This document shows, in pieces, positions 1 through 60,341 of a DNA stretch of 60,341 nt. The DNA lies in IMG/VR virus record IMGVR_UViG_3300045391_002463. One strand, given 5' to 3'. The stretch is from a virus. The position numbers and the translations under genes are program-made. Each line of letters starts with the position of its first letter. Positions within the stretch are counted from its first letter, which is position 1. The notes under the pieces are model-generated. The model was given only the letters and a program-made list of their open reading frames with translations. It was not told the DNA's origin and did not search any database.

Positions 1-69
1 CTCTGCCTGCGCAATGCCGGATGGCCCGATGACCGACCTGTTTGGACAGGATCTTGCCCCTGTGGACCC
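1..69. repeat. Terminal direct repeat, left copy (circular-assembly overlap or terminal redundancy)
   Basis: Bases 1-69 are identical to 60273-60341, compared base by base. Confidence 0.95.
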
Positions 70-754
70 TTCAGCGCCGCGGGCCTCCGCAAAGGCTTCG
101 ACGACCCGCGCCACCTTTGGCCGGAATGGTTTCGGCTCATCTGCGTCAGCCGGCCTCACAAGCTCTTTGGTGAGCAATCTGCGGACGCGGACACGTGGCT
201 CGATCTTGTATCGGCTGACATGGAAGGCGTCGGTTACGCCTTCGGGGCGGCTGATATTCCGGCTGCGGGCTTCGGAGGCGCCCACCGGCGACAGCGCTTT
301 GGCTTCGTGGCCGACGCCAACCACGCCGAGCGGTGGGCAGAGCGTGCCCCCTGGCACGACGGCCGGTGGCCGCAGACCGGACGGGTCGAAGGCCACGGTC
401 ACCCTGGAGAACATCGCCTGCCTGGCAGGATGGGCGACGCCGACGACCAGCGAGGGCACTGGAGCCAAGCGAGCGGACAACAAGCAGGGGGGCGAGAGCC
501 TGCGGACGCAGGCTCTCCTAGCGGGATGGCCGACGCCCATGGCGGGAAGCCCTGGAACGGACACCTACAACGAAGCCGGGAACACGGACTCATCTCGCAA
601 GACGGTGGCGTTGTTGATTGGCTCCTCTGCCGAGACGCCCGCTGGCGGCCGGTTGAACCCGGCACATGCCCGCTGGTTGATGCGAGTCCCGCCCGTCTGG
701 GACGCCTGCGCCTGTACGGCGATGCTATCGACGTCGAGGCGTTCACGAACCTGA
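14..754 (+). CDS. Alternative-frame ORF superimposed on the methyltransferase body
   Basis: 246-aa track ORF in frame 2 with three spaced GW(P/A)TP repeats and an RWLMRVPPVWD tail. Hand-counted third-position GC is higher than in frame 1 over 331-630. Confidence 0.3.
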   Translation: MPDGPMTDLFGQDLAPVDPSAPRASAKASTTRATFGRNGFGSSASAGLTSSLVSNLRTRTRGSILYRLTWKASVTPSGRLIFRLRASEAPTGDSALASWPTPTTPSGGQSVPPGTTAGGRRPDGSKATVTLENIACLAGWATPTTSEGTGAKRADNKQGGESLRTQALLAGWPTPMAGSPGTDTYNEAGNTDSSRKTVALLIGSSAETPAGGRLNPAHARWLMRVPPVWDACACTAMLSTSRRSRT

Positions 755-806
755 TCGGCGCCTACCTGGACGCCGAAGCCGAGCTCTCCAGTCAGTCGAG
801 GGCCGC

Positions 807-1091
807 ATGATCAGCCCCCACCCCACCCTTCAGGCAGCCGAGCGCACCTGCCCCGTCACCGACGGACCGTGCCGCGCCCAGGCCTGTGCCGACGTCCCCT
901 GCGGCCGTCCTGTGCAGACGATGGCCTTCGCACAGCTCCGCCAGTCGCTGAGCGGCTACACCGGGCGCATCCCCTTCAACCTCCCCGTCCGCCTGATCGT
1001 CAACGGCATCGCCCACCCGGTCGAGGCCGTGTGGTTCGAGCCCGGCCAGGACGGGACCGGGGCCATCTGCATCGGGAGCGACCCGCGATGA
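807..1091 (+). CDS. hypothetical protein
   Basis: 94-aa track ORF. Its ATG overlaps the upstream stop (ATGA) and its stop overlaps the next start. Confidence 0.5.
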   Translation: MISPHPTLQAAERTCPVTDGPCRAQACADVPCGRPVQTMAFAQLRQSLSGYTGRIPFNLPVRLIVNGIAHPVEAVWFEPGQDGTGAICIGSDPR

Positions 1092-1816
1092 AAGCCAGGC
1101 CCATCCTTTTCTCCGGCGCCATGGTCCGCGCCCTGCTCGCCGGGACGAAGACGCAGACTCGGCGCACGATCAAGTGGCCTCGCGGCGCGGCCAGCTGTGT
1201 CTGTCAGCCTCCCGCCTGGAGGTGCGATAACGGCTGGTACTGCGCGACCTGTGGTGGCGGGGTCCGGCTGACGGCTCGCGACGTGGCCAACACCGATTGC
1301 CCCTACGGCGTCCCCGGCGACCTGCTGGTGGTGCGCGAGACGTGGGCCTGCCACTACGCCACGAACGACCAGCGTCCGGCCGACATCGACCCCAACCTCT
1401 GGAGCGTCCGCTACGCAGCCGACGGTCACATCCGACCGGCCGCCTCCGACGGAAGCCGCGCTCTCCCGCAGCAATTCACGAAGACGCGCGTGTCCATCCA
1501 CATGCCCCGCTGGGCCTCCCGCCTGACGCTCGAGATCACGGAGGTTCGGGTCGAGCGGCTGCGAGAGATTTCGATCAGCGACGCCAAGGTCGAAGGGATC
1601 GTGCAATTGCGCGGTGCCGACAAGGACGGAATGCAGCACTGGGGCGTGCCGGGTCTGAACATCGACGCGCCGATGCCCGACACCGCCTACCTCAGGCTTT
1701 GGGCGCACATCAACGGCGACGGTGCGGCAGCCGCCAACCCCTGGGTCTGGGCCGTCTCCTTCAAGGTCCACCAGCAGAACGTCGACGCGCTGCTGAGCGA
1801 GCGGGTGGCGGCATGA
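1088..1816 (+). CDS. ASCH/PUA-like phage protein (tentative)
   Basis: Start placed at ATG 1088 inside track ORF 869..1816 (MKARPILFSGAMVRALLAGTKTQTRR, LLVVRETW). The pattern resembles ASCH-type phage proteins. Confidence 0.55.
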   Translation: MKARPILFSGAMVRALLAGTKTQTRRTIKWPRGAASCVCQPPAWRCDNGWYCATCGGGVRLTARDVANTDCPYGVPGDLLVVRETWACHYATNDQRPADIDPNLWSVRYAADGHIRPAASDGSRALPQQFTKTRVSIHMPRWASRLTLEITEVRVERLREISISDAKVEGIVQLRGADKDGMQHWGVPGLNIDAPMPDTAYLRLWAHINGDGAAAANPWVWAVSFKVHQQNVDALLSERVAA

Positions 1817-2229
1817 CCACGCCCGTCGCCATCCCCATCGACCTGCCCTGGCGCGAGGTGCCCGAATGGATCGGCAAGACGCCCGACTCCAAGGTCCCGA
1901 CCGCGGTCAAACTGCGGGTGTTCGCCCGCTGGGAAGGCCGCTGCCACCTCACGGGAGCGAAGATCCAGGTCGGAGACGACTGGGACGTTGAGCACGTCAA
2001 GCCGGTGCGAAGCGCGCTGCCTGGCCAGCCGCACCTGAACCGAGAGACCAACCTTCGCCCGGCCCTGCGCGAGCCACACCGGGAGAAGACCGCCCAAGAG
2101 AACAGCGACGGCGCCAAGGCCGATCGCATCCGGGCAAAGCATCTCGGCATCTGGCCGAAGTCCAAGACGCCGCTGAAGTCGCGCGGCTTCACGAAAACCC
2201 GCCAATTCCGCCCCGAGGAACAAGCATGA
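1813..2229 (+). CDS. HNH endonuclease
   Basis: Start at ATG 1813 (ATGA overlap) inside track ORF 1297..2229. GRCHLTG ... DVEHVKP ... NL ... HREKT matches the HNH core spacing. Confidence 0.7.
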   Translation: MTTPVAIPIDLPWREVPEWIGKTPDSKVPTAVKLRVFARWEGRCHLTGAKIQVGDDWDVEHVKPVRSALPGQPHLNRETNLRPALREPHREKTAQENSDGAKADRIRAKHLGIWPKSKTPLKSRGFTKTRQFRPEEQA

Positions 2230-3068
2230 GCACCCTGGATCTGGAGGGTTTGAAGGCGCTGTTGGAGACGTCTAGCGATCCAGAGTCGCGGGAAGCGGCC
2301 AGAACAGCGCTTGTGCGCGCAGCCCCCGCATTACTCGATCTAGCCTTCAACAACATCACCGCAGATGGCGGCTCTAAGATCGAACTGTGGGATTACTATA
2401 GTGCTTTCACTAGAGCATCCGGGTTTGATGGGATTACCGACTGCGTAACTCGTGCCCAAGCCACCGAGGAAAGAGCGCAGAGGGCGGAGGGGGAGAACGC
2501 GAGTCTAATTTCCGAGAACCGTGAACTTCGGCGCAAGGCGTTGCCGGTCGGTGGAACTGACCGAGGGGAGCGCCGAGCCGCAGCGAGCAAATTGCTTTGC
2601 GATATCTGCGCGTGCGCAGCCGAAGCGGACCCCGAAAGCATGAACCTACCGCATGTTGTGGAGGGGTGTGTCGCGCCTCTGGAGGTGCTGATCGCCGAAC
2701 GTGACGCGTGCCTCTATCTGCTGCAACAAGCACACAAGGTTCACGGCCGGGATGTGATCGACGCGATTGTCGAGAAAGCCGCTGCTGAGCGCCGCGCCCA
2801 AACCGCCGAAGCCGAGCGCGATGCGCTGAAGGAGGAGCGAGCATTCCTACTACTGGCCGAACAGCGGGCCATCCTCGCCCAACAAGATCTCCAAGCCAGG
2901 ATCAGGGAATTAGAGGCGGGGCTGGAGCGTATTGCTGACGGCTCGCTTTTCAATCAACTGCGATACGCCGAGGAAGACGACACTGACTACTTTCTCCGGT
3001 GCTACCGAATAGTTGCCGGGTATGCCCGCTCCCTCCTCCAACAACCCGTAGAAGGGGATAAGCCGTGA
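2226..3068 (+). CDS. hypothetical coiled-coil protein
   Basis: 280-aa track ORF in a visibly lower-GC segment, rich in heptad-like E/R/A/L stretches. Its stop overlaps the GTG start of tnpB (GTGA). Confidence 0.6.
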   Translation: MSTLDLEGLKALLETSSDPESREAARTALVRAAPALLDLAFNNITADGGSKIELWDYYSAFTRASGFDGITDCVTRAQATEERAQRAEGENASLISENRELRRKALPVGGTDRGERRAAASKLLCDICACAAEADPESMNLPHVVEGCVAPLEVLIAERDACLYLLQQAHKVHGRDVIDAIVEKAAAERRAQTAEAERDALKEERAFLLLAEQRAILAQQDLQARIRELEAGLERIADGSLFNQLRYAEEDDTDYFLRCYRIVAGYARSLLQQPVEGDKP

Positions 3069-4135
3069 TCAAGGCCTACAAGTACCGCGTCAAGGATCGG
3101 CGCGTCGCAAAGCGGCTGACGGCCCATGCTTACGCCTGCAACCAGGTGTGGAACTGGTGCGTAGCGCAGCATGAGGACACCCTGGCGCGCCACCGAGCCG
3201 GGGGCCCTAAGCGCAAATGGCTGTCTGCGTTCGATCTCGCCAAGCAGTGCGCGGGAGTGGGGAAGGATCTCGGCATTCATCAGCAGACCGTGCAATCGGT
3301 TTGCGATCAGTTCGCGACGAGCCGGGCGCATCGCCCCCATTTGCGGTTCCGTTCCAGCTTCGGCAAAAAGCGCGCCAGAGGATGGGTGCCGTTCCAGCGC
3401 CAAAGCCGCCGGATCACCGACGATGCTGTCACTTATCTCGGACAGACGTACCGAGTGTTTGGAGCCAAGCGGCGCCAGATTCCTGAGGCGGCCGGTGGCG
3501 GGTCCTTTGTCGAGGACGGTCGAGGACGCTGGTGGCTTGTCCTTCGCGTAGAAGCGCCAGACCCGATAGCGGCTAACGATGGCGCGGTCGGCATTGACCT
3601 TGGCCTAAAGGATTTCGCCGCCCTCTCGACCGGAGAGAAGATCGCCGCGCCGCGCTATTTCCGACAGCTTGAGGTCAAACTGGCCGCCGCCCAACGCGCT
3701 AGAAACAGACGCCGAGCGGCGGCGATCAGCGCCAAGATCGCCAATACCAGGCGCGACTTCCACCACAAGCTTTCTACCCGCCTCTCCCGCGATTACGCGT
3801 TCATCGCCGTGGGAGGCGTCAGCGCTAAAGCCTTGGCTCGTACTCGGATGGCAAAGTCCGTCCACGATGCCGGGTGGTCCACGTTCCGCCAGATGCTCCG
3901 GTACAAGTCGCCGGGCTATCGGGAAGTGGACGAGGCCTTCACGACCCAAACCTGTTCTTCGTGCGGCTCACTACCGCCGGAGAGGCCGCGAGGTATCGCA
4001 GGGCTTGGAATAAGGGAGTGGAGCTGTTCAGCCTGTGGGGAAACCCACGACCGCGACGTGAACGCGGCCCTGAACATCCTCGCTCTCGGGCGCAGTGCCG
4101 CGCCTCGTGCTGACGAAAGCCGGAGGGTCGCATGA
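3065..4135 (+). CDS. tnpB: TnpB-like protein (IS200/IS605 accessory family) lacking the canonical RuvC-II glutamate
   Basis: 356 aa. It has MIKAYKYRV, RuvC-I GIDLGLKDF, a zinc finger (CSSCG...CSACG) and RuvC-III HDRDVNAALNIL. At the RuvC-II position it reads FIAVGGVSAKAL, with no acidic residue. Confidence 0.85.
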   Translation: MIKAYKYRVKDRRVAKRLTAHAYACNQVWNWCVAQHEDTLARHRAGGPKRKWLSAFDLAKQCAGVGKDLGIHQQTVQSVCDQFATSRAHRPHLRFRSSFGKKRARGWVPFQRQSRRITDDAVTYLGQTYRVFGAKRRQIPEAAGGGSFVEDGRGRWWLVLRVEAPDPIAANDGAVGIDLGLKDFAALSTGEKIAAPRYFRQLEVKLAAAQRARNRRRAAAISAKIANTRRDFHHKLSTRLSRDYAFIAVGGVSAKALARTRMAKSVHDAGWSTFRQMLRYKSPGYREVDEAFTTQTCSSCGSLPPERPRGIAGLGIREWSCSACGETHDRDVNAALNILALGRSAAPRADESRRVA

Positions 4136-4545
4136 CCGGCCGGATAGGTACGACCAACACCACCAAGGATGGTCTCCCCTCCCCGCCAGACTTGAGAGAA
4201 CAGGTGGCGCGGACATGCTGCTACTGGGCCGATCCGGCCAAGAACGGAACCTGCCACGACGCTTACTGCTCGCATGAATGTCGCGCGGTCGAGCCTGAAA
4301 AGCAGTTCTTCGACATGGCCGACGCCATCCTCGCCCTCTTCACCCCTCCCGCCGGTCGGCTAGAGGTCGGAACCGACGCGCTGGATGCTCGGCGCTATCG
4401 TCGCCTTCGCGTCCTCGGGTGCGCGGTCATGGACACGCCACAACTCGACGCCGGCACGGTCGTTCGGTTCACCGGTTTGGACGAGATCATGGACCAGGAC
4501 TTGGAGCGATATCCCTCTCGCGGCGAGGCCAACCCCCATGCCTAA
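4132..4545 (+). CDS. hypothetical Cys/His-rich protein (start uncertain)
   Basis: 137-aa track ORF whose ATG overlaps the tnpB stop (ATGA). It contains CCYWADPAKNGTCHDAYCSHEC. Hand-counted GC3 is about 73% throughout. It overlaps the region where a TnpB guide RNA would be expected. Confidence 0.45.
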   Translation: MTGRIGTTNTTKDGLPSPPDLREQVARTCCYWADPAKNGTCHDAYCSHECRAVEPEKQFFDMADAILALFTPPAGRLEVGTDALDARRYRRLRVLGCAVMDTPQLDAGTVVRFTGLDEIMDQDLERYPSRGEANPHA

Positions 4546-5611
4546 CCTATTAGAAGAGGTATTGGAGCTGCTGGCCCAAGCCTACGAACAGGGTTGCTGC
4601 GACACGCACACGTCGATCCAGGCCGAACCGGAACTAGCCCTAATGCCCGTCGAGTCAGCCGAATTCGGCGAGGCAGCGCGCGACTATGCGCACCGCGCCC
4701 TCACCACCTACATCCGACAGTCCATAGAGGATAGGAGTGCCGAGCCGTCCTCGGATGCTTCCGATAGCGCATCCCCAGCCGCTGACGTTGTGGAGAAAAC
4801 CGCGCGCATCATTGGCGATAACTTCAGTCCGAACGTCACCTTCGACAAATCATCGGCAGCCACTCAGGCGGCCTGTCGTCGCGCCGCATGGGCACTTACG
4901 GGACTGAAGGTGGAGCACACGTTGTCCATGTCCGATGAGGAGATCATGGCCGAGCCCGGCGCTCGTGAGGCTGCGGAAGAGGTCGGCCGTGTGTTGGATC
5001 GCGCGCTGGCCATCCACGACATCGGCAAGGTGCGCGACAGACTCCAGGCGGCCTATGACGATGCAAACGGGGCACCCGGCTACCGCAACTTCTGCGGCCA
5101 CCTTGCCGAGCAACTGAGCGGCGCCCTTGCGCGGCTAGCGGCTGGGCAACCCCTCAACGGGCTGGCACGGGACGGCTCGGGAACCCAAAAAGACCCCGTC
5201 GCCCGCCATGTAGAGACGGAGGAGAGCCTGGACGAGGCTCTTGCAGAAACTGGCTGCCGCGACTTCGCCGACCTTACGGACATGGCCAGAGTCGGCAAAT
5301 CGCTCTTGGAGAGCATCGACGCCCTGGTCAAGCATCCCGGCCCGTTTCATGGCTGGATGCCGAACGATGACCCGGCGGAAATCGTCTTCGACCTCGTGAA
5401 CCACTACGAGGACGCCGCCCGACCCCAAGGCCATACGGAGGGCTGGCGGCTTGTGCCGGTAGAGCCGAGCGAAACCCTGATTGAAGCCATGGCTACGGCT
5501 TACGAGACCAGCCTGTGCATCGACCCGATGGGCTCCATGGAAGACGCCTACCGCGCCATGCTCGCCGGCGCTCCTGCTCCTCCTTCATCTACCGAGGAGC
5601 CGCGCTCATGA
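4538..5611 (+). CDS. hypothetical acidic protein
   Basis: Start placed at ATG 4538 (MPNLLEEVLELLAQ) inside track ORF 4385..5611. Its stop overlaps the start of the second tnpB (ATGA). Confidence 0.6.
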   Translation: MPNLLEEVLELLAQAYEQGCCDTHTSIQAEPELALMPVESAEFGEAARDYAHRALTTYIRQSIEDRSAEPSSDASDSASPAADVVEKTARIIGDNFSPNVTFDKSSAATQAACRRAAWALTGLKVEHTLSMSDEEIMAEPGAREAAEEVGRVLDRALAIHDIGKVRDRLQAAYDDANGAPGYRNFCGHLAEQLSGALARLAAGQPLNGLARDGSGTQKDPVARHVETEESLDEALAETGCRDFADLTDMARVGKSLLESIDALVKHPGPFHGWMPNDDPAEIVFDLVNHYEDAARPQGHTEGWRLVPVEPSETLIEAMATAYETSLCIDPMGSMEDAYRAMLAGAPAPPSSTEEPRS

Positions 5612-6888
5612 GCCTGTCGGAGGAGAATGCGGCGTCCGTGATGCGCAGCCAGACCGTTCGCCTTTACCCCACAGCGGCTCAGGCCGAACGGTTGAGCCAG
5701 TGGGCCGGCACGGTGCGGTTCGTCTACAATTTGGCGCTTGAGCAACGTAAGACGTTCTGGCGGCCGGGCAGGCATTTCAACTACGCCACTCAAAGCCGGG
5801 AAATCACAGAGCTGCGCGCCACTGTCGAATGGATCGCGGACGTGCCCCGCAGTCCGCTTAGCTACGCGCTGAGCGATCTCGACCAGGCTTATGCTAATTG
5901 GTGGGCCGGCCGCGCAGGCGCGCCGTCCTATAGAACTCGTAGGGAAAACGACTCATTCAGGCTGCAGGGCCGCGATTGCAGCTTGCGTCGTACGTCTCGG
6001 CGGTCTGGCCAACTGCGCATTCCAAAGCTGGGAGACATTCGCTTCAGGTGGACTGGGGCGACGCCAGCGACATGGGTGAATTGCACGATCTATCGCCGTG
6101 GGGGCGCATGGTTCGCGGCGGGGCCGCGCACAGTTGAGGCCAGGGCGCCCGCGTGCTCGCCGCAGATGGTCGGGGTTGACCGCGGCATACGAGCCTTTGC
6201 CGCTCTATCCTCTGGCGAGCTGGTTGTAGGGCCGAACCCCGGCCGGCGAGCAGCCAAAACGCTAGCGCGCGCGCAACGGAATTTGTCCCGCAAGCAGAAG
6301 GGGTCGCGCAACCGCGACAAGCAACGACGGCGTGTGGCGAAGCTGCATATGCGGCTGGCCGACGCCCGGAAGGACTTTCTCCACCGGATCAGCACGGCCA
6401 TCGCCCAGAACCACGGCACGGTCGTTCTTGAGGACTTGAAGGTGAAGAACATGACCAGGCGCGCGGTCGGTAAGGGGCGCGCCGCCAAATCTGGCCTCAA
6501 CCGATCCATTCTCGACCAGGGATGGGGCACCTTCCGCCAAATGCTGGCCTACAAGCTAGCGGAGCGCGGCGCCCGTCTGATCCTAGTTGCCGCCAACGAC
6601 ACGAGCCGCACCTGTGCTGCCTGTGGCGTGGTGGACGGGGACAGCCGAAAGGCCGAGCGGTTCAAGTGCACCGTCTGCGGCCATGAGGCCGACGCGGACA
6701 CGAATGCCGCGATCAATATTCTACGCCGGGGACGCGCCTCGGTTCTGCCTGTGGAGGCTTCGGCATGCGAGCCGGCCCATGAAGCAGGAACCAGTCGGAC
6801 GGCATCTCGCCTGTTCGTCAGCTCGGAAACGAGTGGATGCGGAGCTTCTATAGGGAAGGTCGCTTTCCCTGGGGGTGTTTCCAGATGA
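5608..6888 (+). CDS. tnpB: TnpB RNA-guided nuclease (IS200/IS605 OrfB family), catalytic triad present
   Basis: Start at ATG 5608 inside track ORF 5515..6888. It has VRLYPT, RuvC-I GVDRGIRAF, RuvC-II VVLEDLKVKNM, a zinc finger (CAACG...CTVCG) and RuvC-III ADADTNAAINIL. No tnpA is nearby. Confidence 0.9.
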   Translation: MSLSEENAASVMRSQTVRLYPTAAQAERLSQWAGTVRFVYNLALEQRKTFWRPGRHFNYATQSREITELRATVEWIADVPRSPLSYALSDLDQAYANWWAGRAGAPSYRTRRENDSFRLQGRDCSLRRTSRRSGQLRIPKLGDIRFRWTGATPATWVNCTIYRRGGAWFAAGPRTVEARAPACSPQMVGVDRGIRAFAALSSGELVVGPNPGRRAAKTLARAQRNLSRKQKGSRNRDKQRRRVAKLHMRLADARKDFLHRISTAIAQNHGTVVLEDLKVKNMTRRAVGKGRAAKSGLNRSILDQGWGTFRQMLAYKLAERGARLILVAANDTSRTCAACGVVDGDSRKAERFKCTVCGHEADADTNAAINILRRGRASVLPVEASACEPAHEAGTSRTASRLFVSSETSGCGASIGKVAFPGGVSR

Positions 6889-7304
6889 GCGCCGGACTTC
6901 GCGTATTGGTCTGCGGCGGTCGCGACTACGACAACTGGACGGCGTTCGCAGCCGAGATGGACATGCACGCCAAGCGCATGAACATCGGCCTAGTCGTGTC
7001 AGGCGGAGCGCGCGGAGCCGACACGATGGCCAAAGATTGGGCCCTCTCGCGCGGCATCCCCGTCGCTATCTTTCCTGCCAACTGGACGAAGCACGGCAAA
7101 GCCGCCGGCCCGATCCGAAATCAGTCCATGATCGACTTCATGCGTCCGGATGTGGTGATCGCCTTCGCTGGCGGTCGCGGGACGGCTGACATGATCCAAC
7201 GGGCCATCAACGCCGACGTGACGGTGATCCAGTGCATGACTATCCGGTTGACGCCCACAGATACCAATGGTAGTGTTTCCTTCATTGGGGCAGTCGTCCC
7301 TTAG
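6885..7304 (+). CDS. DUF2493 / SLOG-family (YspA-like) protein with an IS-derived C-terminal extension
   Basis: Start at ATG 6885 (ATGA with the tnpB stop). VLVCGGRDY ... VVSGGARGADTMA ... AFAGGRGTADM is the DUF2493 pattern. The last 23 codons lie inside the IS that starts at 7235. Confidence 0.75.
   Translation: MSAGLRVLVCGGRDYDNWTAFAAEMDMHAKRMNIGLVVSGGARGADTMAKDWALSRGIPVAIFPANWTKHGKAAGPIRNQSMIDFMRPDVVIAFAGGRGTADMIQRAINADVTVIQCMTIRLTPTDTNGSVSFIGAVVP
7227..7234. repeat. Target-site duplication ATCCAGTG, left copy
   Basis: The identical 8-mer is found at 8884-8891, immediately outside the inverted repeats. Confidence 0.85.
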
Positions 7305-7319
7305 CTGATGGAGGTTTTG

Positions 7320-7454
7320 ATGAGCGCCCAGGTCATTCAGTTCAGGCAGCGCGAACCGAAGGAGATGGTTCTCCCGGTAGAAAAGCCGTGCCCTGGTCCC
7401 GGCTGGCGTCTTCAAGACGGCAACAACTGGTTCAATAAGTGGGTGAGGTCTTAG
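7320..7454 (+). CDS. small hypothetical protein (IS passenger)
   Basis: 44-aa ORF not in the track (under 60 aa). TGGAGG lies 5 nt upstream of ATG 7320, and its TAG is followed directly by the next ATG. Confidence 0.45.
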   Translation: MSAQVIQFRQREPKEMVLPVEKPCPGPGWRLQDGNNWFNKWVRS

Positions 7455-7658
7455 ATGCCGACCCTCAATCTCACCAAAGCCGAGGCCTTCGCCTTGCAAC
7501 AGATGGTCACTCTTGAAATCGGTTCGGGCGCGGTGGCCGATGGGATCGCAATGGGCGTCGTGCCCAAGTTCGACGCCGATAAGCTCAGGGCGAAGGTCAA
7601 CTACATCTGCCCGTTCAGGTGGGAAATTGAGCACCTGTTTTCCGAAGAGGGAGCCTGA
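7455..7658 (+). CDS. hypothetical protein (IS passenger)
   Basis: 67-aa track ORF, contiguous with its neighbours. Confidence 0.5.
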   Translation: MPTLNLTKAEAFALQQMVTLEIGSGAVADGIAMGVVPKFDADKLRAKVNYICPFRWEIEHLFSEEGA

Positions 7659-7661
7659 GCC

Positions 7662-7868
7662 ATGGGCCGCCCGACGATGCGCCAATTGCGAAGCTGGCAT
7701 CGCAGGCTGACGACGGCGCACGCGAAAGCGGTTGCCGTGAGCCGGGAGGCTCAAGCCATTCTTCCCGACGATGGCAGCGAATTGACGATCATCATGGACC
7801 CGATCGTCGAGTTGCACGCCGCCCTGTGCTGCATCGAAGGGTTCATTGAAGAGCGGGAGGGCCGGTAG
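7662..7868 (+). CDS. hypothetical protein (IS passenger)
   Basis: 68-aa track ORF. Its TAG is followed immediately by the transposase ATG. Confidence 0.5.
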   Translation: MGRPTMRQLRSWHRRLTTAHAKAVAVSREAQAILPDDGSELTIIMDPIVELHAALCCIEGFIEEREGR

Positions 7869-8867
7869 ATGGCCGACCTTCCCTTCCCGCGCTCGCTGCC
7901 CGAGTTCCAGAAGCTGTTCCCCGATGACGCGGCGTGCGCGGCCTATCTGGAGGCGGCCAAGTGGCGCGAAGGGTTCGTCTGCGCCCACTGCGGAACCGCT
8001 GGCGAGCCCTTCCGCTTCGAGGCGCGGCCCGGTGTGCTGCGTTGCCGGAAATGCCGAAAAGACAATCGCTTGACCGCCGGAACGGTCATGGAGGGCACAC
8101 ACACGCCGCTCAATGTTTGGTTCTGGGCGGCCTACCTCGTTAGCAGCCAGACGCCCGGCATGAGCGCGGTCCAATTCCAGCGCCAGCTTGGGCTCAGCCG
8201 CTACGAAACCGCCTTCCAAATCCTTCACAAGCTGCGCGCCGCGATGGTGCGCCCGGACTCGGATCGGATCGGCCAGATTGAAGATCACGTCGAGGTCGAT
8301 GAGGCCTGGATCGGCGGCAAGACGCGCGGCGAAGGCCGGGGCGTCCATGACCAAACCCTGATCGCCTGCGCCGTCGAAGTCCGCCAGCGCGACCCGGCCT
8401 CGCCGCTCAACAAGCGCAAGGGTGGCAGGATCGCTGGGCGCATCCGTCTGTCCGTTGTCGATGACCGCACCGCCAAGTCGCTCTGTGGCTTCGTGGAAGC
8501 CGCCGTGAACCCGAGCACGATGGTCGTGACAGACGGGTGGAACGGCTACGCCAGCCTCGCCAAGCGGGGCTATGAGCACCTGTCCTGCGCCGAGAACGAT
8601 GACCCCCAGGTCGCCGAGGACTACCTGCCCATGGTCCACATGGTCTTCTCGAACCTGAAGACCTGGCTCAAGGGCACGCACCATGGCGTGAGCCCCCAGC
8701 ACCTTCAGGCCTACCTCAACGAGTTCACCTTCCGCTTCAACCGCCGCCACTACCCGTTCAACAGCTTCCGCTCGTTGCTCGGGCTCGCTGGCGGCAACGA
8801 GGCTCCCACCTATGCCAGCCTGTATTCGGGCGATTGGCACCATCCTAAATGTGGTGGTCATGGGTGA
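7869..8867 (+). CDS. IS1595-family (ISXO2-like) DDE transposase
   Basis: 332 aa. It has an N-terminal zinc ribbon (CAHCG...CRKCR), then DEAWIGG, VVTDGWNGY and YLNEFTFRFNRR, typical of IS1595 transposases. Confidence 0.85.
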   Translation: MADLPFPRSLPEFQKLFPDDAACAAYLEAAKWREGFVCAHCGTAGEPFRFEARPGVLRCRKCRKDNRLTAGTVMEGTHTPLNVWFWAAYLVSSQTPGMSAVQFQRQLGLSRYETAFQILHKLRAAMVRPDSDRIGQIEDHVEVDEAWIGGKTRGEGRGVHDQTLIACAVEVRQRDPASPLNKRKGGRIAGRIRLSVVDDRTAKSLCGFVEAAVNPSTMVVTDGWNGYASLAKRGYEHLSCAENDDPQVAEDYLPMVHMVFSNLKTWLKGTHHGVSPQHLQAYLNEFTFRFNRRHYPFNSFRSLLGLAGGNEAPTYASLYSGDWHHPKCGGHG

Positions 8868-8883
8868 AAACCGGATAGGCATG

Positions 8884-8891
8884 ATCCAGTG
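8884..8891. repeat. Target-site duplication ATCCAGTG, right copy
   Basis: Identical to 7227-7234. It supplies the GTG start of xis. Confidence 0.85.
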
Positions 8892-9146
8892 AACGCCCCG
8901 CGCCTGCTCACCGAGCGCGCCGCTGCCGAATACCTGTCCATCCCGGTCGCCGGGGTGCGCAGGATAGCGGCTGGCCGCGTGGTGCTCGATGGGCGGGTGC
9001 GCTGGGATCGGCTGGCGCTGGACGAGTGGCTTGACGCCATGCGCGGGCGTGCCCCAACGTCGGCCGCCAACCAGAACCAGACCAAGGCCGATGCCGCGCT
9101 CGCCGAGTGGCTTGCAGACCAGACGAATGCTGCCCGGAGTTCATAA
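8889..9146 (+). CDS. xis: excisionase / AlpA-type HTH protein
   Basis: 85 aa with a GTG start. LLTERAAAEYLSIPVAGVRRIAAG is an HTH, and the gene lies directly upstream of and overlapping int. Confidence 0.65.
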   Translation: MNAPRLLTERAAAEYLSIPVAGVRRIAAGRVVLDGRVRWDRLALDEWLDAMRGRAPTSAANQNQTKADAALAEWLADQTNAARSS

Positions 9147-10188
9147 GGTCCGGGTGAGGCTGGCCACGGGGCGCGCCGAGTATTGGTACGCCTGGCGGGG
9201 CGGTCCGCGCATCCTCGCGTGCAAGGCCAAGACCGCTGAGGATCTGGCGCGGATGGTGGATGCTGCGGCGCCCGCAGCCATCGCGCAGTTCAAGGTGCTG
9301 GTACAGCCGCCTTCGGCCGATGCCTTCGTTTCCGGCCTGATCACGAAGTTCCTGGACAGCCCAGCGTATTTGGGGCTCGGCGCCACGCGGCGATCCGACC
9401 TATCCCGTTATCTGGACGCGGCGCGGACCGGTGTAGGCACAATGCCCTTAGAGGCCCTGGCGTCGGCAGGGACGCGCAAGGTCCTGCTCGACTGGCGGGA
9501 CAAGTTCAAGGCCACGCCATGCACGGCCGACAACCGTCTCGGCGCCCTCGCGCAAGTGCTCGCCTGGGCGAAGAAGGACGGACTGATCACGGTCAACCCG
9601 CTGGAGGAATGGCCCCGCATCTACAAGGTCGACCGCGCCGACATCATCTGGACGAAGCCCGACCTGATCCGGTTGCTCACCGGGGCCGATGCCGATTTCC
9701 GGAGAGCTGTCCTGCTGGCGGCCTTCACGGGCCTTCGCCTCGGTGATCTGGTCAAGGTGACCTGGGCCAACGTTGGCAAGGACGCGATCACGCTGGCCAC
9801 ATCCAAGAGCAACGGCAAGCGGGTGGTCGTGATCCCGATCACGCCAAAGACCAGGGCCATCCTCAAGCAGATCGGGCGCAAGGATGTCGGGACGGTGCTC
9901 ACCCACTCGCGCGGCAAGCCCTGGACCGGCTGGGGCCTGCAGACGGCCATGCAGCGGGCGAAGAACCGGCCGGGCCAAGACATCGAGGGCCTGCGCTTCC
10001 ATGACCTGCGGGGCACAGCCGCCACCCACTTCATCCGGGCCGGTCTGCCCATGGCCGATGTCGCGACCATAATGGGATGGGCGCCGGCTCAGGTGGAGGC
10101 GATTGCCCGGCGCTACGTCACGTCGGAAGCGGTTGCAGCGGGCATGTTGGAGCGGCTAAGGAAGAACAAAGGCGGGGCGCGTTTGTAA
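9127..10188 (+). CDS. int: tyrosine integrase
   Basis: Start at ATG 9127 inside track ORF 8989..10188. It has LLAAFTGLRLGDL (Arg), HDLRGTAATH (HxxR) and a C-terminal RRYV (Tyr). attP lies immediately downstream. Confidence 0.9.
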   Translation: MLPGVHKVRVRLATGRAEYWYAWRGGPRILACKAKTAEDLARMVDAAAPAAIAQFKVLVQPPSADAFVSGLITKFLDSPAYLGLGATRRSDLSRYLDAARTGVGTMPLEALASAGTRKVLLDWRDKFKATPCTADNRLGALAQVLAWAKKDGLITVNPLEEWPRIYKVDRADIIWTKPDLIRLLTGADADFRRAVLLAAFTGLRLGDLVKVTWANVGKDAITLATSKSNGKRVVVIPITPKTRAILKQIGRKDVGTVLTHSRGKPWTGWGLQTAMQRAKNRPGQDIEGLRFHDLRGTAATHFIRAGLPMADVATIMGWAPAQVEAIARRYVTSEAVAAGMLERLRKNKGGARL

Positions 10189-10383
10189 AATGGGTCAGAC
10201 CATTTGTAAAACGCCAGCCGCCACACTGGAAAAGCCCAAGCTTTTCAACTGGTCCCGTAGCTCAGCCGGATAGAGCAGGGCTTTCCTAAAGCGACGGTTA
10301 TTCAATGAAATCAAAGGCTGTGCTGTAAAAGATCGGCGGATGTTCACGCTTTGCCCTTTACGGGCAGGCGAGAATTGTAAAAC
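10182..10383 (+). other. attP region: tRNA-derived core flanked by four direct TGTAAAA arm-type repeats
   Basis: TTTGTAAAA at 10182-10190, TTTGTAAAAC at 10203-10212, CTGTAAAAG at 10323-10331 and TTGTAAAAC at 10375-10383. Two repeats lie on each side of the core at 10251-10292. The segment is AT-rich and sits next to int. Confidence 0.7.
10251..10292 (+). other. 5' half of a tRNA-Arg(CCT) gene (attP core), not a complete tRNA
   Basis: GGTCCCG TA GCTC AGCCGGATA GAGC A GGGCT TTCCTAA AGC gives the acceptor 5' strand, D arm, anticodon stem 5' strand and a loop with CCT. Similarity to a tRNA ends at 10292 and no T arm follows. Confidence 0.75.
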
Positions 10384-10391
10384 GTCGGAGC

Positions 10392-10631
10392 ATGGCTCTC
10401 CTGACCTTGGGCTACCTCTTAACCGAAGATCCCAACCGCTCCATCCGCTTCACCTGCCGCAACCCCCGCTGCCGGAACCGGCTGGCCGTGGACAAGCCGC
10501 TAGGCGAGATGGTCGTCGCGTTCGGCGAGACCCGGACCCTCAAGTCCCTCAAGGGCCGGTGCAAATGGTGCGACCGATCCGATCTGGTCGAGGTGAGCGT
10601 CTGGCGGAACACCTGGAGTGGGCCGAAGTGA
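10392..10631 (+). CDS. small zinc-ribbon-like protein
   Basis: 79-aa track ORF with CRNPRC and CKWC pairs. It would be the first gene inside the prophage left end. Confidence 0.45.
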   Translation: MALLTLGYLLTEDPNRSIRFTCRNPRCRNRLAVDKPLGEMVVAFGETRTLKSLKGRCKWCDRSDLVEVSVWRNTWSGPK

Positions 10632-10632
10632 G

Positions 10633-10896
10633 CTAGGCCAGGCTCGGCTCGAAGTCGCTGTCGATCTCGACGGGTTCGGGCTCGAGGTCCGGATCGCCGT
10701 CGAGCCTGTCGAGCTTGGCGATGGCGCGCTCGATGCGCGCCTCGGCCCGGACCCGCCGTTCGGCCCGGCTCAGGCGTCTGATCGGCGCCCCCTCCTCCCG
10801 CAACCCCAACGCAACCGCCAGCGACGCCTGCAACGGCCCCTCAGGCCTCCAAACCTCCGCGATATGACGGAGATTAAGCGCTTCTCCCATGTCCAC
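10633..10896 (-). CDS. hypothetical protein
   Basis: 87-aa track ORF with an acidic C-terminus. Confidence 0.45.
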   Translation of the reverse strand: MDMGEALNLRHIAEVWRPEGPLQASLAVALGLREEGAPIRRLSRAERRVRAEARIERAIAKLDRLDGDPDLEPEPVEIDSDFEPSLA

Positions 10897-10956
10897 GTCC
10901 CCCGACGCCTTGGCCCTATCGCTACACGCATCAGGCGAGTGGTCAAGGTTGTTGGG

Positions 10957-11241
10957 TCACTTCGGGAGGCGATCCTTGAACACCTCCAGTTGATCAGCGA
11001 GCTGACGGGTCCAGGCCGCGGCCTGGCGGCTGCCGGCGATCTCGTCTTCCGCCTCGTGAAGTGGCCGGCCGAAGTCAAGCGGCCAGCCCTTCACCGGCCC
11101 GGAGAACACGTCGGCGACCCAGTGCAAGACCTTGATCATCTGGTCCCGGTCCGTCGGGGCCTGCAACAGGAACCAGGCCAAGGCGAGCAGCTTGACGACG
11201 GATAGGGCGGCGGTGGGCGGCGGTAATCTGGCTTCGGACAT
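10957..11241 (-). CDS. hypothetical membrane-anchored protein
   Basis: 94-aa track ORF with an N-terminal hydrophobic stretch (VVKLLALAWFLL). Confidence 0.45.
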   Translation of the reverse strand: MSEARLPPPTAALSVVKLLALAWFLLQAPTDRDQMIKVLHWVADVFSGPVKGWPLDFGRPLHEAEDEIAGSRQAAAWTRQLADQLEVFKDRLPK

Positions 11242-11406
11242 TGGGCGAACTCCCTACGCGACTGGAGCCCTCCCCTTCACAGCGCGCGATGAACGCTTCC
11301 TAAGCGGGAGCGCTGCAAGAAAACGCTCACCGGTTCTCCAAGTGACTTGTACGATAAGGAAACCGCCATAGACGGAGGGCTTTCGGGTGCGTTACCGCCC
11401 TAGGCC

Positions 11407-11661
11407 ATGGATCAGCTTCACCCGTGGCAGCGGCGTGTGAGGGAGGTCGGCTTGACGCAAGCCCGCCTCGCCCGCCTGCTCGGAGTGAGCGAGAACGCCG
11501 TATCCGAGGCCCTGCGCGGCAAGTACGGCGACGTCCCCGATTACCTGATCGCCACCATCGAAGCCTGGGGCATCATGACGCCTGAGCAGCAGCAGCGCCT
11601 CGAGGCGCGGATGGCGGCGATCCGCGCTGGCCAAGGGCCCGAGGCGACCGACAAGCCCTGA
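11407..11661 (+). CDS. HTH DNA-binding protein
   Basis: 84-aa track ORF. GLTQARLARLLGVSENAVSEALRG is an HTH motif. Confidence 0.6.
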   Translation: MDQLHPWQRRVREVGLTQARLARLLGVSENAVSEALRGKYGDVPDYLIATIEAWGIMTPEQQQRLEARMAAIRAGQGPEATDKP

Positions 11662-11664
11662 ACG

Positions 11665-11703
11665 CAAAAAGGCCCCCGCCAGCCCTTTCGGACCAGCGGG
11701 GGC
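11665..11703 (-). terminator. rho-independent terminator at the end of the late/lysis operon
   Basis: 8-bp stem GCCCCCGC (11672-11679) / GCGGGGGC (11696-11703). The A5 run at 11666-11670 is a T-run after the hairpin on the minus strand. Confidence 0.65.
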
Positions 11704-11783
11704 GCGAGGTGCGGCGCGGGAGGGAACGGCGCCGGAGGGGGTTCTGCCAGGAGCGGCGGCTCAACCGGCTGAGGTCGTCCGCA

Positions 11784-11936
11784 TCATCTCTGTTCGTCGG
11801 GGCGATCGGGCGGATCGGCCTCAGCCTCGTAGGCCTCCACGACCTTCATGAGGTCGCCCCAGACCAGCGAGCCTGGATACCAGCCGATGGACTCGGCGGC
11901 GCGCTGCAGGCGTTCACGGTCGATCTTGTGGCTCAT
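11784..11936 (-). CDS. small hypothetical protein
   Basis: 50-aa ORF not in the track (MSHKIDRERLQRAAESIGWYPG...). GGAGG lies upstream and there is an ATGA overlap with the preceding ORF. Confidence 0.45.
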   Translation of the reverse strand: MSHKIDRERLQRAAESIGWYPGSLVWGDLMKVVEAYEAEADPPDRPDEQR

Positions 11937-12055
11937 CGGGACCTCCATGGATCAGGAGCAGCCGGCGGCTTCGCCATGTTCCAGAACGAGGCCGCCAGCC
12001 AGTACAGGAGCCCGACCGCTGTTCCGGTCAGGATCAGGGTCGGGATGAGGGGCAT
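11933..12055 (-). CDS. small single-pass membrane peptide
   Basis: 40-aa ORF not in the track (MPLIPTLILTGTAVGLLYWLAASFW...). Confidence 0.4.
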   Translation of the reverse strand: MPLIPTLILTGTAVGLLYWLAASFWNMAKPPAAPDPWRSR

Positions 12056-12058
12056 GGG

Positions 12059-12361
12059 TCAGGCGGCGGCTTGCACGGCGTGGATGAACACGCCGGCCTG
12101 GTTGTAGAGCGCCACCAGGGCGCTGACGAAGGCCGAGATCGCGGCCATCACCAGATGCATCGGCGCGGCCAGACCGGGGATCACGCTGTTGACGAACACC
12201 TCGGCGGCGTTGAGCACGGCAGTCAGCTTGTCCGGCCCGGTCAGGCTCTTGTTCTCCACCGCCACGACGGTCGAGGAGATGAAGGCCAGCACGGCGGGAA
12301 CGTCCTTTTCGGCTTCGGCCAGGACGGTGGCGAGGGTCGCAGCAGCAGCGGCGAGGTTCAT
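12059..12361 (-). CDS. hydrophobic membrane protein (holin-like or moron)
   Basis: 100-aa track ORF with several hydrophobic segments. Confidence 0.45.
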   Translation of the reverse strand: MNLAAAAATLATVLAEAEKDVPAVLAFISSTVVAVENKSLTGPDKLTAVLNAAEVFVNSVIPGLAAPMHLVMAAISAFVSALVALYNQAGVFIHAVQAAA

Positions 12362-12440
12362 GGGGGATGTTCCTTGGCCTCGGAGGTGACGGCCGCCGGC
12401 GCGAGGCCGGGCGTGGGCGGCTATTCGGGGGCGGAAACGG

Positions 12441-12471
12441 CAACGGCCGCTCGGGTGAGGAGCGGCCGTTG
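12441..12471 (-). terminator. strong intra-operon hairpin (terminator or attenuator)
   Basis: Perfect 12-bp stem CAACGGCCGCTC / GAGCGGCCGTTG with a 7-nt loop. It is followed on the minus strand by CCGTTTCC. Confidence 0.45.
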
Positions 12472-12511
12472 CAGAGACCTCAGTCGAGGTCGTCGATGGG
12501 CGGATCGTAGG

Positions 12512-12706
12512 TCATTCGCTTCGCCCTATGCGCGACGGGAGGAACCGAGGCCGCGCAAGTTCTTCCGGGTCCGGGTCTTTCGCCAGATACTCGCGGAAAT
12601 CGGCCAGAAGACCGTCCAGGCGGGGCTTGGCTTGGCAGTTGCACCGATCATCGCCGCAATAGGCGAGGCAGTACTTTTCGACGACAGACGCGGGCGCGAG
12701 GCTCAT
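12512..12706 (-). CDS. small Cys-rich protein
   Basis: 64-aa track ORF containing YCLAYCGDDRCNC. Confidence 0.45.
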   Translation of the reverse strand: MSLAPASVVEKYCLAYCGDDRCNCQAKPRLDGLLADFREYLAKDPDPEELARPRFLPSRIGRSE

Positions 12707-13260
12707 TGGACCTCCTGCGGAGCGGGGGTGAAGTCGACGTAGTAGGCGCGGCCGCGCTCCAGAGCCGCCAAGACGCCCTCATTGCGGACGTGCGTGGTCA
12801 GGTCGAAGCTCGGCGTGTATTGGCCGAAGATGAGGTTTTCCTCGGCGCCGTTCGGATCGCACGTGGGCGGACAGACCGCGCCGAACCGAAGGCGCTCGCC
12901 GTCCATGACATAGTTGGCGGGGTCAGCCGGATCGACCCAAGTATAGTCGCGGTCCTGATAGTTCTTGCGGACCTCGGTGTTGCCCTTGGCTTTCGTCCAG
13001 TCAGCGAGGCTGACGGCTTGCTCTCGGCCGTGGAGCACGACCTTGCAGCGCATGACCTTGCCGGGCAGTGCGCCCTCGTAGGGGATGAACACGGCATTCG
13101 CGCCGTTCTCGCGCTCGGCGAAGGCCAACGCCGCGGCCGCGCCAGCTGCCAACTCGACGGCCTTGAACTCGCCCACCTCCTTGGTGGACGTGTCGTCGTG
13201 GGCCGTGACGATATAGCGGGTCACCGCGCGGACGCGGTATTCGACGTTGCGTTCAGACAT
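12703..13260 (-). CDS. hypothetical protein
   Basis: Start at ATG 13260 (AAGGAA upstream) inside track ORF 12703..13365. Confidence 0.55.
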   Translation of the reverse strand: MSERNVEYRVRAVTRYIVTAHDDTSTKEVGEFKAVELAAGAAAALAFAERENGANAVFIPYEGALPGKVMRCKVVLHGREQAVSLADWTKAKGNTEVRKNYQDRDYTWVDPADPANYVMDGERLRFGAVCPPTCDPNGAEENLIFGQYTPSFDLTTHVRNEGVLAALERGRAYYVDFTPAPQEVQ

Positions 13261-13343
13261 GGGAGTTCCTTTCGACGGCCGCAGCCGCCTATCTGCCGAC
13301 CGATGGCCGTCGGCTCGCCATCGGCGGCAGGTTCGCCACAGAT

Positions 13344-13664
13344 TCAGTGAGGGGTTGAGCACCAATCGCGGGCGTCAGAAGCCCGTCGCCAGCCGTCGCG
13401 GGCGTACACCGCCAGCGAGTGCAGGAACTGCCCGTACAGCGCCACGGCGGCGCTCGCGGCGGCATCCTGGGGCGCGGGGAAGCCTGCGCCGGCCGGGAGG
13501 GTCGGAAACGGCGGAGTGTCGGCCAGGAGGCTCCCGGGGCAGACGGGCTTGGCCGAGGCCTGGGGCGGCGCTGGGGCGGGTTTCGGGCCGCCGAGGCTGA
13601 TCAGGCTCATGTGCCCGCAGCCGGCCAGCAGGAGGGCGGCCAGGGCGATGACGAGGGCGCGCAT
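13344..13664 (-). CDS. outer-membrane lipoprotein, o-spanin-like
   Basis: 106 aa. MRALVIALAALLLAGC is a signal peptide with a lipobox, and the gene sits downstream of the endolysin. Confidence 0.55.
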   Translation of the reverse strand: MRALVIALAALLLAGCGHMSLISLGGPKPAPAPPQASAKPVCPGSLLADTPPFPTLPAGAGFPAPQDAAASAAVALYGQFLHSLAVYARDGWRRASDARDWCSTPH

Positions 13665-13668
13665 CTGG

Positions 13669-13761
13669 CTAATCCCCCTTCGCCACGATCAGCACCGCGC
13701 ACACCAAGCAGGCGGTGAGCACGTCGACGAATATCCAGCCGAGGATGTGGACGACGATCAT
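13669..13761 (-). CDS. tiny transmembrane peptide
   Basis: 30-aa ORF (MIVVHILGWIFVDVLTACLVCAVLIVAKGD) with an ATGA overlap to the upstream stop. Confidence 0.35.
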   Translation of the reverse strand: MIVVHILGWIFVDVLTACLVCAVLIVAKGD

Positions 13762-14090
13762 TGCATGATGGCCCTGATCTGGTCGGCCGTGATTAGCGGT
13801 TGCGGCTGGCCGGCGGCGGCCGGCACGGGCCGGCTCGCGGCGGCAACGGCGGCGGCAGATCGGCCGGCGGCGGCGATCTCAGCACTGCAGCTCTGTTGCT
13901 GGCGGTTCGCCGCGGTCGTGTCCGCCGCCAGCGCTCCAGCTTGGGCATGAGCCGTGACCTTGGCCGCCTCCCCCGCCTGGATGGCCGACCACGCGTGCGC
14001 CCAGATGATCGGACCGCCGAAGTACGCGCCCGCGCCGATCACGGCGACCCAGGCGAGCCCGATGATCAGATGCTCGAGGAACTTGCCCAC
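13758..14090 (-). CDS. N-terminally anchored periplasmic protein, i-spanin-like
   Basis: GTG start at 14090 with GGAGG upstream. A TM segment (LIIGLAWVAVIGAGAYF) is followed by an Ala/Gln-rich region. It lies inside track ORF 13758..14318. Confidence 0.45.
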   Translation of the reverse strand: MGKFLEHLIIGLAWVAVIGAGAYFGGPIIWAHAWSAIQAGEAAKVTAHAQAGALAADTTAANRQQQSCSAEIAAAGRSAAAVAAASRPVPAAAGQPQPLITADQIRAIMQ

Positions 14091-14091
14091 G

Positions 14092-14673
14092 TCAGACCTC
14101 CAGGGCTTTGCGGGTGAGGTCGGCGGCGAAGGCCAAGCCGTCGGTCCAGACGTTCGGCGGCTGGAGCCCGACCTGAAGGAGATGCAGGACGCGGGCATAG
14201 GTCTCGCCGCGCGTCGTCTTCCCGTCGCGGTTGGTGTCGAGGCCAATGTTTTGCAGATACCGCTTCGGGTGGTCGGGATCGGCCTTGTCGAAGCAGACAT
14301 AGCTGTCCGGCTTGCCAATCATCGCCGGCCAGATCACGGCGCCGTAGAGATCGCCAACGTTGTGGAGGCGCCCAGTCCACGGCCTGAAATACTCGGCCAC
14401 GCACTCAAGCTGTGCCTCGGCCGACATGGCCCCCAGATCGGCGACCGTCGTCCCCAAGCTCGCCGCCGTCTGAGGCATGAACTGGATCAGGCCCACGGCG
14501 CCAGAACCCGCGGCGTTGCGGATCGCGGGGCTGAACGTTTGACCGGTCTCGAAGGCCATCGCGCTCATGAGCCAGGATGCGCAATCGGGATCAGGTGATA
14601 GGCCAGCGGCGATCTCCTGCACACGCGAGCGGAAGGCCGCGCTGACGTGCGCGCCCCAGGCGAGGTCGGTCAT
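14092..14673 (-). CDS. endolysin, lytic-transglycosylase-like
   Basis: 193 aa. SAMAFETGQTFSP and GAVGLIQFMPQTA resemble the SLT catalytic Glu region. It sits next to the spanin-like genes. Confidence 0.7.
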   Translation of the reverse strand: MTDLAWGAHVSAAFRSRVQEIAAGLSPDPDCASWLMSAMAFETGQTFSPAIRNAAGSGAVGLIQFMPQTAASLGTTVADLGAMSAEAQLECVAEYFRPWTGRLHNVGDLYGAVIWPAMIGKPDSYVCFDKADPDHPKRYLQNIGLDTNRDGKTTRGETYARVLHLLQVGLQPPNVWTDGLAFAADLTRKALEV

Positions 14674-14685
14674 GGCTGGATGTCC

Positions 14686-15885
14686 TTAGGCTGCGCTGAG
14701 GATCGCGGCTGAACAGGTGTGGCGCTCGATCTCGCCATAGTCGGCCGCATAGAGGATCGAGCGGGTGTCTCTAAGGGCCCGATAGCCCTTGGTCGCGTGC
14801 CAATGGTCCTTGGCGGCCAGGGTGCGAAGGCTTTCGACCCGCACGCCCTGGACCTCCTTCACGCTGTCGTGGTGGATGTGGCCAATCCAGACGTAGCGGT
14901 ACTCGCTCGCGCCCCAGTCTGCGGGCCGGTCGATGGCCATCAGAAGCGGCAGCTCGTGCGGCTTGGCGCCATGCCCGTGGTGGCCCCCGATGAGCACCTT
15001 GCCGAAGCGGAGGTATCGGTAAGGCGCGCGGGTCACCTCGATCTCGACGCGCGGTTCGTTGTGGAAGAACATCGACAGGGCCAGGGCGATGGCGAAGGCC
15101 GCGTCGGGGTCGTGGTTGCCGGGCAGGAACCAAGCGATGACGCGATCATGCTTTTCGAGCATCCGGCGGATGGCGTAGGCCCAAGCATAGGCGCTCACCT
15201 TCATGGAGTCGGCGTGGTGGCCGTCCATGTCCATCTGGTTGCCGTGGCCCGGCGTCTTGTGGCTGCCGTCGTTCGAGTGGGTGTTGTCGCCAACGTTCAG
15301 TAGGAGGGCTGTAGCGGCGGGAGCGGTGGAGGAAACGAGGCGGTCAACCCCAGCCCGCGTGATCCTATCGCACTCGGCCAGGTCGAATTCCTCGCCAGCC
15401 GATTGGGCCGATGCCTTCATCCCGAAGTGGGGATCGCCAAACGCGTATACGGCCAGGAGGTCAGCGGTGACGTGGGCTGGCGGCGGGGTGAGCGCCGGCA
15501 ACTCGCCGAGCGACCGGACTAGGCCGTCAACAAACGCGCGAAGCTCCGCTTCCGACATCCGGCCGTCAGGATGCTGGCGATCCCAGTATTCGAGCACTTC
15601 GCCGCTGGCCTTGCGCCGGAAGGTGACCTTGCCCATCCGGTAGCCCGGAGCCACGCCTTGATCGAAGTGGCCGGGCGCGTGGCCCATGGCTGCCGCCCGC
15701 TCTCGGGCGCACTTGAGGGCCTCCGAGATGACGCTGGTCCTGATGCCGAGGGCCGCCGCCGCCGCCCCCATCGTCTTGTGCTCGATGATGGCGGTGATGA
15801 ACGTCCGCTGACGTTCGGTTGCATGCTCCCAGAGGTTGGGGTCCTTGAGCCAGGCGTCGCCGTAGCGCGTGGCGGGGGCTGGCAT
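14686..15885 (-). CDS. HTH domain fused to a calcineurin-like metallophosphoesterase
   Basis: 399 aa. The N-terminus carries MGAAAAALGIRTSVISEALKCARERAA, followed by GDPHFG, GDNTH, GNHD and GHIHHD phosphoesterase motifs. Confidence 0.7.
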   Translation of the reverse strand: MPAPATRYGDAWLKDPNLWEHATERQRTFITAIIEHKTMGAAAAALGIRTSVISEALKCARERAAAMGHAPGHFDQGVAPGYRMGKVTFRRKASGEVLEYWDRQHPDGRMSEAELRAFVDGLVRSLGELPALTPPPAHVTADLLAVYAFGDPHFGMKASAQSAGEEFDLAECDRITRAGVDRLVSSTAPAATALLLNVGDNTHSNDGSHKTPGHGNQMDMDGHHADSMKVSAYAWAYAIRRMLEKHDRVIAWFLPGNHDPDAAFAIALALSMFFHNEPRVEIEVTRAPYRYLRFGKVLIGGHHGHGAKPHELPLLMAIDRPADWGASEYRYVWIGHIHHDSVKEVQGVRVESLRTLAAKDHWHATKGYRALRDTRSILYAADYGEIERHTCSAAILSAA

Positions 15886-16250
15886 CAGTTAGCTCCGCTC
15901 GCTGGACTGCGGGGCCTGCGCACCCCCAGTTGCGACCGGAGCTGGTGCTGCTCCGTCTTGATGTCCCGAAGCTGGTCTTGGATGTGGCTGTCGCGCTCGC
16001 CGAACCTTTCGGCGAGGTTCTTCAGGCCGTCCGCGAACTTCTCACCCATGTGCTCGATCGCTTGGGCCAGGGCGGGCATCTGACGCGCCTCGTCTTGCAA
16101 GCGCTCGATGCGCGTTTCGGCCTTTTCCAATCGCGCCTCATGGCCCCTGACCATCTGGCGAACCATGCCCCAGGTGACGAGCAAACCAGCCCCGCCGAGC
16201 GCCGCGCTTCCTGCCACGGCGACCAGAATGTCCTGCAGCAGCTTGTCCAT
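15885..16250 (-). CDS. membrane-anchored coiled-coil protein
   Basis: 121-aa track ORF with an N-terminal TM segment and then heptad-like repeats. Confidence 0.5.
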   Translation of the reverse strand: MDKLLQDILVAVAGSAALGGAGLLVTWGMVRQMVRGHEARLEKAETRIERLQDEARQMPALAQAIEHMGEKFADGLKNLAERFGERDSHIQDQLRDIKTEQHQLRSQLGVRRPRSPASGAN

Positions 16251-16522
16251 CAGTCCGCCGCCCCGGACGCCGGAAGCTTCGACAGCGGCACCACGCTACG
16301 GCGCAGGAGGAAGGCCAGGGCCGCGGCCACCAGGACGTTGATCGAGCCCATCTGCTCGACGGTCAGGTGCAGCCCGAAGGCCATGCCCGCGCTCAGGCTG
16401 GCCTGGATGAGGCCCTGAGCCGCGACAGGCTCCGATGCCACCAGATCCCATCCTCTGACGTACCAGGGCCTTGGTGCAAGCGGCGTCACCGCCTCGGCCG
16501 GCTGGCCAGACGTATCGGTCAT
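16250..16522 (-). CDS. membrane protein, possible holin
   Basis: 90-aa track ORF with two hydrophobic segments, at the head of the lysis block. Confidence 0.4.
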   Translation of the reverse strand: MTDTSGQPAEAVTPLAPRPWYVRGWDLVASEPVAAQGLIQASLSAGMAFGLHLTVEQMGSINVLVAAALAFLLRRSVVPLSKLPASGAAD

Positions 16523-16575
16523 GGGAACCTCTTCGATGATGCGGGGCGCTCTGGCGGCGCTACTTAAATCGTGGG

Positions 16576-16764
16576 GTGACGGTCAGGAGCGCTGACGCTA
16601 GCCTTCAGGCCATGCCCCAGGCGATCAGCAGCCCCGCGTTCGGTGACGACTTGCTCACAGCCGCGATTGTCGTGGTCGTCGGGTTTATCGTCGCTGCGGG
16701 AGCCGTTTTGGTGTTCCGCAGATTTTCGGCCATGAGCGGTGGACGCCCAAAGCGTCGCCAATGA
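16576..16764 (+). CDS. small membrane protein (start uncertain; ATG 16612 is an alternative)
   Basis: 62-aa track ORF with a TM segment (AAIVVVVGFIVAAGAVLVF). It is the first ORF of the plus-strand moron. Confidence 0.4.
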   Translation: MTVRSADASLQAMPQAISSPAFGDDLLTAAIVVVVGFIVAAGAVLVFRRFSAMSGGRPKRRQ

Positions 16765-16870
16765 TCCGGCGGCGCTCAACTATCGTTGGTCGTGGGGTGT
16801 GGTAGGGTGCGGGGCGTGAGCATGTCGCGCCGAACTGGATGGCCTTCCGGCGGCTCGGAAGCTCGTTAGC

Positions 16871-17770
16871 GTGGGGGCGCAGATTTTGACCGAGCCGCTT
16901 TTGAATATCCCGGAATCGGTACGTGTCACCGCCCGGGACGACACAGGTGCTTTCTTCGCGCCGCTGAGCAGTATCGCCCCCGAGGTGTTGGTGGCGGATT
17001 GGCTGGATTACTCGAAATCTCACGATCGCGCCCGTCGCCTGGAGCGCTACACGACGCTCGCCAACAAGAAGGTTCTGGAAATTGGCGTTGGCTATGCTGT
17101 GAACTTGGCCGCGTGGATCAAAGCATTCGAAATTGACGGCTATGGCGTCGAACCGGCCAGCCAGGGGTTCGACAGGTCCTATGCGGCGGCTACCGAGCTC
17201 TTCAAAGCAAATAATCTGGACCCATCGCGCATCATCGACGCACCGGGCGAGGCGCTGCCCTTCCCTGACGCAAGTTTCGACATCGTCTACTCCGCGAACG
17301 TTCTGGAACACGTCAACGACCCCGAGGCGGTCTTGCGGGAAGCTCTGCGGGTGGTGAAGCCGGGCGGCCTCATCCACATGGAGATCCCCAACTACCTCTC
17401 CTATTTCGAGGGCCACTACATGGTGCCAATGCCGCCGGCGCTGTTTCGGCCCATGCTCAAACTCTGGCTGCGTCTATTGGACCGCGATCCATCATTCGTG
17501 GATACGTTGCAACTCATCAACCCGTTCTGGTGCGCCAGGACCGTTCGCAAGCTGAAGAGCGCCTATCCGGCCGATCTCATTTCTTTGGGTGAGAGCGAGT
17601 TCTTGCACAGGCTCGCCGAACCACTGAGGTTCGAAGCAGGGGCCACACAGTCGCGCCTTGCAGCCACGATCCGTGGGTTGCAGTCGCTCAACCTTGGCAA
17701 CTGGATCGGCCGGCTATTTGTGCTTCTTCGGGCGCATTACCCTATCTACATGACGCTGCGCCGCACTTAG
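16871..17770 (+). CDS. class I SAM-dependent methyltransferase
   Basis: 299 aa. VLEIGVGYA is motif I, and FDIVYSANVLEHV and VVKPGGLIHMEIPN fit the Methyltransf_11 pattern. Confidence 0.75.
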   Translation: MGAQILTEPLLNIPESVRVTARDDTGAFFAPLSSIAPEVLVADWLDYSKSHDRARRLERYTTLANKKVLEIGVGYAVNLAAWIKAFEIDGYGVEPASQGFDRSYAAATELFKANNLDPSRIIDAPGEALPFPDASFDIVYSANVLEHVNDPEAVLREALRVVKPGGLIHMEIPNYLSYFEGHYMVPMPPALFRPMLKLWLRLLDRDPSFVDTLQLINPFWCARTVRKLKSAYPADLISLGESEFLHRLAEPLRFEAGATQSRLAATIRGLQSLNLGNWIGRLFVLLRAHYPIYMTLRRT

Positions 17771-17856
17771 GAGCGCTCTGAGCTTCGGCCCGTCGCAATC
17801 CGGTCGCAAGCCGTGATACCTTGCGCTGACAAGGCGACGGGCTGATTGGGGGGTAT

Positions 17857-18639
17857 ATGCTAGTTCAAGTGCTTACAGCCGCCATCATCGGGCTGAAGAC
17901 AGTATTGATGCTCCTCCCGGCGTTCATCGTCATGGGCCTGGTGGAGCGTTTCTTGCCGGTGCACGGCGCCAGGCCGCCCCTGAAGGCATGGCTGCGCGGC
18001 ATTGTCTATCAGTTGATCGGATTCTCGCTGGGCGCCTTCACGCTCAACCTGCTTAATCCCTACATCCCGATGTTCCACCCGATCTGGCCAGCCATGTGGA
18101 TCGGCGTCGCCTTCGTCGTCAGCGACTTCTTCCACTATTGGGAACATCGGCTTCAGCACATATTCTTGTGGCGATTTCACGCTGTTCATCACTCGACCGA
18201 AAACCTTTGCTGCACGTCCGGCTACCACCACTTTAGCGACGCGCTTGTCTTCACCCTGCTCTATGGCATTCCCATGAGCTTGGTCACGAACGACCCCCTC
18301 GTCATCACCGGAGTGGCGATGGCGGTGCAGTGGTCCGGCGCCTACACCCACTCACCGACCAAATTCGGGATCGGCCCCCTCAATCACATCCTCACCGACA
18401 ATCTTCTGCACCGCATCCATCATTCGGCTGAACCACGCCATTTCGATAAGAACTTCAGCGCAGTGTTCAGCTTCTGGGACGTCCTGTTCGGGACGATGGA
18501 GCGGCCCAAAAAGGGCGAATGGCCCGCCGCGGGGATTGCTGAATACCGGGAAATCGAAACCATCTGGGGCGTCCTCTTCATGCCGTTCCTCCCCCAGAAG
18601 CGGCCCTTACCGGCCCCTGAAGCGTCCGCAGCGCAATGA
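17857..18639 (+). CDS. fatty acid hydroxylase / sterol desaturase superfamily membrane enzyme
   Basis: 260 aa with multiple TM segments and histidine boxes HYWEHRLQH, HAVHHS and HRIHHS. Confidence 0.75.
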   Translation: MLVQVLTAAIIGLKTVLMLLPAFIVMGLVERFLPVHGARPPLKAWLRGIVYQLIGFSLGAFTLNLLNPYIPMFHPIWPAMWIGVAFVVSDFFHYWEHRLQHIFLWRFHAVHHSTENLCCTSGYHHFSDALVFTLLYGIPMSLVTNDPLVITGVAMAVQWSGAYTHSPTKFGIGPLNHILTDNLLHRIHHSAEPRHFDKNFSAVFSFWDVLFGTMERPKKGEWPAAGIAEYREIETIWGVLFMPFLPQKRPLPAPEASAAQ

Positions 18640-18836
18640 GCAGTCTCGTCGAATCCCTCAAGACCTTCGCCGCCATACTGCTTGCTGTGGGTTCGATCTT
18701 CGCCCTTCAAATGGCCGTTTCGGCGGCTAGAAGCGTGCTCCAGTTCGGCTGGACGAACGCCTTCGGACGCCGGCGCCGCCCTGAATTGGACAACGCGACG
18801 GCGATGGACGGCAGGGTTGAGAAGAGCCGCAGATGA
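18636..18836 (+). CDS. small membrane protein
   Basis: 66-aa track ORF with ATGA overlaps on both sides. Confidence 0.45.
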   Translation: MSSLVESLKTFAAILLAVGSIFALQMAVSAARSVLQFGWTNAFGRRRRPELDNATAMDGRVEKSRR

Positions 18837-19012
18837 CTGAATACAGCGGAGCCCAAGACCTCTTCTGGAGCCTCAAATTACTTTCAGGCGGCCTTCTGGT
18901 ACTTTCCGCGCTGGTACTGCTCGGAGTTGGGTTTTTAATGTATAGGCTCATACGCCACCGCACTCATCGCGCCACCCCCTCTTCAGTTGAGGCTCGACGT
19001 ACTCGACACTGA
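18833..19012 (+). CDS. small membrane protein
   Basis: 59-aa ORF not in the track (…LLSGGLLVLSALVLLGVGFLMY…) with AT-rich codons. Its 3' end overlaps the convergent fibre-like gene by 30 nt. Confidence 0.4.
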   Translation: MTEYSGAQDLFWSLKLLSGGLLVLSALVLLGVGFLMYRLIRHRTHRATPSSVEARRTRH

Positions 19013-20176
19013 CCAGTTCAGCAGCTCCACCACGCCGCCCGAGCCGGAGGCACCGGCCCCGGCAAATAAGACCTTGGTTGGCGTCGAGATGAATGTGCCG
19101 ATGGCCTCGCTGTACTGATTGGTGAAGTTCTGGCCGCTCATCGACTGATCATAATAGAGCGTCGTGCAGTCATTGCGGATCTGCACCCACGCGGACGGCA
19201 TCAGCATAAAGGACGCGGATGCCCAACTGGAGACGCCACCGCCCCACGTCCCGGTGTTGGCGGTCACCGTGCTCAGATGGCCGACGATCATGCTCGCCGT
19301 CGCTCCCCACGATCCGAGGACGCTCAGCTTCGTGCCATCATAAAATCCGATGCCGCCGAACTGGGACGGACTGCCGCCGCCCTTCGAATAGCCGACGAGC
19401 TGAGCCCTCAGCCTGTAGGGACAGGACGGCGGCGATAGGCCGAGGGCCGAGACCTGGGAGGTGTTGGTGGTGTTCAGCGCGATCGCCTGGCCCGAAACGG
19501 TCTGCGTCGCCGTTGCGCTCTGCTGATTGAGCCAGGTAAAGCTGGCGAGGGTCGGCGTGCTATAGGACGCGCCCGGCGCGCCGCCGCCCCCCCCGCCGCC
19601 GCACGCCGCCCCCGCGTCCTGAAGCGCCGTGGAGCTGGCCCACGACGCGCAGTTGCCGGTCGTGGGCGTGCCCGAGATGGTCGCGCCGCTGATCGTGTTG
19701 CAGCCGAACCCGCTGGCCGAGGTCCAGGTCAGGGCGCTGGACGAGGCGCTGCACGACGGCATCGACAGTGCCGAGGGCGACGCGCTGGAGCCTGTTCCAT
19801 TGCCGACGACGGTGTTGGCGCTCACGGACGCGATGTGACCCACAGGAAGGCTGCAGGTCAGGCTGAGCGTGCCCGAGGTTGAGCAGTCGCCAGAGAGGTC
19901 GCCGTTGGTGACCGAAGTTGAGCCAGAGAACTTGGTCAGATTGCCGGAAGCTGGCGTGCCCGTGGTCGTGATGCCGGCCGTAATTCCGAGGTTGGTCCGC
20001 GCGGCGGCGGCTGTCGTCGCCCCGGTGCCGCCGTTGGCCACGGGGACCGTATCCCCGGCCTTCATGGTGATCGCCCCGCCGCCGTAATTGGCCAGCGGGG
20101 TCTTGTCGGCCGCCGGGGCCACAACGGGCGCGCACGCCAGCCAGAGGGCCAGCAGGCCCACGATCAATCGCTTCAT
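18983..20176 (-). CDS. secreted tail-fibre-like protein with a lectin-like C-terminus
   Basis: 397 aa. The Sec-type leader is MKRLIVGLLALWLACAPVVAPAA. It carries the fibre motif PVANGGTGATTAAAARTNLG and a Cys-rich middle, and is the last gene of the tail operon. Confidence 0.5.
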   Translation of the reverse strand: MKRLIVGLLALWLACAPVVAPAADKTPLANYGGGAITMKAGDTVPVANGGTGATTAAAARTNLGITAGITTTGTPASGNLTKFSGSTSVTNGDLSGDCSTSGTLSLTCSLPVGHIASVSANTVVGNGTGSSASPSALSMPSCSASSSALTWTSASGFGCNTISGATISGTPTTGNCASWASSTALQDAGAACGGGGGGGAPGASYSTPTLASFTWLNQQSATATQTVSGQAIALNTTNTSQVSALGLSPPSCPYRLRAQLVGYSKGGGSPSQFGGIGFYDGTKLSVLGSWGATASMIVGHLSTVTANTGTWGGGVSSWASASFMLMPSAWVQIRNDCTTLYYDQSMSGQNFTNQYSEAIGTFISTPTKVLFAGAGASGSGGVVELLNWSVSSTSSLN

Positions 20177-20190
20177 GATGTCCCTTAGGG

Positions 20191-21729
20191 TTAGGCGCCG
20201 ATGCCTCGTTCAGGCGCGAAGAACAGCTTACTGCCGTCCTCGTTGGCCCAGCCGAGCAGCTGGTCGAGAGCGCCGGCGGTCACGGGAGGCGTCGCACTCA
20301 CCCCCCCGCCTTCATCCAGCCAATACGCGGCGCCGGGTGTCAGGCCCGGCGTCGCAACGAACTGGCCGGGCATATAGATCAGCACGTCGTCGCCTATCGT
20401 GGCGTCAGCACTGATCCAGCAATTGCACGGCCGGTAGGAACCGCTCGTCGGGTCGCTCGTCGCAGCGTCCGCGGGAATCACCGTGGCCACGTCGCTGTCG
20501 GAATAAAGATGGCCAGGCCCCCCGGCGATAGTCGCTATCGCGTAGCTGATCGCTATGAGGCCGGGCGTGCCCTCACTCGCTTGGGCGGGCAAACCATTGC
20601 CCATGCCGCCGCCGCCGCCGCCATAGCCGCCCGCATTGCCGCCAAAGCCCGGCGGGTCGAAAAAGCCGTTGCCGCCGCCGCCACCGCCGCCGCCAGGACC
20701 GTACGTATTGACGCCGTCGCTCCATATCGGGTCCATGGAGCCGGCGCCGCCTTGGGCCATGTAACCGCCGCCACCGCCGCCACCGCCATCCGCGCCCGCT
20801 GCGCCGGCTACGCCCGAAGCAGTCCCGCCAATGCCCGCGCCCGCGGCATTGCGATTCTGGCCGCCCGTGGCGCCGAGGTTGCCGTCCGTGCCGGCCGTGC
20901 CGCCGTTCGCGCCGCCGCCCCCGCCGCCATTAGCGCCTGTGCCGCCGTGGCCTGTCGAGCCGCCGTCGGCGCCTGCTCCATTCGGGCCACCTGCCCCACC
21001 GCCCCCACCCCCGCCTGCGCCGCCTGTGCCGCCGGGCACGGCCCCACTGCCACCTGCCGTGACGGTGCTGGAGCCGGCCACGCCGCCTGCAGAGGAGCCG
21101 CCGATGCCCGCGATGCTCGTACCGCCCGAGCTGCCGCCTTGGGCATACAAAGTCGCTGTCGCGCTGTCGAACCAGGTGTCGGCGGTGCCCGGACCCGGCG
21201 CGGGAGACCCGATGATCGCACCTTGAGACCCGCCATTGACGCCAACCTGGTAGGAGATGACGTCGCCCGGCGAGGCTGTGAACGTCGTGCTGGCATAAGC
21301 TCCACCGCCGCCCGATCCACCTTGACCACCGCCGCCGTCGCTCAGGCCGCCGTCGCCGCCAGCGCCGATGGCCTCCGCCATGCCCGTCCCGGGGAAGTCA
21401 GAGGGGACAGTCCACGTCCCGGCTCCAGGGGTCGCGAGGATGACGTTGGTCCCGGCGCCGGGAGGCGAACCCGCGACGACCGTCATGGTCATCCGCAAGA
21501 GTGAAGCGGCGTCGATCAGGGGCCCGACCGTATGGCCGTTGATCCTGACGTAGACCCCCGCTGTCGTGGTCCACAGGTCGCCGTCCTGGATGTGGTCGCT
21601 GTCGGGCGCGACGCCATGGGGCAGGTTGAGCGACGCCGATTCCGCCCGCGCCGCGTTGAGCAGCAGCGTCACGCCCTTCTTCAGGTCGGACGCGAACTCC
21701 TTGATGACGACGAGCGGCTTGGCCTGCAC
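20191..21729 (-). CDS. glycine-rich tail fibre protein
   Basis: 512 aa. GTWTVPSDFPG is followed by long G-rich tracts, typical of the glycine-rich domains of phage fibres. Confidence 0.55.
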   Translation of the reverse strand: MQAKPLVVIKEFASDLKKGVTLLLNAARAESASLNLPHGVAPDSDHIQDGDLWTTTAGVYVRINGHTVGPLIDAASLLRMTMTVVAGSPPGAGTNVILATPGAGTWTVPSDFPGTGMAEAIGAGGDGGLSDGGGGQGGSGGGGAYASTTFTASPGDVISYQVGVNGGSQGAIIGSPAPGPGTADTWFDSATATLYAQGGSSGGTSIAGIGGSSAGGVAGSSTVTAGGSGAVPGGTGGAGGGGGGGAGGPNGAGADGGSTGHGGTGANGGGGGGANGGTAGTDGNLGATGGQNRNAAGAGIGGTASGVAGAAGADGGGGGGGGYMAQGGAGSMDPIWSDGVNTYGPGGGGGGGGNGFFDPPGFGGNAGGYGGGGGGMGNGLPAQASEGTPGLIAISYAIATIAGGPGHLYSDSDVATVIPADAATSDPTSGSYRPCNCWISADATIGDDVLIYMPGQFVATPGLTPGAAYWLDEGGGVSATPPVTAGALDQLLGWANEDGSKLFFAPERGIGA

Positions 21730-21732
21730 CGG

Positions 21733-22434
21733 CTACTTCCCGTAGGCCTTCCAGTCGACGTTCACCGGCCAGGTAGTCGAGCCAGGGCCCGGCGCCAGCT
21801 GGACCTGCACGTCAACTCCGCTCGTCGTCTTGTTGTAGGTCTGGGCCCAATAATCGTTAGCGCCGCCAGTGGCGCTCAGGACGAGCGTCAACTGCACGCC
21901 GAAGATCGCCGCCGGGAACACCTGCGGGAAGGTCACCGAGATGACGCCCTCGCCGTTGAACGGCCCCACGGTGCCCCATTGCTCCATGTAGCCGTCGGGC
22001 GCTTTGCGCCAGCCCGGCACGGCGAGGCTGCCGGTGTAGGCCGTCGAGCCGTCTACGGGCACGGGCGAGATCACCCAGTCGGCGTGCGTGCCTGAACCGC
22101 CGTCCGAGGCCACGTTCACCGTCAGAGCTCCGGTGCCCGAGTTGTAGGCGGTGACCTGGCCGGTCATGTAGTTCGACGGATCGGCCGCGCTGGCGATCAT
22201 CAGCGGCTGGCCGATGGCCCACGAAAGCCCCGTCGTGGCCGCGAACGACTTCGAGCCGGTCCCGACGGCGACGCTGGAGCTGCTGGAGCCGATGAATTGG
22301 GCGCCGCCGAGGTTGGTGGCCAGGGCGTTCATGTCGACGGAGAACGGCTGCAGCGCTCCGAGGAAGGCATCGGCGCGCGCGTCGAAGTTCGCCGGATCCG
22401 AGGTGGACGGCGGGGTCGGAAGAATGGTGGTCAC
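21733..22434 (-). CDS. tail fibre / baseplate protein (putative)
   Basis: 233-aa track ORF, called from its position between the tape measure and the fibres. Confidence 0.45.
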   Translation of the reverse strand: MTTILPTPPSTSDPANFDARADAFLGALQPFSVDMNALATNLGGAQFIGSSSSSVAVGTGSKSFAATTGLSWAIGQPLMIASAADPSNYMTGQVTAYNSGTGALTVNVASDGGSGTHADWVISPVPVDGSTAYTGSLAVPGWRKAPDGYMEQWGTVGPFNGEGVISVTFPQVFPAAIFGVQLTLVLSATGGANDYWAQTYNKTTSGVDVQVQLAPGPGSTTWPVNVDWKAYGK

Positions 22435-22437
22435 GGA

Positions 22438-23343
22438 TCAGACCTCTTCGATTTCGAGCTGAATGGTCGCGGTGAAGGGCTGGTCGAAGGTGATCGAGAA
22501 CGACTTGTAGACGCCGCAGATCACCCCGCTCTCGAAGGCGTCGCTGGTCTCGTCGTCGAGCCAGGACCAGACCGCCGGGACGGCGTTGAGCTCGTCGCGC
22601 ACGGCCCGGATCTTGTCGACGGCGGCCCGATCGCAGATCGCCGTCTGCGTGGTCTTGGGGACATTGCGGCGTTGGACGAGGATCGCGTTGCCGAAGATGT
22701 CACGGTCGATGGTCGAGAAGTTGAGCACGTCGGAGACCGGGTTCTGCACCGTCTCGCCGAGCTCGACCGACTTGCCGACGATCAGGCCGCCGCAGGTCAC
22801 GTCGCCGGCCGCCTTCGAGATCGACACCGTGATCTGCGCGCCGGAGAACGCAGGCAGGTCGAGGCGGATCATGGTCTGGCGGAAGCTGAACGGCTCGAAG
22901 AAGTAGTCCGACCAAGTGGTGACCTCGCGCAGGTTGAGGTCTTCGGTCACCGAGTAAACGGTCGCGCCGCCGCTCACCATTTCGATGGTCACTTCGTCGG
23001 CGTCGAGCCCCACCAGCGCGAGGGCGTTGACCCGCTGCCCGGGCGCGATGATCACCGTCAGCGGCGTCGGGCCCGTGGTCCCGGCGCTCCGCAGCAGATC
23101 GAACATCGCCCACTTGTTGGTGGCGCCGATGTCGCTCCAGTTCTCCGAGTCCTGGTCCGGGCTGGTCGCGGTCGTGCCGGCGACGAGGCGCTGATAGACC
23201 CGATGCGTCGAGACCAGGATGGCCTTGTCGCCGATGGCGTAGGCCGTGGCGGCGTCCCAGGCGGTCTCGCCGGCGTCGGGCTCGCTGACCGTGCTGGAGA
23301 TCAGCTGCAGGTCGCCGATGGTGATGGGCGGGATCACCAGCAT
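22438..23343 (-). CDS. distal tail protein (putative)
   Basis: 301-aa track ORF immediately after the tape measure gene. Confidence 0.45.
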   Translation of the reverse strand: MLVIPPITIGDLQLISSTVSEPDAGETAWDAATAYAIGDKAILVSTHRVYQRLVAGTTATSPDQDSENWSDIGATNKWAMFDLLRSAGTTGPTPLTVIIAPGQRVNALALVGLDADEVTIEMVSGGATVYSVTEDLNLREVTTWSDYFFEPFSFRQTMIRLDLPAFSGAQITVSISKAAGDVTCGGLIVGKSVELGETVQNPVSDVLNFSTIDRDIFGNAILVQRRNVPKTTQTAICDRAAVDKIRAVRDELNAVPAVWSWLDDETSDAFESGVICGVYKSFSITFDQPFTATIQLEIEEV

Positions 23344-26300
23344 CAGGCAGGCACCTTCAGTTCGGTCTGGATGGAGTCGCCGTCACGGCTGACGCGCAGG
23401 AACAGGTCGCGGATGTTCTTGAGGAAGCCCTGGCCGACCTTGGCCTCGGTGCGGAAGCCCCGCAGTTCCGCCTCGATGCTCTCCAGGCGGTCGACGACCG
23501 CACCCCAGCCGCCGTTGTCGTTCATGGCCCGCACGCCGAGCGAGCCATCCGGCCCGCGGTGCAGCGGCATGATCGCTTCGGACCCCGCCTCGCCCATCAG
23601 GCCCATGTCGAACAGGGTCGGGCTGCTGACCACGCCGTTGGTGAAGGCGGCGCCCTTGGCGAACGGCCGCACCGGGCGGTTCTCCAGCATGCCGGAATGT
23701 TCCCACTGGAACTGGCCGAAGCCGGCGACGGTCGGCTGCAGTCCGGCGGCCTGGATGGTCTGCTGCCAGACCGGGTTGTCCTTCACCGAGTTGTAGGAGG
23801 CCAGCAGGTCCGGGCTCTGCTGGACGTAGGCGGCGTAGTCGCCATGGGTCGAGGTGTAGGAGCCGCCGCCTGGATTGGACGCCGCAGGCGTGGTCGTCGG
23901 CGCCGTGGCAGCGACCCCCGCTTGGGCCGTCAAGGCGGCCTGCAAGTTCGCGACTGCCTGGGCCACCGTCAGGACGCTCTGGTTGACCGTCTGTAGGCCG
24001 CCGACCTGGGCGTTGGCCACGTCGAGTTGCTGTTGCGCGATCGAGACTTGGCTGTCGGCCTGGGCCTTCGCCGCAGTCGCGGACTGGCGGGCGAAAGCAA
24101 GATCGCGATCGTAGGAGGCCTTGTCCGGCGCGAAGGCCTTGGCGGCGTCGAGGAACGCCTGAACGCCCCCTTGGACATCGCCGAGCGCCGAGGTGTCGCC
24201 GGTCGTCACGCGGGAGTTGATCCCGGCGAGCTGAGACTTGGTGAGCGCGAACTGGCGCGCCGGGTCGTTCATCGCCGCATCGCCGGTCAGCAGGCTCTGC
24301 AGCAGATCGGCGAGATTGTCCGAGGCAGACTTTGCCGCGTTGGCGATGTCGGACAGGGCGCTTGCCGCCGTCGAGACGTTGTCGTTCGCCGCCGAGATGG
24401 CGGTGTTGTAGTCCTGCCAGGCGTACGTCTGCTTCTTGATCGCCGCAGTCGCGTCATCGAGGCCCTGCAGCTCCTGGCGACGCTGTTCCTCAAGGCCCTT
24501 CTGGGCCTGGCCCGAGGCGGAATAGAACTCGAGGATGGCGCTCGAATAATTCTGGGTCGACTGCTGCAGGATGGCGTAGGCCGCGGCCGTCGTCGTCGCC
24601 AGGTCGGCCAGCTGTTGCTTGGCCGCCGCCTTGGCCGCATCGTCGTGGGCAGTGGAGAGGCCGAACAGGTTGAACTTGGCGATCAGGAACCCACCGAGGC
24701 CGCCGGCGAAGGGTGACGTTTCGTTGGCCACCTTCTTGTCGCCACCGAAGGCCGAGGTCAGGGCATTGCCCAACGCCTGGCTGAGCTGCATGGCCGCCGC
24801 AATTTCGGGGACCACGCTGCTCAACTGGCCGATCATGCCGGCGAAGCCTTGCATGCCCAGCGCATTGGCCGCCGTTCCCATGGCGTTGAGCAGGTTCGCC
24901 GAGGCGTTGACGTAGTCGCCTTTGTTAAAGGCCGACGACATGCTGTCGAGCGAACCGGTGATCTTGTTGTAGGACTGCAGGAAGGTGTCCTGGGCGGCCT
25001 TGGTCTGGTTGGCCTGCACCTTCTCCAGCGCCGCGAGATCGGCCCGGGCCTGGGCGATGGCGACCTGGTTGTGGGTCGCCTCAACCGCCGCCAGCGCCTC
25101 CTGCGCCTTGCTCGTGGCGATCTGCTGCTCGACGGCCAGGATCTGCTTGTCCAGCGTGTCGCGCTGGAAGCCGTACTCCAGTGTGTCCTTCTGGCTCGAC
25201 AGGATTTCGGCTTGGTTTTGCAGGGCGTCCTGCTGAACGCCAGCCTGCTGGTGGATCAGGTCCACCACCTTCTGCTGGTCGATCAGCTGCTGCTTGTAGC
25301 CGTGCGCGCTGTTGATGGCGTCGATCTGGACCTGCGCGGCCTTAGCCTGTGCCTCGGTGGCCTGGCCGAGCTTGGCCGAGGCGATCACCTTCTGCTGCTC
25401 GGCGATAGCGCTCTGATCGGCCAGGTTCAGCAGCGTCGTCTCGATCTTGGCGCGCTCGCTGATGTCCGTGACCAGGGCCTGCTGGGCGTCGAGGATCGAG
25501 GTGGCCGCGGAGTTCTGGGCGATGGCGAGGTCCGCGGCCTGCTGCTGCAGCTTGTCCTGCGTCTGCAGGTCGATCTGCTTAGCGCGATCGGCGTTGGCCT
25601 GAGCGTTGATGCCGGCGGCGCGCCGCATTGCGCCAGCGATGGCGCCACGCTGCGCGTCATTCAGGCTCTTGTCGAGGTTGAGGTCGATGATCTGCTGCTG
25701 CAGTCGCGCCTGGTCGGCGGCGGTCTGGTAGCGCAGGGCCTGCTTCTGCAGGTCTGCCTGCTTGACCACGTCGGCGGTCAGTCCGGCCTCCGCCTGGGCG
25801 CGAGCCGCCAGCGCTTGCAGCACGGCTGCCTGCTGCGCCGAGGTCTGGCTCTGGGCGGCGAGCGGATCGCCGATGTCGCCGAGGGGGCCGAGCGTCTTGA
25901 CGTGCTCCTGGTCCTTCTGGAACGACAGCCGGGCCATCTGGTCGACGGTGTCGGCGATGGCCCCTTGCGACATGCCCGGAGAGACGCCGAAGCCCATTGA
26001 GCGGAGCCGCAGGCCCTCGGCGTTCTTGTCGAGCACGCCTTTCAGGTCGTTGATCTGGTCGTCCAGGGTCTTCGGCTTGCCGAGGCCGAGCAGCTTGTCC
26101 CACATCGACGAGGCCGCCTCGCCGACCTTGTGCAGGGCGGTCTCGATGTAGCCGTATTGGACGACGTGTTTCTGGATCGCGCTGTTGGCGTCACGGAAGA
26201 ACAGCAGTTGGGCCTCGTGCCACTTCCCCTCTTCCTCAAGCTTGGCGATCTCGTCGACCTGGGCCTGGGTGAGGTCGTGGTAGGACTGGACGTGCTTGAT

Positions 26301-27557
26301 CGCGAAGGCCGTCACGCCGTCCCTCATCGAGGCGAACGAGGCGACGACCTTGCTGGCGTCCTGGCCGGAAAGCTCGGCGAACTTCTGCGAGTAGGTCGCG
26401 GCCTCTTGCAGGGCCTGGCCAGAAAGCTGGCCCTGCTCGACCAAGGCCATGACCATGCTCTTGGTCGCGCCCACGGTCGTGTCGGTCGCCGCGGCTATCC
26501 GGCGGGCCATGCTCTCGAAGTTGTTGGCCGTGACGCCCGAATAGCCGTTGGTCACGGCCAAGGCGTTGTTCAGCGCGGCGAACTCCTGCCGTCCCCGCAG
26601 CACGGCTGTAGCCAACGTGCCGAAGATCGCGGCGATCGCGCCGAAGCCGAGCAACCCGGGCAGGAACCTCAGCACTGCCGACAGGGCGCCGCCGAACCCG
26701 TTTGGGCCCATGCCAAGGATCTGCACGATTTGGCCGCCCTGCTGGATCGTGGTGCGGAACACGCCTTGCCCCGACAGCAGGCCCTGGACGATGTCGGGGA
26801 TTTGCAGCGCGACCATGCGCCCTTGGAAGGCGGTCAGGCCCATCGCGCCGGCCAGGGCCTCGTGATCGGTCTTCGACTGCTTCAGCGCGCCGCCCTGCAG
26901 GCCGAGAACGGCCGTGACGTTCGAATGAGCGATGGCCGCCTTGCGCGTCTCTTCCGCCTCGGCCGCGGTCTGCTTGCCGAGGTTCATCAGGGCTGTGGCA
27001 TTGGCCTGGGCTGCGCCGCCTTGAGCCGCGGCGCCGCTGGACGCGCCAACCCCGACCTGAGCCCTGAGCGCGGTCTGCTGCTGTTCGATCGCCTCGGCCA
27101 TGTCGCGGTAGGCGCTGGCCTGGCGCTCGACGGAGGCGACGACGGCGGCCGATCCCGACACGGCCTGGGCCTGGGTCTGCGCCAATTGGCCCGATGCGGC
27201 GGCGGTGGCGCTGATCCCTTGCTTCAGCGGCGTGTATGTCGCCGTGATGCGGATGTTGGCCGTCGACAGGGCTTGGGTGGCCGCCGCAGCAGCCGTCTGG
27301 GCCTGGGCCCCGGCCTGGGCCGCCTGGGTGGCCTGAAGCTGGGCCTGTTGGAGCTTCACCAACTCGCCGACCTGCGCCTGGATGGCCTGGACGTGCTTGA
27401 GTAGCATCGCCGAGGCCTTGTCCGAGCTGCCGGCAAGGGCGTCAGTCGCCTTCTGCGCCTTGCCGGCGTTGCCCTGGAGGTCGTTCAGGCCCTTGTTGGC
27501 CTGGTCTACACCCTGACTCTCGACGCGGAGGCCGAGAGTGGCGATGTCGTCAGCCAT
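23343..27557 (-). CDS. tail tape measure protein
   Basis: Start at ATG 27557 with AAAGGAGG upstream. About 1404 aa, Ala/Gln-rich and helical, downstream of the chaperone pair. It lies inside track ORF 23343..27689. Confidence 0.9.
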   Translation of the reverse strand: MADDIATLGLRVESQGVDQANKGLNDLQGNAGKAQKATDALAGSSDKASAMLLKHVQAIQAQVGELVKLQQAQLQATQAAQAGAQAQTAAAAATQALSTANIRITATYTPLKQGISATAAASGQLAQTQAQAVSGSAAVVASVERQASAYRDMAEAIEQQQTALRAQVGVGASSGAAAQGGAAQANATALMNLGKQTAAEAEETRKAAIAHSNVTAVLGLQGGALKQSKTDHEALAGAMGLTAFQGRMVALQIPDIVQGLLSGQGVFRTTIQQGGQIVQILGMGPNGFGGALSAVLRFLPGLLGFGAIAAIFGTLATAVLRGRQEFAALNNALAVTNGYSGVTANNFESMARRIAAATDTTVGATKSMVMALVEQGQLSGQALQEAATYSQKFAELSGQDASKVVASFASMRDGVTAFAIKHVQSYHDLTQAQVDEIAKLEEEGKWHEAQLLFFRDANSAIQKHVVQYGYIETALHKVGEAASSMWDKLLGLGKPKTLDDQINDLKGVLDKNAEGLRLRSMGFGVSPGMSQGAIADTVDQMARLSFQKDQEHVKTLGPLGDIGDPLAAQSQTSAQQAAVLQALAARAQAEAGLTADVVKQADLQKQALRYQTAADQARLQQQIIDLNLDKSLNDAQRGAIAGAMRRAAGINAQANADRAKQIDLQTQDKLQQQAADLAIAQNSAATSILDAQQALVTDISERAKIETTLLNLADQSAIAEQQKVIASAKLGQATEAQAKAAQVQIDAINSAHGYKQQLIDQQKVVDLIHQQAGVQQDALQNQAEILSSQKDTLEYGFQRDTLDKQILAVEQQIATSKAQEALAAVEATHNQVAIAQARADLAALEKVQANQTKAAQDTFLQSYNKITGSLDSMSSAFNKGDYVNASANLLNAMGTAANALGMQGFAGMIGQLSSVVPEIAAAMQLSQALGNALTSAFGGDKKVANETSPFAGGLGGFLIAKFNLFGLSTAHDDAAKAAAKQQLADLATTTAAAYAILQQSTQNYSSAILEFYSASGQAQKGLEEQRRQELQGLDDATAAIKKQTYAWQDYNTAISAANDNVSTAASALSDIANAAKSASDNLADLLQSLLTGDAAMNDPARQFALTKSQLAGINSRVTTGDTSALGDVQGGVQAFLDAAKAFAPDKASYDRDLAFARQSATAAKAQADSQVSIAQQQLDVANAQVGGLQTVNQSVLTVAQAVANLQAALTAQAGVAATAPTTTPAASNPGGGSYTSTHGDYAAYVQQSPDLLASYNSVKDNPVWQQTIQAAGLQPTVAGFGQFQWEHSGMLENRPVRPFAKGAAFTNGVVSSPTLFDMGLMGEAGSEAIMPLHRGPDGSLGVRAMNDNGGWGAVVDRLESIEAELRGFRTEAKVGQGFLKNIRDLFLRVSRDGDSIQTELKVPA

Positions 27558-27559
27558 GC

Positions 27560-28368
27560 TCAGCCTCCTTTCGGTTTTCGGCCCATGAGGCCGCGGAACA
27601 GGGCCTTGAGGCCCGTGGGGTTGGACACGGGGATCGCGCCATCGGCGGTCTTCTCGCGGCCCTTGGGCTTGGTGATCTGGCCGGCCCACACCGTGATCAC
27701 GGCGTCATCGACGCGCATGAGCAGGTCCGCCTCCCAGGCCGAGAAGTGGACCAGGGCCTTGCGCTCGAAAGCCTCGAGCTCGCAGTAGGTCAGGGGATTA
27801 GCCGCCATCCCGGCCTGCCGGCGGCGGGATAGGCGACCGTAGAAGTCCCACAGGTAGCGAAGCTCCAACGGGAACTCCGGCAGATCGTCGGGCTTGACGT
27901 TCTTCCGGCTGGAGGCCTCGGCGTAGGCGATCAGGTCGCCGGCGAGGCCTTCATAAAACGGGCGCGCTCGGTCATCGCCGTGTCGAGCTGATCTCGGATG
28001 ACCTGAAGCTTGCGGTTGGAATACAGCTTGTTCACCGCCGCCGCGTTGAACGGTACCTTGCCTTCGCCCAGTCCGGGATCGATGCCAGGCACGAGCTTGG
28101 AGGGGGTGATGTTCCAGCCGGTCGTGCACTTCACCAGCAGCGAGACAGCTTGGGCGTCCATCGTCTCGGAAGTGAGTTGCACGCCGCGCGCCCCCTGCTT
28201 CATCCGCAGGTTACCCGTGGCGTGCTTGGCGGCCACGCACACGTCGGAGTCGACGCCGAGCACAGTGATGGTCATCGGCGTGCCGTCTTCGTTGTAGAGC
28301 GGCGTGCCGTCGATGCCAGCGAGCTCGACTTCGGCGCCGTCGTCGGGGGAATAGACTTTCTCGGTCAT
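27560..28368 (-). CDS. tail assembly chaperone frameshift product (GT-like, -1 frameshift near 27955-27960)
   Basis: Track ORF 27560..28129 is in the -1 frame relative to 27931..28368 and overlaps its 3' end. A CGTTTTA run (TTTT at 27955-27958) lies at the overlap. Confidence 0.6.
27931..28368 (-). CDS. tail assembly chaperone (G-like)
   Basis: 145-aa track ORF between the tail tube and tape measure genes. Confidence 0.75.
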   Translation of the reverse strand: MTEKVYSPDDGAEVELAGIDGTPLYNEDGTPMTITVLGVDSDVCVAAKHATGNLRMKQGARGVQLTSETMDAQAVSLLVKCTTGWNITPSKLVPGIDPGLGEGKVPFNAAAVNKLYSNRKLQVIRDQLDTAMTERARFMKASPAT

Positions 28369-28382
28369 GGGGATGTCCTTGC

Positions 28383-28411
28383 AAAAGGACGCTCAGGCGC
28401 GACCTGAGCGT
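28383..28411 (-). terminator. rho-independent (partial) terminator after the tail tube gene
   Basis: 9-bp stem ACGCTCAGG / CCTGAGCGT with a 5-nt loop, followed on the minus strand by CCTTTTGC. Confidence 0.6.
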
Positions 28412-28462
28412 TAAAGGTTGGGAGGAAGCTGTTCTGTTGTTGGGCTGGAAAGCGGCGGCCGG

Positions 28463-28951
28463 CTACGGCCCGCTCACCGCCTCGGAGAGGACTTCGACCG
28501 GCTCGGAGACGATGCCGGTGACGAAGGTCCGCTTGATCACGGTGTTGTTGTCGCCGGGGTTCAGGCGCTTCGACATGACCCGGGCCCGGTAATAGAACGT
28601 GCTGTCGGTGTCGTTGGCGTCGGCGGCGTCGGCCAGGACCACCTTGAAGGGGTACTCGAAGTTGGTCCCCTCGGCGGCGATCATGGCGTTCTGGCCAGCG
28701 TTCAGCGGGTCGTGGATGCAGGTGATCGTGACGTCGCCGGCGTCCTTGCCGCCCTTGGACTTCTTCACCCGGCCGTCGGCCAGGGTCATGTAGGTCACCG
28801 ACTGGGCGCTGTCGCCGAACTCGCTGATGCTCTCCACCGAGCCGATCTCGGTGTAGCTGAGCGCGGCATAGGCCGACTCGTCGTCGGCGGTGCTGTTCGC
28901 CGCCGTGCCGATGTAGATGCGGGCGCCTGCGCCCGTGCTGCCTTCCGCCAT
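28463..28951 (-). CDS. major tail (tube) protein
   Basis: 162-aa track ORF (MAEGSTGAGARIYIGT...), called from its position and size. Confidence 0.7.
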   Translation of the reverse strand: MAEGSTGAGARIYIGTAANSTADDESAYAALSYTEIGSVESISEFGDSAQSVTYMTLADGRVKKSKGGKDAGDVTITCIHDPLNAGQNAMIAAEGTNFEYPFKVVLADAADANDTDSTFYYRARVMSKRLNPGDNNTVIKRTFVTGIVSEPVEVLSEAVSGP

Positions 28952-29022
28952 GGGAGGAGGCTCCTTCGCTGTTGTGGATGAAGCCGGCGCCCATCTCGGC
29001 GGTGAAGGGCGGTCCTAGGCGG

Positions 29023-29451
29023 CTAGGCCGTCCAGGGAATGGTGACCGGGAAGGAGACCCGGTCGGTGTCGGTGATCGGCGCCGCGGCCCACGGGTTGCC
29101 GCTGACCTTGACCCGGGTCGAGCCGCTGACCAGCGCCAGGCCGTTCGGGAAGTGGTCGATGACCGCCTGCACAACCTGCGCCGGCTTGATCAGGCCTTGG
29201 TTCCTCGGCCAGACGACAGAGACCTGCAGCAGGCCTTGGTCGACGCGGCCGCTCGACAGCCCCTCGGCCGCCGGGCGGTTCGGGAAGTAGCTGACGGCCA
29301 GGTACTTGCCGTCGGCGGGCGGCGCGAAGGTGGTCGATGGCTCCGGGTAGGCCACGCGCGCGCCGGCGCCGAGAAGGGTGGTCAGGTCGAGGGCCGCGAT
29401 CCGCGCCAAGAGGGTGTCGAGGATCTGGGCGGCTTTGCCGGTCGCGCTCAT
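29023..29451 (-). CDS. tail terminator / completion protein (putative)
   Basis: Start at ATG 29451 (ATGA overlap) inside track ORF 29023..29616. Confidence 0.5.
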   Translation of the reverse strand: MSATGKAAQILDTLLARIAALDLTTLLGAGARVAYPEPSTTFAPPADGKYLAVSYFPNRPAAEGLSSGRVDQGLLQVSVVWPRNQGLIKPAQVVQAVIDHFPNGLALVSGSTRVKVSGNPWAAAPITDTDRVSFPVTIPWTA

Positions 29452-29915
29452 TCGCCGTTCCTCGTCTGGGCTTCCTTGCACACCTCCGAGACGATGCGCG
29501 GCCACTGCTGCACCGCCAGGTCGCGGAACTTGTAGCCCTTCTGGTTGTACTCGCGGCCCAGGCTGTCCTTGCCGACGAAGCCGTAGTTCATCCGGGCGGC
29601 ATAGGCCGCGGTCCACATCGCCGTGATCGTATCCTCGATCTTGGCGTTGGAGATGGTCAGGGCGGCCGCGCTGGCGTCATAACTGGGGACCGCGCCATCC
29701 GCCGCAGGCTTGATCGCCGCGAACTGCACCGCGCCGATCCCGACCTTGAGCGAGGCGCGCAGGAAGCCGGTCTTGAACGGCAGGTTGCCGCCCTCCCCGA
29801 CTGTCGTGTTGGCGACCGCCAGGACGCGCTGGGTGCTCTCGTCGCGCACGGCCTTCATCCGGCGCTGGGTCTTGGCGACCCAGGCCGAGACCTGCGCGTC
29901 GAAGCCCTGGGCCAT
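29448..29915 (-). CDS. HK97 gp10-like tail component
   Basis: 155 aa. NLPFKTGFLRASLKV resembles the gp10-family signature. Confidence 0.55.
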   Translation of the reverse strand: MAQGFDAQVSAWVAKTQRRMKAVRDESTQRVLAVANTTVGEGGNLPFKTGFLRASLKVGIGAVQFAAIKPAADGAVPSYDASAAALTISNAKIEDTITAMWTAAYAARMNYGFVGKDSLGREYNQKGYKFRDLAVQQWPRIVSEVCKEAQTRNGE

Positions 29916-29916
29916 G

Positions 29917-30954
29917 TCAGTCGAGACCGTCCAGAAACGAGATCGAATAATCGGCCATGCAGTGGCAGCCGAGCGTCTGGCTGGCCGGCGCGGAAGGATC
30001 GTGCGGATAGAGCATCTGCGTCCCGTCGGGGAGCACGAAGCGCTCGTTCAGGCTCACGCTCTTGCCGGCCATCTCTTCGTGCTGAACCCGCGGGTGCTCG
30101 TTGGCGAAGTGCCGCCACTTCTTGGTGATCGCGGAGGCCGCGACCTGCCCCGTGTCCGCCGCCTGCTGGAACGCCTCCTGCTTGGACGCGGCCAGGGCGC
30201 CGAACGCCTCGTGCTTGCCCAGCGTCTCGCCACGAAGTTGCAGCAGCCGGTTTTTGTAGCTCTGCACCGCCTTGCCCGCGATGTCCGCCGGCACCGGCTG
30301 GCCGCTGTCGATCGCCTTCTGCACGGTGCGGTCGAAGCGCTTGTCCCGGCGCGCCCGGGTCAGGTAGTTGCGCAGCTGGGCCGGATCTCCCGAGGCGAGC
30401 TCGTCGGCGGCGGTCCGCGCGAACTCCTCCTGCGGGCCGGTCAGGCCGATGGTCCCGCCTTCCCGCTTGCCCGTGGCCCGGTTGACCCGGCCGACGATGT
30501 CCAGCGCCACCGTCTTGGGGTTCTGGCCCTTCTGCATCCCGGCTGTGAGCGCCTGGCGGATGGCCGTGCGCTGGTCGTCGATGATGCGGGTGACCAGTTG
30601 ACTGGACTCGGTCTTGAGCCACTGCTCGGCGCGCGGGTTGCGGCCGTTGAAGCGGACCACGACAGCGGCGCCCTGAGGCGTCTTGATCGGCGGCATGGTC
30701 GATACTGCCGCCTGTCCGCCGGCCGTGTACGCCGCCGAGATGGCGTCCTGCAGCACGCCGAACGCCGCGGGGTCCAGGTGCATGGCCTGGATCGCCGCAT
30801 CGAGGTTGCCCGCCTCTATCGCGGCGGCGATGCGCTGCAGGTCGGCGTTATCCCGCAAGTCCTGCACGGCCGCCAGGAAGGCGTCGGCGATCTTCCGGCC
30901 ATGGCTGGAGAGCAGCTCTTGATAGAGCTGTTGGGCCTTCGTCGGCTTTGCCAT
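29917..30954 (-). CDS. Mu F / SPP1 gp7-like minor head protein
   Basis: 345 aa. It has TVALDIVGRVNRATGKREGG and a C-terminal WRHF...HPRVQHEEMAGKSV...CHC pattern. Confidence 0.6.
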   Translation of the reverse strand: MAKPTKAQQLYQELLSSHGRKIADAFLAAVQDLRDNADLQRIAAAIEAGNLDAAIQAMHLDPAAFGVLQDAISAAYTAGGQAAVSTMPPIKTPQGAAVVVRFNGRNPRAEQWLKTESSQLVTRIIDDQRTAIRQALTAGMQKGQNPKTVALDIVGRVNRATGKREGGTIGLTGPQEEFARTAADELASGDPAQLRNYLTRARRDKRFDRTVQKAIDSGQPVPADIAGKAVQSYKNRLLQLRGETLGKHEAFGALAASKQEAFQQAADTGQVAASAITKKWRHFANEHPRVQHEEMAGKSVSLNERFVLPDGTQMLYPHDPSAPASQTLGCHCMADYSISFLDGLD

Positions 30955-30957
30955 GGG

Positions 30958-31170
30958 TCAGGGGTTGGCGATCGCTCGGACGTGGGCGGCCGCCTCGGCC
31001 ATGTGATCGAGGTAGGCGTCGACGATCATCTGCGCCTCCTGGCGAAGCTGAGTCTGTTCGGCCTCGCTGGCCCCACGGATCACGGCAGCCTGGAGCGCTT
31101 GGCCTTTCGAGATCAGGTCGTAGATTGCGGCAGTCGCGAGCGCGGCGGCTTCTCTGTGGTTCTCGGCCAT
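30958..31170 (-). CDS. hypothetical protein
   Basis: 70-aa track ORF. Confidence 0.45.
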   Translation of the reverse strand: MAENHREAAALATAAIYDLISKGQALQAAVIRGASEAEQTQLRQEAQMIVDAYLDHMAEAAAHVRAIANP

Positions 31171-31358
31171 CAGTCGGCCGCCTGCAGTGCTGACAGCGCC
31201 GCTTGCAGGCCCGCCATGAAGCCGGCCTCATAGCCCATATCGTAGTCAGATGACGGGCCCTCAACCCACGCCGGGCGATCGGCACCCTCGATGCGAGCCT
31301 CGATCATGCGGCAGGCTTGCGCCATGCCGGGTTCGAGCGCTTCTGCCTCGACTGTCAT
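31170..31358 (-). CDS. hypothetical protein
   Basis: Start moved to ATG 31358 (ATGA overlap) within track ORF 31170..31379. Confidence 0.45.
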   Translation of the reverse strand: MTVEAEALEPGMAQACRMIEARIEGADRPAWVEGPSSDYDMGYEAGFMAGLQAALSALQAAD

Positions 31359-31738
31359 TTGCGTGCCTGCAAGGTCCACATGACGATGATACCAGCCGGA
31401 GCCAGCGTTTGGATACCCAGGCCATTGTCCGGGCCGATGATGCTGTGCTCCGCACCGCCGATGACCAGCTTGTCCGAGGGCGTCGGCTCGATCTGCAGAT
31501 CACCCTTGGCCAGCAGCACCTTCTTGTCGGTCGCCAGGACACGGCCGCCGGCGATCTCGCCGTTCGACCAGCCGATAACGGCGAAGGTGCACGGGTAGTC
31601 GGTTGGCGGCCCTATCTCCGGGTCGTACTCCGTTCCCGTGTTCACGCCCGGCCGGCGCAGGAAACCGGCCTGGCCGAAGCGTGTGATCAGGCGGTCGGCG
31701 GTCGCCTTGGAGCGGCTGTAGTCGAAGGCGTCAGGCAT
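31355..31738 (-). CDS. head-tail connector protein (putative)
   Basis: Start at ATG 31738 (MPDAFDYSRSKATADRL) inside track ORF 31355..31843. Confidence 0.45.
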   Translation of the reverse strand: MPDAFDYSRSKATADRLITRFGQAGFLRRPGVNTGTEYDPEIGPPTDYPCTFAVIGWSNGEIAGGRVLATDKKVLLAKGDLQIEPTPSDKLVIGGAEHSIIGPDNGLGIQTLAPAGIIVMWTLQARK

Positions 31739-31928
31739 GGAGCGGGCGAATGCGCAGGATGCCCTGGCCAGGAAAACGCACGAGGACAGCAGCGGTTCGG
31801 CCGTTAGTGGCCGACTCTCGGCCGGCGAGCATGTCCCGCACATATTCCCGCCAGTACACGGCGGTCCGATGGCTCCACGTCTCGCTGGCGCCGCCCTCGA
31901 ATTCTCGCGCGATCAGAACTGGGTTCAT
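31731..31928 (-). CDS. hypothetical protein
   Basis: Start at ATG 31928 (ATGA overlap) inside track ORF 31731..31946. Confidence 0.4.
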   Translation of the reverse strand: MNPVLIAREFEGGASETWSHRTAVYWREYVRDMLAGRESATNGRTAAVLVRFPGQGILRIRPLHA

Positions 31929-32710
31929 TGCGCCATCTCCAGCCACTCCGCATCGGGCTTACCTAGCCGAGACATAGTCCAGCCGCTCATGCTGCGCGTC
32001 CGGTCCTTGATCTCGTCGAAGGCCTCGTTGAAGCCGCCGCGGTAGATGTTGGCCGACTTCCAGGGCTTGGGATCGTCGAAGTGCGCGGCGTCGGCGCTCA
32101 GAGGCACGCCGCAGAGCACGGCGCGGTCGAAGCCCATGTCGATCAGCGCCACCTTCAGGGCATAGAGGCCCGAGGAGCCCACCTTGAACTGGCTCTTGAA
32201 GTGCGGGAGCGTCTGCTCCAGGCCGATCTGGGCCTTGTGCTTGGGCAGGCCCTGGCGGGCGCGCCAGGCGGCCCAGAGCTTGAACTTGTCGCTGTGCAGG
32301 CTGACCCAGGCATCCAGCACGCCCGGCCAATGGATGGCGGCGAGATTGCAGCCCACGGCGCCGTTGACGACGCCGAGGTCGAGCGCGGCCATCGCGTCAT
32401 CCCAGACGCAGCCGGCCGAGCCCAGGACCAAGGCCACGCCGCCTGACCGGCCTTCGCGCGGGACGATCCGATCGGCCAGACGCGCGGCGAGTTCGGGCGC
32501 CGGGTTGATCACGGCAGGCGGCTCGAGCACGGCGTCGATCCGCTCGACCTTCACGCCAGCATCCCTGTGCGCCTGCACCAGCGCTGGCCAGTGGCCGTGG
32601 ACGAGAACACGCTTCGCGTCAGGCTCGACGGACTGGAAGAACCTGGGATTGCGCTGCACCTGGCCGGGCTTCAGGGCCGTGCGATGCTGGGCGTAGACGA
32701 TCTCGACCAT
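31925..32710 (-). CDS. Rossmann-like protein, possibly DUF115/MptE-like (tentative)
   Basis: About 261 aa. VALVLGSAGCVWDD, AVGCNLAA...LDAWVSLHSD and SSGLYALKVALIDMGFDRAVLCGVPL resemble the layout of Maf/DUF115-type proteins. Confidence 0.35.
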   Translation of the reverse strand: MVEIVYAQHRTALKPGQVQRNPRFFQSVEPDAKRVLVHGHWPALVQAHRDAGVKVERIDAVLEPPAVINPAPELAARLADRIVPREGRSGGVALVLGSAGCVWDDAMAALDLGVVNGAVGCNLAAIHWPGVLDAWVSLHSDKFKLWAAWRARQGLPKHKAQIGLEQTLPHFKSQFKVGSSGLYALKVALIDMGFDRAVLCGVPLSADAAHFDDPKPWKSANIYRGGFNEAFDEIKDRTRSMSGWTMSRLGKPDAEWLEMAQ

Positions 32711-33279
32711 CAGGCCCAACTCCAGTTCGCCGCCGGGGAGCCGGGCTGCGCGCCGTTGAGGATCGGCGACAGCAGATCGTGCACGATGCCATAGGAGGTC
32801 TTCGGCGCAGTCTCGCCGGCGTCGAAATAGTCAGTCGTCTCCTCGATCGGGCCGACCTTCTCCGTCTTCGACTTAACCCGGGCGCCGGCGTCGATGTCGG
32901 TGGCCAGCGGCGCAGTCAACGCGCGGGCGGACAACTCCGCCTCGGCCGCGATCAGCTGGGGAGGAAGGTCGGGCAGCGTCACGCCGTTGATGTCGGTGAG
33001 CGGTTGGACCTGGCCGCAAATCGTAGGGCCGACGCGCGGCCATTCCCGGCCTTGGACGTAATCCTTGCGTGCGCCGCGGTAGTAAGCGCCCCAGGTCGCA
33101 TCCAGGTAGGCCGTGGCCTCGCGTGCGGCGCCGTTCTTGTTCTCTTCGTCCTCTTCGGCGGCCCAGACGGCGGATAGCGGATTGTTCGGGCGCGCGGCCC
33201 AATAGGCATCGATCGCCGTCAGCGCGGCATAGCTGTCGGCGCCGGCCACCCCGGTCCCGTCTTCGACCACCAAGGGCAT
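32710..33279 (-). CDS. head-tail connector (gp6 / DnaT-like N-terminal domain)
   Basis: 189 aa. GADSYAALTAIDAYWAAR is typical of this connector family. Confidence 0.55.
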   Translation of the reverse strand: MPLVVEDGTGVAGADSYAALTAIDAYWAARPNNPLSAVWAAEEDEENKNGAAREATAYLDATWGAYYRGARKDYVQGREWPRVGPTICGQVQPLTDINGVTLPDLPPQLIAAEAELSARALTAPLATDIDAGARVKSKTEKVGPIEETTDYFDAGETAPKTSYGIVHDLLSPILNGAQPGSPAANWSWA

Positions 33280-33283
33280 CGGA

Positions 33284-34108
33284 TCAGTCGCCGGCGCGCT
33301 TGGCGACCTCGGCGCGGATCACGTCCACGGCCTCGGCCTTGTTCTGCGCCTGGACGCCCAGCGCCTTCGCGATGGCGATCAGCTTGACGTGGTGCAGGCC
33401 TTCCCAGTCGGTGGGAATTTCGACCCTGCCGTCGATCTGCACAGGCTGGCCGACCTCGGGCGACGCGCCCGCGTCCTTATTTTCCGCCAGTAGGATCGAC
33501 GACGGGTCGATCTCCTGGGCGGCCAGAGCAGGGTCGGCCCGCAGGACCTCCAGCGCCTTGGCCAGATGCGCCTCGCGGTCGCCTTCGCTCAGGGCGTTCC
33601 AGGTCTCGGTCGAGTGCCCGCTCATGCGGGCGGCTGCAACGACCAGGCCGCCCAGCTGGACCTGCCGGCCGCCGACGTCGATGATCGCGGGCAGCACAGA
33701 TGAGCCATGGAGGAAGTCGACGGGAGCATCGGTGGCATCGATCCCGCGCATCTGCGCGACGGCAGCCCGCAGGTCTTCCAAGCTCGGGCTCTGATCGTCC
33801 TCGTCCTCGTCCGGCTGCGCTGCGTATCGCTCGGCATGTTCGAACTCGGCCAGCAGCCTCTCGTCGCTCAATCGCTCGAAGTGGCGCCGGCCGAGTTCCA
33901 GGATCTTGTCGATCATCGAGGCGCGACGGCCGGCCGACAGCAGCGGCAAGCCGTGCTCTGCGCCGTCGATGAAGCCCTCGGCGGACAGGCCGGCGGCCAG
34001 GTCGTCGCGGACCTCGACATGATCCTCGGGATCGTCGCTCGGACGCAGGATGACCGTGTGGCGGCCATTTTCGCTGTACGGGAACTGCTTCAGCACGCGG
34101 ACGCGCAT
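33284..34108 (-). CDS. hypothetical protein with a HeH-like C-terminus
   Basis: 274-aa track ORF. The C-terminal HHVKLIAIAKALGV...AVDVIRAEV resembles a Rho-N/HeH motif. Confidence 0.45.
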   Translation of the reverse strand: MRVRVLKQFPYSENGRHTVILRPSDDPEDHVEVRDDLAAGLSAEGFIDGAEHGLPLLSAGRRASMIDKILELGRRHFERLSDERLLAEFEHAERYAAQPDEDEDDQSPSLEDLRAAVAQMRGIDATDAPVDFLHGSSVLPAIIDVGGRQVQLGGLVVAAARMSGHSTETWNALSEGDREAHLAKALEVLRADPALAAQEIDPSSILLAENKDAGASPEVGQPVQIDGRVEIPTDWEGLHHVKLIAIAKALGVQAQNKAEAVDVIRAEVAKRAGD

Positions 34109-34174
34109 GGCCTTCTCCAGGCTGGTCTATGAAGGTGGTGGGCGGCAAGAACCCGGCCGCCCAGCGGGGCCGGA

Positions 34175-34606
34175 TCAGGTCGGCGGGTTGGCGGTCGGCT
34201 TGTTGCGCGGGTGGCCAAGGATCGCCACGCCGGCGAGGAACAGGTTGCCGGTGTTGTTGGCGGGGGTAACGGTGACGCGCAGGTACCGCTTGGAGCCGAC
34301 GTAGCCGATCTTGCGGCAGACGTTGTCGCCGGAGAAGTCGAAGCTGGCGGCGTTCTCGGTGCCGAGCAGGTACTTGTCGTCCACGGCGGCATGGTCTGAC
34401 ATGTTGGACGCGGCGCCGTCTTCCACCAGGACGGTGAAGGTGGCGTCGGCGTCGCTCTCGGTGCCGGTCACGAGGACCAGTTCGCAGCTCTCGAAGCCGT
34501 TCAGGTCGATGGTGGACGACACCTGAGCGGTGTTGTCGGTGACCGCCGCGATGGGCGGGAAGAGCACCTTCGGGTTGATGTTGTTGTGCAGGTCGCGGGA
34601 CGCCAT
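34175..34606 (-). CDS. capsid-associated structural protein (putative decoration)
   Basis: 143-aa track ORF immediately downstream of the major capsid gene. Confidence 0.45.
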   Translation of the reverse strand: MASRDLHNNINPKVLFPPIAAVTDNTAQVSSTIDLNGFESCELVLVTGTESDADATFTVLVEDGAASNMSDHAAVDDKYLLGTENAASFDFSGDNVCRKIGYVGSKRYLRVTVTPANNTGNLFLAGVAILGHPRNKPTANPPT

Positions 34607-34682
34607 GGCGGCGGTCTCCTTTCGCGATTGGGTCTGAGGGGCGGGCCGTCGAGAGGAGGTCGCAAGCCTCGGAAGAAGGCGA

Positions 34683-34711
34683 GACCGCCAGCAGGCCCTT
34701 AGCCGGCGGTC
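34683..34711 (-). terminator. hairpin after the major capsid gene (weak terminator)
   Basis: 7-bp stem GACCGCC / GGCGGTC with a 15-nt loop, about 25 nt downstream of the capsid stop. The following sequence on the minus strand is only weakly T-rich. Confidence 0.35.
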
Positions 34712-34735
34712 GCGTTGTCGCTGTGTCTGCCTAGA

Positions 34736-36112
34736 TCAGGTCGAGCAGGTCAGCTTGCGGATGGCCTCCGCCAGCACGACCTGGCCGCCGACGCGGCGAC
34801 GGAAGCGGAAGCGGATGAGCCCGCTGTCGGCCTGGGTGAACGGGTCGCGCAGCAGCTGCATCGCCACCCGGTCGAGCATGGTGTAGGCGCGCAGGAAGTC
34901 GCCGTAGGCGATCGGCGTGGCGCCGGCCGCTTCGTTGGGCATGTCCGGCATCTCGACGTAGGGATCTCCGTCGATGGTGTTCGGCTTGCCCAAGGCGATG
35001 CCCGGCATCCAGATGTACTGGTTCTGGCCGTCCTTCAGGCGCCGCACCGAACCGAGCGTGGTCCGGTTCATGGCCCAGGTGGCATTGCGGGAGTAGGCCG
35101 ACTTGATGCCGTGCTTGAGCAGGATCAGGCCGTCCGCCTGGCCGTTGGCGTCCTTGATCGAGGTCGCCGAGCCGGAGTTGGTGCTGGCCACGTCACCGTT
35201 GACGAGGATGCCCTCCATCTCGCCCTTGGAGATCACGCCGTTGACGAACTCGTAGCCCTCGCGGACCGCGAATTGCTCGGTGGCCTCCATGTTGATCTCG
35301 GTTTCGAGGTCGAAGGCCGAGTCCTCGAGGTTCTGCTCCGAGATGTCGACGATGGCGTACATTTCCGGCGCCGTGATCTCGACCATGCCCCAGGCGAGGC
35401 CGGTCGTCTCGGTGCGGGTGTCCGTCTCGCCGGTGCGGCGGGCGGCGAACTGGCCGGTCCGCTTGGGGATCTGGACCGACTTGTTGGCCGTAGTGCGCAG
35501 GCGCGCCAGGCTGCGGGCCGGGCTGATCTCGGTCACGCCCTTGATGATGTCGGCCACGAACTCGGCCGGCGCCAGATAGCCGCCCGTGGTGTCGTTGGAG
35601 ATCGACAGTGCCTTGAGCTCGCGCTCCACCGTCTCGAAGGCCTTCTTCTGGTCTTCGGTCAGGTTGCCCGGCCCCTGGACGTAATTGGCGATCACGCCGC
35701 GCGCCCAGTTGTTCACCAAAGCCTTCTGCTCGGCGCGGCGGGTGGCCGGATCGGCGACCGGGCCAGCCCCGCGGCGCAGGGTGGTCTGCAGGGCTTCCAG
35801 CTGGGTCTTCAGCTCGGCCACCTGATCGTTGGCGGCCTTCGCCTGCTGTTCGGACTGGGTCAGCTTCTGATTCAGGCCTTCGTACTTGGCGAGCTCGGTC
35901 TCGACCTTCTGCAGCTTGGCCTCGGTCGTGGGATCGACGGCGCCTTTCTGCTCGATCTGCTTCAGGCGCTCGTCGTTGGCAGCCTTGAATTCCTCGAAGG
36001 CGGTCATGACGGGGGTGACGGCCTTCTTCACCTCGGCGGCGAGGTTCGGCGCGTCCTCCTTGCGTTCCAGGCCGCGCGCGGAGGCGCCGGCCATCAAGGC
36101 GGTCTTGGACAT
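34736..36112 (-). CDS. major capsid protein, HK97 fold
   Basis: 458 aa. An N-terminal coiled-coil delta-like region is followed by the capsid body. The gene follows the prohead protease. Confidence 0.9.
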   Translation of the reverse strand: MSKTALMAGASARGLERKEDAPNLAAEVKKAVTPVMTAFEEFKAANDERLKQIEQKGAVDPTTEAKLQKVETELAKYEGLNQKLTQSEQQAKAANDQVAELKTQLEALQTTLRRGAGPVADPATRRAEQKALVNNWARGVIANYVQGPGNLTEDQKKAFETVERELKALSISNDTTGGYLAPAEFVADIIKGVTEISPARSLARLRTTANKSVQIPKRTGQFAARRTGETDTRTETTGLAWGMVEITAPEMYAIVDISEQNLEDSAFDLETEINMEATEQFAVREGYEFVNGVISKGEMEGILVNGDVASTNSGSATSIKDANGQADGLILLKHGIKSAYSRNATWAMNRTTLGSVRRLKDGQNQYIWMPGIALGKPNTIDGDPYVEMPDMPNEAAGATPIAYGDFLRAYTMLDRVAMQLLRDPFTQADSGLIRFRFRRRVGGQVVLAEAIRKLTCST

Positions 36113-36162
36113 GGTGTGGCCCCTCCTTGGGGCGAGATGACGAGGTGGGTTGGACGAGGCCG

Positions 36163-36882
36163 TCAGGCGCGGATGCGCTGGGCGAACTCTTGGAAGACGG
36201 CGTTGACGGCCGCCATGTCGTCCGGAGACACCTCGTCACGAGGCGGCGCGCCCGGGGCCCCAGCATCGCGCTGGAGCCAGGTCTTGAACCCTGAGACAGC
36301 CTTCACGGCGTCCGCACGCGACAGCCCTCCGTCACGGAGGTGGGTTTCGAGGTCGCGAACATCACCGGGCGAAAGGGACAGGCCCTTCACGCCGCTGATG
36401 GTGGCCTTGTCGTTCATCGGGAAGGTGACGATTGACCCTTCCATCAGATCGACTTCGATCAGGCGGCGAGTGCCGTTCACCCGATCGTATTCGTCCTTGA
36501 TGGTGCGGAAGCCGATGGACAGCGCGTCCAGGGCCTTCACCCGCATCAGCTCATAGGTCTCCTTGCCGTCCTGGATCGCCAGCAGCAGGCGGCCCGTGGC
36601 CTTGAGGCCCTTGCTGTCCTCCTGCAGGTCGAGCCAGGTCCCGCACAGCCGGCGGGTGTCGTGGTGCAGCAGCTGCTTCACCTTGGAGGCCGGGCGCTTG
36701 ATCAGGCTGTTCTTGAACGCGCCCGGCATGACGATGTCGTTGCCGTTGTCGGTGTTGCCGAAGGTGCTCAGGTAGCCCTCGAACTCACCCTCGGCCGACA
36801 GATCCTTGAGCTCGAAGTCGAGCTGAAAGGGCGCGCCGAACTCGCCCTTAAAGGCGCCGTCCTTACGCTCACGGCTGTGCAT
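36163..36882 (-). CDS. HK97-family prohead protease
   Basis: Start at ATG 36882 with CAGGAGAA upstream. GYLSTFGNTDNGNDIVMPGAF and ALSIGF are typical of the family. It lies inside track ORF 36163..37107. Confidence 0.85.
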   Translation of the reverse strand: MHSRERKDGAFKGEFGAPFQLDFELKDLSAEGEFEGYLSTFGNTDNGNDIVMPGAFKNSLIKRPASKVKQLLHHDTRRLCGTWLDLQEDSKGLKATGRLLLAIQDGKETYELMRVKALDALSIGFRTIKDEYDRVNGTRRLIEVDLMEGSIVTFPMNDKATISGVKGLSLSPGDVRDLETHLRDGGLSRADAVKAVSGFKTWLQRDAGAPGAPPRDEVSPDDMAAVNAVFQEFAQRIRA

Positions 36883-38353
36883 TGTCGGGGTTCTCCTGAC
36901 CGGGCCCGGGCTTGAACCCGATAGCGCCTGGCGTGTGGGCGGCGAGGATGTCCTCCTCGTTGAGAGCGCCGCTGTCGAAGGCGGATTGGAAGTCGGCCAG
37001 CGTGTCGGCCTGGTCGAGCAAGCCGACCGACTTGAGGTACAGGAACAGCGGCTCGTAGACGCCGGCCTGAGCGGTCTGCAACAGGGCGACCAAGACAGGC
37101 CCGTCACCGCGGTTCATCTTCAGGGCGCCGGCGGGGCGCGGCCCATACTGCAGCGCCTCTCTGCCCTCGTCGGTGTCGAGCAGACCCTTATCCACCATGG
37201 CGATGATCGAGGCGCGCTTGGCCTCGCGCCGAGGTTCGAGCGCCGGGATCTCGTCCAGGTCCACGCCAAGGTTCAAGCCATCGCCGAACTGCGGACAGAG
37301 CCAGGCGTCCAGCGCGTCGGTCACCTTGTCGATCAGGGGAAGGACTGTGTCCTCCCACAGCTCGAGCTTGGCCTCCCGGACGTTGTTGTACGTGGACTGG
37401 CCGGGCACGACGAGGATGTGCGGCACGCCATAGCTCAGGCAGATATCGCGGGCGGCGTCGTCCTTGCCCTTGGCGAAGTCCATGTCCTTGGGGTTGATCC
37501 CCATCTCCAGCCAGTCGACCAGGCCGCCGAAGACGTGGGGCTTGCCGGCGTTGCGCGGGCCGGTGTGGCCGTCGACGAGCGCCTTCTTGGCGGCGTCGAT
37601 GACCCCCTGCGGAGCCGTCGTCATCGATCCGTCGGTGTTCTTGACCGGCTGAAAGACCAAGGCGCCTGACGGACGGGCGCCGTTGTCGAGGAGAGCCTTG
37701 TTGTGGGCCGACGACGCGTTGTGACGGTCCACGCCATAGCCCGCCGGTTCGGTGCGGGCGAGGCCGTACCAGTCGTTGAGTGGGTGGAACTCCTTGACGT
37801 GCAGGATGGGCCCGACGCCGGTGATCGGGTCGACCTTCCATTCGCGGATCAAGCCGTTTGCGTCGTAGCGGTAGCCCTGGGGCAAGCCATATTCGCCGGG
37901 GATGACCTTCATGCGGTCAGGCCGCGGCGCCCATAGTTCCTTCGGCGGCGCAGTGTCGCTGGGACCGACGCCCTCCAGGTAGCCGTTCCCCTCGAGCATA
38001 AGGTACGAGTAGAAGGCCTCAAACAGGCTGCATCCGCCGATCATAGGCCCGGGCCGCTTCAGCAACGTCAGCAGCTGATGATCGTCGATCACCGCGCCGC
38101 CCCTGCCCTTTAGGAGCCACGGCGCCGACGCGGCCGCGGTGGCGATCAGCTTCACACACCGATAGGCTACGGCGTTCTGGACGTAGGCCTCGCGCGACAG
38201 GTGCGCATAGTTCCGAGGCGTCCAAACCGGCTGGCCGACGTAGCCGGCCGCAATGATGGGGCCAGTGACCGAGGCCTTCTCTTCCCGGTAGGGCTCGCTA
38301 CCGGTCTCGACCGGCGATGGGCCCCAGGAGAACGGGTTCCACCAACGCATCAT
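36869..38353 (-). CDS. portal protein
   Basis: Start at ATG 38353 (MMRWWNPFSW) inside track ORF 36869..38497. Size and position fit between the terminase and the protease. Confidence 0.85.
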   Translation of the reverse strand: MMRWWNPFSWGPSPVETGSEPYREEKASVTGPIIAAGYVGQPVWTPRNYAHLSREAYVQNAVAYRCVKLIATAAASAPWLLKGRGGAVIDDHQLLTLLKRPGPMIGGCSLFEAFYSYLMLEGNGYLEGVGPSDTAPPKELWAPRPDRMKVIPGEYGLPQGYRYDANGLIREWKVDPITGVGPILHVKEFHPLNDWYGLARTEPAGYGVDRHNASSAHNKALLDNGARPSGALVFQPVKNTDGSMTTAPQGVIDAAKKALVDGHTGPRNAGKPHVFGGLVDWLEMGINPKDMDFAKGKDDAARDICLSYGVPHILVVPGQSTYNNVREAKLELWEDTVLPLIDKVTDALDAWLCPQFGDGLNLGVDLDEIPALEPRREAKRASIIAMVDKGLLDTDEGREALQYGPRPAGALKMNRGDGPVLVALLQTAQAGVYEPLFLYLKSVGLLDQADTLADFQSAFDSGALNEEDILAAHTPGAIGFKPGPGQENPDNAQP

Positions 38354-38445
38354 TCCGGCACCTCGCCCATCATCAGCATCATGGGCTGCGGGGGCATGCC
38401 GAGGATGCAGACGCGGGTGGCGTCCGTGATGCGGCCGATCTCCAT
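38350..38445 (-). CDS. possible 31-aa ORF in the terminase-portal gap
   Basis: GGAGA plus ATG 38445 (MEIGRITDATRVCILG...). Its stop overlaps the portal start. Confidence 0.25.
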   Translation of the reverse strand: MEIGRITDATRVCILGMPPQPMMLMMGEVPE

Positions 38446-38633
38446 CACGGTCTCCGGTTGTGGCTTCGGGGCGAGCAGGCAAGTGCGCGGGCTTCAAGAC
38501 CTTCGACGCTAGGAATGCTTGCCCCGAAGGGCGAGAGCCTCAGCACGTCGGCGATACGATCAGGTCGGGCATCGACAGCGGCGCCCGCGGTCCGCTGTTG
38601 GAGAAGCCGAGGCTCCCTGTAGGTATTAGCGGA

Positions 38634-40235
38634 TCACGCGGCGTCGCCGCTGATCTCTTGGCCGTTCACGTTCCAGACGAAGCCCGGAGCTGCGGTGGCG
38701 AGTTCGTTGAAGGCGTCGGCGGCGGCGTCGACCTGGTCGTCATTGGCGCCGTTCGGGAACACGGCCAGTTCGTCGAGGAAGTCCTCGATCCACGCATCCT
38801 TCACCGGGTCGCCGGTCTCTAGGAGGAAGACGTTGCCGGCCTCGGCCTGCACGGCCAACGCCTTGGCGCGGACTTCCTTGGACCCCGTCACCGGCTCATA
38901 CTTCACGGCATGGCCGGCCAGCTTCAGGACCAACGTCCGAACGTAGGCCTTGCCCGCAGCCCCAGGATCCTGCGGGATGCGGATCGTCACGGCGTTCGGG
39001 TGAAGCGTTCTGTCGCTCGCGGCGACCGACTTGACCTCGTCCTCTACGCCGGCCGGGGACCAGCGGCCGCGGTGACCGTTCGTGATGTAGAAGGCACCGT
39101 CCAGGCCATCCCGGGTGATCTTCACGCCCGCGGTGTAGTCGGCCGTCGCATCCTCGCTGGCGGCGAAGTCCCAGCCTCTGACGTAGCGCTTGCAGCCGAC
39201 CGGCAACGCGCCCACCCGCTTGAACCACGCCTTCTGGAACATGCCGCCTGACCGCGGCGCCGGGCGCTGCTGGTACTGGCCGGCCCAGGCGTACGAGCCC
39301 TTGGCCTTCTTGAGCGCCACAACGGCGGCGGCTGGGAAGCGCTCCGGGAAGAGCAATTCCCCCGCGGTCGTCCGCGGGTCCTCGAACAGGATCGCCGGGT
39401 TGCCGTCGTTGGCCGGCCGAAGGACCGTCTTGCACCGACGCGCCGGCTCGAACTCCATCGGAAGCTCGAGGTGGACGTAGCCGAGCTCCTTCGCGACCGC
39501 GGCGCAATCCTTCTCGTGCAGGCGCTGCATGATCAGAACGATGGCGTCCTCGACAGGGTCGTTCACCCGGTCGGAGATGGCCTCCCGCATGATCTTGACC
39601 GTCTTGGTCCGCTGGACCGGGCTCTCGGCGCCTTCAGTGTCGTGCGGATCGTCGATCTTAACGCGGTTGGCGCGACCGCCCGTCATCTTCGAGAAGGGTC
39701 GGGCCTCGCTGAAGCCGGACTTCTGGTTGATGAACTTGCGGACGCCGTTGGCGTCGTCTCGTAGGCCCAACGGCCAGAGTGCCTGGAACTTCTCGCTGGT
39801 GACCAGGTCACGAAGCTTGAGGTTGTCGCGGAAGACGTTCGGCTGGCTGTAGCTGGTGGCCAGCACCGACAGGTGAGGCAGACCCCTTGGCCCCCACTCC
39901 CACGCCGTCCATAACACCAGCACCAGCGACTTCATCATGCCTGGCGGCACCGTCATCAGCAGGCGCTTGATGTGCCCGTCGGTGACCGCCTCCAGGTGCG
40001 TGCACATAGCCTGCAGCGCCCAGCCGGTCTTGAACTGGGCGACGGGCTCCAGGACGTACCAGAACTCGCGGATGAAGCCGTGGAGCGTCTGGCAGTTGGC
40101 CAGGATCGCGTCGCGCTCTGTCTCCAGTCTCTTGGCTTCGCGTCGGCGGTGTTGCTCCCGCCTGAGTTCGATGTAGCGCTCAGCCTCTTCGCGGGTGACG
40201 TCCCGGCCATTTGGCAGTCGGAACGTGGCCGCCAT
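38634..40235 (-). CDS. terL: terminase large subunit
   Basis: 533 aa, with ATPase and nuclease halves (LMTVPPGMMKS, VKIDDPHD, GAGKAY... DDQVDA). Confidence 0.9.
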   Translation of the reverse strand: MAATFRLPNGRDVTREEAERYIELRREQHRRREAKRLETERDAILANCQTLHGFIREFWYVLEPVAQFKTGWALQAMCTHLEAVTDGHIKRLLMTVPPGMMKSLVLVLWTAWEWGPRGLPHLSVLATSYSQPNVFRDNLKLRDLVTSEKFQALWPLGLRDDANGVRKFINQKSGFSEARPFSKMTGGRANRVKIDDPHDTEGAESPVQRTKTVKIMREAISDRVNDPVEDAIVLIMQRLHEKDCAAVAKELGYVHLELPMEFEPARRCKTVLRPANDGNPAILFEDPRTTAGELLFPERFPAAAVVALKKAKGSYAWAGQYQQRPAPRSGGMFQKAWFKRVGALPVGCKRYVRGWDFAASEDATADYTAGVKITRDGLDGAFYITNGHRGRWSPAGVEDEVKSVAASDRTLHPNAVTIRIPQDPGAAGKAYVRTLVLKLAGHAVKYEPVTGSKEVRAKALAVQAEAGNVFLLETGDPVKDAWIEDFLDELAVFPNGANDDQVDAAADAFNELATAAPGFVWNVNGQEISGDAA

Positions 40236-40238
40236 CGA

Positions 40239-40709
40239 TTACTCCTCGCCGGTCGCGCCACCCATCTCGGCGAGCTCGGCGGCAATTTCCTCGTCGGTCA
40301 TGGCGCGGGTGCGCGAGGTCAGGTCGATCTTGGTGGTGGGCGCGGTCTTCGGCGACATGCGCGCCGTCGCCCACTTAATCGCATCCAGCGCCGTCCGCGC
40401 GCCCTGCGGGTCGATGGTGTGCTTCTCGCCGTCGATCTCGACCGCGACCCCGGTGGCCGCAGCCAGCCCGATCTCCAGGCCTCGCTCGGCGTGCACCTCG
40501 GCCCGCAATTCGCGCGCGCGGGCGTATTGTTGGCGTCGGCCGTCGTCCTCATCGAGCCAGGTGTGCGTCGACGGCGGGTCCAGGCCCAATTCCCGACACG
40601 CGGCTCGAAGCGACTTGCCCTCCGAGACCAGGAACATCAGGTCGGCTAGATCGTCGGCCGTGGGGCGGCGCTTTCCGTCCGGCGCCGCCGCGGTGTCATC
40701 GGCCGGCAT
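40239..40709 (-). CDS. terS: terminase small subunit
   Basis: 156 aa. The HTH is SLRAACRELGLDPPSTHTWL, and the gene lies directly upstream of terL. Confidence 0.7.
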   Translation of the reverse strand: MPADDTAAAPDGKRRPTADDLADLMFLVSEGKSLRAACRELGLDPPSTHTWLDEDDGRRQQYARARELRAEVHAERGLEIGLAAATGVAVEIDGEKHTIDPQGARTALDAIKWATARMSPKTAPTTKIDLTSRTRAMTDEEIAAELAEMGGATGEE

Positions 40710-40794
40710 AGCGGCTCCTTTTTCGTACTACGCGATGGTATTTTCGTCGCGTTTTCCGCTATTGTCGTTCTACTCAAAACGCGGAGGATTAACG
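40710..40794. promoter_or_regulatory. AT-rich divergent control region upstream of terS with TTTTCGT-type direct repeats
   Basis: TTTTTCGTACTAC at 40719-40731, TTTTCGTCGCG at 40741-40751 and TTGTCGTTCTAC at 40762-40773. This is locally the most AT-rich stretch. Confidence 0.4.
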
Positions 40795-41469
40795 ATGGAA
40801 GAGAGCAGCGTCTACGTGATCGAACGCGAGGATGGTCGGATCAAAATCGGCCATGCGGGCGACGCGCGGAAGCGACGAGAACGCCTACAGACATCCTCTG
40901 CTGAACGCCTAGCGCTTCGCTTCACGATGCGGTTTGATCGTCCCGGCGCAATGGCTGTCGAAGCCGCAGCTCATGCCAAGCTTCATTCATTCCGCCTAGC
41001 AGGGGAATGGTTCGCCGTTACGTCAGAAGTGGCCGTGGCCACCGTTCGCGAAGTGTCGAGCGGGCTTGGGTTGCAGGAGCGTCCAGAGCCCGAGTTGCCC
41101 GTCCGCCCCGTTGGCCGCCCACCATCCTCGGACCGCAAGGAAGTCGTCACCCTACGGCTGCGCCAGTCCACGCTCGACGCCTACAAGGCCAGGGGTGACG
41201 ACTGGCGAGCGCGAATGGAGGCCGCGATAGAGAAGGCGCTTGAGCCGGCCAAGCCCGACCCTGAAAACCCCGAATGGACCACGATCGATTTTGCCAAGGC
41301 TCAGGGTCCGGAAAGCCTACCGGCGCCGGTCCGAGCCGCATTCCCGAAGACGCGGGCCGAACCCACAAGAGCGACGATCCCGCCGATGGCAGCGCTGTCG
41401 AGCGTGCAGCTCGGGCCGTCCTCGACCGCGCCCGGCTCCCGCCTCAAGCAGCCGAAGGCCAAGCGCTGA
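40795..41469 (+). CDS. GIY-YIG/T5orf172-type domain fused to a BrnA-like ribbon-helix-helix segment
   Basis: Start at ATG 40795 with GGAGG upstream. VYVIEREDGRIKIGHAGD...GEWFAV is T5orf172-like and KEVVTLRLRQSTLDAYKARGDDWRARMEAAIEKAL is BrnA-like. It lies inside track ORF 40195..41469. Confidence 0.6.
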   Translation: MEESSVYVIEREDGRIKIGHAGDARKRRERLQTSSAERLALRFTMRFDRPGAMAVEAAAHAKLHSFRLAGEWFAVTSEVAVATVREVSSGLGLQERPEPELPVRPVGRPPSSDRKEVVTLRLRQSTLDAYKARGDDWRARMEAAIEKALEPAKPDPENPEWTTIDFAKAQGPESLPAPVRAAFPKTRAEPTRATIPPMAALSSVQLGPSSTAPGSRLKQPKAKR

Positions 41470-41625
41470 GCGACCGCCCCCGCCTTCCCCTAGCCCGACA
41501 AGGGCGGGCGCAGGCACCAGTCCCGCGGTTTCAGGGCGATGGCAGGGGCGGCGCTTGTGTGCTGCGACTCCGCAGCGGTTCTCCGTCGGCCTGACTGGTA
41601 TGCAGGGCGGAGATGGGAATGGGGC

Positions 41626-41690
41626 GGACGCCGGCGGCAGGACTCGAACCCGCGACCCAAGGCTCTACCGGCTGAGCTACGCCAGCGTCC
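41626..41690 (-). ncRNA. tRNA-like element lacking an anticodon arm
   Basis: The minus strand reads GGAC GCTGGCG TA GCTC AGCCGGTA GAGC CTTGGGTC GCGGG TTCGAGT CCTGC CGCCGGC GTCC. This gives acceptor, D and T arms with an 8-nt linker in place of the anticodon arm. The stem is extended by 4 bp and no CCA is encoded. Confidence 0.55.
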
Positions 41691-41785
41691 TATGCACGCA
41701 TCCGCCGCGTGCTGGCCTACTAGGGCGGCTCCAGCGGAGGGCTACCCGACCCCGCCTTCATCGCCTCCCGTTCGCTCGGGATCTT

Positions 41786-41820
41786 GAAATGGAAACGCCC
41801 CGGCGGTGAGGCTCGGGGCG
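41786..41820 (-). terminator. rho-independent terminator after the 322-aa gene
   Basis: 7-bp stem CGCCCCG / CGGGGCG with an 11-nt loop, followed on the minus strand by TTTCCATTTC. Confidence 0.55.
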
Positions 41821-41880
41821 GTTTCGGTCGCACGAAGCGATGCTGTACGGAAAATGCGGCCAGATGTCCAAACTGTCAAG

Positions 41881-42849
41881 CTAGTGGATCCCGAGCACGT
41901 CTGCGGCATCGTCGGCAGCCCTGACCAGAGCCCGGGAGTTGAGCGCCCGGTCTGATCCGCCCTTGCTGATCGAGCTGATGGTCCTCCCCTCCCCGGCCAC
42001 CAGCCGCAAGGTCGTCAGGCCGCGGCCGTTGCGGCTTCCGGCTTGGACGCGAGTCTCGATGGCCTGAATGGTGATGCGGGCGCGCAGGCGTTTCTCCTGC
42101 CAGCCCTCGCCTTCACCGGATCCGGCGGCGCTCCCCATCTGAGATTTGAGGCCTTCGCGGACGGTCTCGAAGAGCGCGCGATAGCGGCACAGGGCGTCAT
42201 GCTGGTTCTTGTCGAGGCCGCCGGCGCTGAACAGGCTCTCTAGGCCGTCCCGCCGGGTCAGGCGCATCGAGCCGTCCCCTTCGATCTCGCCGCCGCGGCC
42301 CTTCTCCAGCGTCTCCAGCATGATCAGGTGCGCTCGCAAGGCCTCCTGCTCCTCGTTGTCGTTCAGGCCTCGCTCGATCTCGTGCAGCTCGTCCCAGATG
42401 GCCTGGCGTTCGTCCTTGGTCAGCGTCGGGAGTTGCAGCTTGCGGTGCAGCTTGTCGACGCGCTTCACCCGGGCTGGCGTGAGCCCGCGCTCCGCATCCG
42501 GGAGTTGGATCCGCTTCGGCGCCGGGCGCTCCGCCTCCTCGGCCCCGGTAAATAGCACGGCCATCAACTCGTCTTCCCAGGCCTCTTCGGTGCTGGCCAT
42601 GGCCTCGCGGCGGTCTTGGTCGGTGATGCCCCAACCGGCCTCGGCGGCGAGGATCAGGATCGCCAATTCCCGGCTGGCGAGTCCTGCCCTGGCCCGCGCT
42701 TCGATGCGGAGAACCTTCTGCTCCCGAATGGGCCCGAGCCGATCCACCGGGCACGGCAACACCATTGGGACCTCGCCGATCAGATGGATCGTGGGCCGGC
42801 GCGCGGCAGACGGCAACACAGCTTCCAGGTCTGCGATGGTCGTGGTCAT
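41881..42849 (-). CDS. hypothetical protein, possible late-gene regulator
   Basis: 322-aa track ORF. It is the last gene before a terminator and the packaging genes, and its C-terminal region is HTH-like. Confidence 0.4.
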   Translation of the reverse strand: MTTTIADLEAVLPSAARRPTIHLIGEVPMVLPCPVDRLGPIREQKVLRIEARARAGLASRELAILILAAEAGWGITDQDRREAMASTEEAWEDELMAVLFTGAEEAERPAPKRIQLPDAERGLTPARVKRVDKLHRKLQLPTLTKDERQAIWDELHEIERGLNDNEEQEALRAHLIMLETLEKGRGGEIEGDGSMRLTRRDGLESLFSAGGLDKNQHDALCRYRALFETVREGLKSQMGSAAGSGEGEGWQEKRLRARITIQAIETRVQAGSRNGRGLTTLRLVAGEGRTISSISKGGSDRALNSRALVRAADDAADVLGIH

Positions 42850-43865
42850 GCGACGCTCCTGGGCATGGCTTCGGTTTGGACGAGGATGCGGATGCCGCGC
42901 TGCTCGAGGGCCGGCACATCGGCGCGCAGCTTGCCGGCGACGAAGCTGTTTGGCGCCGTGATGGTTCGGCCGTCAGGCGCTTCGGCATAAGCGCAGGTGT
43001 CGAGGAACGAGACCGCCCAGCCCTCGCTCTTGTGGTCGACGACGTAGGCGCGGATCGCGGCGTTCGGGAACTTGGGGATCGCGGCCAGGGACGCTGCGCC
43101 GGCAGTCGCGGCCTCTCCGCCCGTGTACGATCCCTCGAGTAGCCGGCGCCAGGACTTGGGCTGGCAGACGAAATCTAGGTCGGCCCGCCAGTGTCGGTCA
43201 TTCTCGCCGCGGCAGTGCGAGCTTCGCTCCACTTCGGCGAGTGCGCTTCTCCAAGCAGCCAGACCGCCGGCAGCCAGCCGTGATCTGATCGCTTTCCGAC
43301 GCCCGTCGTCTAGGAGCTTGGCCTTGGGTAGGCCGCAGCGTTCGGCCAACGCGTTCCATTCATCGAAGGCTGTGCGGACGTCGTCCGGCTTGCCGGCGAC
43401 AAAGGATGCGTCAGCATCCTCCTCTTTGTTCTGCCTTCTGCTCTCTGGCTTCTGAGTGGTAGGGGGCCTTGAAGGGGGCCTTGAAGGCGCGGGATTTTCT
43501 TCTGCGTTTTCAGACACTTCTCTGAGCGCGGTTTCCTTGGCTTTTCGCCCAGCAACCGACCTCTTGTGGTCGTCGGTCATGCGCTTTGAGTAGATGACGC
43601 CTCCCCTCGTGCGGCGGAACACGCCAGCGTCGCCGAGCTCGACAAGCAGAGCTTGGACCTCTTCGACGTTGGTTCCGACGAGACGGGCGAGCGCGGCATC
43701 ACTCACAGGTTGACCGCCTACCAGAAGATGGCCGTAAGGAGATGCCTCGTGCATGGCGCACAGCATCTCAATCCAAAGCCCGCGGGCCGACAGCGACACC
43801 ACCCGAAGGGCTTGGTCGCCGCGCCAGTCGCGGGGATAGAACTTCATCCAGGGTTGGCTGCTCAC
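42846..43865 (-). CDS. DUF1376 (YdaU-like) replication-associated protein
   Basis: 339 aa. The N-terminal WMKFYPRDWRGDQALRVVSLSARGLWIEML is the DUF1376 pattern. It lies next to dnaB. Confidence 0.65.
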   Translation of the reverse strand: MSSQPWMKFYPRDWRGDQALRVVSLSARGLWIEMLCAMHEASPYGHLLVGGQPVSDAALARLVGTNVEEVQALLVELGDAGVFRRTRGGVIYSKRMTDDHKRSVAGRKAKETALREVSENAEENPAPSRPPSRPPTTQKPESRRQNKEEDADASFVAGKPDDVRTAFDEWNALAERCGLPKAKLLDDGRRKAIRSRLAAGGLAAWRSALAEVERSSHCRGENDRHWRADLDFVCQPKSWRRLLEGSYTGGEAATAGAASLAAIPKFPNAAIRAYVVDHKSEGWAVSFLDTCAYAEAPDGRTITAPNSFVAGKLRADVPALEQRGIRILVQTEAMPRSVA

Positions 43866-46342
43866 TAGCGCCCTCCCCGCGGTTCGCTGAAGTCGAGCGC
43901 ACGGCCCTCGAAGCGCCCCTCGCGGGCGAGGTTGCCGAACTTGGTCAGGTCGGAGTTGAAGGCCAGCTTGACGGTGCCGATGGGGCCGTGGCGCTGCTTG
44001 CCGATGATCACCTCGGCGAGGCCTTGGACCTTGCTCATGTCATCGCACCAGGTCAGGTGCTCGGCCGTGCCTTCGCGGGGCTCTGATCGGGAGAGGTAGT
44101 ATTCCTCCCGGTAGACGAACCACACCATGTCGGCGTCCTGCTCGATCGAGCCGGATTCGCGCAGGTCCGAGAGCATCGGGCGCTTATCGTTGCGCGTCTC
44201 GACCTGGCGGGAGAGCTGCGACAGGGCGATCACCGGAACGTTCAGTTCCTTGGCCAGCGCCTTCAGGCCCATGGTGATCGCCGACACTTCCTGCACCCGG
44301 CCATCGCTGGAGTTCTGGCGGCCGGCCGTGAGGAGCTGCAGGTAATCGACAACGATCAGGCTCAGGCCGCGGCGGCGCTTCAGACGGCGGGCCCGGGCGG
44401 CCAGCTTGCCAAGCGACAGGCCGCCCGTGGCGTCGATGTGGAGCGGCGCGCGCTCGATCTCAGCGGCGGCGTCGCGCAGGCGTCCGAACTCCGAGGCGTT
44501 GATCTCGCCCTTGCGGATGCGGTCACCGGAGACGCCGGCGACGTCGGCCAGGATGCGGAGGCCCAGCTGCTCGGCCGACATTTCCAGGGAATAGAAGGCG
44601 GCCGGATCGCCGGACTTGGCGACGTGAAAGGCGATGTTGGCCGCCAGGGCGCTGTTGTGCGTCACGATGTAGTCGTCGGTGATGTAGAGGGACGACGGAT
44701 GCGTGACCCGGATGCACTGCGTTGGCTCCTCACCATCCGACGCGATCGAGACGACGGTCGGGGCCCGGAAGCGCATCTCGGCTTCGCATCGGCGCTGCTT
44801 GCGCTTCAGGCTCAGCAACGAGGCGCGGTCTGGATGGCTCATGTTCAGGACGTAGCTGTCCAGGCCGTCGCGCTTCTCGCCCTTGTGGGTGAAGGTCGGC
44901 TTCTTGATCGAGACAGCGCAGACGCCGCCGACGGAACGGACGAGCTCTACTATGTCATCGGCCAATTGCCGGCTGGAGGTGGCGTATCGGACTGCGCCGA
45001 ACGTCTCCACCCAGCCGTCGGTATCCAGGAGCCCACGAAGAAGCTCCATGCGGCTCTCGCGGCTGGCGCTCTTGTATGCCGCAGGGATGAACTTCTCGGG
45101 AGAGCCCTTTCCCCAGAGCCCGTAATGTTGGAGCGCGCCGGTCAGGCCGTTCGCGACGCTCTGATTAAGGCGATAGTCGTAATCGCCTCCGGCCGACACA
45201 ACGCACTCGGCGCCGACCGCCTTCTGTACGCGGTAGAGAGTGGCAGCATCGGCCGTGCTGAACTTCAGCGTGCCCCCCGTCATGCCTCCATTGCCGATCA
45301 GGGCGCCGAGAAGCCAGGGGTCGATCAGAAGCCCGTCGTCCGAGCCGAAGTGGCCCGATGCGAGGGGCAGGCTAACCCGACGCTGGAAGCGCTCCTTCTC
45401 CAGCATCTTGGCCAGGCAATCGGTCTGCACGACCTTCCGGCCAGAAAGCTTGCAGCTGTCGATGGCCCACAAATGCTCGGCGCAGGCTCGCGTGGACCGC
45501 CCATCGCTGAGCGTCACTTTGAACACCTCGCGCCGCCCTTTCGGGAAGATCCCCGCCACGCGCGACGCCGCACCGTCAACGGACGCCAGTTCATCGCCAA
45601 GGCGCAAGGCGCCCATTGCCTTCCAAGACCCGTCCCGCATCAACACCCGAGCGTCCAAGGGTTGGGCTTTCCCCATGGACGGCCGGCCGGCGAGGATCAC
45701 GAGGTCGGACGGGTGAAGGCCGCCGATCAGCTGATCTAGGTCGATCAGGCCGGTGGACAGCCCCGACAGGCCGCCGTCTCGGGAATACGCCTCGGCGGCG
45801 ATGCCGATGGATGCGGCGACCACCTCGGAGAACTCGCGGAAGCCCTGCCCGCTTTCGCCCTGCTCGGCGAGTGTGTAGAGCGCCTCCTCCGCCGCGGCGA
45901 TCTGCTCAGAGGCTGGCGTGGCCCCGTCGTTCACCCCAGCGGCGACGGCCTGCCCGATCTCGAGCAATGCGCGGCGCAGGGCCAGGTCATAGACCTGCTC
46001 GGCGTACTCGGCGGCATTGAAGCCCGGCGGCGCCTTGTCGACCAGATCGGCGAGATAGGAGACACCGCCGAGTTCCTGATAGGCGCCGTCGGCTTCGAAG
46101 CGGCTGTGCAGGGTCACTGGCTCGGCCAGCTTGCCCTTGCCGATCAACTCGACCATCGCGGCCCACAGGCGGCCATGGAAGGGCTCGTGGAAGTGCTCCG
46201 CGCGCAAGCGGTCGGGCACGCGCTCGTAGGCCTGGTTTTCGTACAGCACCGCGCCCAACAGGGCCTGCTCGGCCGCGATGTTGGCGGGAGCGGCGTTCAC
46301 GGGCGTGGACGCAGATTGGTCCAAGGCGGCGATGGCGTTCAA
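43865..46342 (-). CDS. dnaB: replicative DNA helicase DnaB interrupted by an intein
   Basis: TTG start at 46342 with GGAGGA upstream (TTGA overlap). AEQALLGAVL, Walker A GRPSMGK | intein | SALAANIA, and the C-terminal SGSIEQDADMV motif. It lies inside track ORF 43865..46501. Confidence 0.9.
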   Translation of the reverse strand: MNAIAALDQSASTPVNAAPANIAAEQALLGAVLYENQAYERVPDRLRAEHFHEPFHGRLWAAMVELIGKGKLAEPVTLHSRFEADGAYQELGGVSYLADLVDKAPPGFNAAEYAEQVYDLALRRALLEIGQAVAAGVNDGATPASEQIAAAEEALYTLAEQGESGQGFREFSEVVAASIGIAAEAYSRDGGLSGLSTGLIDLDQLIGGLHPSDLVILAGRPSMGKAQPLDARVLMRDGSWKAMGALRLGDELASVDGAASRVAGIFPKGRREVFKVTLSDGRSTRACAEHLWAIDSCKLSGRKVVQTDCLAKMLEKERFQRRVSLPLASGHFGSDDGLLIDPWLLGALIGNGGMTGGTLKFSTADAATLYRVQKAVGAECVVSAGGDYDYRLNQSVANGLTGALQHYGLWGKGSPEKFIPAAYKSASRESRMELLRGLLDTDGWVETFGAVRYATSSRQLADDIVELVRSVGGVCAVSIKKPTFTHKGEKRDGLDSYVLNMSHPDRASLLSLKRKQRRCEAEMRFRAPTVVSIASDGEEPTQCIRVTHPSSLYITDDYIVTHNSALAANIAFHVAKSGDPAAFYSLEMSAEQLGLRILADVAGVSGDRIRKGEINASEFGRLRDAAAEIERAPLHIDATGGLSLGKLAARARRLKRRRGLSLIVVDYLQLLTAGRQNSSDGRVQEVSAITMGLKALAKELNVPVIALSQLSRQVETRNDKRPMLSDLRESGSIEQDADMVWFVYREEYYLSRSEPREGTAEHLTWCDDMSKVQGLAEVIIGKQRHGPIGTVKLAFNSDLTKFGNLAREGRFEGRALDFSEPRGGR
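44654..45667 (-). other. 338-aa intein with a LAGLIDADG homing-endonuclease domain, class-3-like (WCT) signature
   Basis: It begins AQPLDARVLM right after GRPSMGK and ends YIVTHN before Ser+1. It has EHLW (Trp after the block B His), QCIRV (Cys where block F Asp is usual) and THN. The LAGLIDADG motifs are LLGALIGNGG and LLRGLLDTDGW. Confidence 0.8.
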
Positions 46343-46773
46343 GCGCGATCCTCCGCGCGAGCGAGGGCGGCCATCCGCCCCGCATAGGCCCGGATGCCGT
46401 GGAGCACCGTCGTGTGGTCGCCGACGCCGACGATCCGGGCGATGGCGGGGAGCGAATAGCGCGGCCGGCCGTCGCTCAGCTTCACCTGACGCAGGCGCCA
46501 CATCGCCTCTTGTCGGGGCCAGGCGAAACAGCGCGAGCGGCGGTCGCAGCGCAACTCGATGACGGAGAGGCCATGGGACGCAGCGACCGCGGCCAGGATC
46601 AGGTCGTGGGCGGACTTCGCGGCGATATTGGCCTCGGCGATCCGCCGCTTTAGGGCGGCATTCTCTTCCGCGAGCGCCAAGGCGTCTCGCATCAGCCGAT
46701 TGGCGGCCAGGGTCTCGGTGACGAAGCGCTGTAGCGCCTCAGGGGTCGCGGTGGCGATGTCGGACGCGTCCAT
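46339..46773 (-). CDS. DnaA domain-IV-like DNA-binding protein
   Basis: 144 aa. WPRQEAMWRLRQV...SLPAIARIVGVGDHTTVLHGIR matches the DnaA C-terminal HTH. Confidence 0.65.
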   Translation of the reverse strand: MDASDIATATPEALQRFVTETLAANRLMRDALALAEENAALKRRIAEANIAAKSAHDLILAAVAASHGLSVIELRCDRRSRCFAWPRQEAMWRLRQVKLSDGRPRYSLPAIARIVGVGDHTTVLHGIRAYAGRMAALARAEDRA

Positions 46774-47366
46774 TACGCTGCCCTCGCTTCATCGAACTTG
46801 GTCGATTCCAGCCCCCAGGCCGTCCAGCCCGGCCGGCTCTCGCGGGCAAACATCTCGAGGCGCGGCCCGGCGCAGTAGGCCTCGATCCGGGCGAAGGTCT
46901 CGTCGGGCTTGCGGCTATGCTCCCGGCGCGCGGCGATCATCAGCTCGCGCACGGACTTCGACAGGCGCTTGGGGCTGCCCCGGCGGCCGAGCAGCAAGAT
47001 CTCGGAGTTCTTCCGGCTGGTGTAGCCCATGCCGACGTGGAAGTTGGCCGGCTGCAGGAACATCTCGTCGGCCGAGCGCGGGTTCAGCTTCACCCAGGTC
47101 AGGAATCCGGAGCTGTAGGAGAAGCCCCACGCCGCCATGACCTCCAGCGCCTGGGGCAGGTGCGGCCACGTCGTCCAGAGGAAGAGGTGAGCATGCTTGG
47201 CCGCGACCGCGCGCACGGGCAACGCCTTGATCTCCGCGAGCGGCATCGTCGGGTAGTGGTGGGACGGTGATCGGCGCGTCTGGCCTTTGGTCGAGCGGCT
47301 GGCGTGGTGCCAGGCCGGGTCGGCGAGGATGCAGGAGAAGGGGCCGGCGGGAAGATCGTGCGTCAT
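46773..47366 (-). CDS. MT-A70-family N6-adenine DNA methyltransferase
   Basis: 197 aa. It has ILADPAW (a DPPW variant), LFLWTT and EHSRKPD. Confidence 0.75.
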   Translation of the reverse strand: MTHDLPAGPFSCILADPAWHHASRSTKGQTRRSPSHHYPTMPLAEIKALPVRAVAAKHAHLFLWTTWPHLPQALEVMAAWGFSYSSGFLTWVKLNPRSADEMFLQPANFHVGMGYTSRKNSEILLLGRRGSPKRLSKSVRELMIAARREHSRKPDETFARIEAYCAGPRLEMFARESRPGWTAWGLESTKFDEARAA

Positions 47367-47608
47367 CCGAGGTGACCCTCCGGATGCACGGCGAGCGTCG
47401 CCTGGAAGTGGTCGACCACTCCGTCAGGGGTGCGGACGGGCTCCTTGAAGGCGTAGCGGACAACCCAGCCGCCGTTGAGGATCCGCAGCATGGCCAGCGG
47501 CTCGGGGCGGGCGCCGCGCATCATCAGCCTGACCAGATCGGCGTGGCCGGAGGGCTTGAGGCAGTGGTCGGCGATCTCGGCGGGGATTACATAGGACGGG
47601 CTGGTCAT
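47363..47608 (-). CDS. hypothetical protein
   Basis: 81-aa track ORF with overlapping stop/start packing. Confidence 0.5.
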   Translation of the reverse strand: MTSPSYVIPAEIADHCLKPSGHADLVRLMMRGARPEPLAMLRILNGGWVVRYAFKEPVRTPDGVVDHFQATLAVHPEGHLG

Positions 47609-47901
47609 GCGGCCTTCCCCGTCTTGAACAGGGCCTCGGCGGCGTCGACGGCTCGGCCCGACCCGGGCCGCTTTTGAAGTCCAGTGCTGGGCTTGGCGTA
47701 TTGCTTGCCGAGCATGGCCTTGAGGCCGGCCATGATGCCTTCCTGCACGGCCTGCGGCTCGGCTTTGAGGATCGCTAGGACGGAGGCGACGCGCGCCTTG
47801 GACTGGGCGGCAGAACGCTCTTCGCTGATCACAGCAAAGGCGTCCTCCATCTTGTCTTCGAGGGAGCGTCTATGGGTAAGGCTGCGGCGTTCTACGATCA
47901 T
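47605..47901 (-). CDS. hypothetical protein
   Basis: Start moved to ATG 47901 (ATGA overlap) within track ORF 47605..47931. Confidence 0.5.
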   Translation of the reverse strand: MIVERRSLTHRRSLEDKMEDAFAVISEERSAAQSKARVASVLAILKAEPQAVQEGIMAGLKAMLGKQYAKPSTGLQKRPGSGRAVDAAEALFKTGKAA

Positions 47902-48212
47902 GACGCCCTCGACTGAAGAAGCGCCGAGCACCGCTCGATGACGAGTTGAAGGCTACACGCGCTCAGGCGGGACAGGCCTTCGACGGTGTAGGGGGCGCCG
48001 GATCGATCGACCACTTCGAGCGACCGAGCGCGACCCGGAAAGCGCCGCAGATGGCCGCGCTCGACCAGCGCGTTGACGCACCGGAACACGCCGCTCTTGC
48101 TGGCGATGCCCATGTATTCGCGCAGCTCATCGTAGGTCGGACCGACGCCGTCGATGGTCAGATCCTTGATGCCGTCCAGGCAGAGCTTTTGCTGGGGTGT
48201 TAGGGGCGTCAT
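47898..48212 (-). CDS. LexA-N-terminal-type winged-helix DNA-binding protein
   Basis: 104 aa. LTPQQKLCLDGI...GPTYDELREYMGIASKSGVFRCVNALVERGHLRR resembles the LexA DNA-binding domain. There is no peptidase domain. Confidence 0.6.
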   Translation of the reverse strand: MTPLTPQQKLCLDGIKDLTIDGVGPTYDELREYMGIASKSGVFRCVNALVERGHLRRFPGRARSLEVVDRSGAPYTVEGLSRLSACSLQLVIERCSALLQSRAS

Positions 48213-48895
48213 CAGAGATACCGCCGAAGGCTGCGGGCCAGTTCGGAAGCGCTCTTCGGTCCGCGTGTCGGCACAGGTGCGAAGCAGATCTTGGCGTGCG
48301 CGGGGCAGTACGGAACACCATCATCCGTTGGCAGGCAGCAGAACAGGTGCTCTGAGACTTCCTCGCCCGAGGTTGGATACCGGCAGCCGCCGAAGTCGCG
48401 GTGCGACATGGGCAAGTTGAGTGAGCCGGCTACGGGCCCCTTCGTGCGGATAGGCGCGGCGCCGGATTGCGGGAACCTGGATCCCGGCCCGTGCATGACC
48501 AAGGCCAGAGCCGAGCCGTCGGCGCGTCCCGCGGCGATCTTGGGCTTGCTGGGGGCCGCCGGCCTGGCGTGGGTGACGACGTTTAGACGGCGCCCAGGGG
48601 CGTTGAGGTGGGATTGGGCATTCCGCGGGCTGTTGCCGCGGCCAGATCCCTTACCCGTGAGCCCGAGCCGGGACAGCTTGCCGATGATCGCGTTTCGCGT
48701 GACGCCGAAGCGTTTGGCGATCTGACTCCCGCTCAAGCCTTCGCTGTGGAGCGTCCTGAGGAACACGATCCGCTCGTCGCTCCAGTCGTAGGGGACGTGC
48801 TCGTCGCAGTAGAAGGCTCCGCTGGAGATCTGGTGCACCGCCCTGACCCGGCAGCCGGTCCGCCAGCAGATGCGGTCGTGAACGTCCTTGGCCAT
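48212..48895 (-). CDS. gcrA: GcrA-like cell-cycle regulator homologue with an extra N-terminal Cys/His segment
   Basis: 227 aa. WSDERIVFLRTLHSEGLSGSQIAKRFGVTRNAIIGKLSRLGL is the GcrA N-domain and CRYP...FCC...PYCPAH the C-domain. These are preceded by CWRTGC...YCDEH. Confidence 0.75.
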   Translation of the reverse strand: MAKDVHDRICWRTGCRVRAVHQISSGAFYCDEHVPYDWSDERIVFLRTLHSEGLSGSQIAKRFGVTRNAIIGKLSRLGLTGKGSGRGNSPRNAQSHLNAPGRRLNVVTHARPAAPSKPKIAAGRADGSALALVMHGPGSRFPQSGAAPIRTKGPVAGSLNLPMSHRDFGGCRYPTSGEEVSEHLFCCLPTDDGVPYCPAHAKICFAPVPTRGPKSASELARSLRRYL

Positions 48896-49401
48896 CAGGC
48901 GGCCCTCGCGTGGGATTGTTGGGAGCCGAAGAGGGCGATCAGCGCCGCTTCGGCGCGACCGTCGTCCTTGGCCCGGGTCCAGAAGTGGCAGTGGTGCGGA
49001 AGGAGCTCGGAGGCCCGGCCCCGCACAGCGTCGGTCTTGTCGGCGCCGCCCTTGACCACCAGGGCCCGCTTCCAGCGCTGGGGCCCGACAAGCTCAGTCG
49101 GAATGAAGTGAGCGGCACAGGCCATCCGGGCGGCCCAGAAAGACCCCCCGAAGCTGAAGGCCGAGGTGACGCCCATCTGCGGCGTCGGGCCGACCTGCTC
49201 GATGAAGGCGCGCAGCCGAAGATGCGACCAGCCATCGAGCAGGACAGCGAGGGCGAAGACGTCGATCTCTCGACGCTTTCCGGAGCCGCCGGCCTTGGGC
49301 AGCGTAGCGGTCGGCATGTCCCGAACATCGAGCGTGCCGCGCGAGGGGTCGTAGAGCGCGAGCGCGCCGTCCAGGCCGGGATCAATGCCGAGGAAGTGCA
49401 T
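48895..49401 (-). CDS. ruvC: RuvC-like Holliday junction resolvase
   Basis: 168 aa with FLGIDPGLDGA near the N-terminus and DDGRAEAALIA near the C-terminus. Confidence 0.7.
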   Translation of the reverse strand: MHFLGIDPGLDGALALYDPSRGTLDVRDMPTATLPKAGGSGKRREIDVFALAVLLDGWSHLRLRAFIEQVGPTPQMGVTSAFSFGGSFWAARMACAAHFIPTELVGPQRWKRALVVKGGADKTDAVRGRASELLPHHCHFWTRAKDDGRAEAALIALFGSQQSHARAA

Positions 49402-50132
49402 CAGGCCGCCTCGGAGCCTTCGGCTTCCGCGCGGCGCTCCATGAAGCCGCCGCGCTTCAGCTTCCTGGCCTCGGCGTCGATGGTGGCCGGGTCGAGGTCG
49501 GCGTCCTCGTCATCCGACTCATCGTCCTGATCTGCTGAGGTATCGCTGGAAGCCGCGGTCAGCCGGTTGCGCGTCTCCCAGGCCGCCGCCAGTTCCTTCT
49601 GCCCGTCGAGCCAGCGGTGCTCATAGGTCGGGACGCAGACGGGCGGGCAGCGATCCGGCGCGTCGCGGTCGAGGCCTTGCAGACCGGCCTGATAGCCAGC
49701 TTCGCCCCAGCGCGCCTGCTCGGCCGCCGTGTCGTCGCCCATGTTGGCGAAGAGCTCGCCTTGGGGGCCGCTGGGGAAGCCGAAGGTCTCGCGGGCGAAC
49801 GAGCGTTCCTCGTCGTACTCGCGCTGGCCACCTTCACGCAGCCGGTTGAGCGGTTCGATGATCTCGCGCTCGATGAACTTGCGGCTGTAGGTCTTGCCGA
49901 GCTCGATCTTGGCCAGGCGGTAGCGGTCGCCCAACTCCTTGGAGGCCTCCGCCGCTTCGGCCTTGATGCGGTCGACCTCGACCAGCTGGCGGCGGATGTC
50001 CGCGACGTGGGCCAACAGAAGGTGGCGCTTGTCGTCGTTGGCCGTGCCGGCGGAGTTGTGGCCGGGCCGCGCGGCCTCGGCATCAACCGTTGCAGTCCCG
50101 CTTTCAGGCGCAGTTTTTCGGGTCCTGGCCAT
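49401..50132 (-). CDS. hypothetical protein with an acidic tail
   Basis: 243-aa track ORF. Confidence 0.5.
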   Translation of the reverse strand: MARTRKTAPESGTATVDAEAARPGHNSAGTANDDKRHLLLAHVADIRRQLVEVDRIKAEAAEASKELGDRYRLAKIELGKTYSRKFIEREIIEPLNRLREGGQREYDEERSFARETFGFPSGPQGELFANMGDDTAAEQARWGEAGYQAGLQGLDRDAPDRCPPVCVPTYEHRWLDGQKELAAAWETRNRLTAASSDTSADQDDESDDEDADLDPATIDAEARKLKRGGFMERRAEAEGSEAA

Positions 50133-50231
50133 GCCAGCCTCCCCTTCAAGCGGCGATCTGAGAGGGGTCGGCCGCTTCCCCTATTCGGTCGATGCAGCCG
50201 GCGCCCACTCGCGGGGCGCGCGGCGGGTGGT

Positions 50232-50459
50232 TCAAGTACGCGTGGTGGCGGCGTAGTCGGCGGCCAGGGCGCGCTGCGCTTGGTCGATCGGGCGATGACC
50301 GCCGTCGACCGCGCCGTTGCGCCAGCCATGCCAGAAGGAAAGGGAGCGGTTGTCGCCGGGCTCGGGCTCACCGGCCCTGCCGTCGTGATAGCCGGCGATC
50401 AGCTCGTCGGTATCGAGGCCTTCAGCCTCAGCCTTGGTCCTGATCGGGACGCGGCTCAT
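50232..50459 (-). CDS. hypothetical protein
   Basis: 75-aa track ORF. Confidence 0.5.
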   Translation of the reverse strand: MSRVPIRTKAEAEGLDTDELIAGYHDGRAGEPEPGDNRSLSFWHGWRNGAVDGGHRPIDQAQRALAADYAATTRT

Positions 50460-50956
50460 CGGGCGCCCCGAGCCCGAGTGCTCTCAGGCGCGCTTCCGCT
50501 GACCTGATCAGCGCCACTCCGCGCTCTGCCTTCGCTGTCCCGGCCCGAAGCATCGCCTCGCCCCGCAGAAGCCTCGTCCATGCGAGCGGCGCTCGCCAGA
50601 AGCTGCGCACCCTCCTCGCGGAGGCGACGAACGTTCGAAAGTCCATGCTCGGCCTCCCTTAAGGCGGCGGTGATCCGCCGTTCTTCGAAGTCATAGAACG
50701 TCTCGCCGTAGAGTTCATCGCCGAGCCGGTTCCACAGCTCGCGACCCTCGGCGGCCAGCACCTTCTGAAGCGTGGTGACGCTCAGGTGGCCCTTGTGCAG
50801 GTTCTTTGCCGTGTCGAGGTCTATCCCTACGCCGCGGGCCAAGTCCTTGGCTGTGCGATAGCGCTGCGCCAGCAACGCGGCCAGGGCCTCGGCCATGGAC
50901 CGTCCGAAAAGTTGCCTTCCGAGGGGCATGTAACCCGCTCCTGTCCGAGCCATCAT
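50456..50956 (-). CDS. HTH-containing early protein
   Basis: 166-aa track ORF. TAKDLARGVGIDLDTAKNLHKG is HTH-like. Confidence 0.5.
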   Translation of the reverse strand: MMARTGAGYMPLGRQLFGRSMAEALAALLAQRYRTAKDLARGVGIDLDTAKNLHKGHLSVTTLQKVLAAEGRELWNRLGDELYGETFYDFEERRITAALREAEHGLSNVRRLREEGAQLLASAARMDEASAGRGDASGRDSEGRARSGADQVSGSAPESTRARGAR

Positions 50957-50988
50957 GAGGATGACCTTTCCGACAGGAGTTCACGGGG

Positions 50989-51276
50989 GTGCTGATCGCG
51001 GACGACCAACCTTGCGAAAACTGGTTCGATGAAATGGTTGAGAAGGCGGGCTTGGCGGCCCGCTGGCGGATAGCGGCGCGGATGGTTCCGGCCGCAGCGG
51101 CTGCTCTTGGCAGAGCGGCCGACAGGAAGAGCGAGGCGGCAACCGCGCTCTTGATGCAGAATTTGGACGCCCAGGACCGCATCACGCTGATCCTGGGCGC
51201 TTTCACGTCGCGTGGGGCTGGGGGGGCGAGGGCTGGCGGCGCGAAGGGAAGCGCCAGACCGGCCGTTGCCGACTGA
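50989..51276 (+). CDS. hypothetical protein (opposite strand to the early operon)
   Basis: 95-aa track ORF with a GTG start. Hand-counted GC3 is about 75%. The antisense ORFs here translate to R/H/P-rich junk. Confidence 0.45.
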   Translation: MLIADDQPCENWFDEMVEKAGLAARWRIAARMVPAAAAALGRAADRKSEAATALLMQNLDAQDRITLILGAFTSRGAGGARAGGAKGSARPAVAD

Positions 51277-51321
51277 CCTGGCGCGTGCTCCGTTGGGAAC
51301 TGGCAAGAACTCAACGGGGCA

Positions 51322-51567
51322 ATGGGAATGGACGGCGAGGTCAAAGCGCGACTGCAGGCCATCGAAAACATGATGGTCCTGGCGCTGGGAGAGGGCGTTT
51401 CCCTGGAGACCCTCGCGCGACACTACGACGTCGCGCAGATGCACCTGAACAAACGCACCGAGCGGGGCAAAAGTCGAGACACGCCGGAAAGCATCCTGAG
51501 CGCGTCCATGATGGAAATGCTGGAGTTGGCGATCAAGCATGCGAGGGCCCACCAGCAATCCGATTGA
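51322..51567 (+). CDS. hypothetical protein (opposite strand to the early operon)
   Basis: 81-aa track ORF. Hand-counted GC3 is about 80%. Confidence 0.5.
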   Translation: MGMDGEVKARLQAIENMMVLALGEGVSLETLARHYDVAQMHLNKRTERGKSRDTPESILSASMMEMLELAIKHARAHQQSD

Positions 51568-51715
51568 TGTGGGCCTCGCGTTCTTCCGGCGTCATCGCCT
51601 CCCAGCGATCACTCACGGTATCGGCGACTTCGATACCTTCCGGGCCGTATGCGCGGAGCGCAAAGGCTCGCAGCTGCTGCCGGCTCGCAACATCGACGCG
51701 CGCCCCCTGCCCCAC
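51533..51715 (-). CDS. hypothetical protein
   Basis: 60-aa track ORF with a GTG start and GGAGGG upstream. Its 3' end overlaps the convergent 51322..51567 by 35 nt. Confidence 0.45.
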   Translation of the reverse strand: MGQGARVDVASRQQLRAFALRAYGPEGIEVADTVSDRWEAMTPEEREAHINRIAGGPSHA

Positions 51716-51718
51716 CCC

Positions 51719-51868
51719 TCAGGCCCTCCGCCAGTTGACGCGCGCGTTGCCGCGGGCTGGGAGGTTGAGGCGGCGGTCGATCCTGAAAGCGTCGTCCGCC
51801 CTCTTGAAGGCGATCGAGCCGAGGCCGATGGCGGCGCAGAAGCAGGCGATGGCGAGAAGGATCGACAT
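51719..51868 (-). CDS. small membrane peptide
   Basis: 49-aa ORF not in the track (MSILLAIACFCAAIGLGSIAF...) with an ATGA overlap to the cro-like stop. Confidence 0.4.
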   Translation of the reverse strand: MSILLAIACFCAAIGLGSIAFKRADDAFRIDRRLNLPARGNARVNWRRA

Positions 51869-52071
51869 CAGGCGGTCTGCCCCTCGATGGCCTTCAGGTC
51901 GGCCAGGGTGATGTCCTCATAGGCCTCGACAATTTCGGGCCAGACAGTCCGGGGGAGTTTGTTGCGATGCTTCATCATGCGGACGGCGCCGGGGTCGCTG
52001 CCGATCGCTTTCGCGAAAGCGGCGGGTCCTCCTTTGGCTTCGATCAGCTCGGCAGCGGTCTGAAACATCAT
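51868..52071 (-). CDS. Cro-like HTH regulator
   Basis: 67 aa, divergent from the cI-like gene across a 43-bp operator region. Confidence 0.6.
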   Translation of the reverse strand: MMFQTAAELIEAKGGPAAFAKAIGSDPGAVRMMKHRNKLPRTVWPEIVEAYEDITLADLKAIEGQTA

Positions 52072-52078
52072 TCCAAGA

Positions 52079-52144
52079 CGTTACTCGTAGTTACGGACGG
52101 GTTCAAGGGCTTTCGTGACCGACAGTAACGTCACCGTCAGTTAC
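52079..52144. promoter_or_regulatory. operator cluster between the cro-like and cI-like genes (GTTAC half-sites)
   Basis: GTTAC at 52080, 52090 and 52140 and GTAAC at 52125. CGTTACTCGTAGTTACG has direct half-sites 10 bp apart. GTAAC-N10-GTTAC is an inverted pair. Confidence 0.55.
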
Positions 52145-52558
52145 CTTCGGCGCATGGCTAGAGACCGCGGAGACCTACGCTGGCAGCACCTAGAGCACGC
52201 CTGGCAACGGCTGTTGTGGGCTCGAGAGACCCATGGGGCGTACCGAAGCGCCGCCTCATTCGCGCGGAAGACCGGCCTAGGCGAGCATGGCTACAAGGCC
52301 TACGAGCGCGACCCTGACCGCTCTAAAAACACCCCGCTCGACTTCGAACATGCAGTTCAGTGGGCCGACCTGCTCGATGTGCGTTGGGAATGGCTGCTGC
52401 GGCGCGAGGGAACTCCCTGGCGCGACGAGGAGCCCAAACGGTTCAGCGCGGAGGTCGAGGAAGTAGCGACGATGCTGGAGAACGCGCCGGCCGACGAAAA
52501 GGCCGAGCTGGTGAAGGCTGTCAAGACCATCCTCGGCAGGACGGGCACGGGCGGCTAG
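52115..52558 (+). CDS. cI-like XRE-family repressor without a peptidase domain
   Basis: 147 aa with a GTG start (ATG 52154 is an alternative). SAASFARKTGLGEHGYKAYE is an HTH. It is divergent from the cro-like gene. Confidence 0.6.
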   Translation: MTDSNVTVSYLRRMARDRGDLRWQHLEHAWQRLLWARETHGAYRSAASFARKTGLGEHGYKAYERDPDRSKNTPLDFEHAVQWADLLDVRWEWLLRREGTPWRDEEPKRFSAEVEEVATMLENAPADEKAELVKAVKTILGRTGTGG

Positions 52559-52812
52559 TGGGCAAGGGCACGGCAACCCTGATCGCCATGCGCCAGAAGC
52601 CGCATGATGACTGGAAGATCGAGGATGTGCGCCTCGCTTGCGCTGCGTTCAATGTCCGCTTAGCAACCCCGAAAGGCGGTTCGCATTACAAGGTATCGCA
52701 CCCTAGCCAGGTCGAGATCCTGACCATTCCTGCGCGGCGGCCGATCAAGCCCGTGTACATCAGGAAGCTGGTCACCTACATTGAGGCGGTGAGGAGAAGT
52801 CAAGAGCGATGA
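52558..52812 (+). CDS. hicA: HicA-family toxin (start GTG 52558 or ATG 52588)
   Basis: PKGGSHYKVSHPSQVEILTIPARRPIKPVYIRKLV matches the HicA core. It lies inside track ORF 52360..52812. Confidence 0.6.
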   Translation: MGKGTATLIAMRQKPHDDWKIEDVRLACAAFNVRLATPKGGSHYKVSHPSQVEILTIPARRPIKPVYIRKLVTYIEAVRRSQER

Positions 52813-53030
52813 AGCCGACCGATTACACGGTGATCATCGAACCGCTCGCCGACGAAGACGGTGGAGGCTTCCTGGCCCGCGTCCCAGAGCTTCCCGGCTG
52901 CATGTCCGACGGCGAAACGGACATCGAAGCGCTCGAAAACGCGCACGACGCCATCCGCGAATGGATCGACCACGCGCAAGAGTTGGGCCGGCCGATTCCG
53001 AGCGCCGCTGCGGCTCGGATACCCGCCTAA
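52809..53030 (+). CDS. hicB: HicB-family antitoxin
   Basis: 73 aa. YTVIIEPLADEDGGGFLARVPELPGCMSDGETDIEALENAHDAIREWI matches the HicB N-domain, with an ATGA overlap to hicA. Confidence 0.7.
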   Translation: MKPTDYTVIIEPLADEDGGGFLARVPELPGCMSDGETDIEALENAHDAIREWIDHAQELGRPIPSAAAARIPA

Positions 53031-53311
53031 GCCCTAGGCAGTTCATCGGCTCGCTCACCGAATTTGGCGACGGTGACCGCCTCTTCCCAGTAGTCGGCCT
53101 CAGGGTTGCCCCTAACCCGGCACACACGGACGGCGGGAGCGCGCAGCCCTGCGCGGCGTCCCGCGCGGAGCGCCAACTCCATGTTGGCGAACTGCTCCAG
53201 CTTTCCCTCGACCAGCTGGCCCCGATCGCGCCAGTACGAGCGCACATAGAACAGCGTCAAAAGCGTCGGCGCGGGCTCGACTAAGCGAGCGATCTGGATG
53301 ATTTCCCCCAT
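53027..53311 (-). CDS. hypothetical protein
   Basis: Start at ATG 53311 inside track ORF 53027..53395. It is convergent with hicB and divergent from the rightward early operon. Confidence 0.4.
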   Translation of the reverse strand: MGEIIQIARLVEPAPTLLTLFYVRSYWRDRGQLVEGKLEQFANMELALRAGRRAGLRAPAVRVCRVRGNPEADYWEEAVTVAKFGERADELPRA

Positions 53312-53352
53312 GGGCAAACCGTGGCGGCCGCCTACGTCAATATCGGTCGTGC

Positions 53353-53412
53353 GGTAAAAATCGTAACACCGCGTTACGTTTCTGGTGGACAGCAATCGTT
53401 ACCCGTGGTTAC
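53353..53412. promoter_or_regulatory. second operator cluster upstream of the rightward early operon (GTTAC half-sites)
   Basis: CGTAAC-ACCGC-GTTACG is an inverted repeat at 53362-53378. CGTTACCCGTGGTTAC at 53397-53412 has direct half-sites 10 bp apart, the same architecture as at 52079-52095. Confidence 0.55.
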
Positions 53413-53439
53413 ATCTCCCTGTCGAACGGGGAGAGACCC

Positions 53440-53967
53440 ATGGCCGCCACCGCAGCCGAGATCAGCAAGACCTTCACCGCCGCGCAGGTTGCGCTGGACG
53501 CCGCCCAGGTCGAGTGCCTGGCGGACGAAATCCGCCGCTACGGCTCGCTCGCCAACACCATCGCGGCGCTTCGGATTGAGGCCGACTATGCGGACTACGG
53601 TTCGCCGGTTCGCGGCTCGCTGAAGGTCGCCGAGGCCTATGAGCGGGCCCTGCGCGAGCAGGCCGATCCGCACCTCAAGGTGAAGCGGTTCCGTACCCAC
53701 GCCGCCGATCTTCGTGAACAGGCCGGCCGCAGCGCCGATGACGCCGCCGACTACCTGAAGATGGCGCGGGCTCGGCTCGACGCGGGCAACGCCGACAGCA
53801 CCTACCGCAACCTTCTGGCCTCGTATCGCGCCGCCGCTCAGCAGTCGGGCGATCTGATCAAGCAGGCCCTGGCGGTCAGCGACGAAGCGGCCCGGATCGA
53901 ACTCGAAGCTGTCCAGGCGGAAACGGGCCGGCTGACGGCCTCCAACACCAGCATGAAGGCGGCCTGA
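53440..53967 (+). CDS. hypothetical helical protein
   Basis: 175-aa track ORF with GGGGAGAG upstream. It is the first gene of the rightward operon. Confidence 0.55.
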   Translation: MAATAAEISKTFTAAQVALDAAQVECLADEIRRYGSLANTIAALRIEADYADYGSPVRGSLKVAEAYERALREQADPHLKVKRFRTHAADLREQAGRSADDAADYLKMARARLDAGNADSTYRNLLASYRAAAQQSGDLIKQALAVSDEAARIELEAVQAETGRLTASNTSMKAA

Positions 53968-53970
53968 GCC

Positions 53971-54213
53971 ATGAGCGAGCATCCTGTCGAACAGCCGATC
54001 CGCGAAATCGACGTCTACCTCAGCGAGGAGGGATCGATCGGCTACCGGGTCGGAGTGCTCGGGGTCACCCGTATCGAGGCCTGCACGAAGTCCGGTCTGC
54101 ACGCCCACATCCCCTACGTCCGCGTCTGGAAGGGCGATGTCTGCGAGGCCGAGTTCTGCCAGCACAACATCGTCGGCGTCTACTTCACGCCCGCAGCGAC
54201 CGAGGCGGCCTGA
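53971..54213 (+). CDS. hypothetical protein
   Basis: 80-aa track ORF. Confidence 0.5.
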   Translation: MSEHPVEQPIREIDVYLSEEGSIGYRVGVLGVTRIEACTKSGLHAHIPYVRVWKGDVCEAEFCQHNIVGVYFTPAATEAA

Positions 54214-54216
54214 GCC

Positions 54217-55449
54217 ATGAGCAGCATCGTCTCCCTGACGAACCCCGGCCTGATCCCGATGGAGGCCGTGACCACGATGGGCGTCTCCGCCAAGGACGGC
54301 GAGAACCCCATCGGCTTCTTCGGCACCGGCCTGAAGTACGCCATCGCCTCGCTGCTGCGGACCAGCCATCGCATCACGATCTGGCGCGGCCTCGACCGCT
54401 ACGACTTCGAGCGCGAGCCCGGCGAGGTGCGCGGCAAGGAGTTCGACTTCATCCGCATGAGCGGGCCGGAAGGCTCGCAGCGGCTGGGCTTCACGACGCA
54501 CCTCGGCGCCCACTGGAAGATGTGGCAGGTGTTCCGCGAGCTCTACTCCAACTGCCTGGACGAGAGCGGCGATATCGCCTTCAACCGGGTCGAGCCGGCC
54601 GACGGCCACACGACGATCTGGGTGACGGGAACGGCCTTCGCCGATGCCGCCCAGAACCGCGCCCGCTACTTCGTCAGCACCAAGCCCATCTATTCGGGCA
54701 AGGAAGTCGAGGTCCACCCGGGCACGAGCTTCGGCCTGTTCTATCGCGGCGTGCTGGTGGCCGAGTACGACAAGCCGAGCGCCTACACCTACAACGTCAC
54801 GGAGTCGCTGACGCTCACGGAAGACCGGACCCTCGCGAGCGAGTGGTACGCCCGGTACTACATCGCCCGCACCCTGCAGAACTGCACCGACCGGCGCGTC
54901 GTCGAGCAGGCCCTGACCAACACGGCCGGCTTCGAAAGCGTCCTGACCTTCGACAGCCCTTCGGCCGAATTCGCCGAGCTGATCCTCGATCTTTGCGAGC
55001 GCAAGGGCGTCACTAGCGTCGTCGGCTCGGCGGTCAAGAGCGCCGAGCAGTGGGCGCAGCGCGAGGCGAAGGTCAAGCCGGCCGAACTGTCCCGCCATGA
55101 TCTGGCGGAGATCGACGACGCCAAGGGCTTCTTGGCCCGCATCGGCTACCCCGTGCGCCATCCCATCGTCGTCGCCGAAACCCTCGGTCCTGACGTGTTC
55201 GGTATGGCGAAGAACGAGACGATCTATCTGGCCCGCGCGACCATCAACCGGGGCGGCAACTTCCTGGTCGGCACGATCCTCGAAGAGCACCTGCACCTGA
55301 CCCAGGGCTTCCGCGACGAGAGCCGACGGTTCCAGGACTTCCTGATCGATCTGGTCGTGAAGCTCGCTCGCGATGCGGCGCGGTCCGCACCTGCCGAGCG
55401 CCCGGCCTTTGAGCCGGTCAGGCGCGAACTCGAAGAGGTGCCGTTCTGA
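54217..55449 (+). CDS. hypothetical 410-aa early protein
   Basis: Track ORF. It contains GFFGTGLKYAIAS and FRELYSNCLDE, which resemble Bergerat-fold boxes but occur in non-canonical order. Confidence 0.55.
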   Translation: MSSIVSLTNPGLIPMEAVTTMGVSAKDGENPIGFFGTGLKYAIASLLRTSHRITIWRGLDRYDFEREPGEVRGKEFDFIRMSGPEGSQRLGFTTHLGAHWKMWQVFRELYSNCLDESGDIAFNRVEPADGHTTIWVTGTAFADAAQNRARYFVSTKPIYSGKEVEVHPGTSFGLFYRGVLVAEYDKPSAYTYNVTESLTLTEDRTLASEWYARYYIARTLQNCTDRRVVEQALTNTAGFESVLTFDSPSAEFAELILDLCERKGVTSVVGSAVKSAEQWAQREAKVKPAELSRHDLAEIDDAKGFLARIGYPVRHPIVVAETLGPDVFGMAKNETIYLARATINRGGNFLVGTILEEHLHLTQGFRDESRRFQDFLIDLVVKLARDAARSAPAERPAFEPVRRELEEVPF

Positions 55450-55613
55450 TGACCAAGCCCGTCTTCCACTCCCTGTCCGTCTGCGCTGGCTGCGGGTGCA
55501 GCGGCGACGACTTCGGATCCGTCAACGTCGAGGCTTTTGAGGTCACCGGCGAACTCTACTGCGAAGAGTGCGCGGAAGAGGCCATTGCCAACGCCGAAGG
55601 CGAGGCAGCCTGA
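55449..55613 (+). CDS. small zinc-ribbon-like protein
   Basis: 54-aa ORF not in the track (CAGCGC ... CEEC) with overlapping stops and starts on both sides. Confidence 0.45.
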   Translation: MTKPVFHSLSVCAGCGCSGDDFGSVNVEAFEVTGELYCEECAEEAIANAEGEAA

Positions 55614-55996
55614 TGGACGGCTCCCTTCCCATTCCGACCCTCCGCGCCCAGCGCAAGGCCGAGACCCGCCAGACGGTGCTCCGCGCCGCCAAGGCCGCCT
55701 TCGAGCTGAAGGGCTTTTGCGGCGTCGACGTCCGCACCATCGCGCGCTCGGCTGGGCTCTCGACGGGCGCGGTCTACGCCAGCTTCCCCAGCAAGGCTGC
55801 GCTGTACGAGGCGGCCACCGGGAAGACGGCGCCGACGCCGGCGATGATGGAGGCCAGCCCGGAGATGTTGCGGGCGGCCAAGCACGCCGAGGCGGTGCTG
55901 GATGGCGCGTTCTTGGAGCTGCCCGACGTGCCGTCCTTCCGTGAGGCGCGGGATGCCCTGCGCGAAGCCATCGCGAAGGCTGAGGCCCAGCCATGA
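55613..55996 (+). CDS. short TetR-type HTH protein
   Basis: Start at ATG 55613 inside track ORF 55568..55996. RQTVLRAAKAAFELKGFCGVDVRTIARSAGLSTGAVYASFPSKAALY matches the TetR N-terminal domain. Confidence 0.6.
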   Translation: MDGSLPIPTLRAQRKAETRQTVLRAAKAAFELKGFCGVDVRTIARSAGLSTGAVYASFPSKAALYEAATGKTAPTPAMMEASPEMLRAAKHAEAVLDGAFLELPDVPSFREARDALREAIAKAEAQP

Positions 55997-56247
55997 GCAT
56001 CGCCTACGCCGCCGGCCCTCCCGGCTACGTCGTCCACAAGACCGGCGCCCGCTTCGACCGCGAGGCCTGCGAGGCGATCCAGCGCTACCTCGTCCGCGAA
56101 ATCGCGAGCCCGGCCTGGGGTCCTGAGCTGACCGAGGGCCGGAAGCGGGACCTCGCCGATCTTGAGGCTGCGATGGCGGCCAGCTTCACCGACTTCCTGC
56201 CCGCGACGAGCGGGCTGATGACCACCATGAATGCGGAGGGCTGCTGA
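55993..56247 (+). CDS. hypothetical protein
   Basis: 84-aa track ORF. Confidence 0.5.
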   Translation: MSIAYAAGPPGYVVHKTGARFDREACEAIQRYLVREIASPAWGPELTEGRKRDLADLEAAMAASFTDFLPATSGLMTTMNAEGC

Positions 56248-56248
56248 C

Positions 56249-56689
56249 ATGCAGGGCCGTGACCATCATCGGTTTTACGTCTTCGAGGAAGACGGCAAGC
56301 CCTACTTCCACCCCTACACGCCATGGGGCGCACAGCAGGTTCTTCCGAACCTCGAAGAGATCACCGACCCGTCTGCGGCGCTGTTCGAGATCGCGGTGAC
56401 AACGGCGCTCCAGAACGCTCCCTACAATCTGGCGTTCAAGCTGCCGGGCGCAACCTACTCCAAATACTGCACGGTGTTCCTGCGTGGGCTGCCCGGCGGC
56501 GGCACCGCTTGGGACGGCTCGGGCGTGCTGATCGAGATGCACAACTCGATGAAGCCGCGCGTCTTCAAGTTCGCCCTCTGCAAGCACGAGAAGACCGAGG
56601 AGGGCCACAACCCGAACCACGGTCGCGGCTGGCATCCCGGCCACTGCAAGCACTGCGGTCTGAACATGACCGTCGACAGCGGGGACTGA
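56249..56689 (+). CDS. hypothetical protein with a C-terminal Cys/His cluster
   Basis: Start at ATG 56249 inside track ORF 56231..56689. It contains CKHEK...HPGHCKHCG. Confidence 0.5.
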   Translation: MQGRDHHRFYVFEEDGKPYFHPYTPWGAQQVLPNLEEITDPSAALFEIAVTTALQNAPYNLAFKLPGATYSKYCTVFLRGLPGGGTAWDGSGVLIEMHNSMKPRVFKFALCKHEKTEEGHNPNHGRGWHPGHCKHCGLNMTVDSGD

Positions 56690-56690
56690 T

Positions 56691-56921
56691 ATGCGCGCCC
56701 TCCGCTCCGACATCGTCCAGCACCTCGGCGACACCCGGCGCAATCGGCCGACCGTGCGCGGCTACTGCTTGGCCATTCTCGCGGCATTCGTGCTGGCCGC
56801 TGTCGCCTCGTTCCTGACCGGCCTGCTCGGATCACAAGCGCTGATCGACCTCGCCGAGGCGGCGGTGTTCAGCGCCGGGTTGGCCTTCCTGTTCATCTGG
56901 GCGGCGAGGCGGTCGCGATGA
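56691..56921 (+). CDS. small membrane protein
   Basis: 76-aa track ORF with two hydrophobic segments. Confidence 0.5.
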   Translation: MRALRSDIVQHLGDTRRNRPTVRGYCLAILAAFVLAAVASFLTGLLGSQALIDLAEAAVFSAGLAFLFIWAARRSR

Positions 56922-57136
56922 TGACGCCCCGCGAGAGCTTCGAAGAGATCGCGCGCCTCCTGACCGTGGCCGTCGATCAGCTGAGCGAGCTGCCGGATAG
57001 CCCGGCCACCATCGACCTGCTGAGCACCCTGGTCGGCGCCCACACCCATGCGCCGCTCCAAGCCGGAACGCTGCTCAAGCGCGAGCGCGCCGGCGATCTG
57101 TTCGCGATGCCCTGTCCGACGGAGAGCCTGAATTGA
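56918..57136 (+). CDS. hypothetical protein
   Basis: 72-aa track ORF. Confidence 0.45.
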   Translation: MMTPRESFEEIARLLTVAVDQLSELPDSPATIDLLSTLVGAHTHAPLQAGTLLKRERAGDLFAMPCPTESLN

Positions 57137-57423
57137 CCCTCCGCACCCGCAAGACCGACAAGCCGCGCCGCCGCCTGACCGAAGCCCAACAGGCCGCCAA
57201 CGCCCGCTCCTTCCGCATCTTCCGGCTGCGCGGGCTCTACAGCTTCGCCGCCCTGCTCTCGCCGGCGCGGGCCGCCGTGATGCGCGGGCTGATCGACGAC
57301 GAGCTGCAGAGCCTCGGCGCCATGTCCCAGACCGCCCGCGAGGCCGTCATCCGAGACGCCCTGGCCCGCGCCGATGAGCGCGAGCGCCAGCGCGAAGAAA
57401 TGTTCGCCGAACTGCCTTTCTGA
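57133..57423 (+). CDS. hypothetical protein
   Basis: 96-aa track ORF with a non-ATG start. Confidence 0.45.
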   Translation: MTLRTRKTDKPRRRLTEAQQAANARSFRIFRLRGLYSFAALLSPARAAVMRGLIDDELQSLGAMSQTAREAVIRDALARADERERQREEMFAELPF

Positions 57424-57434
57424 AGGAGCCGCCC

Positions 57435-58373
57435 ATGAAGCCGATCAAGCTCAAGCCCGGCGCGAAGATCACGCGCAACGGCGTCTACGACCTGACCATG
57501 GCCGAGTACCACGATCAGCCTTGCGACGGGCCCAGCATCTCGTCGAGCGGGCTGCGCACGATCTGGTCGCGCTCGCCGGCCCACTACTTCGAAGAGAGCA
57601 GCCTCAACCCGGCCCCCAAGGAGCCCGAGGAGCGCCCGCATTTCAGCCTGGGGCGCGCCGCCCACCACCTGCTGCTGCAGGGCCGCAAGGGCTTCGACGC
57701 CGAGTTCGCGGTCCGCCCCGACAAGTGGAAGGACTGGCGCACCGACGCGGCGAAGGAGTGGAGGGCCGACCAGATCGCCGCCGGCCTGACGATCATCACC
57801 GACAACGAACTGGCCAACATCGCCGGCATGGCGCGGAGCCTGTCGGTGCATCCGCTGGTCAAGGCGGGCATCCTCGACGGCGCCGTGGAGCGCTCGCTGA
57901 TCTGGCGCGACCCTGACACCGGCATGTGGTGCAAGAGCCGCCCCGACGCGATCCCCAACACCAGCGGGGACGTCGCCGACCTGAAGACCTGCGTCAGCGT
58001 CTCCACCGATGCCCTGCGCCGGTCCCTGGCCGACTACGGCTATCACCAGCAAGGCGCTCTGGTCGGCGAGGCGTTCCGCCAAGTCCTCGGCCGCGAGATG
58101 CAGACCTTCACCCTGGTCTGGGTCGAGAAGGAAGCGCCGTGGTGCGTGCGCGTGACCACCATCACGCCCGAGGACCTGGCCCGCGGCGCCATGCAGAACG
58201 CCGCCGCCCTGCGTCTGTTCGCCGAGTGTGTGGCCAGTGGCGAGTGGCCCGGGCCCGGCGGCGCCCAGCAGGATGGCGAGTACCTGCCGATCAGCGATTG
58301 GGCCGCCAAGTCGATCGACGCCGAGATCGAAGCCTTCAAGACCGCCCATCCCTACCAGCACGCCGCCGAATAG
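57435..58373 (+). CDS. PD-(D/E)XK exonuclease, RecE/DUF3799-like
   Basis: 312 aa with MAEYH, SRPDAI...GDVADLKT and YGYHQQ. It is paired with recT. Confidence 0.65.
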   Translation: MKPIKLKPGAKITRNGVYDLTMAEYHDQPCDGPSISSSGLRTIWSRSPAHYFEESSLNPAPKEPEERPHFSLGRAAHHLLLQGRKGFDAEFAVRPDKWKDWRTDAAKEWRADQIAAGLTIITDNELANIAGMARSLSVHPLVKAGILDGAVERSLIWRDPDTGMWCKSRPDAIPNTSGDVADLKTCVSVSTDALRRSLADYGYHQQGALVGEAFRQVLGREMQTFTLVWVEKEAPWCVRVTTITPEDLARGAMQNAAALRLFAECVASGEWPGPGGAQQDGEYLPISDWAAKSIDAEIEAFKTAHPYQHAAE

Positions 58374-58381
58374 GAGCCGCC

Positions 58382-59416
58382 GTGAGCACCGCCGTCGCCA
58401 CCGTAGATTCGAAGAAGCCCGCGCCCGCCTATGCCGGCGTGGAGATGGGCAGCACAGGCACGGGTGGCATGCTGCTGCCGCGCTCGTTGGGCGATGTGGT
58501 CGCCTTCGCCACCGTCATGGCCCGCGCGGACATCGCCCTGCCCAAGCACTTGCGCGGCAACGAGGGCGCCTGCCTCGCGGTGGCCATGCAGGCCATGCGC
58601 TGGGAGATGGATCCGTTCGCCGTGGCCAACAAGTCCTACAGCGTTAACGACCGCCTGGCCTACGAGGCCCAGTTGGTCGCCGCCGTGGTGCATACCCGAG
58701 CGCCGATCAAGCGCCGGCCGGACTACAGCTATGACGGCGCCGGCCCGAGCCGCCGCTGCATCGTCTCCGTCGAGATGCTGGACGGCACGACCAAGGTCTA
58801 CGAGAGCCCGCAGTTCGGCCAGATCACCACCAAGAACTCGCCGCTGTGGAAGTCCGACCCGGACCAGCAGCTCGGCTATTTCGCCATCCGGTCCTGGGCC
58901 CGGCGCCACGCGCCCGAAGTGATCCTCGGCGTCTACACGCCCGACGAGCTGATCGACAACGCCGACACCATGCGCAACGTCACCGGCCGTGCGCCGCCGC
59001 CGGGCCTCGCAGGGCGGCTGACAGCGGCCGCGCCGTCCTCGGAGGGCTTCACCGCCAGCCAGGCCGAACACGCCGAGGCCGAGTTCACCGACGGCGCCGC
59101 CGAAGCCCACAACCCCGACACCGGCGAGATCATCGAGCGCGAACTCGAGCCCGTGGACGACAACCCCGAGGAGGACATGTTTCCGGGGGATCGGCCGAGC
59201 GAGCCCGAGACCTTCAACGTCCAGGCCTGGGCTGAGGACATCATCGCCGACGACACCCGCCTGCAGACCGTCGAGGAGATCGAGGGCTTCTTCGCCGACA
59301 AGGAGGCGACGCGCCGATACCGCGCGCTCGAGGCCGAGAACGCCCCGCTCGCCAAGCAGCTGGTCGCCGCGCTGAACGGGCGCAAGAAGGCCGCGGCCTC
59401 GAGGGCGGCACGATGA
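58382..59416 (+). CDS. recT: RecT-family single-strand annealing protein
   Basis: GTG start at 58382 with AGGAG upstream, inside track ORF 57926..59416. LAVAMQAMRWEMDPFAVANKSY and SPLWKSDPDQQLGYFAIRSW are RecT-like. Confidence 0.7.
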   Translation: MSTAVATVDSKKPAPAYAGVEMGSTGTGGMLLPRSLGDVVAFATVMARADIALPKHLRGNEGACLAVAMQAMRWEMDPFAVANKSYSVNDRLAYEAQLVAAVVHTRAPIKRRPDYSYDGAGPSRRCIVSVEMLDGTTKVYESPQFGQITTKNSPLWKSDPDQQLGYFAIRSWARRHAPEVILGVYTPDELIDNADTMRNVTGRAPPPGLAGRLTAAAPSSEGFTASQAEHAEAEFTDGAAEAHNPDTGEIIERELEPVDDNPEEDMFPGDRPSEPETFNVQAWAEDIIADDTRLQTVEEIEGFFADKEATRRYRALEAENAPLAKQLVAALNGRKKAAASRAAR

Positions 59417-60096
59417 GCCGGCGCCTGGATCTGACAAACGAGACCTTCGGTCGCTGGACGGTCATCGGGCGGGGCCCGGACAAGCACTGGCTTTGCCGCT
59501 GCGCCTGCGGCGCGGAAAAGCCGGTGTTCATCGGAAGCCTGCGCTCCGGGCGCTCCGCCGGCTGCATGGCGTGCGCGGCGCAACGCGGCAACGCTCGCAC
59601 TCATGGCGGTAGGGGGAGCCGACTCTACAAGATTTGGGAGGCCATGAAGCGGCGGTGCGGATCGCCGGCCTGCGGCCACTATGCGCGCTATGGGGGCCGT
59701 GGCATCCGCGTTTGCGCCGAGTGGGCCGAAAGCTTTGACGCCTTTCGCGCCTGGGCCATGGCTAACGGCTATGCCGACCATCTGACGATCGAGCGCCGCA
59801 ACAACGACGGCCACTACGAGCCATCGAACTGCACCTGGGCTACGCAAAAGGAGCAGGCGCGCAACCAGTCAACCAACCGCCATGTGACCTACCATGGCCG
59901 TCTCCTGACCGTCGGCGCGCTAGCTGAGGAAGTCGGCTTGCCGGCCACCGCTCTCAAGCAGCGCCTGTTCAAACACGGCTGGCCGCTCGAGCGGGCCGTT
60001 TCGGAGCCGCTCACTGTTCGCGCCCGTCCGGCCAAGCTCAAGGCGCTGACCGACAGCATGGATGCGCGAGTCGCCGAGATCGAGGCGGCGCCCTGA
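59413..60096 (+). CDS. HNH-type homing-endonuclease-like protein
   Basis: 227 aa. It has RLYKIWEAMKRRC, LTIERRNNDGHYEPSNCTWATQKEQARNQ and a C-terminal HTH-like segment. Its stop shares a base with the methyltransferase ATG. Confidence 0.5.
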   Translation: MSRRLDLTNETFGRWTVIGRGPDKHWLCRCACGAEKPVFIGSLRSGRSAGCMACAAQRGNARTHGGRGSRLYKIWEAMKRRCGSPACGHYARYGGRGIRVCAEWAESFDAFRAWAMANGYADHLTIERRNNDGHYEPSNCTWATQKEQARNQSTNRHVTYHGRLLTVGALAEEVGLPATALKQRLFKHGWPLERAVSEPLTVRARPAKLKALTDSMDARVAEIEAAP

Positions 60097-60272
60097 TGCC
60101 GGCCTGGTACAACGAGATCGACCGCCAAAAGGCCGCCACGCTGCGCAACCTCATCGAGGAAGGCGCCATCGCGCCGGGCGTGGTCGACGAGCGCTCCATC
60201 GCCGCTGTCCAGCCGGAAGACCTGGCCGGCTTCACCCAATGCCACTTCTTTGCGGGAGGCGGTCTCTGGTAG
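60096..60272 (+). pseudogene. C5 cytosine DNA methyltransferase, N-terminal part ending in an in-frame TAG
   Basis: MPAWYNEIDRQKAA...FTQCHFFAGGGLW carries the FxGxG SAM motif I. Codon 60270-60272 is TAG. The same frame continues stop-free through the repeat into 1..810. Confidence 0.65.
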
Positions 60273-60341
60273 CTCTGCCTGCGCAATGCCGGATGGCCCG
60301 ATGACCGACCTGTTTGGACAGGATCTTGCCCCTGTGGACCC
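60273..60341. repeat. Terminal direct repeat, right copy
   Basis: Identical to bases 1-69. Confidence 0.95.

Follow-up and report, generated by a model that had tools for sequence, protein, structure and literature searches.

A pair of nested reading frames spans the circular junction

The window analyzed here, a stretch of 60,341 nucleotides, is a circular phage genome (66.6% GC) whose first 69 nt are identical to its last 69. A pair of overlapping genes, which we refer to as alpha and beta, spans the circular junction (Table 1). The alpha ORF runs from an ATG at 60096 through the junction to position 810 (328 codons), with its ATG overlapping the TGA of the upstream gene and its own TGA (808-810) overlapping the ATG of the downstream gene. 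The beta ORF lies wholly within the alpha gene, on the same strand but in another frame: frame 2 is without stops from 60097 to a TGA at 752-754 (309 codons), 56 nt upstream of the alpha stop, and contains a first ATG at 14-16, from which the product would be 246 aa long, and a second at 29-31. The original prediction, made from the nucleotide sequence of the window, had described frames 1 (1-810) and 2 as both open, as they are, with frame 1 continuing the ORF that begins at 60096. Openness alone is not unusual in this genome: ~13 same-strand frame pairs are both open for at least 600 nt in the window circle. The window's alpha is a phage orphan gene located beside recombination genes.

Table 1. 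Positions of the alpha/beta gene pair and its features in the window
Feature	Position	Strand	Remarks
Terminal direct repeat	1..69, identical to 60273-60341	.	Marks circularly closed record
Alpha, 5′ part (C5 cytosine methyltransferase, window frame 1)	60096..60341	+	PHROG phrog_363, E 4.8e-58, residues 2-326
Alpha motif I, FFAGGG	60246-60263	+	
In-frame TAG in alpha	60270..60272	+	Ends one base ahead of terminal repeat
Alpha, remainder	1..810	+	PF00145, hhalign, Foldseek
Alpha motif IV, SCPCGPFSAAG	52-84	+	
Alpha motif VI, FGEQS	166-180	+	
Alpha motif VIII, AHRRQRFGFVA	280-312	+	
Alpha center, residues 183-262, low-complexity	370..609	+	Predicted disordered, unconstrained in frame 1
Alpha motif X block, RLGRLRLYGDAI	694-729	+	YGDAI within
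Beta, nested +1-frame ORF (window frame 2)	14..754	+	Database matches, PHROGs
Beta helix and beta-hairpin block (SSLVSNLRTRTR GSILYRLTWKASVTPSGRLIFRLRAS)	161..274	+	Dual-coded with alpha motifs VI-VIII
Beta W(P/A)TP modules, three	305-325, 428-448, 524-544 (span 305..544)	+	+1-frame coding pattern
Beta C-terminal block GGRLNPAHARWLMRVPPVWD, motif IX-like	644..703	+	Dual-coded with alpha WRPVEPGTCPLVDASPARLG

The G+C counts by codon phase on which a codon-bias switch inside the methyltransferase had been proposed were right to within a few percent (third positions in 50 of 58 codons for 60096-60269; 70/57/67% for frame-1 positions 1/2/3 over 1-300 and 80/59/67% over 331-630), as was the recT control, which we recount as 67/54/92% against ~69/51/92%. 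For 721-780, the outer values of 70 and 85% agreed, but the middle one is 35 rather than 30%. The switch reflects a real change in the frame that is under selection, as described below.

Alpha is a C5 methyltransferase with a center predicted to be unstructured

Alpha is a phage orphan C5 cytosine DNA methyltransferase with motifs I, IV, VI and VIII, some of them in variant form, and the motif X helix. Both profile and fold place it in the PF00145 family: the Pfam model matches at 39.6 bits (cutoff 22), over residues 74-169 only, a comparison with M.HhaI gives an E-value of 1e-11, hhalign against M.HhaI/M.HaeIII gives a probability of 96.9% spanning motifs IV-VIII, and Foldseek matches the folded part to M.HhaI, M.HaeIII and DNMT1 with a probability of 1.00. 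The canonical forms of these motifs in C5 methyltransferases are FxGxG (I), PCQ with the nucleophilic Cys (IV), ENV (VI), QxRxR (VIII) and GNA (X). In the window's alpha they read FFAGGG, PCG (the Cys is kept and Gln is replaced by Gly), GEQ, RRQRF and GDA (Asp in place of Asn). The PCG and GDA variants are common to the entire clade to which the window belongs, which is under purifying selection; elsewhere in the family the canonical PCQ and GNA prevail.

AlphaFold2 predicts alpha with pLDDT values of 85-97 for residues 1-175 and ~80-88 for residues 300-328, and of 28-41 for residues 183-262. This central segment occupies the position of the target-recognition domain in single-chain C5 methyltransferases; neither such a domain nor motif IX was found between alpha motifs VIII and X, and the profile matches end at motif VIII. 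Alpha alone looks incomplete because the site expected for the recognition domain and motif IX is neither conserved nor folded. The structural model portrays alpha as a methyltransferase catalytic core plus a motif X helix, with a predicted disordered center where beta is the constrained frame.

The window's copy of alpha also contains an in-frame TAG, which the original prediction did not mention. The corresponding codon specifies Ser in 156 of 157 family members and is TCG in an 87%-identical relative (L165), and a database protein (P0121, 328 aa) is the same as alpha except for a Ser at this site. The TAG is either a real nonsense allele or a contig-end/variant artefact. Stop-codon reassignment was rejected as its cause, with TAG ending 8 of 38 strongly coding ORFs in this genome.

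Beta belongs to a large family with a motif IX-like C-terminus

Searches with beta matched 2,143 database proteins (best E 1.6e-128), and a beta profile matched 20,678 cluster representatives. In PHROGs the two genes are split, with alpha in phrog_363 and beta in phrog_1008 (E 3e-24) and phrog_31772 (E 1.1e-22). Neither Pfam nor NCBIfam gave a match to beta or holds a model for it.

The best-predicted part of the beta model is the helix and hairpin block (pLDDT 72-89; mean pLDDT 58.6 for this low-confidence model as a whole). It is followed by three W(P/A)TP modules, which had been described as evenly spaced repeats: all three are present, but with gaps of 41 and 32 codons they are only roughly even. 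Relatives carry anything from 1 to 6 modules, as counted in FoX4, K1ind2 and L175. Toward the C-terminus, RLNPAHARWLMRVPPVWD (within 644-703) lies just upstream of the frame-1 YGDAI, which bears out the position originally given for a motif IX-like segment. This block has the lowest entropy in both frames, and its pattern resembles RKLHPRECARVMGYPDSY of M.HhaI. A PSSM built from it ranked motif IX 1st of 310 positions in M.HhaI and 2nd of 455 in Dcm and missed it in M.HaeIII, in each case with weak scores.

Profile methods gave no link between beta and the recognition domains or motif IX of canonical C5 methyltransferases. A PDB sequence search returned nothing but a spurious Toxin A repeat match (E 0.37), Foldseek with the low-confidence model found nothing at E <= 1e-3, hhalign against M.HhaI plus M.HaeIII and against Dcm gave a probability of 0.1% each, and in an hmmsearch with the beta HMM real enzymes scored no higher than 900 shuffled decoys. 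When a PSSM was built from the WPTP block, it failed to locate the canonical recognition elements, and a likeness of WPTPTARDWKDG to TLSARYYKDG of Dcm was accordingly dropped as evidence. Ten long beta relatives contained no extra Pfam domain, and no in-frame fusion to a methyltransferase core was found among them. In the window copy, the family's usual beta ATG is absent, and a Shine-Dalgarno sequence is not evident before the ATGs at 14 and 29.

The nested frame stays open across homologs

Among 163 homologous loci (53-69% GC; the alpha-side loci are the best alpha matches, which favors intact alpha), the +1 frame is open over ~90% of the gene whereas the +2 frame averages 15 stops. The +1-frame stops (median 3) all fall within the first 60-115 nt. 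Beta is nested in alpha in all 163, with its stop typically 14-35 nt upstream of that of alpha, and beta proteins sampled by searching from the beta side are also nested inside intact alpha frames. The frame also stays open at lower GC, which had been singled out as a point to check: in the outer gene of Paenibacillus phage Diva (47% GC), 21 stops interrupt the +2 frame, but the +1 frame has none between nt 175 and 886, a stretch whose product gives a beta HMM match of E 7e-24.

Shuffling synonymous codons with the alpha protein held fixed leads one to expect 3.16 stops in the +1 frame, but 145 of 160 genes have none. The reciprocal shuffles, with beta fixed, predict 3.1 frame-0 stops in the center, yet PCQ and GNA are joined by a single open frame in 144 of 154 alpha ORFs. 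Even in the interval between motifs I and VI, where beta is not conserved, 143 of 152 genes lack stops in the +1 frame (the probability of zero stops is 0.27 per gene). In 117 of 132 genes, GAT is the Asp codon that gives rise to the +1 ATG, compared with 39% GAT overall. An open +1 frame with a selected ATG this far ahead of the conserved part of beta points to a polypeptide of its own rather than to a fusion by frameshifting.

The original prediction had offered an overprinted second gene as one of its readings, and this one stood: the +1 ORF shows conservation at the protein level and is open in every homolog examined, including those of low GC. Interruption of frame 2 in most homologs and a lack of independent protein conservation, named there as speaking against a second gene, are the opposite of what we found.

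Selection alternates between the two frames

The entropy of alpha third codon positions is 1.0-1.7 at the 5′ end, falls to 0.76-0.91 at codons 105-147 and 0.47-0.62 at codons 255-294, and returns to 1.25 past the beta stop; over the beta helix and hairpin block, it drops to the level of first positions. Within the WPTP blocks, +1-frame entropies of 1.13/0.95/1.6 by codon position show an ordinary coding pattern.

Substitutions between close relatives agree with this picture. In the center, the differences between the window and L165 are 18 synonymous and 4 non-synonymous as read in beta; read in alpha, they are 3 synonymous and 19 non-synonymous. Of the 12 differences over alpha codons 106-165, 10 are synonymous in beta. 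We also counted synonymous (S) and non-synonymous (N) differences in 15 independent close pairs. In the center, these gave S178/N720 for alpha and S382/N516 for beta, and at the 5′ end S307/N190 for alpha and S107/N390 for beta; past the beta stop, the differences by alpha codon position were 6/8/45. Purifying selection acts on alpha in the 5′ region, on both frames at motifs VI-VIII, on beta in the center, on both again near the 3′ end, and on alpha alone past the beta stop.

Both ORFs are maintained by selection, and beta is almost certainly a real, selected coding gene. The case goes beyond chance because it rests on comparative evidence (openness in homologs, shuffles, entropy and substitutions) rather than on openness alone.

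A proposed two-chain methyltransferase and its alternatives

The arrangement suggests how the pair might work. Alpha would supply the catalytic core and motif X helix, with a disordered linker at the site of the recognition domain and motif IX. Beta would be made from its own start codon inside alpha and would comprise an N-terminal helix and hairpin, 1-6 W-P-T-P modules, and a motif IX-like end. The two chains would then assemble into one methyltransferase, with beta giving a small DNA-recognition domain in trans, as for M.EcoHK31I. We consider this reading as a whole, two selected nested genes whose products form a two-chain methyltransferase with beta as the recognition subunit, likely. We infer that beta is translated, binds alpha and determines target recognition; it is probably the missing DNA-recognition subunit of alpha.

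The dual-coding results argue for a functional beta but are silent on its role, and beta might instead be a real, selected nested protein with another function in the phage (an alpha regulator, an anti-restriction protein or a DNA-binding protein) that merely shares the locus by overprinting. The lack of profile or structural likeness between beta and methyltransferase domains fits such a role, which we nevertheless regard as rather unlikely: alpha has no conserved or folded recognition/motif IX segment of its own, the constrained part of beta lies right over this gap, and its IX-like block directly precedes alpha motif X, as in the canonical order. In addition, motif IX comes out on top in M.HhaI with the PSSM built on this block, and close to the top in Dcm, and in the sole characterized nested case the beta chain is an essential subunit. 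The canonical order of motifs across frames (I-VIII in frame 1, WPTP and IX-like in frame 2, X in frame 1) is also what one would expect of a single polypeptide made by programmed frameshifting, with a +1 shift after motif VIII into the recognition and IX-like regions and a -1 shift back for motif X, the option of two compensating frameshifts raised in the original prediction. This reading is not supported and very improbable: frame 1 is continuous in more than 160 independent loci. A programmed-frameshift gene would use its downstream frame only past the shift site and could dispense with the zero frame from there on. Instead, frame 0 is kept open through the unconstrained center, which a fusion would not need, and the +1 frame is already free of stops for 150-250 nt before its conserved part begins, with its ATG kept by the biased Asp codon. 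Moreover, beta is constrained over alpha motifs VI-VIII, which a fusion would read in frame 1, and two efficient shifts in opposite directions would be required.

A shadow ORF arising by chance in GC-rich DNA has a negligible probability as an explanation of frame 2, as do gene decay and indel errors in the assembly, even though this genome has ~13 double-open frame pairs and alpha an in-frame TAG. All 163 loci and the 47% GC gene retain the ORF, the shuffles reject chance, substitutions in the center are mostly synonymous in frame 2, and both frames are intact in thousands of independent assemblies; the shadow ORF is already refuted by the comparative data. The remaining suggestion of the original prediction, an accidental ORF shadowing a linker of odd composition, was half right: such a linker, unconstrained and disordered, does make up the center of frame 1, but chance does not explain the ORF that covers it.

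Implications and relation to known systems

Long genes that overlap on the same strand are, to our knowledge, rare in bacteria and phages and are usually contested, since one genome is not enough to tell them from chance ORFs. The alpha/beta pair shows a clear signature in its evolution and is replicated naturally thousands of times over a wide GC range, which makes it a good model for how two proteins can share one DNA sequence. They do so by turns, each being constrained where the other is a disordered passenger. If beta sets specificity, a variable module count would be a compact means of retuning protective methylation against host restriction, and alpha expressed alone for mapping phage methylation motifs may yield an inactive or mis-specified enzyme. 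More tentatively, and with somewhat less than even confidence, we propose that the phage and prophage orphan C5 enzymes of phrog_363 are obligate two-chain enzymes in which beta is a +1-frame specificity subunit and the WPTP modules are exchangeable units that set or multiply targets. The family includes more than 20,000 beta sequence clusters, from phages of Firmicutes to those of Proteobacteria, and would then be the largest and longest (700-1,200 nt) same-strand nested gene family known in prokaryotic viruses, largely missed by current domain libraries and annotation pipelines.

Some annotators have already recorded both nested CDSs, but only as labels: K1ind2 ORF29/ORF28, Paenibacillus phage Diva gp49/gp50 ("g49 internal gene"), and fTaEco01 ("putative Mte8-like protein"). 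Gene callers take alpha or beta, rarely both, and the results are inconsistent, with only alpha in the PGAP-annotated plasmid matches and only beta in FoX4, vB_CB2a and Salmonella W5. Where beta stands alone, it is called "DNA methyltransferase", "metabolic enzyme" or "Mte8-like" in some records; "Mte8" is an annotation label only. Our literature searches found no earlier description of the phage nested pair and no functional or evolutionary analysis of it.

The closest known system is M.EcoHK31I (Lee, Kam & Shaw 1995), which is described in PMC2836561 and PMC3404938 as a two-polypeptide C5 methyltransferase with the beta gene inside alpha in another frame. According to these accounts, its alpha carries motifs I-VIII and X, its beta, assigned motif IX, has internal initiation codons, and the beta chain is required for activity. 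By published description, then, the two systems share a nested beta gene and a motif X on alpha. They differ in that M.EcoHK31I is part of a Type II restriction-modification system (YGGCCR) whereas the window gene is a phage orphan by recombination genes; in the placing of the recognition domain, which for M.EcoHK31I was assigned to alpha, whereas in our family alpha has a disordered center free of constraint and it is beta that carries the constrained sequence; and in that the phage family has thousands of members with a variable WPTP module count. No relative named EcoHK31I appeared among the beta matches, including those from a search with an enterobacterial beta; the plasmid matches are phage-plasmids, and no restriction gene was found under a match.

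M.AquI is likewise a C5 methyltransferase assembled from two chains, described as a natural split in the variable region with motifs I-VIII on the larger subunit and IX-X on the smaller (PMC3404938). Its motif X is on the small subunit, whereas in our pair alpha retains motif X (YGDAI) and the whole of beta lies inside the alpha gene, an arrangement unlike the M.AquI type. The multispecific phage C5 methyltransferases with tandem recognition domains mentioned in PMC12707154 resemble our family as phage orphan protective enzymes whose recognition region holds tandem modules in varying number, but they are single polypeptides, and the WPTP modules have no detected similarity to canonical recognition domains; that these modules act as recognition domains is speculation on our part. 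A single enzyme of this nested type was described in 1995; the pair analyzed here occurs in thousands of phages, for the most part without annotation.

A second gene nested in the methyltransferase gene

The last 69 nt of the window repeat its first 69, which marks the record as an assembly closed into a circle, and features near either end therefore need reading across the junction. Among these is the outer C5 cytosine methyltransferase gene (alpha), which crosses it. Its start and stop codons overlap the stop and start codons of its neighbors, suggesting translational coupling within an early-gene operon that runs from YqaJ-like and RecT-like genes through a 227-aa gene to the methyltransferase and then small ORFs. 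The +1 frame (beta) is wholly nested, since its stop precedes that of alpha. The G+C counts by codon phase in the original prediction were right to within a few percent on our recount, and its placement of the three W(P/A)TP motifs and of RLNPAHARWLMRVPPVWD also holds.

Features of the locus (window coordinates)
Feature	Coordinates	Strand	Frame	Remarks
Alpha	ATG 60096 to TGA 808-810	+	1	crosses junction
Beta	stop-free from 60097 to TGA 752-754	+	2	309 codons; first ATG at 14, second at 29
Terminal direct repeat	1-69 = 60273-60341			69 nt
Upstream stop/alpha start	60094-60098			TGATG
Alpha stop/next start	807-810			ATGA
Alpha in-frame TAG	60270-60272		1	
Motif IV	52-84		1	PCG
IX-like block	644-703		2	
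Motif X	694-729		1	GDA
YGDAI	715-729		1	

At 66.6% GC, the window's circle contains ~13 same-strand pairs of open frames of at least 600 nt, so the case for beta must rest on comparative evidence. Besides alpha and beta, same-strand stop-free pairs overlapping by 600-1,200 nt are found at about 53741-55446 on the + strand and at several places on the - strand, where one example of overlapping open frames spans reverse-strand indices 35568-39927; these other pairs are probably mostly GC-driven shadow ORFs.

Conservation of the +1 frame

We added 160 homologous loci from viral contigs and prophages of bacterial genomes. In all 163 usable loci (53-69% GC) the +1 frame is open across ~90% of the gene, with a median of 3 stops, all in the first 60-115 nt, versus a mean of 15 stops in the remaining same-strand (+2) frame; the beta stop mostly falls 14-35 nt upstream of alpha's. 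Synonymous shuffling that preserved every alpha protein along with its codon usage (nt 150 to 60 nt before the end) gave an expectation of 3.16 +1 stops, and 145 of 160 genes had none, while +2 stops were near expectation (11.8 observed versus 10.1). Sampling from the beta side also recovered beta proteins nested in intact alpha frames, one of them a 419-aa protein with six W-P-T-P modules whose alpha is open through a ~240-codon low-complexity centre.

Paenibacillus phage Diva offers the most demanding natural control, its outer gene being 47% GC with 21 stops in the +2 frame. Despite the low GC, its +1 frame has no stop between nt 175 and 886, and the product scores E 7e-24 with the beta HMM and has LTWK, three WxTP blocks and GQLNPDWVECLMGFPIGWTD in common with beta. 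Both frames are retained in Klebsiella phage SBP (48% GC), Xanthomonas FoX4 and Burkholderia vB_CB2a. The original prediction had asked whether frame 2 stays open in lower-GC relatives, as it does in Diva and SBP.

Selection along the gene

Across 155 sequences aligned by alpha codons, third-position entropy is 1.0-1.7 over codons 0-104 and 1.25 past the beta stop, where alpha alone is constrained; it is 0.76-0.91 over codons 105-147, equal to that of first positions, and 0.47-0.62 over codons 255-294, and there both frames are constrained. A beta-based alignment of the WPTP blocks gives 1.13/0.95/1.6 at the three +1 codon positions, an ordinary coding pattern, and amino-acid entropy at these blocks is 2.7 for alpha versus 1.85 for the far more conserved beta. 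Substitutions between the window and its 87%-identical relative L165 agree with those in 15 independent close pairs, no sequence being used twice. Because entropy and pairwise substitutions both show selection changing frame along the gene, the codon-bias switch reported within the methyltransferase body is real, and judging from these patterns it is the second gene's footprint.

Substitutions by region (S, synonymous; N, non-synonymous)
Comparison	Region	Differences	Alpha positions 1/2/3	Alpha	Beta
Window-L165	alpha codons 1-105	41		27 S	36 N
Window-L165	alpha codons 106-165	12		10 N	10 S
Window-L165	alpha codons 166-260	22		19 N	18 S
Window-L165	past beta stop	10		7 S	9 N
15 pairs	5' end		116/63/318	S/N 307/190	S/N 107/390
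15 pairs	centre		414/270/214	S/N 178/720	S/N 382/516
15 pairs	past beta stop		6/8/45	S/N 38/21	S/N 6/53

The alpha and beta frames might also be read as one frameshift fusion, and the following results argue against this. With beta fixed and synonymous codons shuffled, ~3.1 stops are expected in the alpha centre (only 4% of shuffles are stop-free there), yet the stretch from PCQ to GNA is uninterrupted in one frame in 144 of 154 alpha ORFs, a sample made up of the best alpha matches and so biased towards intact alpha. From motif I to motif VI, the +1 frame is stop-free in 143 of 152 genes (shuffle probability 0.27 per gene) although the beta amino-acid sequence is not conserved there, and the Asp codon near alpha codon 37 that creates the +1 ATG takes the form GAT in 117 of 132 genes, versus 39% GAT overall. 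Since both ORFs are kept, the +1 frame is open upstream of its conserved part and GAT is enriched, the pattern fits two chains, with beta apparently separately initiated.

Relatives and annotation

Alpha matches PF00145 in Pfam over motifs IV-VIII only and, at full length, phrog_363 "DNA methyltransferase" (E 4.8e-58). Beta has no Pfam match but matches phrog_1008 (E 3e-24) and phrog_31772 (E 1.1e-22), each labelled "DNA methyltransferase"; PHROGs thus splits the two products into separate families under one label, and neither Pfam nor NCBIfam has a model for beta. With tblastn, 344 phage genome records match frame 1 and 209 match frame 2; the loci coincide, with the frame-2 match lying in frame +1 relative to the annotated methyltransferase gene. 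Both frames are open in Edwardsiella phage eiAU, Bordetella PHB09, Aeromonas AeroV_348 and Erythrobacter R6L, with strongly conserved +1-frame blocks (GSTLYxLTWK, LRASxRRTSD and GWPTP repeats). In R6L, alpha has an insertion of ~42 residues directly upstream of motif VIII, beta is without the first WPTP region, and an unrelated minus-strand CDS is annotated over the locus.

Beta matches 2,143 database proteins, and its profile matches 20,678 representatives of 50%-identity clusters (8,287 at E <= 1e-30). Its module count differs among phages, from 1 to 6 (FoX4, K1ind2, the window and locus L175), and the disordered centre of alpha varies in length with it.

Gene callers often choose the frame-2 product. 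Nested CDSs of this family are already recorded in K1ind2 (ORF29/ORF28), fTaEco01 ("putative Mte8-like protein") and Diva ("g49 internal gene"); beta alone is annotated in Salmonella W5, vB_CB2a and FoX4, and alpha alone under the match in PGAP-annotated plasmid records (H96-H109). Where only the inner ORF is annotated, its labels are 'DNA methyltransferase', 'putative metabolic enzyme', 'Mte8-like' and 'cytosine-specific methyltransferase'. Public annotation is inconsistent across loci L170, L171, L168 and L004 and plasmid matches H96-H109, and a few records annotate both ORFs. In a literature search of incomplete coverage, we found no paper treating the phage family as dual-coding.

The window's own copy

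In the window's alpha, the in-frame TAG takes the place of a Ser that 156 of the 157 family members carry (encoded as TCG by the closest relative), and it stops one base short of the terminal repeat. Elsewhere in this genome TAG serves as a normal stop; database protein P0121 is identical to the window's alpha except for Ser at this site. Given the near-invariant Ser, the adjacent repeat, P0121 and the ordinary use of TAG, the codon would be either a recent nonsense allele or, as its position next to the repeat allows, an artefact of the contig end or a variant bubble.

The window's whole clade has PCG for the near-universal PCQ and GDA for GNA. Both variants are common to database proteins P0122 and P0123, locus L174 and relatives under purifying selection, and could alter cofactor or substrate chemistry. 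The usual family beta ATG is absent in this clade, and no Shine-Dalgarno sequence is evident before either of the window's beta ATGs.

Predicted structures and the proposed role of beta

AlphaFold2 models alpha residues 1-175 with pLDDT 85-97, residues 183-262 with 28-41 and residues 300-328 with about 80-88. Foldseek matches the folded part to the catalytic domains of M.HhaI, M.HaeIII and DNMT1 (probability 1.00), and hhalign gives 96.9% over motifs IV-VIII. From this profile and these matches, alpha looks like a large catalytic domain and a motif X helix bridged by a disordered linker, which takes the place of the recognition domain and motif IX of single-chain enzymes. The structural matches include, though not specifically, the cytosine C5-carboxymethyltransferase 8yf3. 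Modelled alone, beta is poor (mean pLDDT 58.6), its best parts being a helix (residues 43-59) and a hairpin (residues 66-88), and the model found no structural match.

Taken over both frames, the motifs follow the canonical order: alpha carries I-VIII, beta the WPTP modules and IX-like block, and alpha again X, with the IX-like block immediately upstream of alpha's YGDAI. M.EcoHK31I requires two chains (PMC2836561; PMC3404938), and C5 methyltransferases tolerate a break that separates motif VIII from the recognition domain (PMC3404938). On the strength of this order, precedent and tolerance, beta is most likely a recognition subunit that would provide the small DNA-recognition domain in trans.

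Evidence of homology for this role is weak: Pfam, NCBIfam, PDB sequence search, hhalign and hmmsearch gave no link between beta and canonical enzymes. We also scored M.HhaI and M.HaeIII (sequences checked against the PDB) and Dcm (from the K-12 genome) with PSSMs. The IX-like-block PSSM ranks the true motif IX 1st of 310 positions in M.HhaI and 2nd of 455 in Dcm, with weak scores, and misses it in M.HaeIII, again with a weak score; the WPTP-block PSSM has no match in any of the three.

The nested arrangement itself is already known from M.EcoHK31I, which is of the same kind, a likeness of gene arrangement; the interest of the present family is its scale and conservation. The variable W-P-T-P modules of beta resemble the recognition domains that multispecific phage methyltransferases carry in tandem.

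Follow-up and report, generated by a model that had tools for sequence, protein, structure and literature searches.

A phage-borne TnpB with a candidate relocated RuvC-II glutamate, from a family of small elements with IS1595-type ends

Does a TnpB protein that lacks the glutamate of its RuvC-II motif still cut DNA, or has it become a regulator of the genome that carries it? The question is raised by a gene in a viral DNA of 60,341 nucleotides (IMG/VR record IMGVR_UViG_3300045391_002463; this whole stretch is called the window below). An initial annotation, made from the letters alone, had read the gene as a nuclease-dead, domesticated regulator of the TldR type or, in parentheses, as a nuclease with a rearranged active site. 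We find the second reading the better one: the best explanation, to which we give a probability of roughly 0.78, is a TnpB endonuclease with a relocated glutamate and its own omega-RNA, belonging to a family with IS1595/ISAcr1-type ends and represented here by a copy without its left end. The gene is part of an accessory block that adjoins the integrase. Its key positions are the following:

3065..4135, + strand: tnpB gene of the RuvC-II-rearranged ('alternative glutamate') type; GTG start, 356 aa
3596..3598, + strand: codon of D178, the RuvC-I aspartate (GIDLG), aligned to the ISDra2 RuvC-I motif; Asp in 120/120 homologues
3812..3814, + strand: codon of G250, at the canonical RuvC-II glutamate position (ISDra2 E278) and the end of predicted strand 246-251; Gly in 120/120
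3932..3934, + strand: codon of E290, the candidate relocated catalytic glutamate (E290-AFTTQT-C297), directly after predicted strand 285-289; Glu in 120/120
3953..4036, + strand: zinc finger C297-x2-C300 ... C321-x2-C324; C297, C321 and C324 in 120/120, C300 in 119/120
4055..4057, + strand: codon of D331, the RuvC-III aspartate (HDRDVN); H-D-R-D invariant in 120/120

The TnpB layout first noted for this 356-residue protein is borne out by profile searches: NCBIfam guided_TnpB (NF040570) matches residues 5-340 at 201.1 bits against a cut-off of 100, the Pfam families OrfB_IS605 and Cas12f1-like_TNB both score above their cut-offs, and D178, D331 and both CxxC pairs are present. ISDra2 TnpB (8exa/8h1j) aligns with the query by phmmer at E = 6e-29. 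Because YAFIAVGGV of the query lies under YEIIGTEHL in this alignment, Gly250 takes the position of ISDra2 E278, and the strand that holds it has no acidic residue, just as annotated; the second TnpB of the window (5605..6888) is canonical and reads VVLEDLK. The AF2 model of the protein (pLDDT 83.9) has 8h1j, 8iaz and 8exa as its top Foldseek matches, the best being ISDra2 TnpB 8h1j (E = 2e-20, TM 0.63), and also resembles ISFba1 TnpB and Fanzor2. It thus has the TnpB fold, in which WED/REC domains accompany a RuvC domain interrupted by the zinc finger.

The homologue comparison covered 120 sequences with 58-70% identity to the protein; wherever a column is fully conserved, the protein agrees with the family. 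A further alignment, which includes the query by construction, has 55 invariant columns. The conserved pattern points to a RuvC-II glutamate that has moved from the fourth RNase-H strand, now with Gly250, to Glu290, about 40 residues downstream, where in the AF2 topology it comes just after the strand that follows the Gly250 strand. Since the glutamate would have been relocated rather than lost, the predicted triad D178-E290-D331 would be complete, and we infer that E290 takes part in catalysis.

Precedents for such an arrangement exist. Altae-Tran et al. (2023) described a major clade, RIIr-5, in which the glutamate is replaced by glycine with a compensating glutamate elsewhere, and predicted it to be active and mobile. 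Yoon et al. (2023) defined the alternative glutamate, 'Ealt', as ExxxxxxCxxC, which is the register of E290 before the first CxxC. TvTnpB of Thermoplasma volcanium ('TnpB2', Jiang et al., 2023) has a rearranged glutamate and cleaves DNA in a TAM-specific manner, and in the Fanzor2 protein ApmFNuc the E467A mutation abolishes cleavage. Enzymes so arranged thus cleave DNA, which favours the rearranged-site reading. The class as a whole has a non-acidic residue, glycine or proline, at the canonical position. [quoted passage not shown] We place it in the alternative-glutamate class by this residue signature. The settings differ: TvTnpB comes from an IS605 element, which has hairpin ends and carries a Y1 TnpA, whereas elements in the sub-clade of the window end in IS1595-type inverted repeats and make 8-bp duplications. 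Mimivirus Fanzor2/ApmFNuc (9b0l) has an essential alternative glutamate, E467, and both its sequence match and its fold match span the E290 region; E290 and residue 467 fall in the same column provided that the first aligned positions are ungapped. This Fanzor2, however, comes from a eukaryotic virus, is 520 aa long and has a DPG motif at RuvC-I and an IS607-type context. ISDra2 TnpB resembles the window protein in fold and in its RuvC-I, zinc-finger and RuvC-III motifs and differs in its canonical E278, its IS605 hairpin ends, its TTGAT target and the lack of a duplication. Nuclease activity in the sub-clade of the window may be expected by extrapolation from a distant archaeal TnpB and the Fanzors.

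Would a dead enzyme explain the same residues? The protein would then be a TldR-like domesticated repressor of a temperate phage, which binds a promoter matched by its guide and does not cut. The missing canonical glutamate would fit, as would carriage by a phage, given that phage-borne TldRs exist, and so would the loss of the left transposon end from an ORF that abuts its neighbours: TldRs too are derived from TnpB, are sometimes prophage-borne, have no recognisable transposon ends and adjoin their guide RNA. TldRs, however, carry by definition at least two DED mutations and have often lost the C-terminal zinc finger and RuvC-III, while here a single one of the three DED positions is altered, to a glycine that is clade-wide (120/120), an invariant glutamate sits at the known alternative site and the C-terminal region is intact. 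The definition was set at two mutations because alternative-glutamate TnpBs had given false 'dead' calls; the TldR authors themselves (Wiegand et al.) treat such proteins as spurious calls of this kind.

The 3' end of the gene bears on this as well. Three features are found there:

4026..4152, + strand: 3' part of the omega-RNA scaffold; last 37 codons (~110 nt) of tnpB plus 17 nt past the stop
4138..4152, + strand: right terminal inverted repeat (IRR) GGCCGGATAGGTACG; element boundary after 4152
4153..4172, + strand: putative omega-RNA guide ACCAACACCACCAAGGATGG; first 16-20 nt of flanking DNA, a presumed length

The initial annotation had seen no room for transposon ends, and in this it was mistaken: a right end and a scaffold are there, largely inside the 3' coding sequence. 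Rfam at gathering thresholds finds no omega-RNA family in the window and only one tRNA-like match elsewhere, but a covariance model trained on 15 further loci of the family, with the window left out, gives a single full-length match at 4026-4152 (131.7 bits, E = 3e-37), a score that owes part of its height to protein-coding conservation. The scaffold helices are 4037-4039/4044-4046, 4051-4055/4063-4067, 4088-4093/4100-4105, 4106-4108/4113-4115 and 4120-4123/4140-4143. Of the cells in the scaffold alignment, 97.4% are paired against 84.5% in shuffles, double-change cells number 35 against 14.3 (0/500 shuffles), and compensatory changes are seen in three of the helices. Conservation extends beyond the tnpB stop and then breaks off sharply in all loci compared; AACCGGATAGGCACG is common among homologues at the IRR position, and similarity ends immediately 3' of it. 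The core of the window IRR agrees with the inverted repeats of an IS1595 element in the same window and of ISAcr1. Against the consensus it has 12/15 matches and three mismatches, and a shortened form of the variable hairpin precedes it.

By the TnpB paradigm, the DNA directly beyond the right end of the element supplies the guide. Because the scaffold ends at the right boundary, the guide would here be the 16-20 nt of phage DNA after 4152, the same arrangement as in ISDra2 TnpB, whose guide is taken from just outside its right end. A search for a second target of this putative guide within the window gave one match with two mismatches (19453-19468), which 4/100 shuffles equalled and which is not significant, so that the guide-target search proposed at the outset led to no convincing site. 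As far as the window goes, this too counts against a repressor. In TldRs a partner gene (fliC, oppF) is conserved and the guide matches a promoter; for the window TnpB no conserved partner gene was found and, within the window, no convincing target of the guide. The same Gly/Glu pattern is also seen in mobile elements, namely in copies whose target duplications are fresh. We regard a TldR-like repressor as highly improbable and return to a TnpB with a relocated glutamate.

How, then, does this TnpB travel? The neighbouring genes of tnpB are different in every locus, and this marks the element as mobile rather than as part of an operon. The family consists of elements of about 1.1 kb, made up of a left inverted repeat (IRL), tnpB with its omega-RNA and the IRR, with inverted repeats of the IS1595/ISAcr1 type and 8-bp target duplications. 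Perfect 8-bp duplications surround three independent TnpB elements (L077, L157 and L169); five other two-ended TnpB elements have no duplication. Distant relatives in cultured phages (43-45% identity) have IS605-type ends. The repeats of the TnpB elements match those of an insertion sequence in the window over about 24 nt and those of ISAcr1 too (15-24 nt shared overall):

7235..8883, + strand: IS1595-family IS; DDE transposase ORF 7869-8867, same terminal repeats as the TnpB-element family

This IS has the IRL CATGACTATCCGGTT and the IRR AACCGGATAGGCATG and is flanked by the 8-bp duplication ATCCAGTG at 7227-7234 and 8884-8891; its ORF matches Pfam DDE_Tnp_IS1595 at 6e-35 and is 70% identical in amino acids to the ISAcr1 transposase. 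In viral contigs we found 33 paired elements with the same repeat, of which 25 have perfect 8-bp duplications and two carry a transposase, and an abundant MITE family in phage genomes has the same ends. ISAcr1, the IS1595-family ISs and the MITEs thus share with the TnpB elements the repeat core GCCTATCCGGTTGAC and 8-bp duplications, and differ in their cargo, which is a DDE transposase or nothing instead of tnpB and omega-RNA. That the MITEs might be tnpB-deleted carriers of the guide RNA was considered and dropped, as no scaffold match occurs in them; L076, an internal deletion, is the sole such derivative found among elements with the same repeats.

The TnpB elements are presumably non-autonomous passengers that depend for their movement on an IS1595-family DDE transposase acting in trans. 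No tnpA of the Y1 or serine-recombinase kind is present among the ORFs scanned (1-21.7 kb), as annotated, and no element with a transposase and TnpB inside one pair of repeats was seen. The transposase gene with matching ends lies 3 kb from tnpB in the same phage. Because no transposase was found within 3-6 kb of any other retrieved TnpB element, the case for mobilisation in trans is drawn from the common ends and the duplications. The right repeat of the TnpB elements always ends in CACG, while other elements with this repeat end in CATG or CAAG; a T-purine is conserved directly 5' of the duplication in the TnpB elements, with a T at -10 in 11/12. The T-purine and the change from CATG to CACG hint at a TAM and at a logic of self-avoidance. 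TnpBs associated with other DDE elements (IS630, ISL2 and IS1031 types) likewise have symmetrical inverted repeats, and solo TnpBs there share ends with transposase-bearing elements as they do here, the difference being the IS family, here IS1595/ISAcr1. IS1595 was not named as a TnpB carrier in the literature searched. The alternative-glutamate class of TnpB is known; new is such a TnpB in a small transposon with IS1595-type ends.

The window copy itself is less complete than its relatives:

3019..3064, + strand: possible eroded left end (tentative); IRL core TATCCGGTT lost

In intact relatives CATGCYTATCCGGTT is located 23-50 nt upstream of the tnpB start. On the left side of the window copy one reads merely ...TATGCCCGCTCCCTCC...CCAACAACCCG, with a faint resemblance to L077, and no IRL match with three or fewer mismatches was found upstream of the gene. 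A 13-mer resembling the right end, 49 nt upstream of the start (3016), was set aside as a chance match with 5/15 mismatches to the full repeat. With ORF, scaffold and right end intact and the left repeat lost, this copy is probably no longer transposable. Could it be a decaying, non-functional remnant whose ORF is open by chance and whose protein and RNA are idle? The missing left repeat, the mismatches of the IRR and the shortened terminal hairpin are reasons why it may indeed be heading to decay; the closest homologue is only 70% identical, neither an exact-sequence look-up nor the homologue search found an identical copy elsewhere, and internally deleted derivatives such as L076 do occur. 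The 356 codons are nonetheless unbroken, the residues conserved throughout the 120 homologues are all kept, and the omega-RNA model matches at full length and in every helix. Moreover, shortened hairpins and one-ended copies recur with other intact, phage-borne genes (the L054 group, L171 and L173), which argues that such copies persist. We therefore think it unlikely that an idle remnant is all that is left, and keep to a TnpB that would be functional.

The close fit of the gene between its neighbours had been taken as operon-style packing. The overlaps are real: the GTG start shares GTGA with the stop of ORF 2226..3068, and the stop shares ATGA with the start of ORF 4132..4545. They do not speak for domestication, since they are encoded by the element and the neighbours vary. 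The upstream ORF takes its TGA from GTG-ATC, the start that belongs to the element itself. At 16/17 loci the terminal repeat supplies the downstream ATG, in a fixed frame 18-24 nt from the end and usually overlapping the TnpB stop. Selection of this ATG for reading into downstream genes was considered and rejected: the frame is open for at least 50 codons at 8/17 loci and the other two frames at 6/17 and 8/17, which gives no sign of selection for read-through. The same ATG is also present in a transposase-bearing IS end, and the repeat sequence alone can therefore explain it. Promoters and terminators in 1-9000 gave nothing above chance.

These observations bear on a further possibility, in which the one-ended copies form a phage-adapted lineage that spreads among related phages by RNA-guided homing, much as a free-standing homing endonuclease does, instead of by transposition, the end-encoded ATG keeping downstream genes translated. 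Several of the closest relatives (the window copy, the L054 group, L058, L171 and L173) do lie in recombination or accessory regions of phages, the one-ended ones keep ORF, scaffold and right end without the left repeat, the fixed-frame start codon near the end recurs at nearly all loci, and homing is a concept already discussed for OMEGA systems in the literature. The translational part, however, finds no help in a frame that is no more open than the others or in an ATG shared with a transposase-bearing IS, and no empty-site/occupied-site pair of related phages was found. The flanking ORFs 2226-3068 and 4535-5611, used in the empty-site search, have no relatives in viral contigs or beside any homologue, and PHROGs and Pfam give them no name. 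We consider a homing lineage of this kind rather unlikely, if a little less so than an idle remnant, and the preferred reading remains a relocated-glutamate TnpB in a left-end-less copy of an element that moves between IS1595-type ends.

If this reading is right, TnpB1 with its omega-RNA would cut guide-matched DNA beside a TAM. One such target would be the allele that lacks the element, in a related phage infecting the same cell or in a sister copy, and recombinational repair after cutting would help the element to be kept or to spread. Selfish activity of this kind is established for other TnpBs; for the window copy, activity, guide length and TAM are taken by analogy with them. A possible history, which we hold tentatively and at somewhat less than even odds, is that a sub-clade of alternative-glutamate TnpB with omega-RNA left an IS605 chassis and was captured between ISAcr1-like inverted repeats, so that a DDE transposase would also bind the last ~24 nt of the scaffold; the result would be a phage passenger of about 1.1 kb, whose one-ended copies may persist as homing nucleases.

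There is a practical lesson in the gene. Absence of the textbook RuvC-II glutamate seldom means that a TnpB is dead, and anyone scanning for domesticated RNA-guided regulators needs to check the alternative position E-x6-CxxC before inactivation is called. A protein of 356 aa whose short scaffold lies within its own ORF may also interest those who mine for compact editors without collateral activity. If confirmed, the family would add one more DDE family to the few known carriers of TnpB and would provide a compact natural case in which one sequence is both the end of a guide-RNA scaffold and a transposase binding site. It thus bears on the passage of OMEGA systems from one transposon type to another and on what TnpB gains a cut-and-paste element.

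TnpB1 is a full-length TnpB: in the comparison with a TnpB profile that the initial annotation had suggested, it reaches 201 bits with NCBIfam guided_TnpB (cut-off 100), and Pfam OrfB_IS605 and Cas12f1-like_TNB are also above threshold. Its gene is as follows.

tnpB1 gene
3065..4135, + strand: tnpB1 ORF, GTG start, 356 aa

A phmmer alignment to ISDra2 TnpB (8exa/8h1j, E = 6e-29) sets YAFIAVGGV against YEIIGTEHL, therefore placing Gly250 at the position of the catalytic E278 and bearing out the earlier observation that the RuvC-II glutamate is missing. D178 (RuvC-I), D331 (RuvC-III) and both CxxC pairs are kept. The second TnpB in the window, TnpB2 (5605..6888, + strand), described as unrelated to TnpB1, has an HTH at its N-terminus, and its D-E-D site is canonical (VVLEDLK); the two proteins are 34% identical over the RuvC half.

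Relatives of TnpB1 number in the thousands (7,727 with E <= 1e-10 among 8,000 scored), and residue conservation was taken from an alignment of the best 120 homologues (58-70% identity, 350-400 aa). The canonical RuvC-II position is Gly in 120/120 of these. All 120 also have Glu at position 290, within E-V-D-E-x-F-T-T-Q-T-C. Conservation is likewise complete, or almost complete, at D178, at the RuvC-III H-D-R-D and at the four cysteines of the zinc finger, of which C300 is kept in 119/120. E290 precedes C297 by exactly six residues, and this spacing, written as the regular expression ExxxxxxCxxC, is the definition of the alternative glutamate (Ealt) given by Yoon et al. One major clade of TnpBs described by Altae-Tran et al., RIIr-5, has Gly for the RuvC-II Glu; in their AlphaFold models a second Glu compensates in a RuvX-like arrangement, with beta-5 standing in for beta-4, and they regard the clade as active, with mobility equal to that of other clades. 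In Fanzors and a 'TnpB2' class, Jiang et al. located an alternative Glu some 45 residues downstream; they showed that E467A kills ApmFNuc and demonstrated that the rearranged TvTnpB cleaves DNA in an RNA-guided and TAM-specific manner without collateral activity. As judged from the sequence alignment, the glutamate of TnpB1 has been relocated throughout the clade, and its absence from the canonical site does not indicate decay.

In an AlphaFold2 model of TnpB1 (pLDDT 83.9, 67-sequence alignment), strand 246-251 has G250 at its end, and the strand that follows, 285-289, is directly succeeded by E290. The model's best structural match is ISDra2 TnpB (E = 2e-20, TM 0.63), with ISFba1 TnpB and the mimivirus Fanzor2 among the further best matches. 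The phmmer match to Fanzor2 (9b0l) starts at E287 opposite chain residue 464, so E290 falls on residue 467 if the first positions are ungapped. The initial annotation had favoured a nuclease-dead, TldR-type regulator for the want of the RuvC-II glutamate, but the TldR study, which warns that alternative-glutamate TnpBs can be mistaken for dead proteins, for that reason admitted to the group only proteins mutated at two or more DED positions; TnpB1 has one such change, and Glu290 occupies the Ealt position in 120/120 homologues; such a regulator is thus very unlikely. The other reading offered there, a rearranged-site nuclease, gains from the same invariant Gly250 and Glu290, from the Ealt spacing and from the strand topology. 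Homology, conservation and topology give good support to TnpB1 as a rearranged-site nuclease corresponding to the published clade, and catalysis is predicted.

The 3' regions of independent TnpB1-homologous loci (viral contigs, metagenomes and two MAGs) were aligned, and DNA conservation was found to extend beyond the stop codon as ...GAAAGCCGG-[variable-length hairpin]-AACCGGATAGGCACG, after which similarity ends abruptly and unrelated sequence follows in every locus aligned. In the window the boundary falls after 4152 (...CCGGATAGGTACG|ACCAACACC...). On the upstream side of this boundary, several helices within the final tnpB codons carry compensatory changes, and the helix 4088-4093/4100-4105 pairs across loci as GC:7/CG:6, UA:7/GC:6 and CG:6/GC:5. 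Across 24 pairs the paired share of cells is 97.4% versus 84.5% in shuffles, and double-change cells number 35 versus 14.3, neither value being reached in any of 500 shuffles; in slid controls the paired share is 28-42%. With the window sequence excluded, a covariance model was built from 15 loci and used for the guide-RNA scan proposed for the region near 3950-4400, and it has one match in the window, at 4026-4152 (+ strand, 131.7 bits, E = 3e-37), full length and ending at the inferred boundary, with none near TnpB2. The anatomy of 4026-4152 is, on this sequence comparison, that expected of a TnpB omega-RNA, and by analogy the guide would consist of the 16-20 nt of flanking DNA that follow directly (4153-~4172). 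In one phage that shares a phrog_874 gene with the window, an internally deleted derivative (L076:2889-3098) has about 45 N-terminal tnpB codons fused directly to scaffold and right repeat, and the model still matches it (67 bits, E = 3e-17).

Given the conserved scaffold and the sharp boundary, the earlier statement that there is no room for element ends does not hold for the right end, which is present and very compact. No left repeat was found upstream of the window copy within 3 mismatches; there is only a weak remnant around 3019-3064. The window copy retains ORF, scaffold and right repeat (12/15 to consensus, hairpin shortened), and is probably immobilised. That it is decaying is unlikely; other intact phage-borne copies are one-ended too (the L054 group, L058, L171 and L173). 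In the L054 group a long tandem repeat lies directly upstream of TnpB (L054:5548-5990, also L055-L057); read in the frame of the tnpB ORF, it gives GRSVGRSEGRSGGRS...

In many relatives the start is preceded, at a distance of 23-50 nt, by CATGCYTATCCGGTT, which repeats the right end AACCGGATAGGCACG in inverted orientation. Elements with both ends measure 1,105-1,156 bp, and three independent ones have perfect flanking 8-bp duplications (L077 CGACGAAG, L157 TCTGATAT and L169 AAAGACCT). The same repeat, with an 8-bp duplication, brackets a complete insertion sequence in the window.

IS1595-family element of the window
7235-8883: complete IS1595-family IS
7235-7249, + strand: IRL, same repeat as the TnpB elements
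8869-8883, - strand: IRR, same repeat as the TnpB elements
7869-8867: DDE_Tnp_IS1595 transposase ORF, between the repeats

With its perfect target duplication ATCCAGTG the element occupies 7227-8891, inserted at the 3' end of a YspA/SLOG-like ORF (6837-7304) just upstream of the integrase. Similarity between its end and the TnpB-element ends spans about 24 nt (up to 25/30), and its transposase shares 70% identity with the transposase of ISAcr1, an element with repeats reading CTTGCCTATCCGGTTGAC... The exact repeat 15-mer occurs at at least 120 loci in viral contigs; among the matches listed, perfect 8-bp duplications flank 25/33 paired elements, most of them MITEs of 256-976 bp, with two of about 1.75 kb carrying a transposase. 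This MITE family is abundant in phage genomes (for example L191:12497-12755 and L196:4675-5148, with L242:1505-3233 another paired element), and neither tnpB, transposase nor omega-RNA scaffold was found in the MITEs among the matches listed.

Distant relatives from the cultured phages Salmonella LPSTLL, Ralstonia Hyacinthe and Acinetobacter HFM1 (43-45% identity) also have Gly and Ealt and have an IS605-type right end, ...GGGGAGGATGTCAA; one of the three is adjoined by a Y1 tnpA fragment. In Hyacinthe (MT740743, 2014-3577) this fragment is divergent and annotated ISMex20, an arrangement presumed to be the ancestral chassis of the clade. Together with the IS1595-type repeats and duplications, these ends suggest that the window sub-clade is a TnpB/omega-RNA module which became enclosed by IS1595-type repeats and would move in trans. 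Inverted repeats are already known for DDE-associated TnpBs of the types IS630, ISL2 and IS1031, and no mention of IS1595/ISXO2 together with TnpB was found in the literature searched, which covered papers outside the TnpB census supplements.

The start of tnpB1 overlaps the TGA of ORF 2226..3068 as GTGA, and its TGA stop overlaps the ATG of ORF 4132..4545 as ATGA. These overlaps, which had been read as operon-style packing, are present but are explained by the element's own start and end, and the flanking ORFs were found at no homologous locus. As the compared loci suggest, the overlaps originate in the element itself: tnpB starts GTG-ATC in the window and L077, which supplies a ready-made TGA to any reading frame coming from upstream, and the same junction, GCCGTGA, closes the small ORF upstream in the L076 deletion derivative. 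Of 17 loci, 16 have a start codon in a fixed frame (M-G-x-N-R-I-G-T) at 18-24 nt from the element end; it usually overlaps the TnpB stop as ATGA, TGATG or TAATG, and gene callers call a downstream gene from it in L171 and L173 too. Selection for read-through from this ATG was considered and found no support, because its frame is open for at least 50 codons in 8/17 loci versus 6/17 and 8/17 for the other frames.

TnpB elements always end CACG, and transposase-bearing elements end CATG or CAAG. Among 12 left-end flanks (L001, L002, L053, L077, L080, L092, L157, L158, L162, L164, L169 and window 7215-7234), position -10 from the repeat, just 5' of the 8-bp duplication, is T in 11 and is followed by a purine in 10. 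These hints could reflect a TAM, a self-avoidance signal or a transposase site preference. One 57-kb viral contig (IMGVR_UViG_3300021077_000161) carries two different TnpB elements of the TnpB1 group, L162 and L164, each with its own flanks, which suggests repeated acquisition.

The window is either the genome of a temperate phage or a prophage.

Phage genes of the window
9130-10188: integrase
23343-27689: tape measure protein
38634-40235: large terminase
43865-46501: primase/helicase

A 58-nt Rfam tRNA match at 41629-41686 (- strand, 41.3 bits) spans the whole model where ARAGORN calls none; it could represent a tRNA that is degenerate or cut short, or what is left of an attachment site. TnpB1 belongs to a run of genes in one orientation, namely methyltransferase, phrog_874, HNH, ORF, TnpB1, two ORFs, TnpB2, YspA-like, IS1595 and integrase. 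Third-position GC is 0.63-0.76 at 2226-7304 versus 0.83-0.87 in flanking ORFs (1082-2229, 7869-10188); this stretch, with both TnpBs, looks compositionally foreign, and the region looks like an accessory, mobile-element-rich one, not a defined early operon.

By analogy with other TnpBs, TnpB1 would most likely act in selfish RNA-guided homing and maintenance, an activity carried on an IS1595-type chassis, with the window copy probably immobilised; we propose that the IS1595-ended module may be mobilised in trans. TnpB1 itself matches a known TnpB clade; its association with IS1595 is the less familiar element, and it is this link that is worth following.

Follow-up and report, generated by a model that had tools for sequence, protein, structure and literature searches.

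RNase P, the tRNA 3′-end nucleases and the CCA-adding enzyme recognise tRNA without needing its anticodon arm, and a number of RNAs with a tRNA shape are described that do not decode. mascRNA/MEN-beta (RF01684), a tRNA-shaped and non-translational module, is cut from MALAT1 by RNase P and RNase Z. It is eukaryotic and keeps a shortened anticodon stem. Plant mitochondrial t-elements and tRNA punctuation are tRNA-like folds between coding regions, at which RNase P and RNase Z cut without any decoding; t-elements are organellar and usually mimic the acceptor and T arm only. The tRNA-like domain of tmRNA is the top half of a tRNA without anticodon and is processed by RNase P, in a molecule with G3:U70 alanine identity, pseudoknots and a tag reading frame, but no D stem. 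YrlA (RF02553) carries a D/T-arm tRNA-like module without anticodon and occurs in some phages; it is circularly permuted with respect to tRNA and has a Ro-binding helix.

In deposited phage genomes, elements of the kind described here carry the annotators' labels "tRNA-OTHER" or "tRNA-Undet(NNN)". The feature so labelled in Polaribacter phage Danklef_1 (MT732458) is 58 nt long and a full member of the class defined below (77 bits on our covariance model R1). A feature of Microbacterium EA5 phage Librie (ON970570), 46 nt upstream of DNA polymerase I, comprises 67 nt plus CCA and has an 11-nt stub for the anticodon arm. The genome announcements of both phages give annotation labels without interpretation (PMC9583789, PMC12821330). 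Searches of the full-text literature outside subscription journals gave no account of a phage class of tRNA-like RNAs devoid of the anticodon arm.

Here we analyse an element of this kind in a viral stretch of 60,341 nt (IMG/VR record IMGVR_UViG_3300045391_002463), which as a whole is called the window. With canonical tRNA (RF00005) it shares the 7-bp acceptor, U8/A9, G18G19 in the D arm, a variable loop of 5 nt that includes C48, and UUCGA in the T arm. The members of its class sit between phage genes, at places where related phages carry genuine tRNAs. On the other hand, the phage element has 2–3 nt in place of the anticodon stem-loop and receives no ARAGORN call, and the window copy lacks CCA. 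Similarity of the window copy to the Danklef and Librie features is limited to the tRNA core. The likeness to mascRNA is one of functional analogy only, the two being unrelated by descent: predicted cleavage of the phage element would set the 3′ end of an upstream structured RNA (a hairpin or GOLLD). The likeness to t-elements is drawn by description and not by a sequence model.

The element and its locus

The features of the locus are as follows.

41629–41686, minus strand: core tRNA-like element, 58 nt, from acceptor position 1 to discriminator G (Rfam RF00005, 41.3 bits)
41680–41686, minus strand: acceptor stem 5′ strand GCUGGCG, 7/7 pairs with 41630–41636 (CGCCGGC), including U3-G70
41678–41679, minus strand: U8-A9 before the D arm
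41662–41677, minus strand: D arm GCUC-AGCCGGUA-GAGC with A14, G15, G18 and G19 (sequence and model alignment)
41654–41661, minus strand: 8-nt linker CUUGGGUC in place of the anticodon arm (sequence and model alignment)
41637–41653, minus strand: T arm GCGGG-UUCGAGU-CCUGC with one G-U pair (sequence and model alignment)
41629–41636, minus strand: acceptor 3′ strand CGCCGGC and discriminator G; UCC comes next, CCA is not encoded (sequence)
41626–41690, minus strand: 4-bp extension of the acceptor helix, GGAC/GUCC, specific to the window (sequence)
41694–41712, minus strand: small hairpin GCACGC-GGCGGAU-GCGUGC, ending 7 nt before +1 (z = −0.2 against shuffles)
41797–41812, minus strand: terminator-like hairpin with U-rich tail, after a 322-aa ORF (41881–42849); 1 found versus 0.3 expected from shuffles
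40810–41469, plus strand: convergent gene with T5orf172/MUG113 (homing-endonuclease-like) and BrnA-antitoxin-like domains (domain matches), start uncertain
8989–10185: integrase of the window
10251–10292: 5′ fragment of tRNA-Arg(CCT), at the integrase/attP region of the window

The minus strand of the window reads GGAC / GCUGGCG UA GCUC AGCCGGUA GAGC CUUGGGUC GCGGG UUCGAGU CCUGC CGCCGGC G / UCC. The original prediction, made from the letters alone, had described acceptor, D and T arms without an anticodon arm, with a U-G pair in the acceptor, a GGAC/GTCC extension and no encoded CCA, and the sequence reads exactly so. The linker CUUGGGUC consists of position 26 and 2 further nucleotides, followed by the intact variable loop GGGUC with C48. 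Two wobble pairs are present in the window copy.

The window phage is temperate, and its closest cultured relatives infect Alphaproteobacteria. Its element lies about 110 nt behind the terminator-like hairpin, with the convergent gene next to it, and thus not between two co-transcribed genes; the genes for TerS, TerL and portal follow downstream. The terminator (given earlier as 41786–41820), the opposite-strand GIY-YIG gene and the position upstream of the packaging genes had all been noticed before, and each has a counterpart in this map. The T5orf172-BrnA gene is context and stands outside the RNA element. The small hairpin at 41694–41712 lies in a GC-rich flank and is no better than shuffles; strong hairpins abut about 14 other members of the class.

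Identity of the window copy

Searched with all 4227 Rfam families, the whole 60-kb window gave a single match above threshold. This is RF00005, which covers 41629–41686 (minus strand) end to end, from model position 1 to 71, at 41.3 bits versus a gathering score of 29 (E = 2.3e-5). In the alignment, 18 anticodon-arm positions of the model are replaced by 3 nt, so that the anticodon stem and the 7-nt anticodon loop are absent. The nucleotides of tRNA tertiary structure are kept (U8, A14, G18G19, C48 and the T-loop UUCGA). ARAGORN, run over the entire window, reported neither a tRNA nor a tmRNA. The Rfam models of tmRNA and of GOLLD/ROOL have no match in the window, and on the element itself the mascRNA/menRNA model stays below its threshold (17.1 versus 42.5 bits), as does YrlA (13.4 versus 69 bits). 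The checks with ARAGORN and Infernal that had been proposed earlier thus place RF00005 above threshold and the tmRNA and YrlA models not. We reject a reading as tmRNA on the grounds of U3-G70 instead of G3:U70, the lack of an ARAGORN tmRNA call and the lack of an Rfam match, and a reading as Y-RNA-like RNA on the YrlA score. Our own covariance model of the anticodon-arm-less class, R1, gives the window copy 75.5 bits, a score to be read with the window sequence being part of the training set. All features of the R1 class are found in this copy, i.e. a 7-bp acceptor, a D arm, an 8–9 nt linker ending in the variable loop, a T arm, and a location in phage DNA.

The predicted fold of the window copy is less clear-cut. 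The 58-nt core is no better than shuffles in folding energy (z = −0.78), and it is the GGAC/GUCC pairing that stabilises the fold (z = −2.3). By this pairing, leader and trailer are joined for 4 bp over the RNase P site. Nearest-neighbour folding gives a rod-like structure −26.6 kcal/mol versus −23.9 kcal/mol for the tRNA-like three-way junction; real tRNAs commonly favour a non-tRNA fold in such calculations. Thermodynamic folding was set aside as evidence on the window copy. The core z-score, together with long ORFs that overlap the region on both strands, could be taken to mean that the resemblance has arisen by chance in coding or random GC-rich sequence. This explanation is effectively refuted by the full-length Rfam match at E = 2.3e-5 for the whole window, by the lack of Pfam matches in the overlapping ORFs, and by dozens of homologous elements with the same architecture. 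Hence, we assign the element with high confidence, by sequence and model alignment, as a tRNA derivative that is complete in its acceptor stem, D arm, variable loop and T arm and devoid of the anticodon arm. It cannot decode.

A recurrent class in phages and prophages

The pattern used to search for the class consisted of a D arm and a T arm, with a gap of 3–12 nt allowed between them and the acceptor left out. Intact loops in the set derived from it are not independent evidence, as the pattern fixed the D arm and the T loop. It matched 31 viral contigs, all of them with a gap of 11–12 and a linker of 8–9 nt; counts of viral contigs at the intermediate gaps of 13–23 are lower bounds (at least). 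About 13 prophage copies in bacterial genomes have their mode at a gap of 11–12 as well. The acceptor, which formed no part of the pattern, has at least 6 of its 7 pairs in 27 of the 31 viral matches. Independent members score 54–79 bits on R1.

Covariation was assessed in 32 distinct sequences. Compensatory changes occur at all seven pairs of the acceptor helix and at 3/5 pairs of the T stem, and 99.6% of the acceptor cells and 98.3% of the core structure are paired, versus about 40% in slid controls. Within the linker, position 26 (its first base) and position 44 covary, with standard pairs in 25/32 sequences. The columns beyond the acceptor are 44.5% paired versus about 40% in the slid controls (32 members), on which basis we reject an extended acceptor helix as a trait of the class. 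The 11-bp acceptor helix described earlier is therefore present in the window copy and is not a class trait, and longer extensions are seen in a few members (L016, L028). Sequence of the acceptor and discriminator vary across the class, which argues that no single aminoacylation identity is maintained. Identity as tRNA-Ala was considered for three members (L003, L022, L042) that have G3:U70 and A73-CCA, and was rejected in view of sister copies with A3:U70.

We conclude with high confidence that a recurrent class exists in which 2–3 nt stand for the anticodon arm (positions 27–43), with members in phages and prophages of Actinobacteria, Firmicutes, Bacteroidota and Proteobacteria.

Neighbourhood of the class members

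Class members are placed near late genes (capsid, terminase) or at the ends of prophages. A gene on the same strand lies upstream in 25 of 30 loci, and the shortest intergenic gaps measure about 130 nt. In about 14 of 32 members a strong hairpin ends 0–7 nt before +1, and the mean fold z-score is −2.36 upstream versus −0.79 downstream. In most members a promoter would not fit between the upstream hairpin and the element. At one locus (L012) 3 nt separate the end of an upstream GOLLD RNA (263 bits) from the element, and at another (L034) the element is followed by two canonical tRNAs. Bacterial RNase P prefers U at position −1, and U is found there in 11/32 members. Among 128 genes around 33 elements there is no conserved protein partner, and terminase alone recurs.

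The original prediction had further pointed to a clustering of T5orf172 and GIY-YIG genes with the tRNA genes of some phages. As a general feature this does not hold, since a T5orf172 domain is found in one of these 128 genes, the neighbour of the window element itself. The gene is also part of what speaks for an element that acts on the level of DNA, without any RNA function, such as a hot spot of recombination, the relic of an attachment site or a sequence targeted by the neighbouring homing-endonuclease-like gene. Cassettes are swapped in the tRNA slots of related phages, a relative in the Lactococcus P335 group and the attP core of TP712 are some 70 nt apart, and a separate tRNA-Arg fragment is found at the integrase/attP region of the window. 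However, the integrase of the window is 31 kb away from the element, which has both acceptor strands and both tRNA halves, whereas attP sites carry one part. Moreover, base pairs are kept by compensatory changes and the nucleotides of tRNA tertiary structure are retained, a sign of selection on an RNA fold. We regard an explanation at the DNA level as very improbable.

Origin from full tRNAs, and conservation

Full tRNAs are found in the homologous slots of other phage clades. In Streptococcus phage Javan565, tRNA-Phe(GAA) occupies the slot of the truncated form in an S. porci prophage, and the slot of the actinobacterial L003 clade is elsewhere occupied by tRNA-Arg (whose acceptor and T arm are the same), tRNA-Met, tRNA-Asn or tRNA-Gln. 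These findings imply that the elements come about when the anticodon arm is lost; to judge from sequence comparison, the class derives from phage tRNA genes.

Such an origin would also be expected of a decaying remnant, i.e. the window copy may be a non-functional pseudogene of a phage tRNA after deletion of the anticodon arm, and the same might apply to a large part of the class. Apart from the full tRNAs, these homologous slots hold other truncated forms of 43, 49 and 68 nt and degenerate copies (L360, L361), and Javan577 has a 71-nt insertion. The distribution is sporadic. About 65 of 80 relatives in the L003 clade have the hairpin after the capsid gene without a tRNA-like insert, so that the insert is dispensable, and the relatives of the window TerS at 50–70% identity (3 viral and 3 assembly loci) lack both the element and any tRNA in front of TerS. 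The window copy itself, with its two wobble pairs, no CCA and a terminator-like hairpin in front, would suit decay, and the search pattern selects intact loops and is hence biased to young deletions.

Closer relatives of the window copy were not found by any of the routes followed. A blastn search of the 700-bp region and of the element against 50,697 phage records gave no close relative, and its matches comprise generic tRNA similarity and the Danklef and P335-group elements only. The 322-aa gene beside the element has no homologue among 5.8 billion proteins and gave no retrievable second contig; the T5orf172-BrnA gene gave one weak match only. A pattern of the window-specific acceptor and T arm has 0 matches in viral contigs, and the window-type core has one match in metagenome contigs, interrupted by the contig end.

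On the other hand, several observations argue against decay for the class. The mode of the linker at 8–9 nt is sharp, and not a scatter of deletion end points; linker positions 26 and 44 covary; and phage genomes are under strong deletion pressure. The L003 clade is most informative in this respect. Here the 58-nt form is present in 7 contigs with capsids 76–100% identical, and A73-CCA is encoded in 6/7 copies. Capsid pS reaches up to 0.40 (dS 0.58), and the elements differ at 2–7 of 58 nt, while identity in the most diverged pairs amounts to about 73% for the 5′ flank and to 50–73% for the 3′ flank. The truncated form thus lasts over a dS of about 0.5 at a divergence of 3–12%, far above the conservation of both flanks. 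Three independent compensatory double substitutions separate the orthologous truncated copies (C1:G72 to G1:C72, C5:G68 to A5:U68, and U6:A67 to G6:C67). Because the elements diverge by so little, compared to a synonymous divergence of 0.4–0.6 in the capsid and to the flanks, this data indicates that the truncated form of the L003 clade is under purifying selection. Decay appears rather doubtful to us as an explanation. The original prediction had left the choice between a deletion remnant and a functional elbow; the full tRNAs in the slots and the selection in the L003 clade have added evidence to both.

Possible functions

In at least one phage group, then, the element is far better kept than neutral DNA, and is probably a tRNA-shaped processing signal or mimic and not a decoder. 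Our best guess is an RNase P-type processing module, to which we would assign a probability of roughly 0.4. The features that are kept amount to the elbow and the acceptor/T minihelix. According to this model, the element would be transcribed within a longer phage transcript, as suggested by the lack of promoter room between hairpin and element in most members, and might be excised in the manner of a tRNA. A cut by RNase P at its 5′ end would leave the upstream RNA with a protective terminal hairpin, and in one case this RNA would be GOLLD. The same cut would part the upstream RNA from the downstream message, and a stable RNA of about 58–61 nt would be freed as a by-product or as a second product. 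By analogy, such a module would do in bacterial viruses what MALAT1-mascRNA, plant mitochondrial t-elements and mitochondrial tRNA punctuation do elsewhere. The window copy fits this model poorly, with its convergent locus, a non-significant upstream hairpin, a leader paired to the trailer over the RNase P site, a rod fold and relatives that do not have the element. For the class, the low share of U at −1, the dispensable insert of the L003 clade and the assorted truncated and degenerate copies speak against the model as well.

A second functional explanation is a trans-acting tRNA mimic, in which the RNA of about 60 nt would bind a protein that recognises the elbow and acceptor, and would act as decoy or inhibitor of a defence nuclease or toxin that targets tRNA, or else as a modulator of a host tRNA-binding factor. 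Many defence systems cleave tRNA and are countered by phage tRNAs (PMC12445682, PMC12409363, PMC13096335). An RNA without anticodon arm would be inert in decoding and could not be cleaved by anticodon nucleases. The conserved parts are the elbow nucleotides (G18G19, UUCGA), the variable loop and the helices, and one clade encodes CCA. Sites beside highly expressed late genes or at prophage ends that bear accessory genes would suit such a role, and an arms race would fit the varied tRNA identities (Arg, Met, Asn, Gln) that occur in one slot. However, no defence or anti-defence gene is consistently near among the 128 neighbouring genes, a decoy that acts stoichiometrically would face competition from all tRNAs of the cell, and the free variation of the acceptor sequences indicates no single acceptor-specific partner. 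We consider a mimic unlikely.

Implications for phage biology

The RNase P-type processing module thus remains our preferred reading of the class. ARAGORN misses the elements and tRNAscan-SE labels them "tRNA-Undet", and counts of phage tRNAs are in consequence slightly wrong; a dedicated covariance model would correct them. Relatives of the element occur in cultured phages (Polaribacter Danklef, Lactococcus P335/TP712 and Microbacterium EA5), which makes the question of function testable.

Phage tRNAs are now explained by codon usage or by the replacement of tRNAs destroyed by defence systems, and a conserved tRNA-shaped RNA that does not decode calls for another explanation. Tentatively, we hypothesize that phages of several bacterial phyla may maintain working anticodon-less "mini-tRNAs", either as RNase P end-forming modules for mRNAs and for large ornate RNAs such as GOLLD, or as uncleavable mimics that blunt tRNA-targeting immunity, with a lone member in the window. 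GOLLD-type RNAs have a known and unexplained tie to tRNA islands (PMC12286853), and a processing module would offer a concrete route to their mature 3′ end. It would also mean that tRNA punctuation is at work in bacterial viruses, where it determines the ends of mRNAs and how stable their segments are relative to one another. If the element is a mimic instead, it would represent a new kind of RNA-based counter-defence.

Identity of the element

Positions 41690-41626 on the minus strand read GGAC GCUGGCG UA GCUC AGCCGGUA GAGC CUUGGGUC GCGGG UUCGAGU CCUGC CGCCGGC G UCC. This agrees exactly with the original prediction, which had described acceptor, D and T arms without an anticodon arm; the observation is thus confirmed. 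When the whole window is compared with all Rfam families, the 58-nt core (41629-41686) is the sole above-threshold match, covering positions 1 to 71 of the tRNA model with 41.3 bits (threshold 29; E = 2.3e-5), where 3 nt stand in for 18 anticodon-arm positions. ARAGORN called neither a tRNA nor a tmRNA in the window, and the genome contains no further tRNA. As a tRNA proper, the element fails on the anticodon arm. As a tmRNA, a YrlA RNA (13.4 vs 69 bits) or a mascRNA (17.1 vs 42.5 bits), it fails on the respective model, in the latter two cases far under the Rfam threshold. The 8-nt linker is best parsed as position 26 followed by two additional bases and then the variable loop GGGUC, which is intact and has C48 at its end. 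Nearest-neighbour folding of the window copy does not favour the three-way junction (-23.9 vs -26.6 kcal/mol for a rod); for the class members L003 and L150, the lowest energy is that of the tRNA-like fold. We conclude with high confidence that the element derives from a tRNA and lacks the anticodon arm.

A recurrent class in phages and prophages

A search pattern consisting of a D arm (TAGCTCAGNNGGTAGAGC), 3-12 nt and the T-arm core GGTTCGARTCC, with the acceptor left out, matched 31 viral contigs. The gap was 11 or 12 nt in every match, corresponding to an 8- or 9-nt linker, and at least 6 of 7 acceptor pairs were formed in 27 of the 31, though the acceptor is outside the pattern. Counting unmasked sequences whose acceptor stem was good, a scan of one bacterial genome per species with gaps of 3-22 nt gave 12 at gaps 11-12, and 0-2 at each other length, except for four tRNA-like sequences at gap 22, where the D-to-T spacing is below that of a normal tRNA. 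Hosts of the bacterial copies include Lacticaseibacillus, Lactobacillus, Weissella, Streptococcus, Corynebacterium, Glutamicibacter, Microbacterium, Faecousia and Oleispira, and at the loci checked the copies sit in prophage surroundings.

Alignment of 32 distinct sequences displays changes on both sides at all 7 acceptor pairs and at three T-stem pairs. Acceptor cells are 99.6% paired and the whole core structure 98.3%; sliding the 3' partners lowers pairing to about 40%. Covariation also links the first base of the linker to position 44 (CG 15, UA 5, AU 2, GC 1, GU 1, UG 1, other 7), and the scar of the lost arm appears to be capped by a base pair rather than left loose. Acceptor sequences, discriminator and encoded CCA all vary across the family, and the four extra pairs by which the original prediction had extended the acceptor helix are not a family trait, being 44.5% paired over the 32 sequences. 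With these relatives the element forms part of an uncharacterised class that recurs in phages.

Genomic setting

With a length of about 60 kb, the window has the appearance of a complete temperate phage genome. Its features are as follows.

8989-10185, integrase
about 40810-41469, plus strand, T5orf172/MUG113 and BrnA gene, convergent, between the element and TerS
41797-41812, minus strand, terminator-like hairpin
41881-42849, minus strand, 322-aa gene without homologues
42849-43865, minus strand, replication-initiator-like gene
43865-46501, minus strand, DnaB with an intein (Hint and LAGLIDADG domains, residues about 285-525, interrupting the replicative helicase)
after the element, minus strand, TerS, TerL, portal and capsid genes, in that order

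TerL is at most 45% identical to that of known phages, with Rhizobium, Erythrobacter and Paracoccus phages as top matches. Beside the integrase lies a 5' fragment of a tRNA-Arg(CCT)-like gene (10251-10292, plus strand), comprising the acceptor 5' strand, the D arm, the anticodon stem 5' strand and the loop TTCCTAA, after which the sequence diverges and has no T arm. Its position among repeated TTGTAAAA motifs makes this fragment the probable phage attP with arm-type sites; an attP that carries the 5' rather than the 3' part of a tRNA is unusual.

In the gene convergent with the late genes, a homing-endonuclease-like T5orf172/MUG113 domain is fused to one resembling the BrnA antitoxin; among viruses this gene has no close relatives. 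The suggested link of the element to T5orf172 and GIY-YIG genes is not supported as a general feature, as the window's copy alone has a T5orf172 neighbour. Near the elements, no protein family other than terminase recurs. An upstream gene on the same strand is present at 25 of 30 loci. Elements precede TerS/TerL in the window and five other loci (L006, L012, L028, L031, L121), follow an ArpU/Alt-type late activator directly in Lactobacillales prophages (L012, L034, L051, L057), and are also placed after the major capsid gene (L004 and the actinobacterial L003 clade), after a helicase or primase, or before DNA polymerase (L001, L019 and Microbacterium phage Librie). At L034, two canonical tRNAs lie downstream.

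Origin and maintenance

The element of Streptococcus porci prophage L012 (identical to L055) is homologous to the full tRNA-Phe(GAA) of phage Javan565, sharing its 3' acceptor strand and upstream sequence; in Javan577 the copy at this slot is rearranged. For the L003 clade, 80 loci were gathered via the capsid protein. In this clade the slot follows a conserved hairpin situated about 420-470 nt downstream of the capsid gene, and its contents vary: seven contigs carry the 58-nt truncated form, others full tRNAs (Arg(CCT), Met, Asn, Gln and an odd Ala) or truncations of 43 and 49 nt, and about 65 have nothing detectable at the search threshold. The Arg(CCT) tRNA and the truncated form share their acceptor and T arm. 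Full tRNAs, truncations and empty slots at homologous positions therefore indicate that the elements are derived from phage tRNA genes and that such slots turn over.

The original prediction had left open a deletion remnant or a functional elbow. Individual copies, possibly including that of the window, may be tRNA remnants on their way out: most L003-clade relatives have an empty slot, the D and T loops of L360 are mutated, L361 is degenerate and L362 retains nothing. Against decay, L003-clade phages with the truncated form differ at up to 40% of synonymous capsid sites (dS at most 0.58), but at only 2-7 of 58 element positions (2 for L280 and L301, at dS 0.56), and conservation exceeds that of both flanks (about 73% identity in 60 nt upstream and 50-73% in 40 nt downstream in the most diverged pairs). 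Where substitutions occur, they hit the linker or variable positions of the D loop, or else they are compensatory (C1:G72 to G1:C72). The T loop and G18G19 are retained, and 6 of 7 copies encode A73-CCA. The L002 clade adds two compensatory double changes, C5:G68 to A5:U68 (L037) and U6:A67 to G6:C67 (L360). Both alternatives gain evidence, and on our reading of these comparisons the class is probably kept by selection in at least some lineages. In the window's lineage there is no second copy; TerS relatives at 50-70% identity are without the element, and the 322-aa gene, having no homologues, leads to no relative locus.

A possible role in RNA processing

A very stable hairpin with its end 0-7 nt ahead of +1 is present in about 14 of 32 members (mean fold z -2.36 upstream and -0.79 downstream of the elements). 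There is no space for a promoter between the two, and the element must therefore be transcribed through the hairpin. The post-capsid hairpin of the actinobacterial loci L276-L301 (conserved 15-16 bp, -31 to -38 kcal/mol) is followed by GC-ACCA, so an RNase P cut at the downstream tRNA(-like) sequence would leave a minihelix-like, ACCA-tailed mRNA 3' end. The same hairpin with ACC(A/C) also occurs in L003-clade relatives without any tRNA. In L012, a GOLLD RNA (RF02032, 263 bits; 6773-7161) ends 3 nt before the element (7165-7223), and Javan565 has homologous upstream sequence followed by full tRNA-Phe and tRNA-Trp. This arrangement suggests that the GOLLD 3' end may be made by tRNA(-like) processing. 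GOLLD and ROOL RNAs are known near phage tRNA islands, with tRNAs sometimes covalently linked to them (PMC12286853).

The conserved part of the elements is the acceptor/T minihelix with the D/T elbow. By established biochemistry these suffice for RNase P, 3'-end nucleases and the CCA-adding enzyme, and a tRNA-shaped processing module is therefore the best-supported mechanism for the class, proposed tentatively at a probability of roughly 40%. A cut at +1 would give the upstream RNA a protective hairpin at its end, or alternatively create the GOLLD 3' end; it would uncouple upstream and downstream segments, and a small stable RNA may be released by processing. MALAT1-mascRNA, plant mitochondrial t-elements and mitochondrial tRNA punctuation are analogues. 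Confidence is lower for the window copy, which fits loosely: it lies 110 nt behind the terminator-like hairpin, the downstream gene is convergent, leader and trailer pair across the predicted cleavage site, and the adjacent hairpin is not significant. The main functional rival is a trans-acting tRNA mimic or decoy, a plausible idea now that many defences are known to cleave tRNAs (PMC12445682, PMC12409363, PMC13096335), but one that draws support from none of the computed results.

Relatives in known phages

A full-text literature search found no paper that treats such elements as a class; some relatives have been annotated, without interpretation. The 58-nt "tRNA-OTHER, Undet(NNN)" feature of Polaribacter phage Danklef_1 is a full member, with 77 bits on R1, a covariance model built here from the class with the window copy included. 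The Microbacterium EA5 phages Librie and LilTerminator have one "tRNA-Undet(nnn)" each (PMC9583789, PMC12821330). That of Librie (ON970570; L363:27037-27106) is a 67-nt tRNA-like relative with encoded CCA and an 11-nt stub, CCAUUGCGCGG, replacing the anticodon arm, located 46 nt upstream of DNA polymerase I as in L001 and L019.

A separate kind of elbow-containing element seems to occur at L038, L062, L083, L093, L118 and about 45 other Bacteroidota genome loci, consisting of a D arm, 14-20 nt often starting with AACAG, and a T arm. The T stem is perfect and the acceptor stem absent in the tRNA register (e.g. L093:7097-7140); the Rfam tRNA match is limited to model positions 7-64, and the elements are often at the ends of tRNA arrays.

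A further relative, 61 nt long and unannotated, is found in Lactococcus P335-group phages (P335, bIL309, TP712 and others; L274:2494-2554 in phage D2950, about 41947-42007 of AY766464 in TP712). Its D stem is altered, and the mini-hairpin ACCGUUCGGU replaces the anticodon arm. Its place is between lysin terminator and lysogeny module, with the attP core of TP712 about 70 nt away. These dairy phages are well studied and hence usable for experiments. Viral contigs L153-L272 hold many tRNA-like genes with miniaturised anticodon arms (stems of 3-4 bp, loops of 3-6 nt), among them an abundant family with linker GCCACACTTCCGTGGAGGTC from a single large metagenome dataset. Because miniaturised arms are found in many phage tRNA-like genes, complete loss of the anticodon arm appears to be one end of a continuum.
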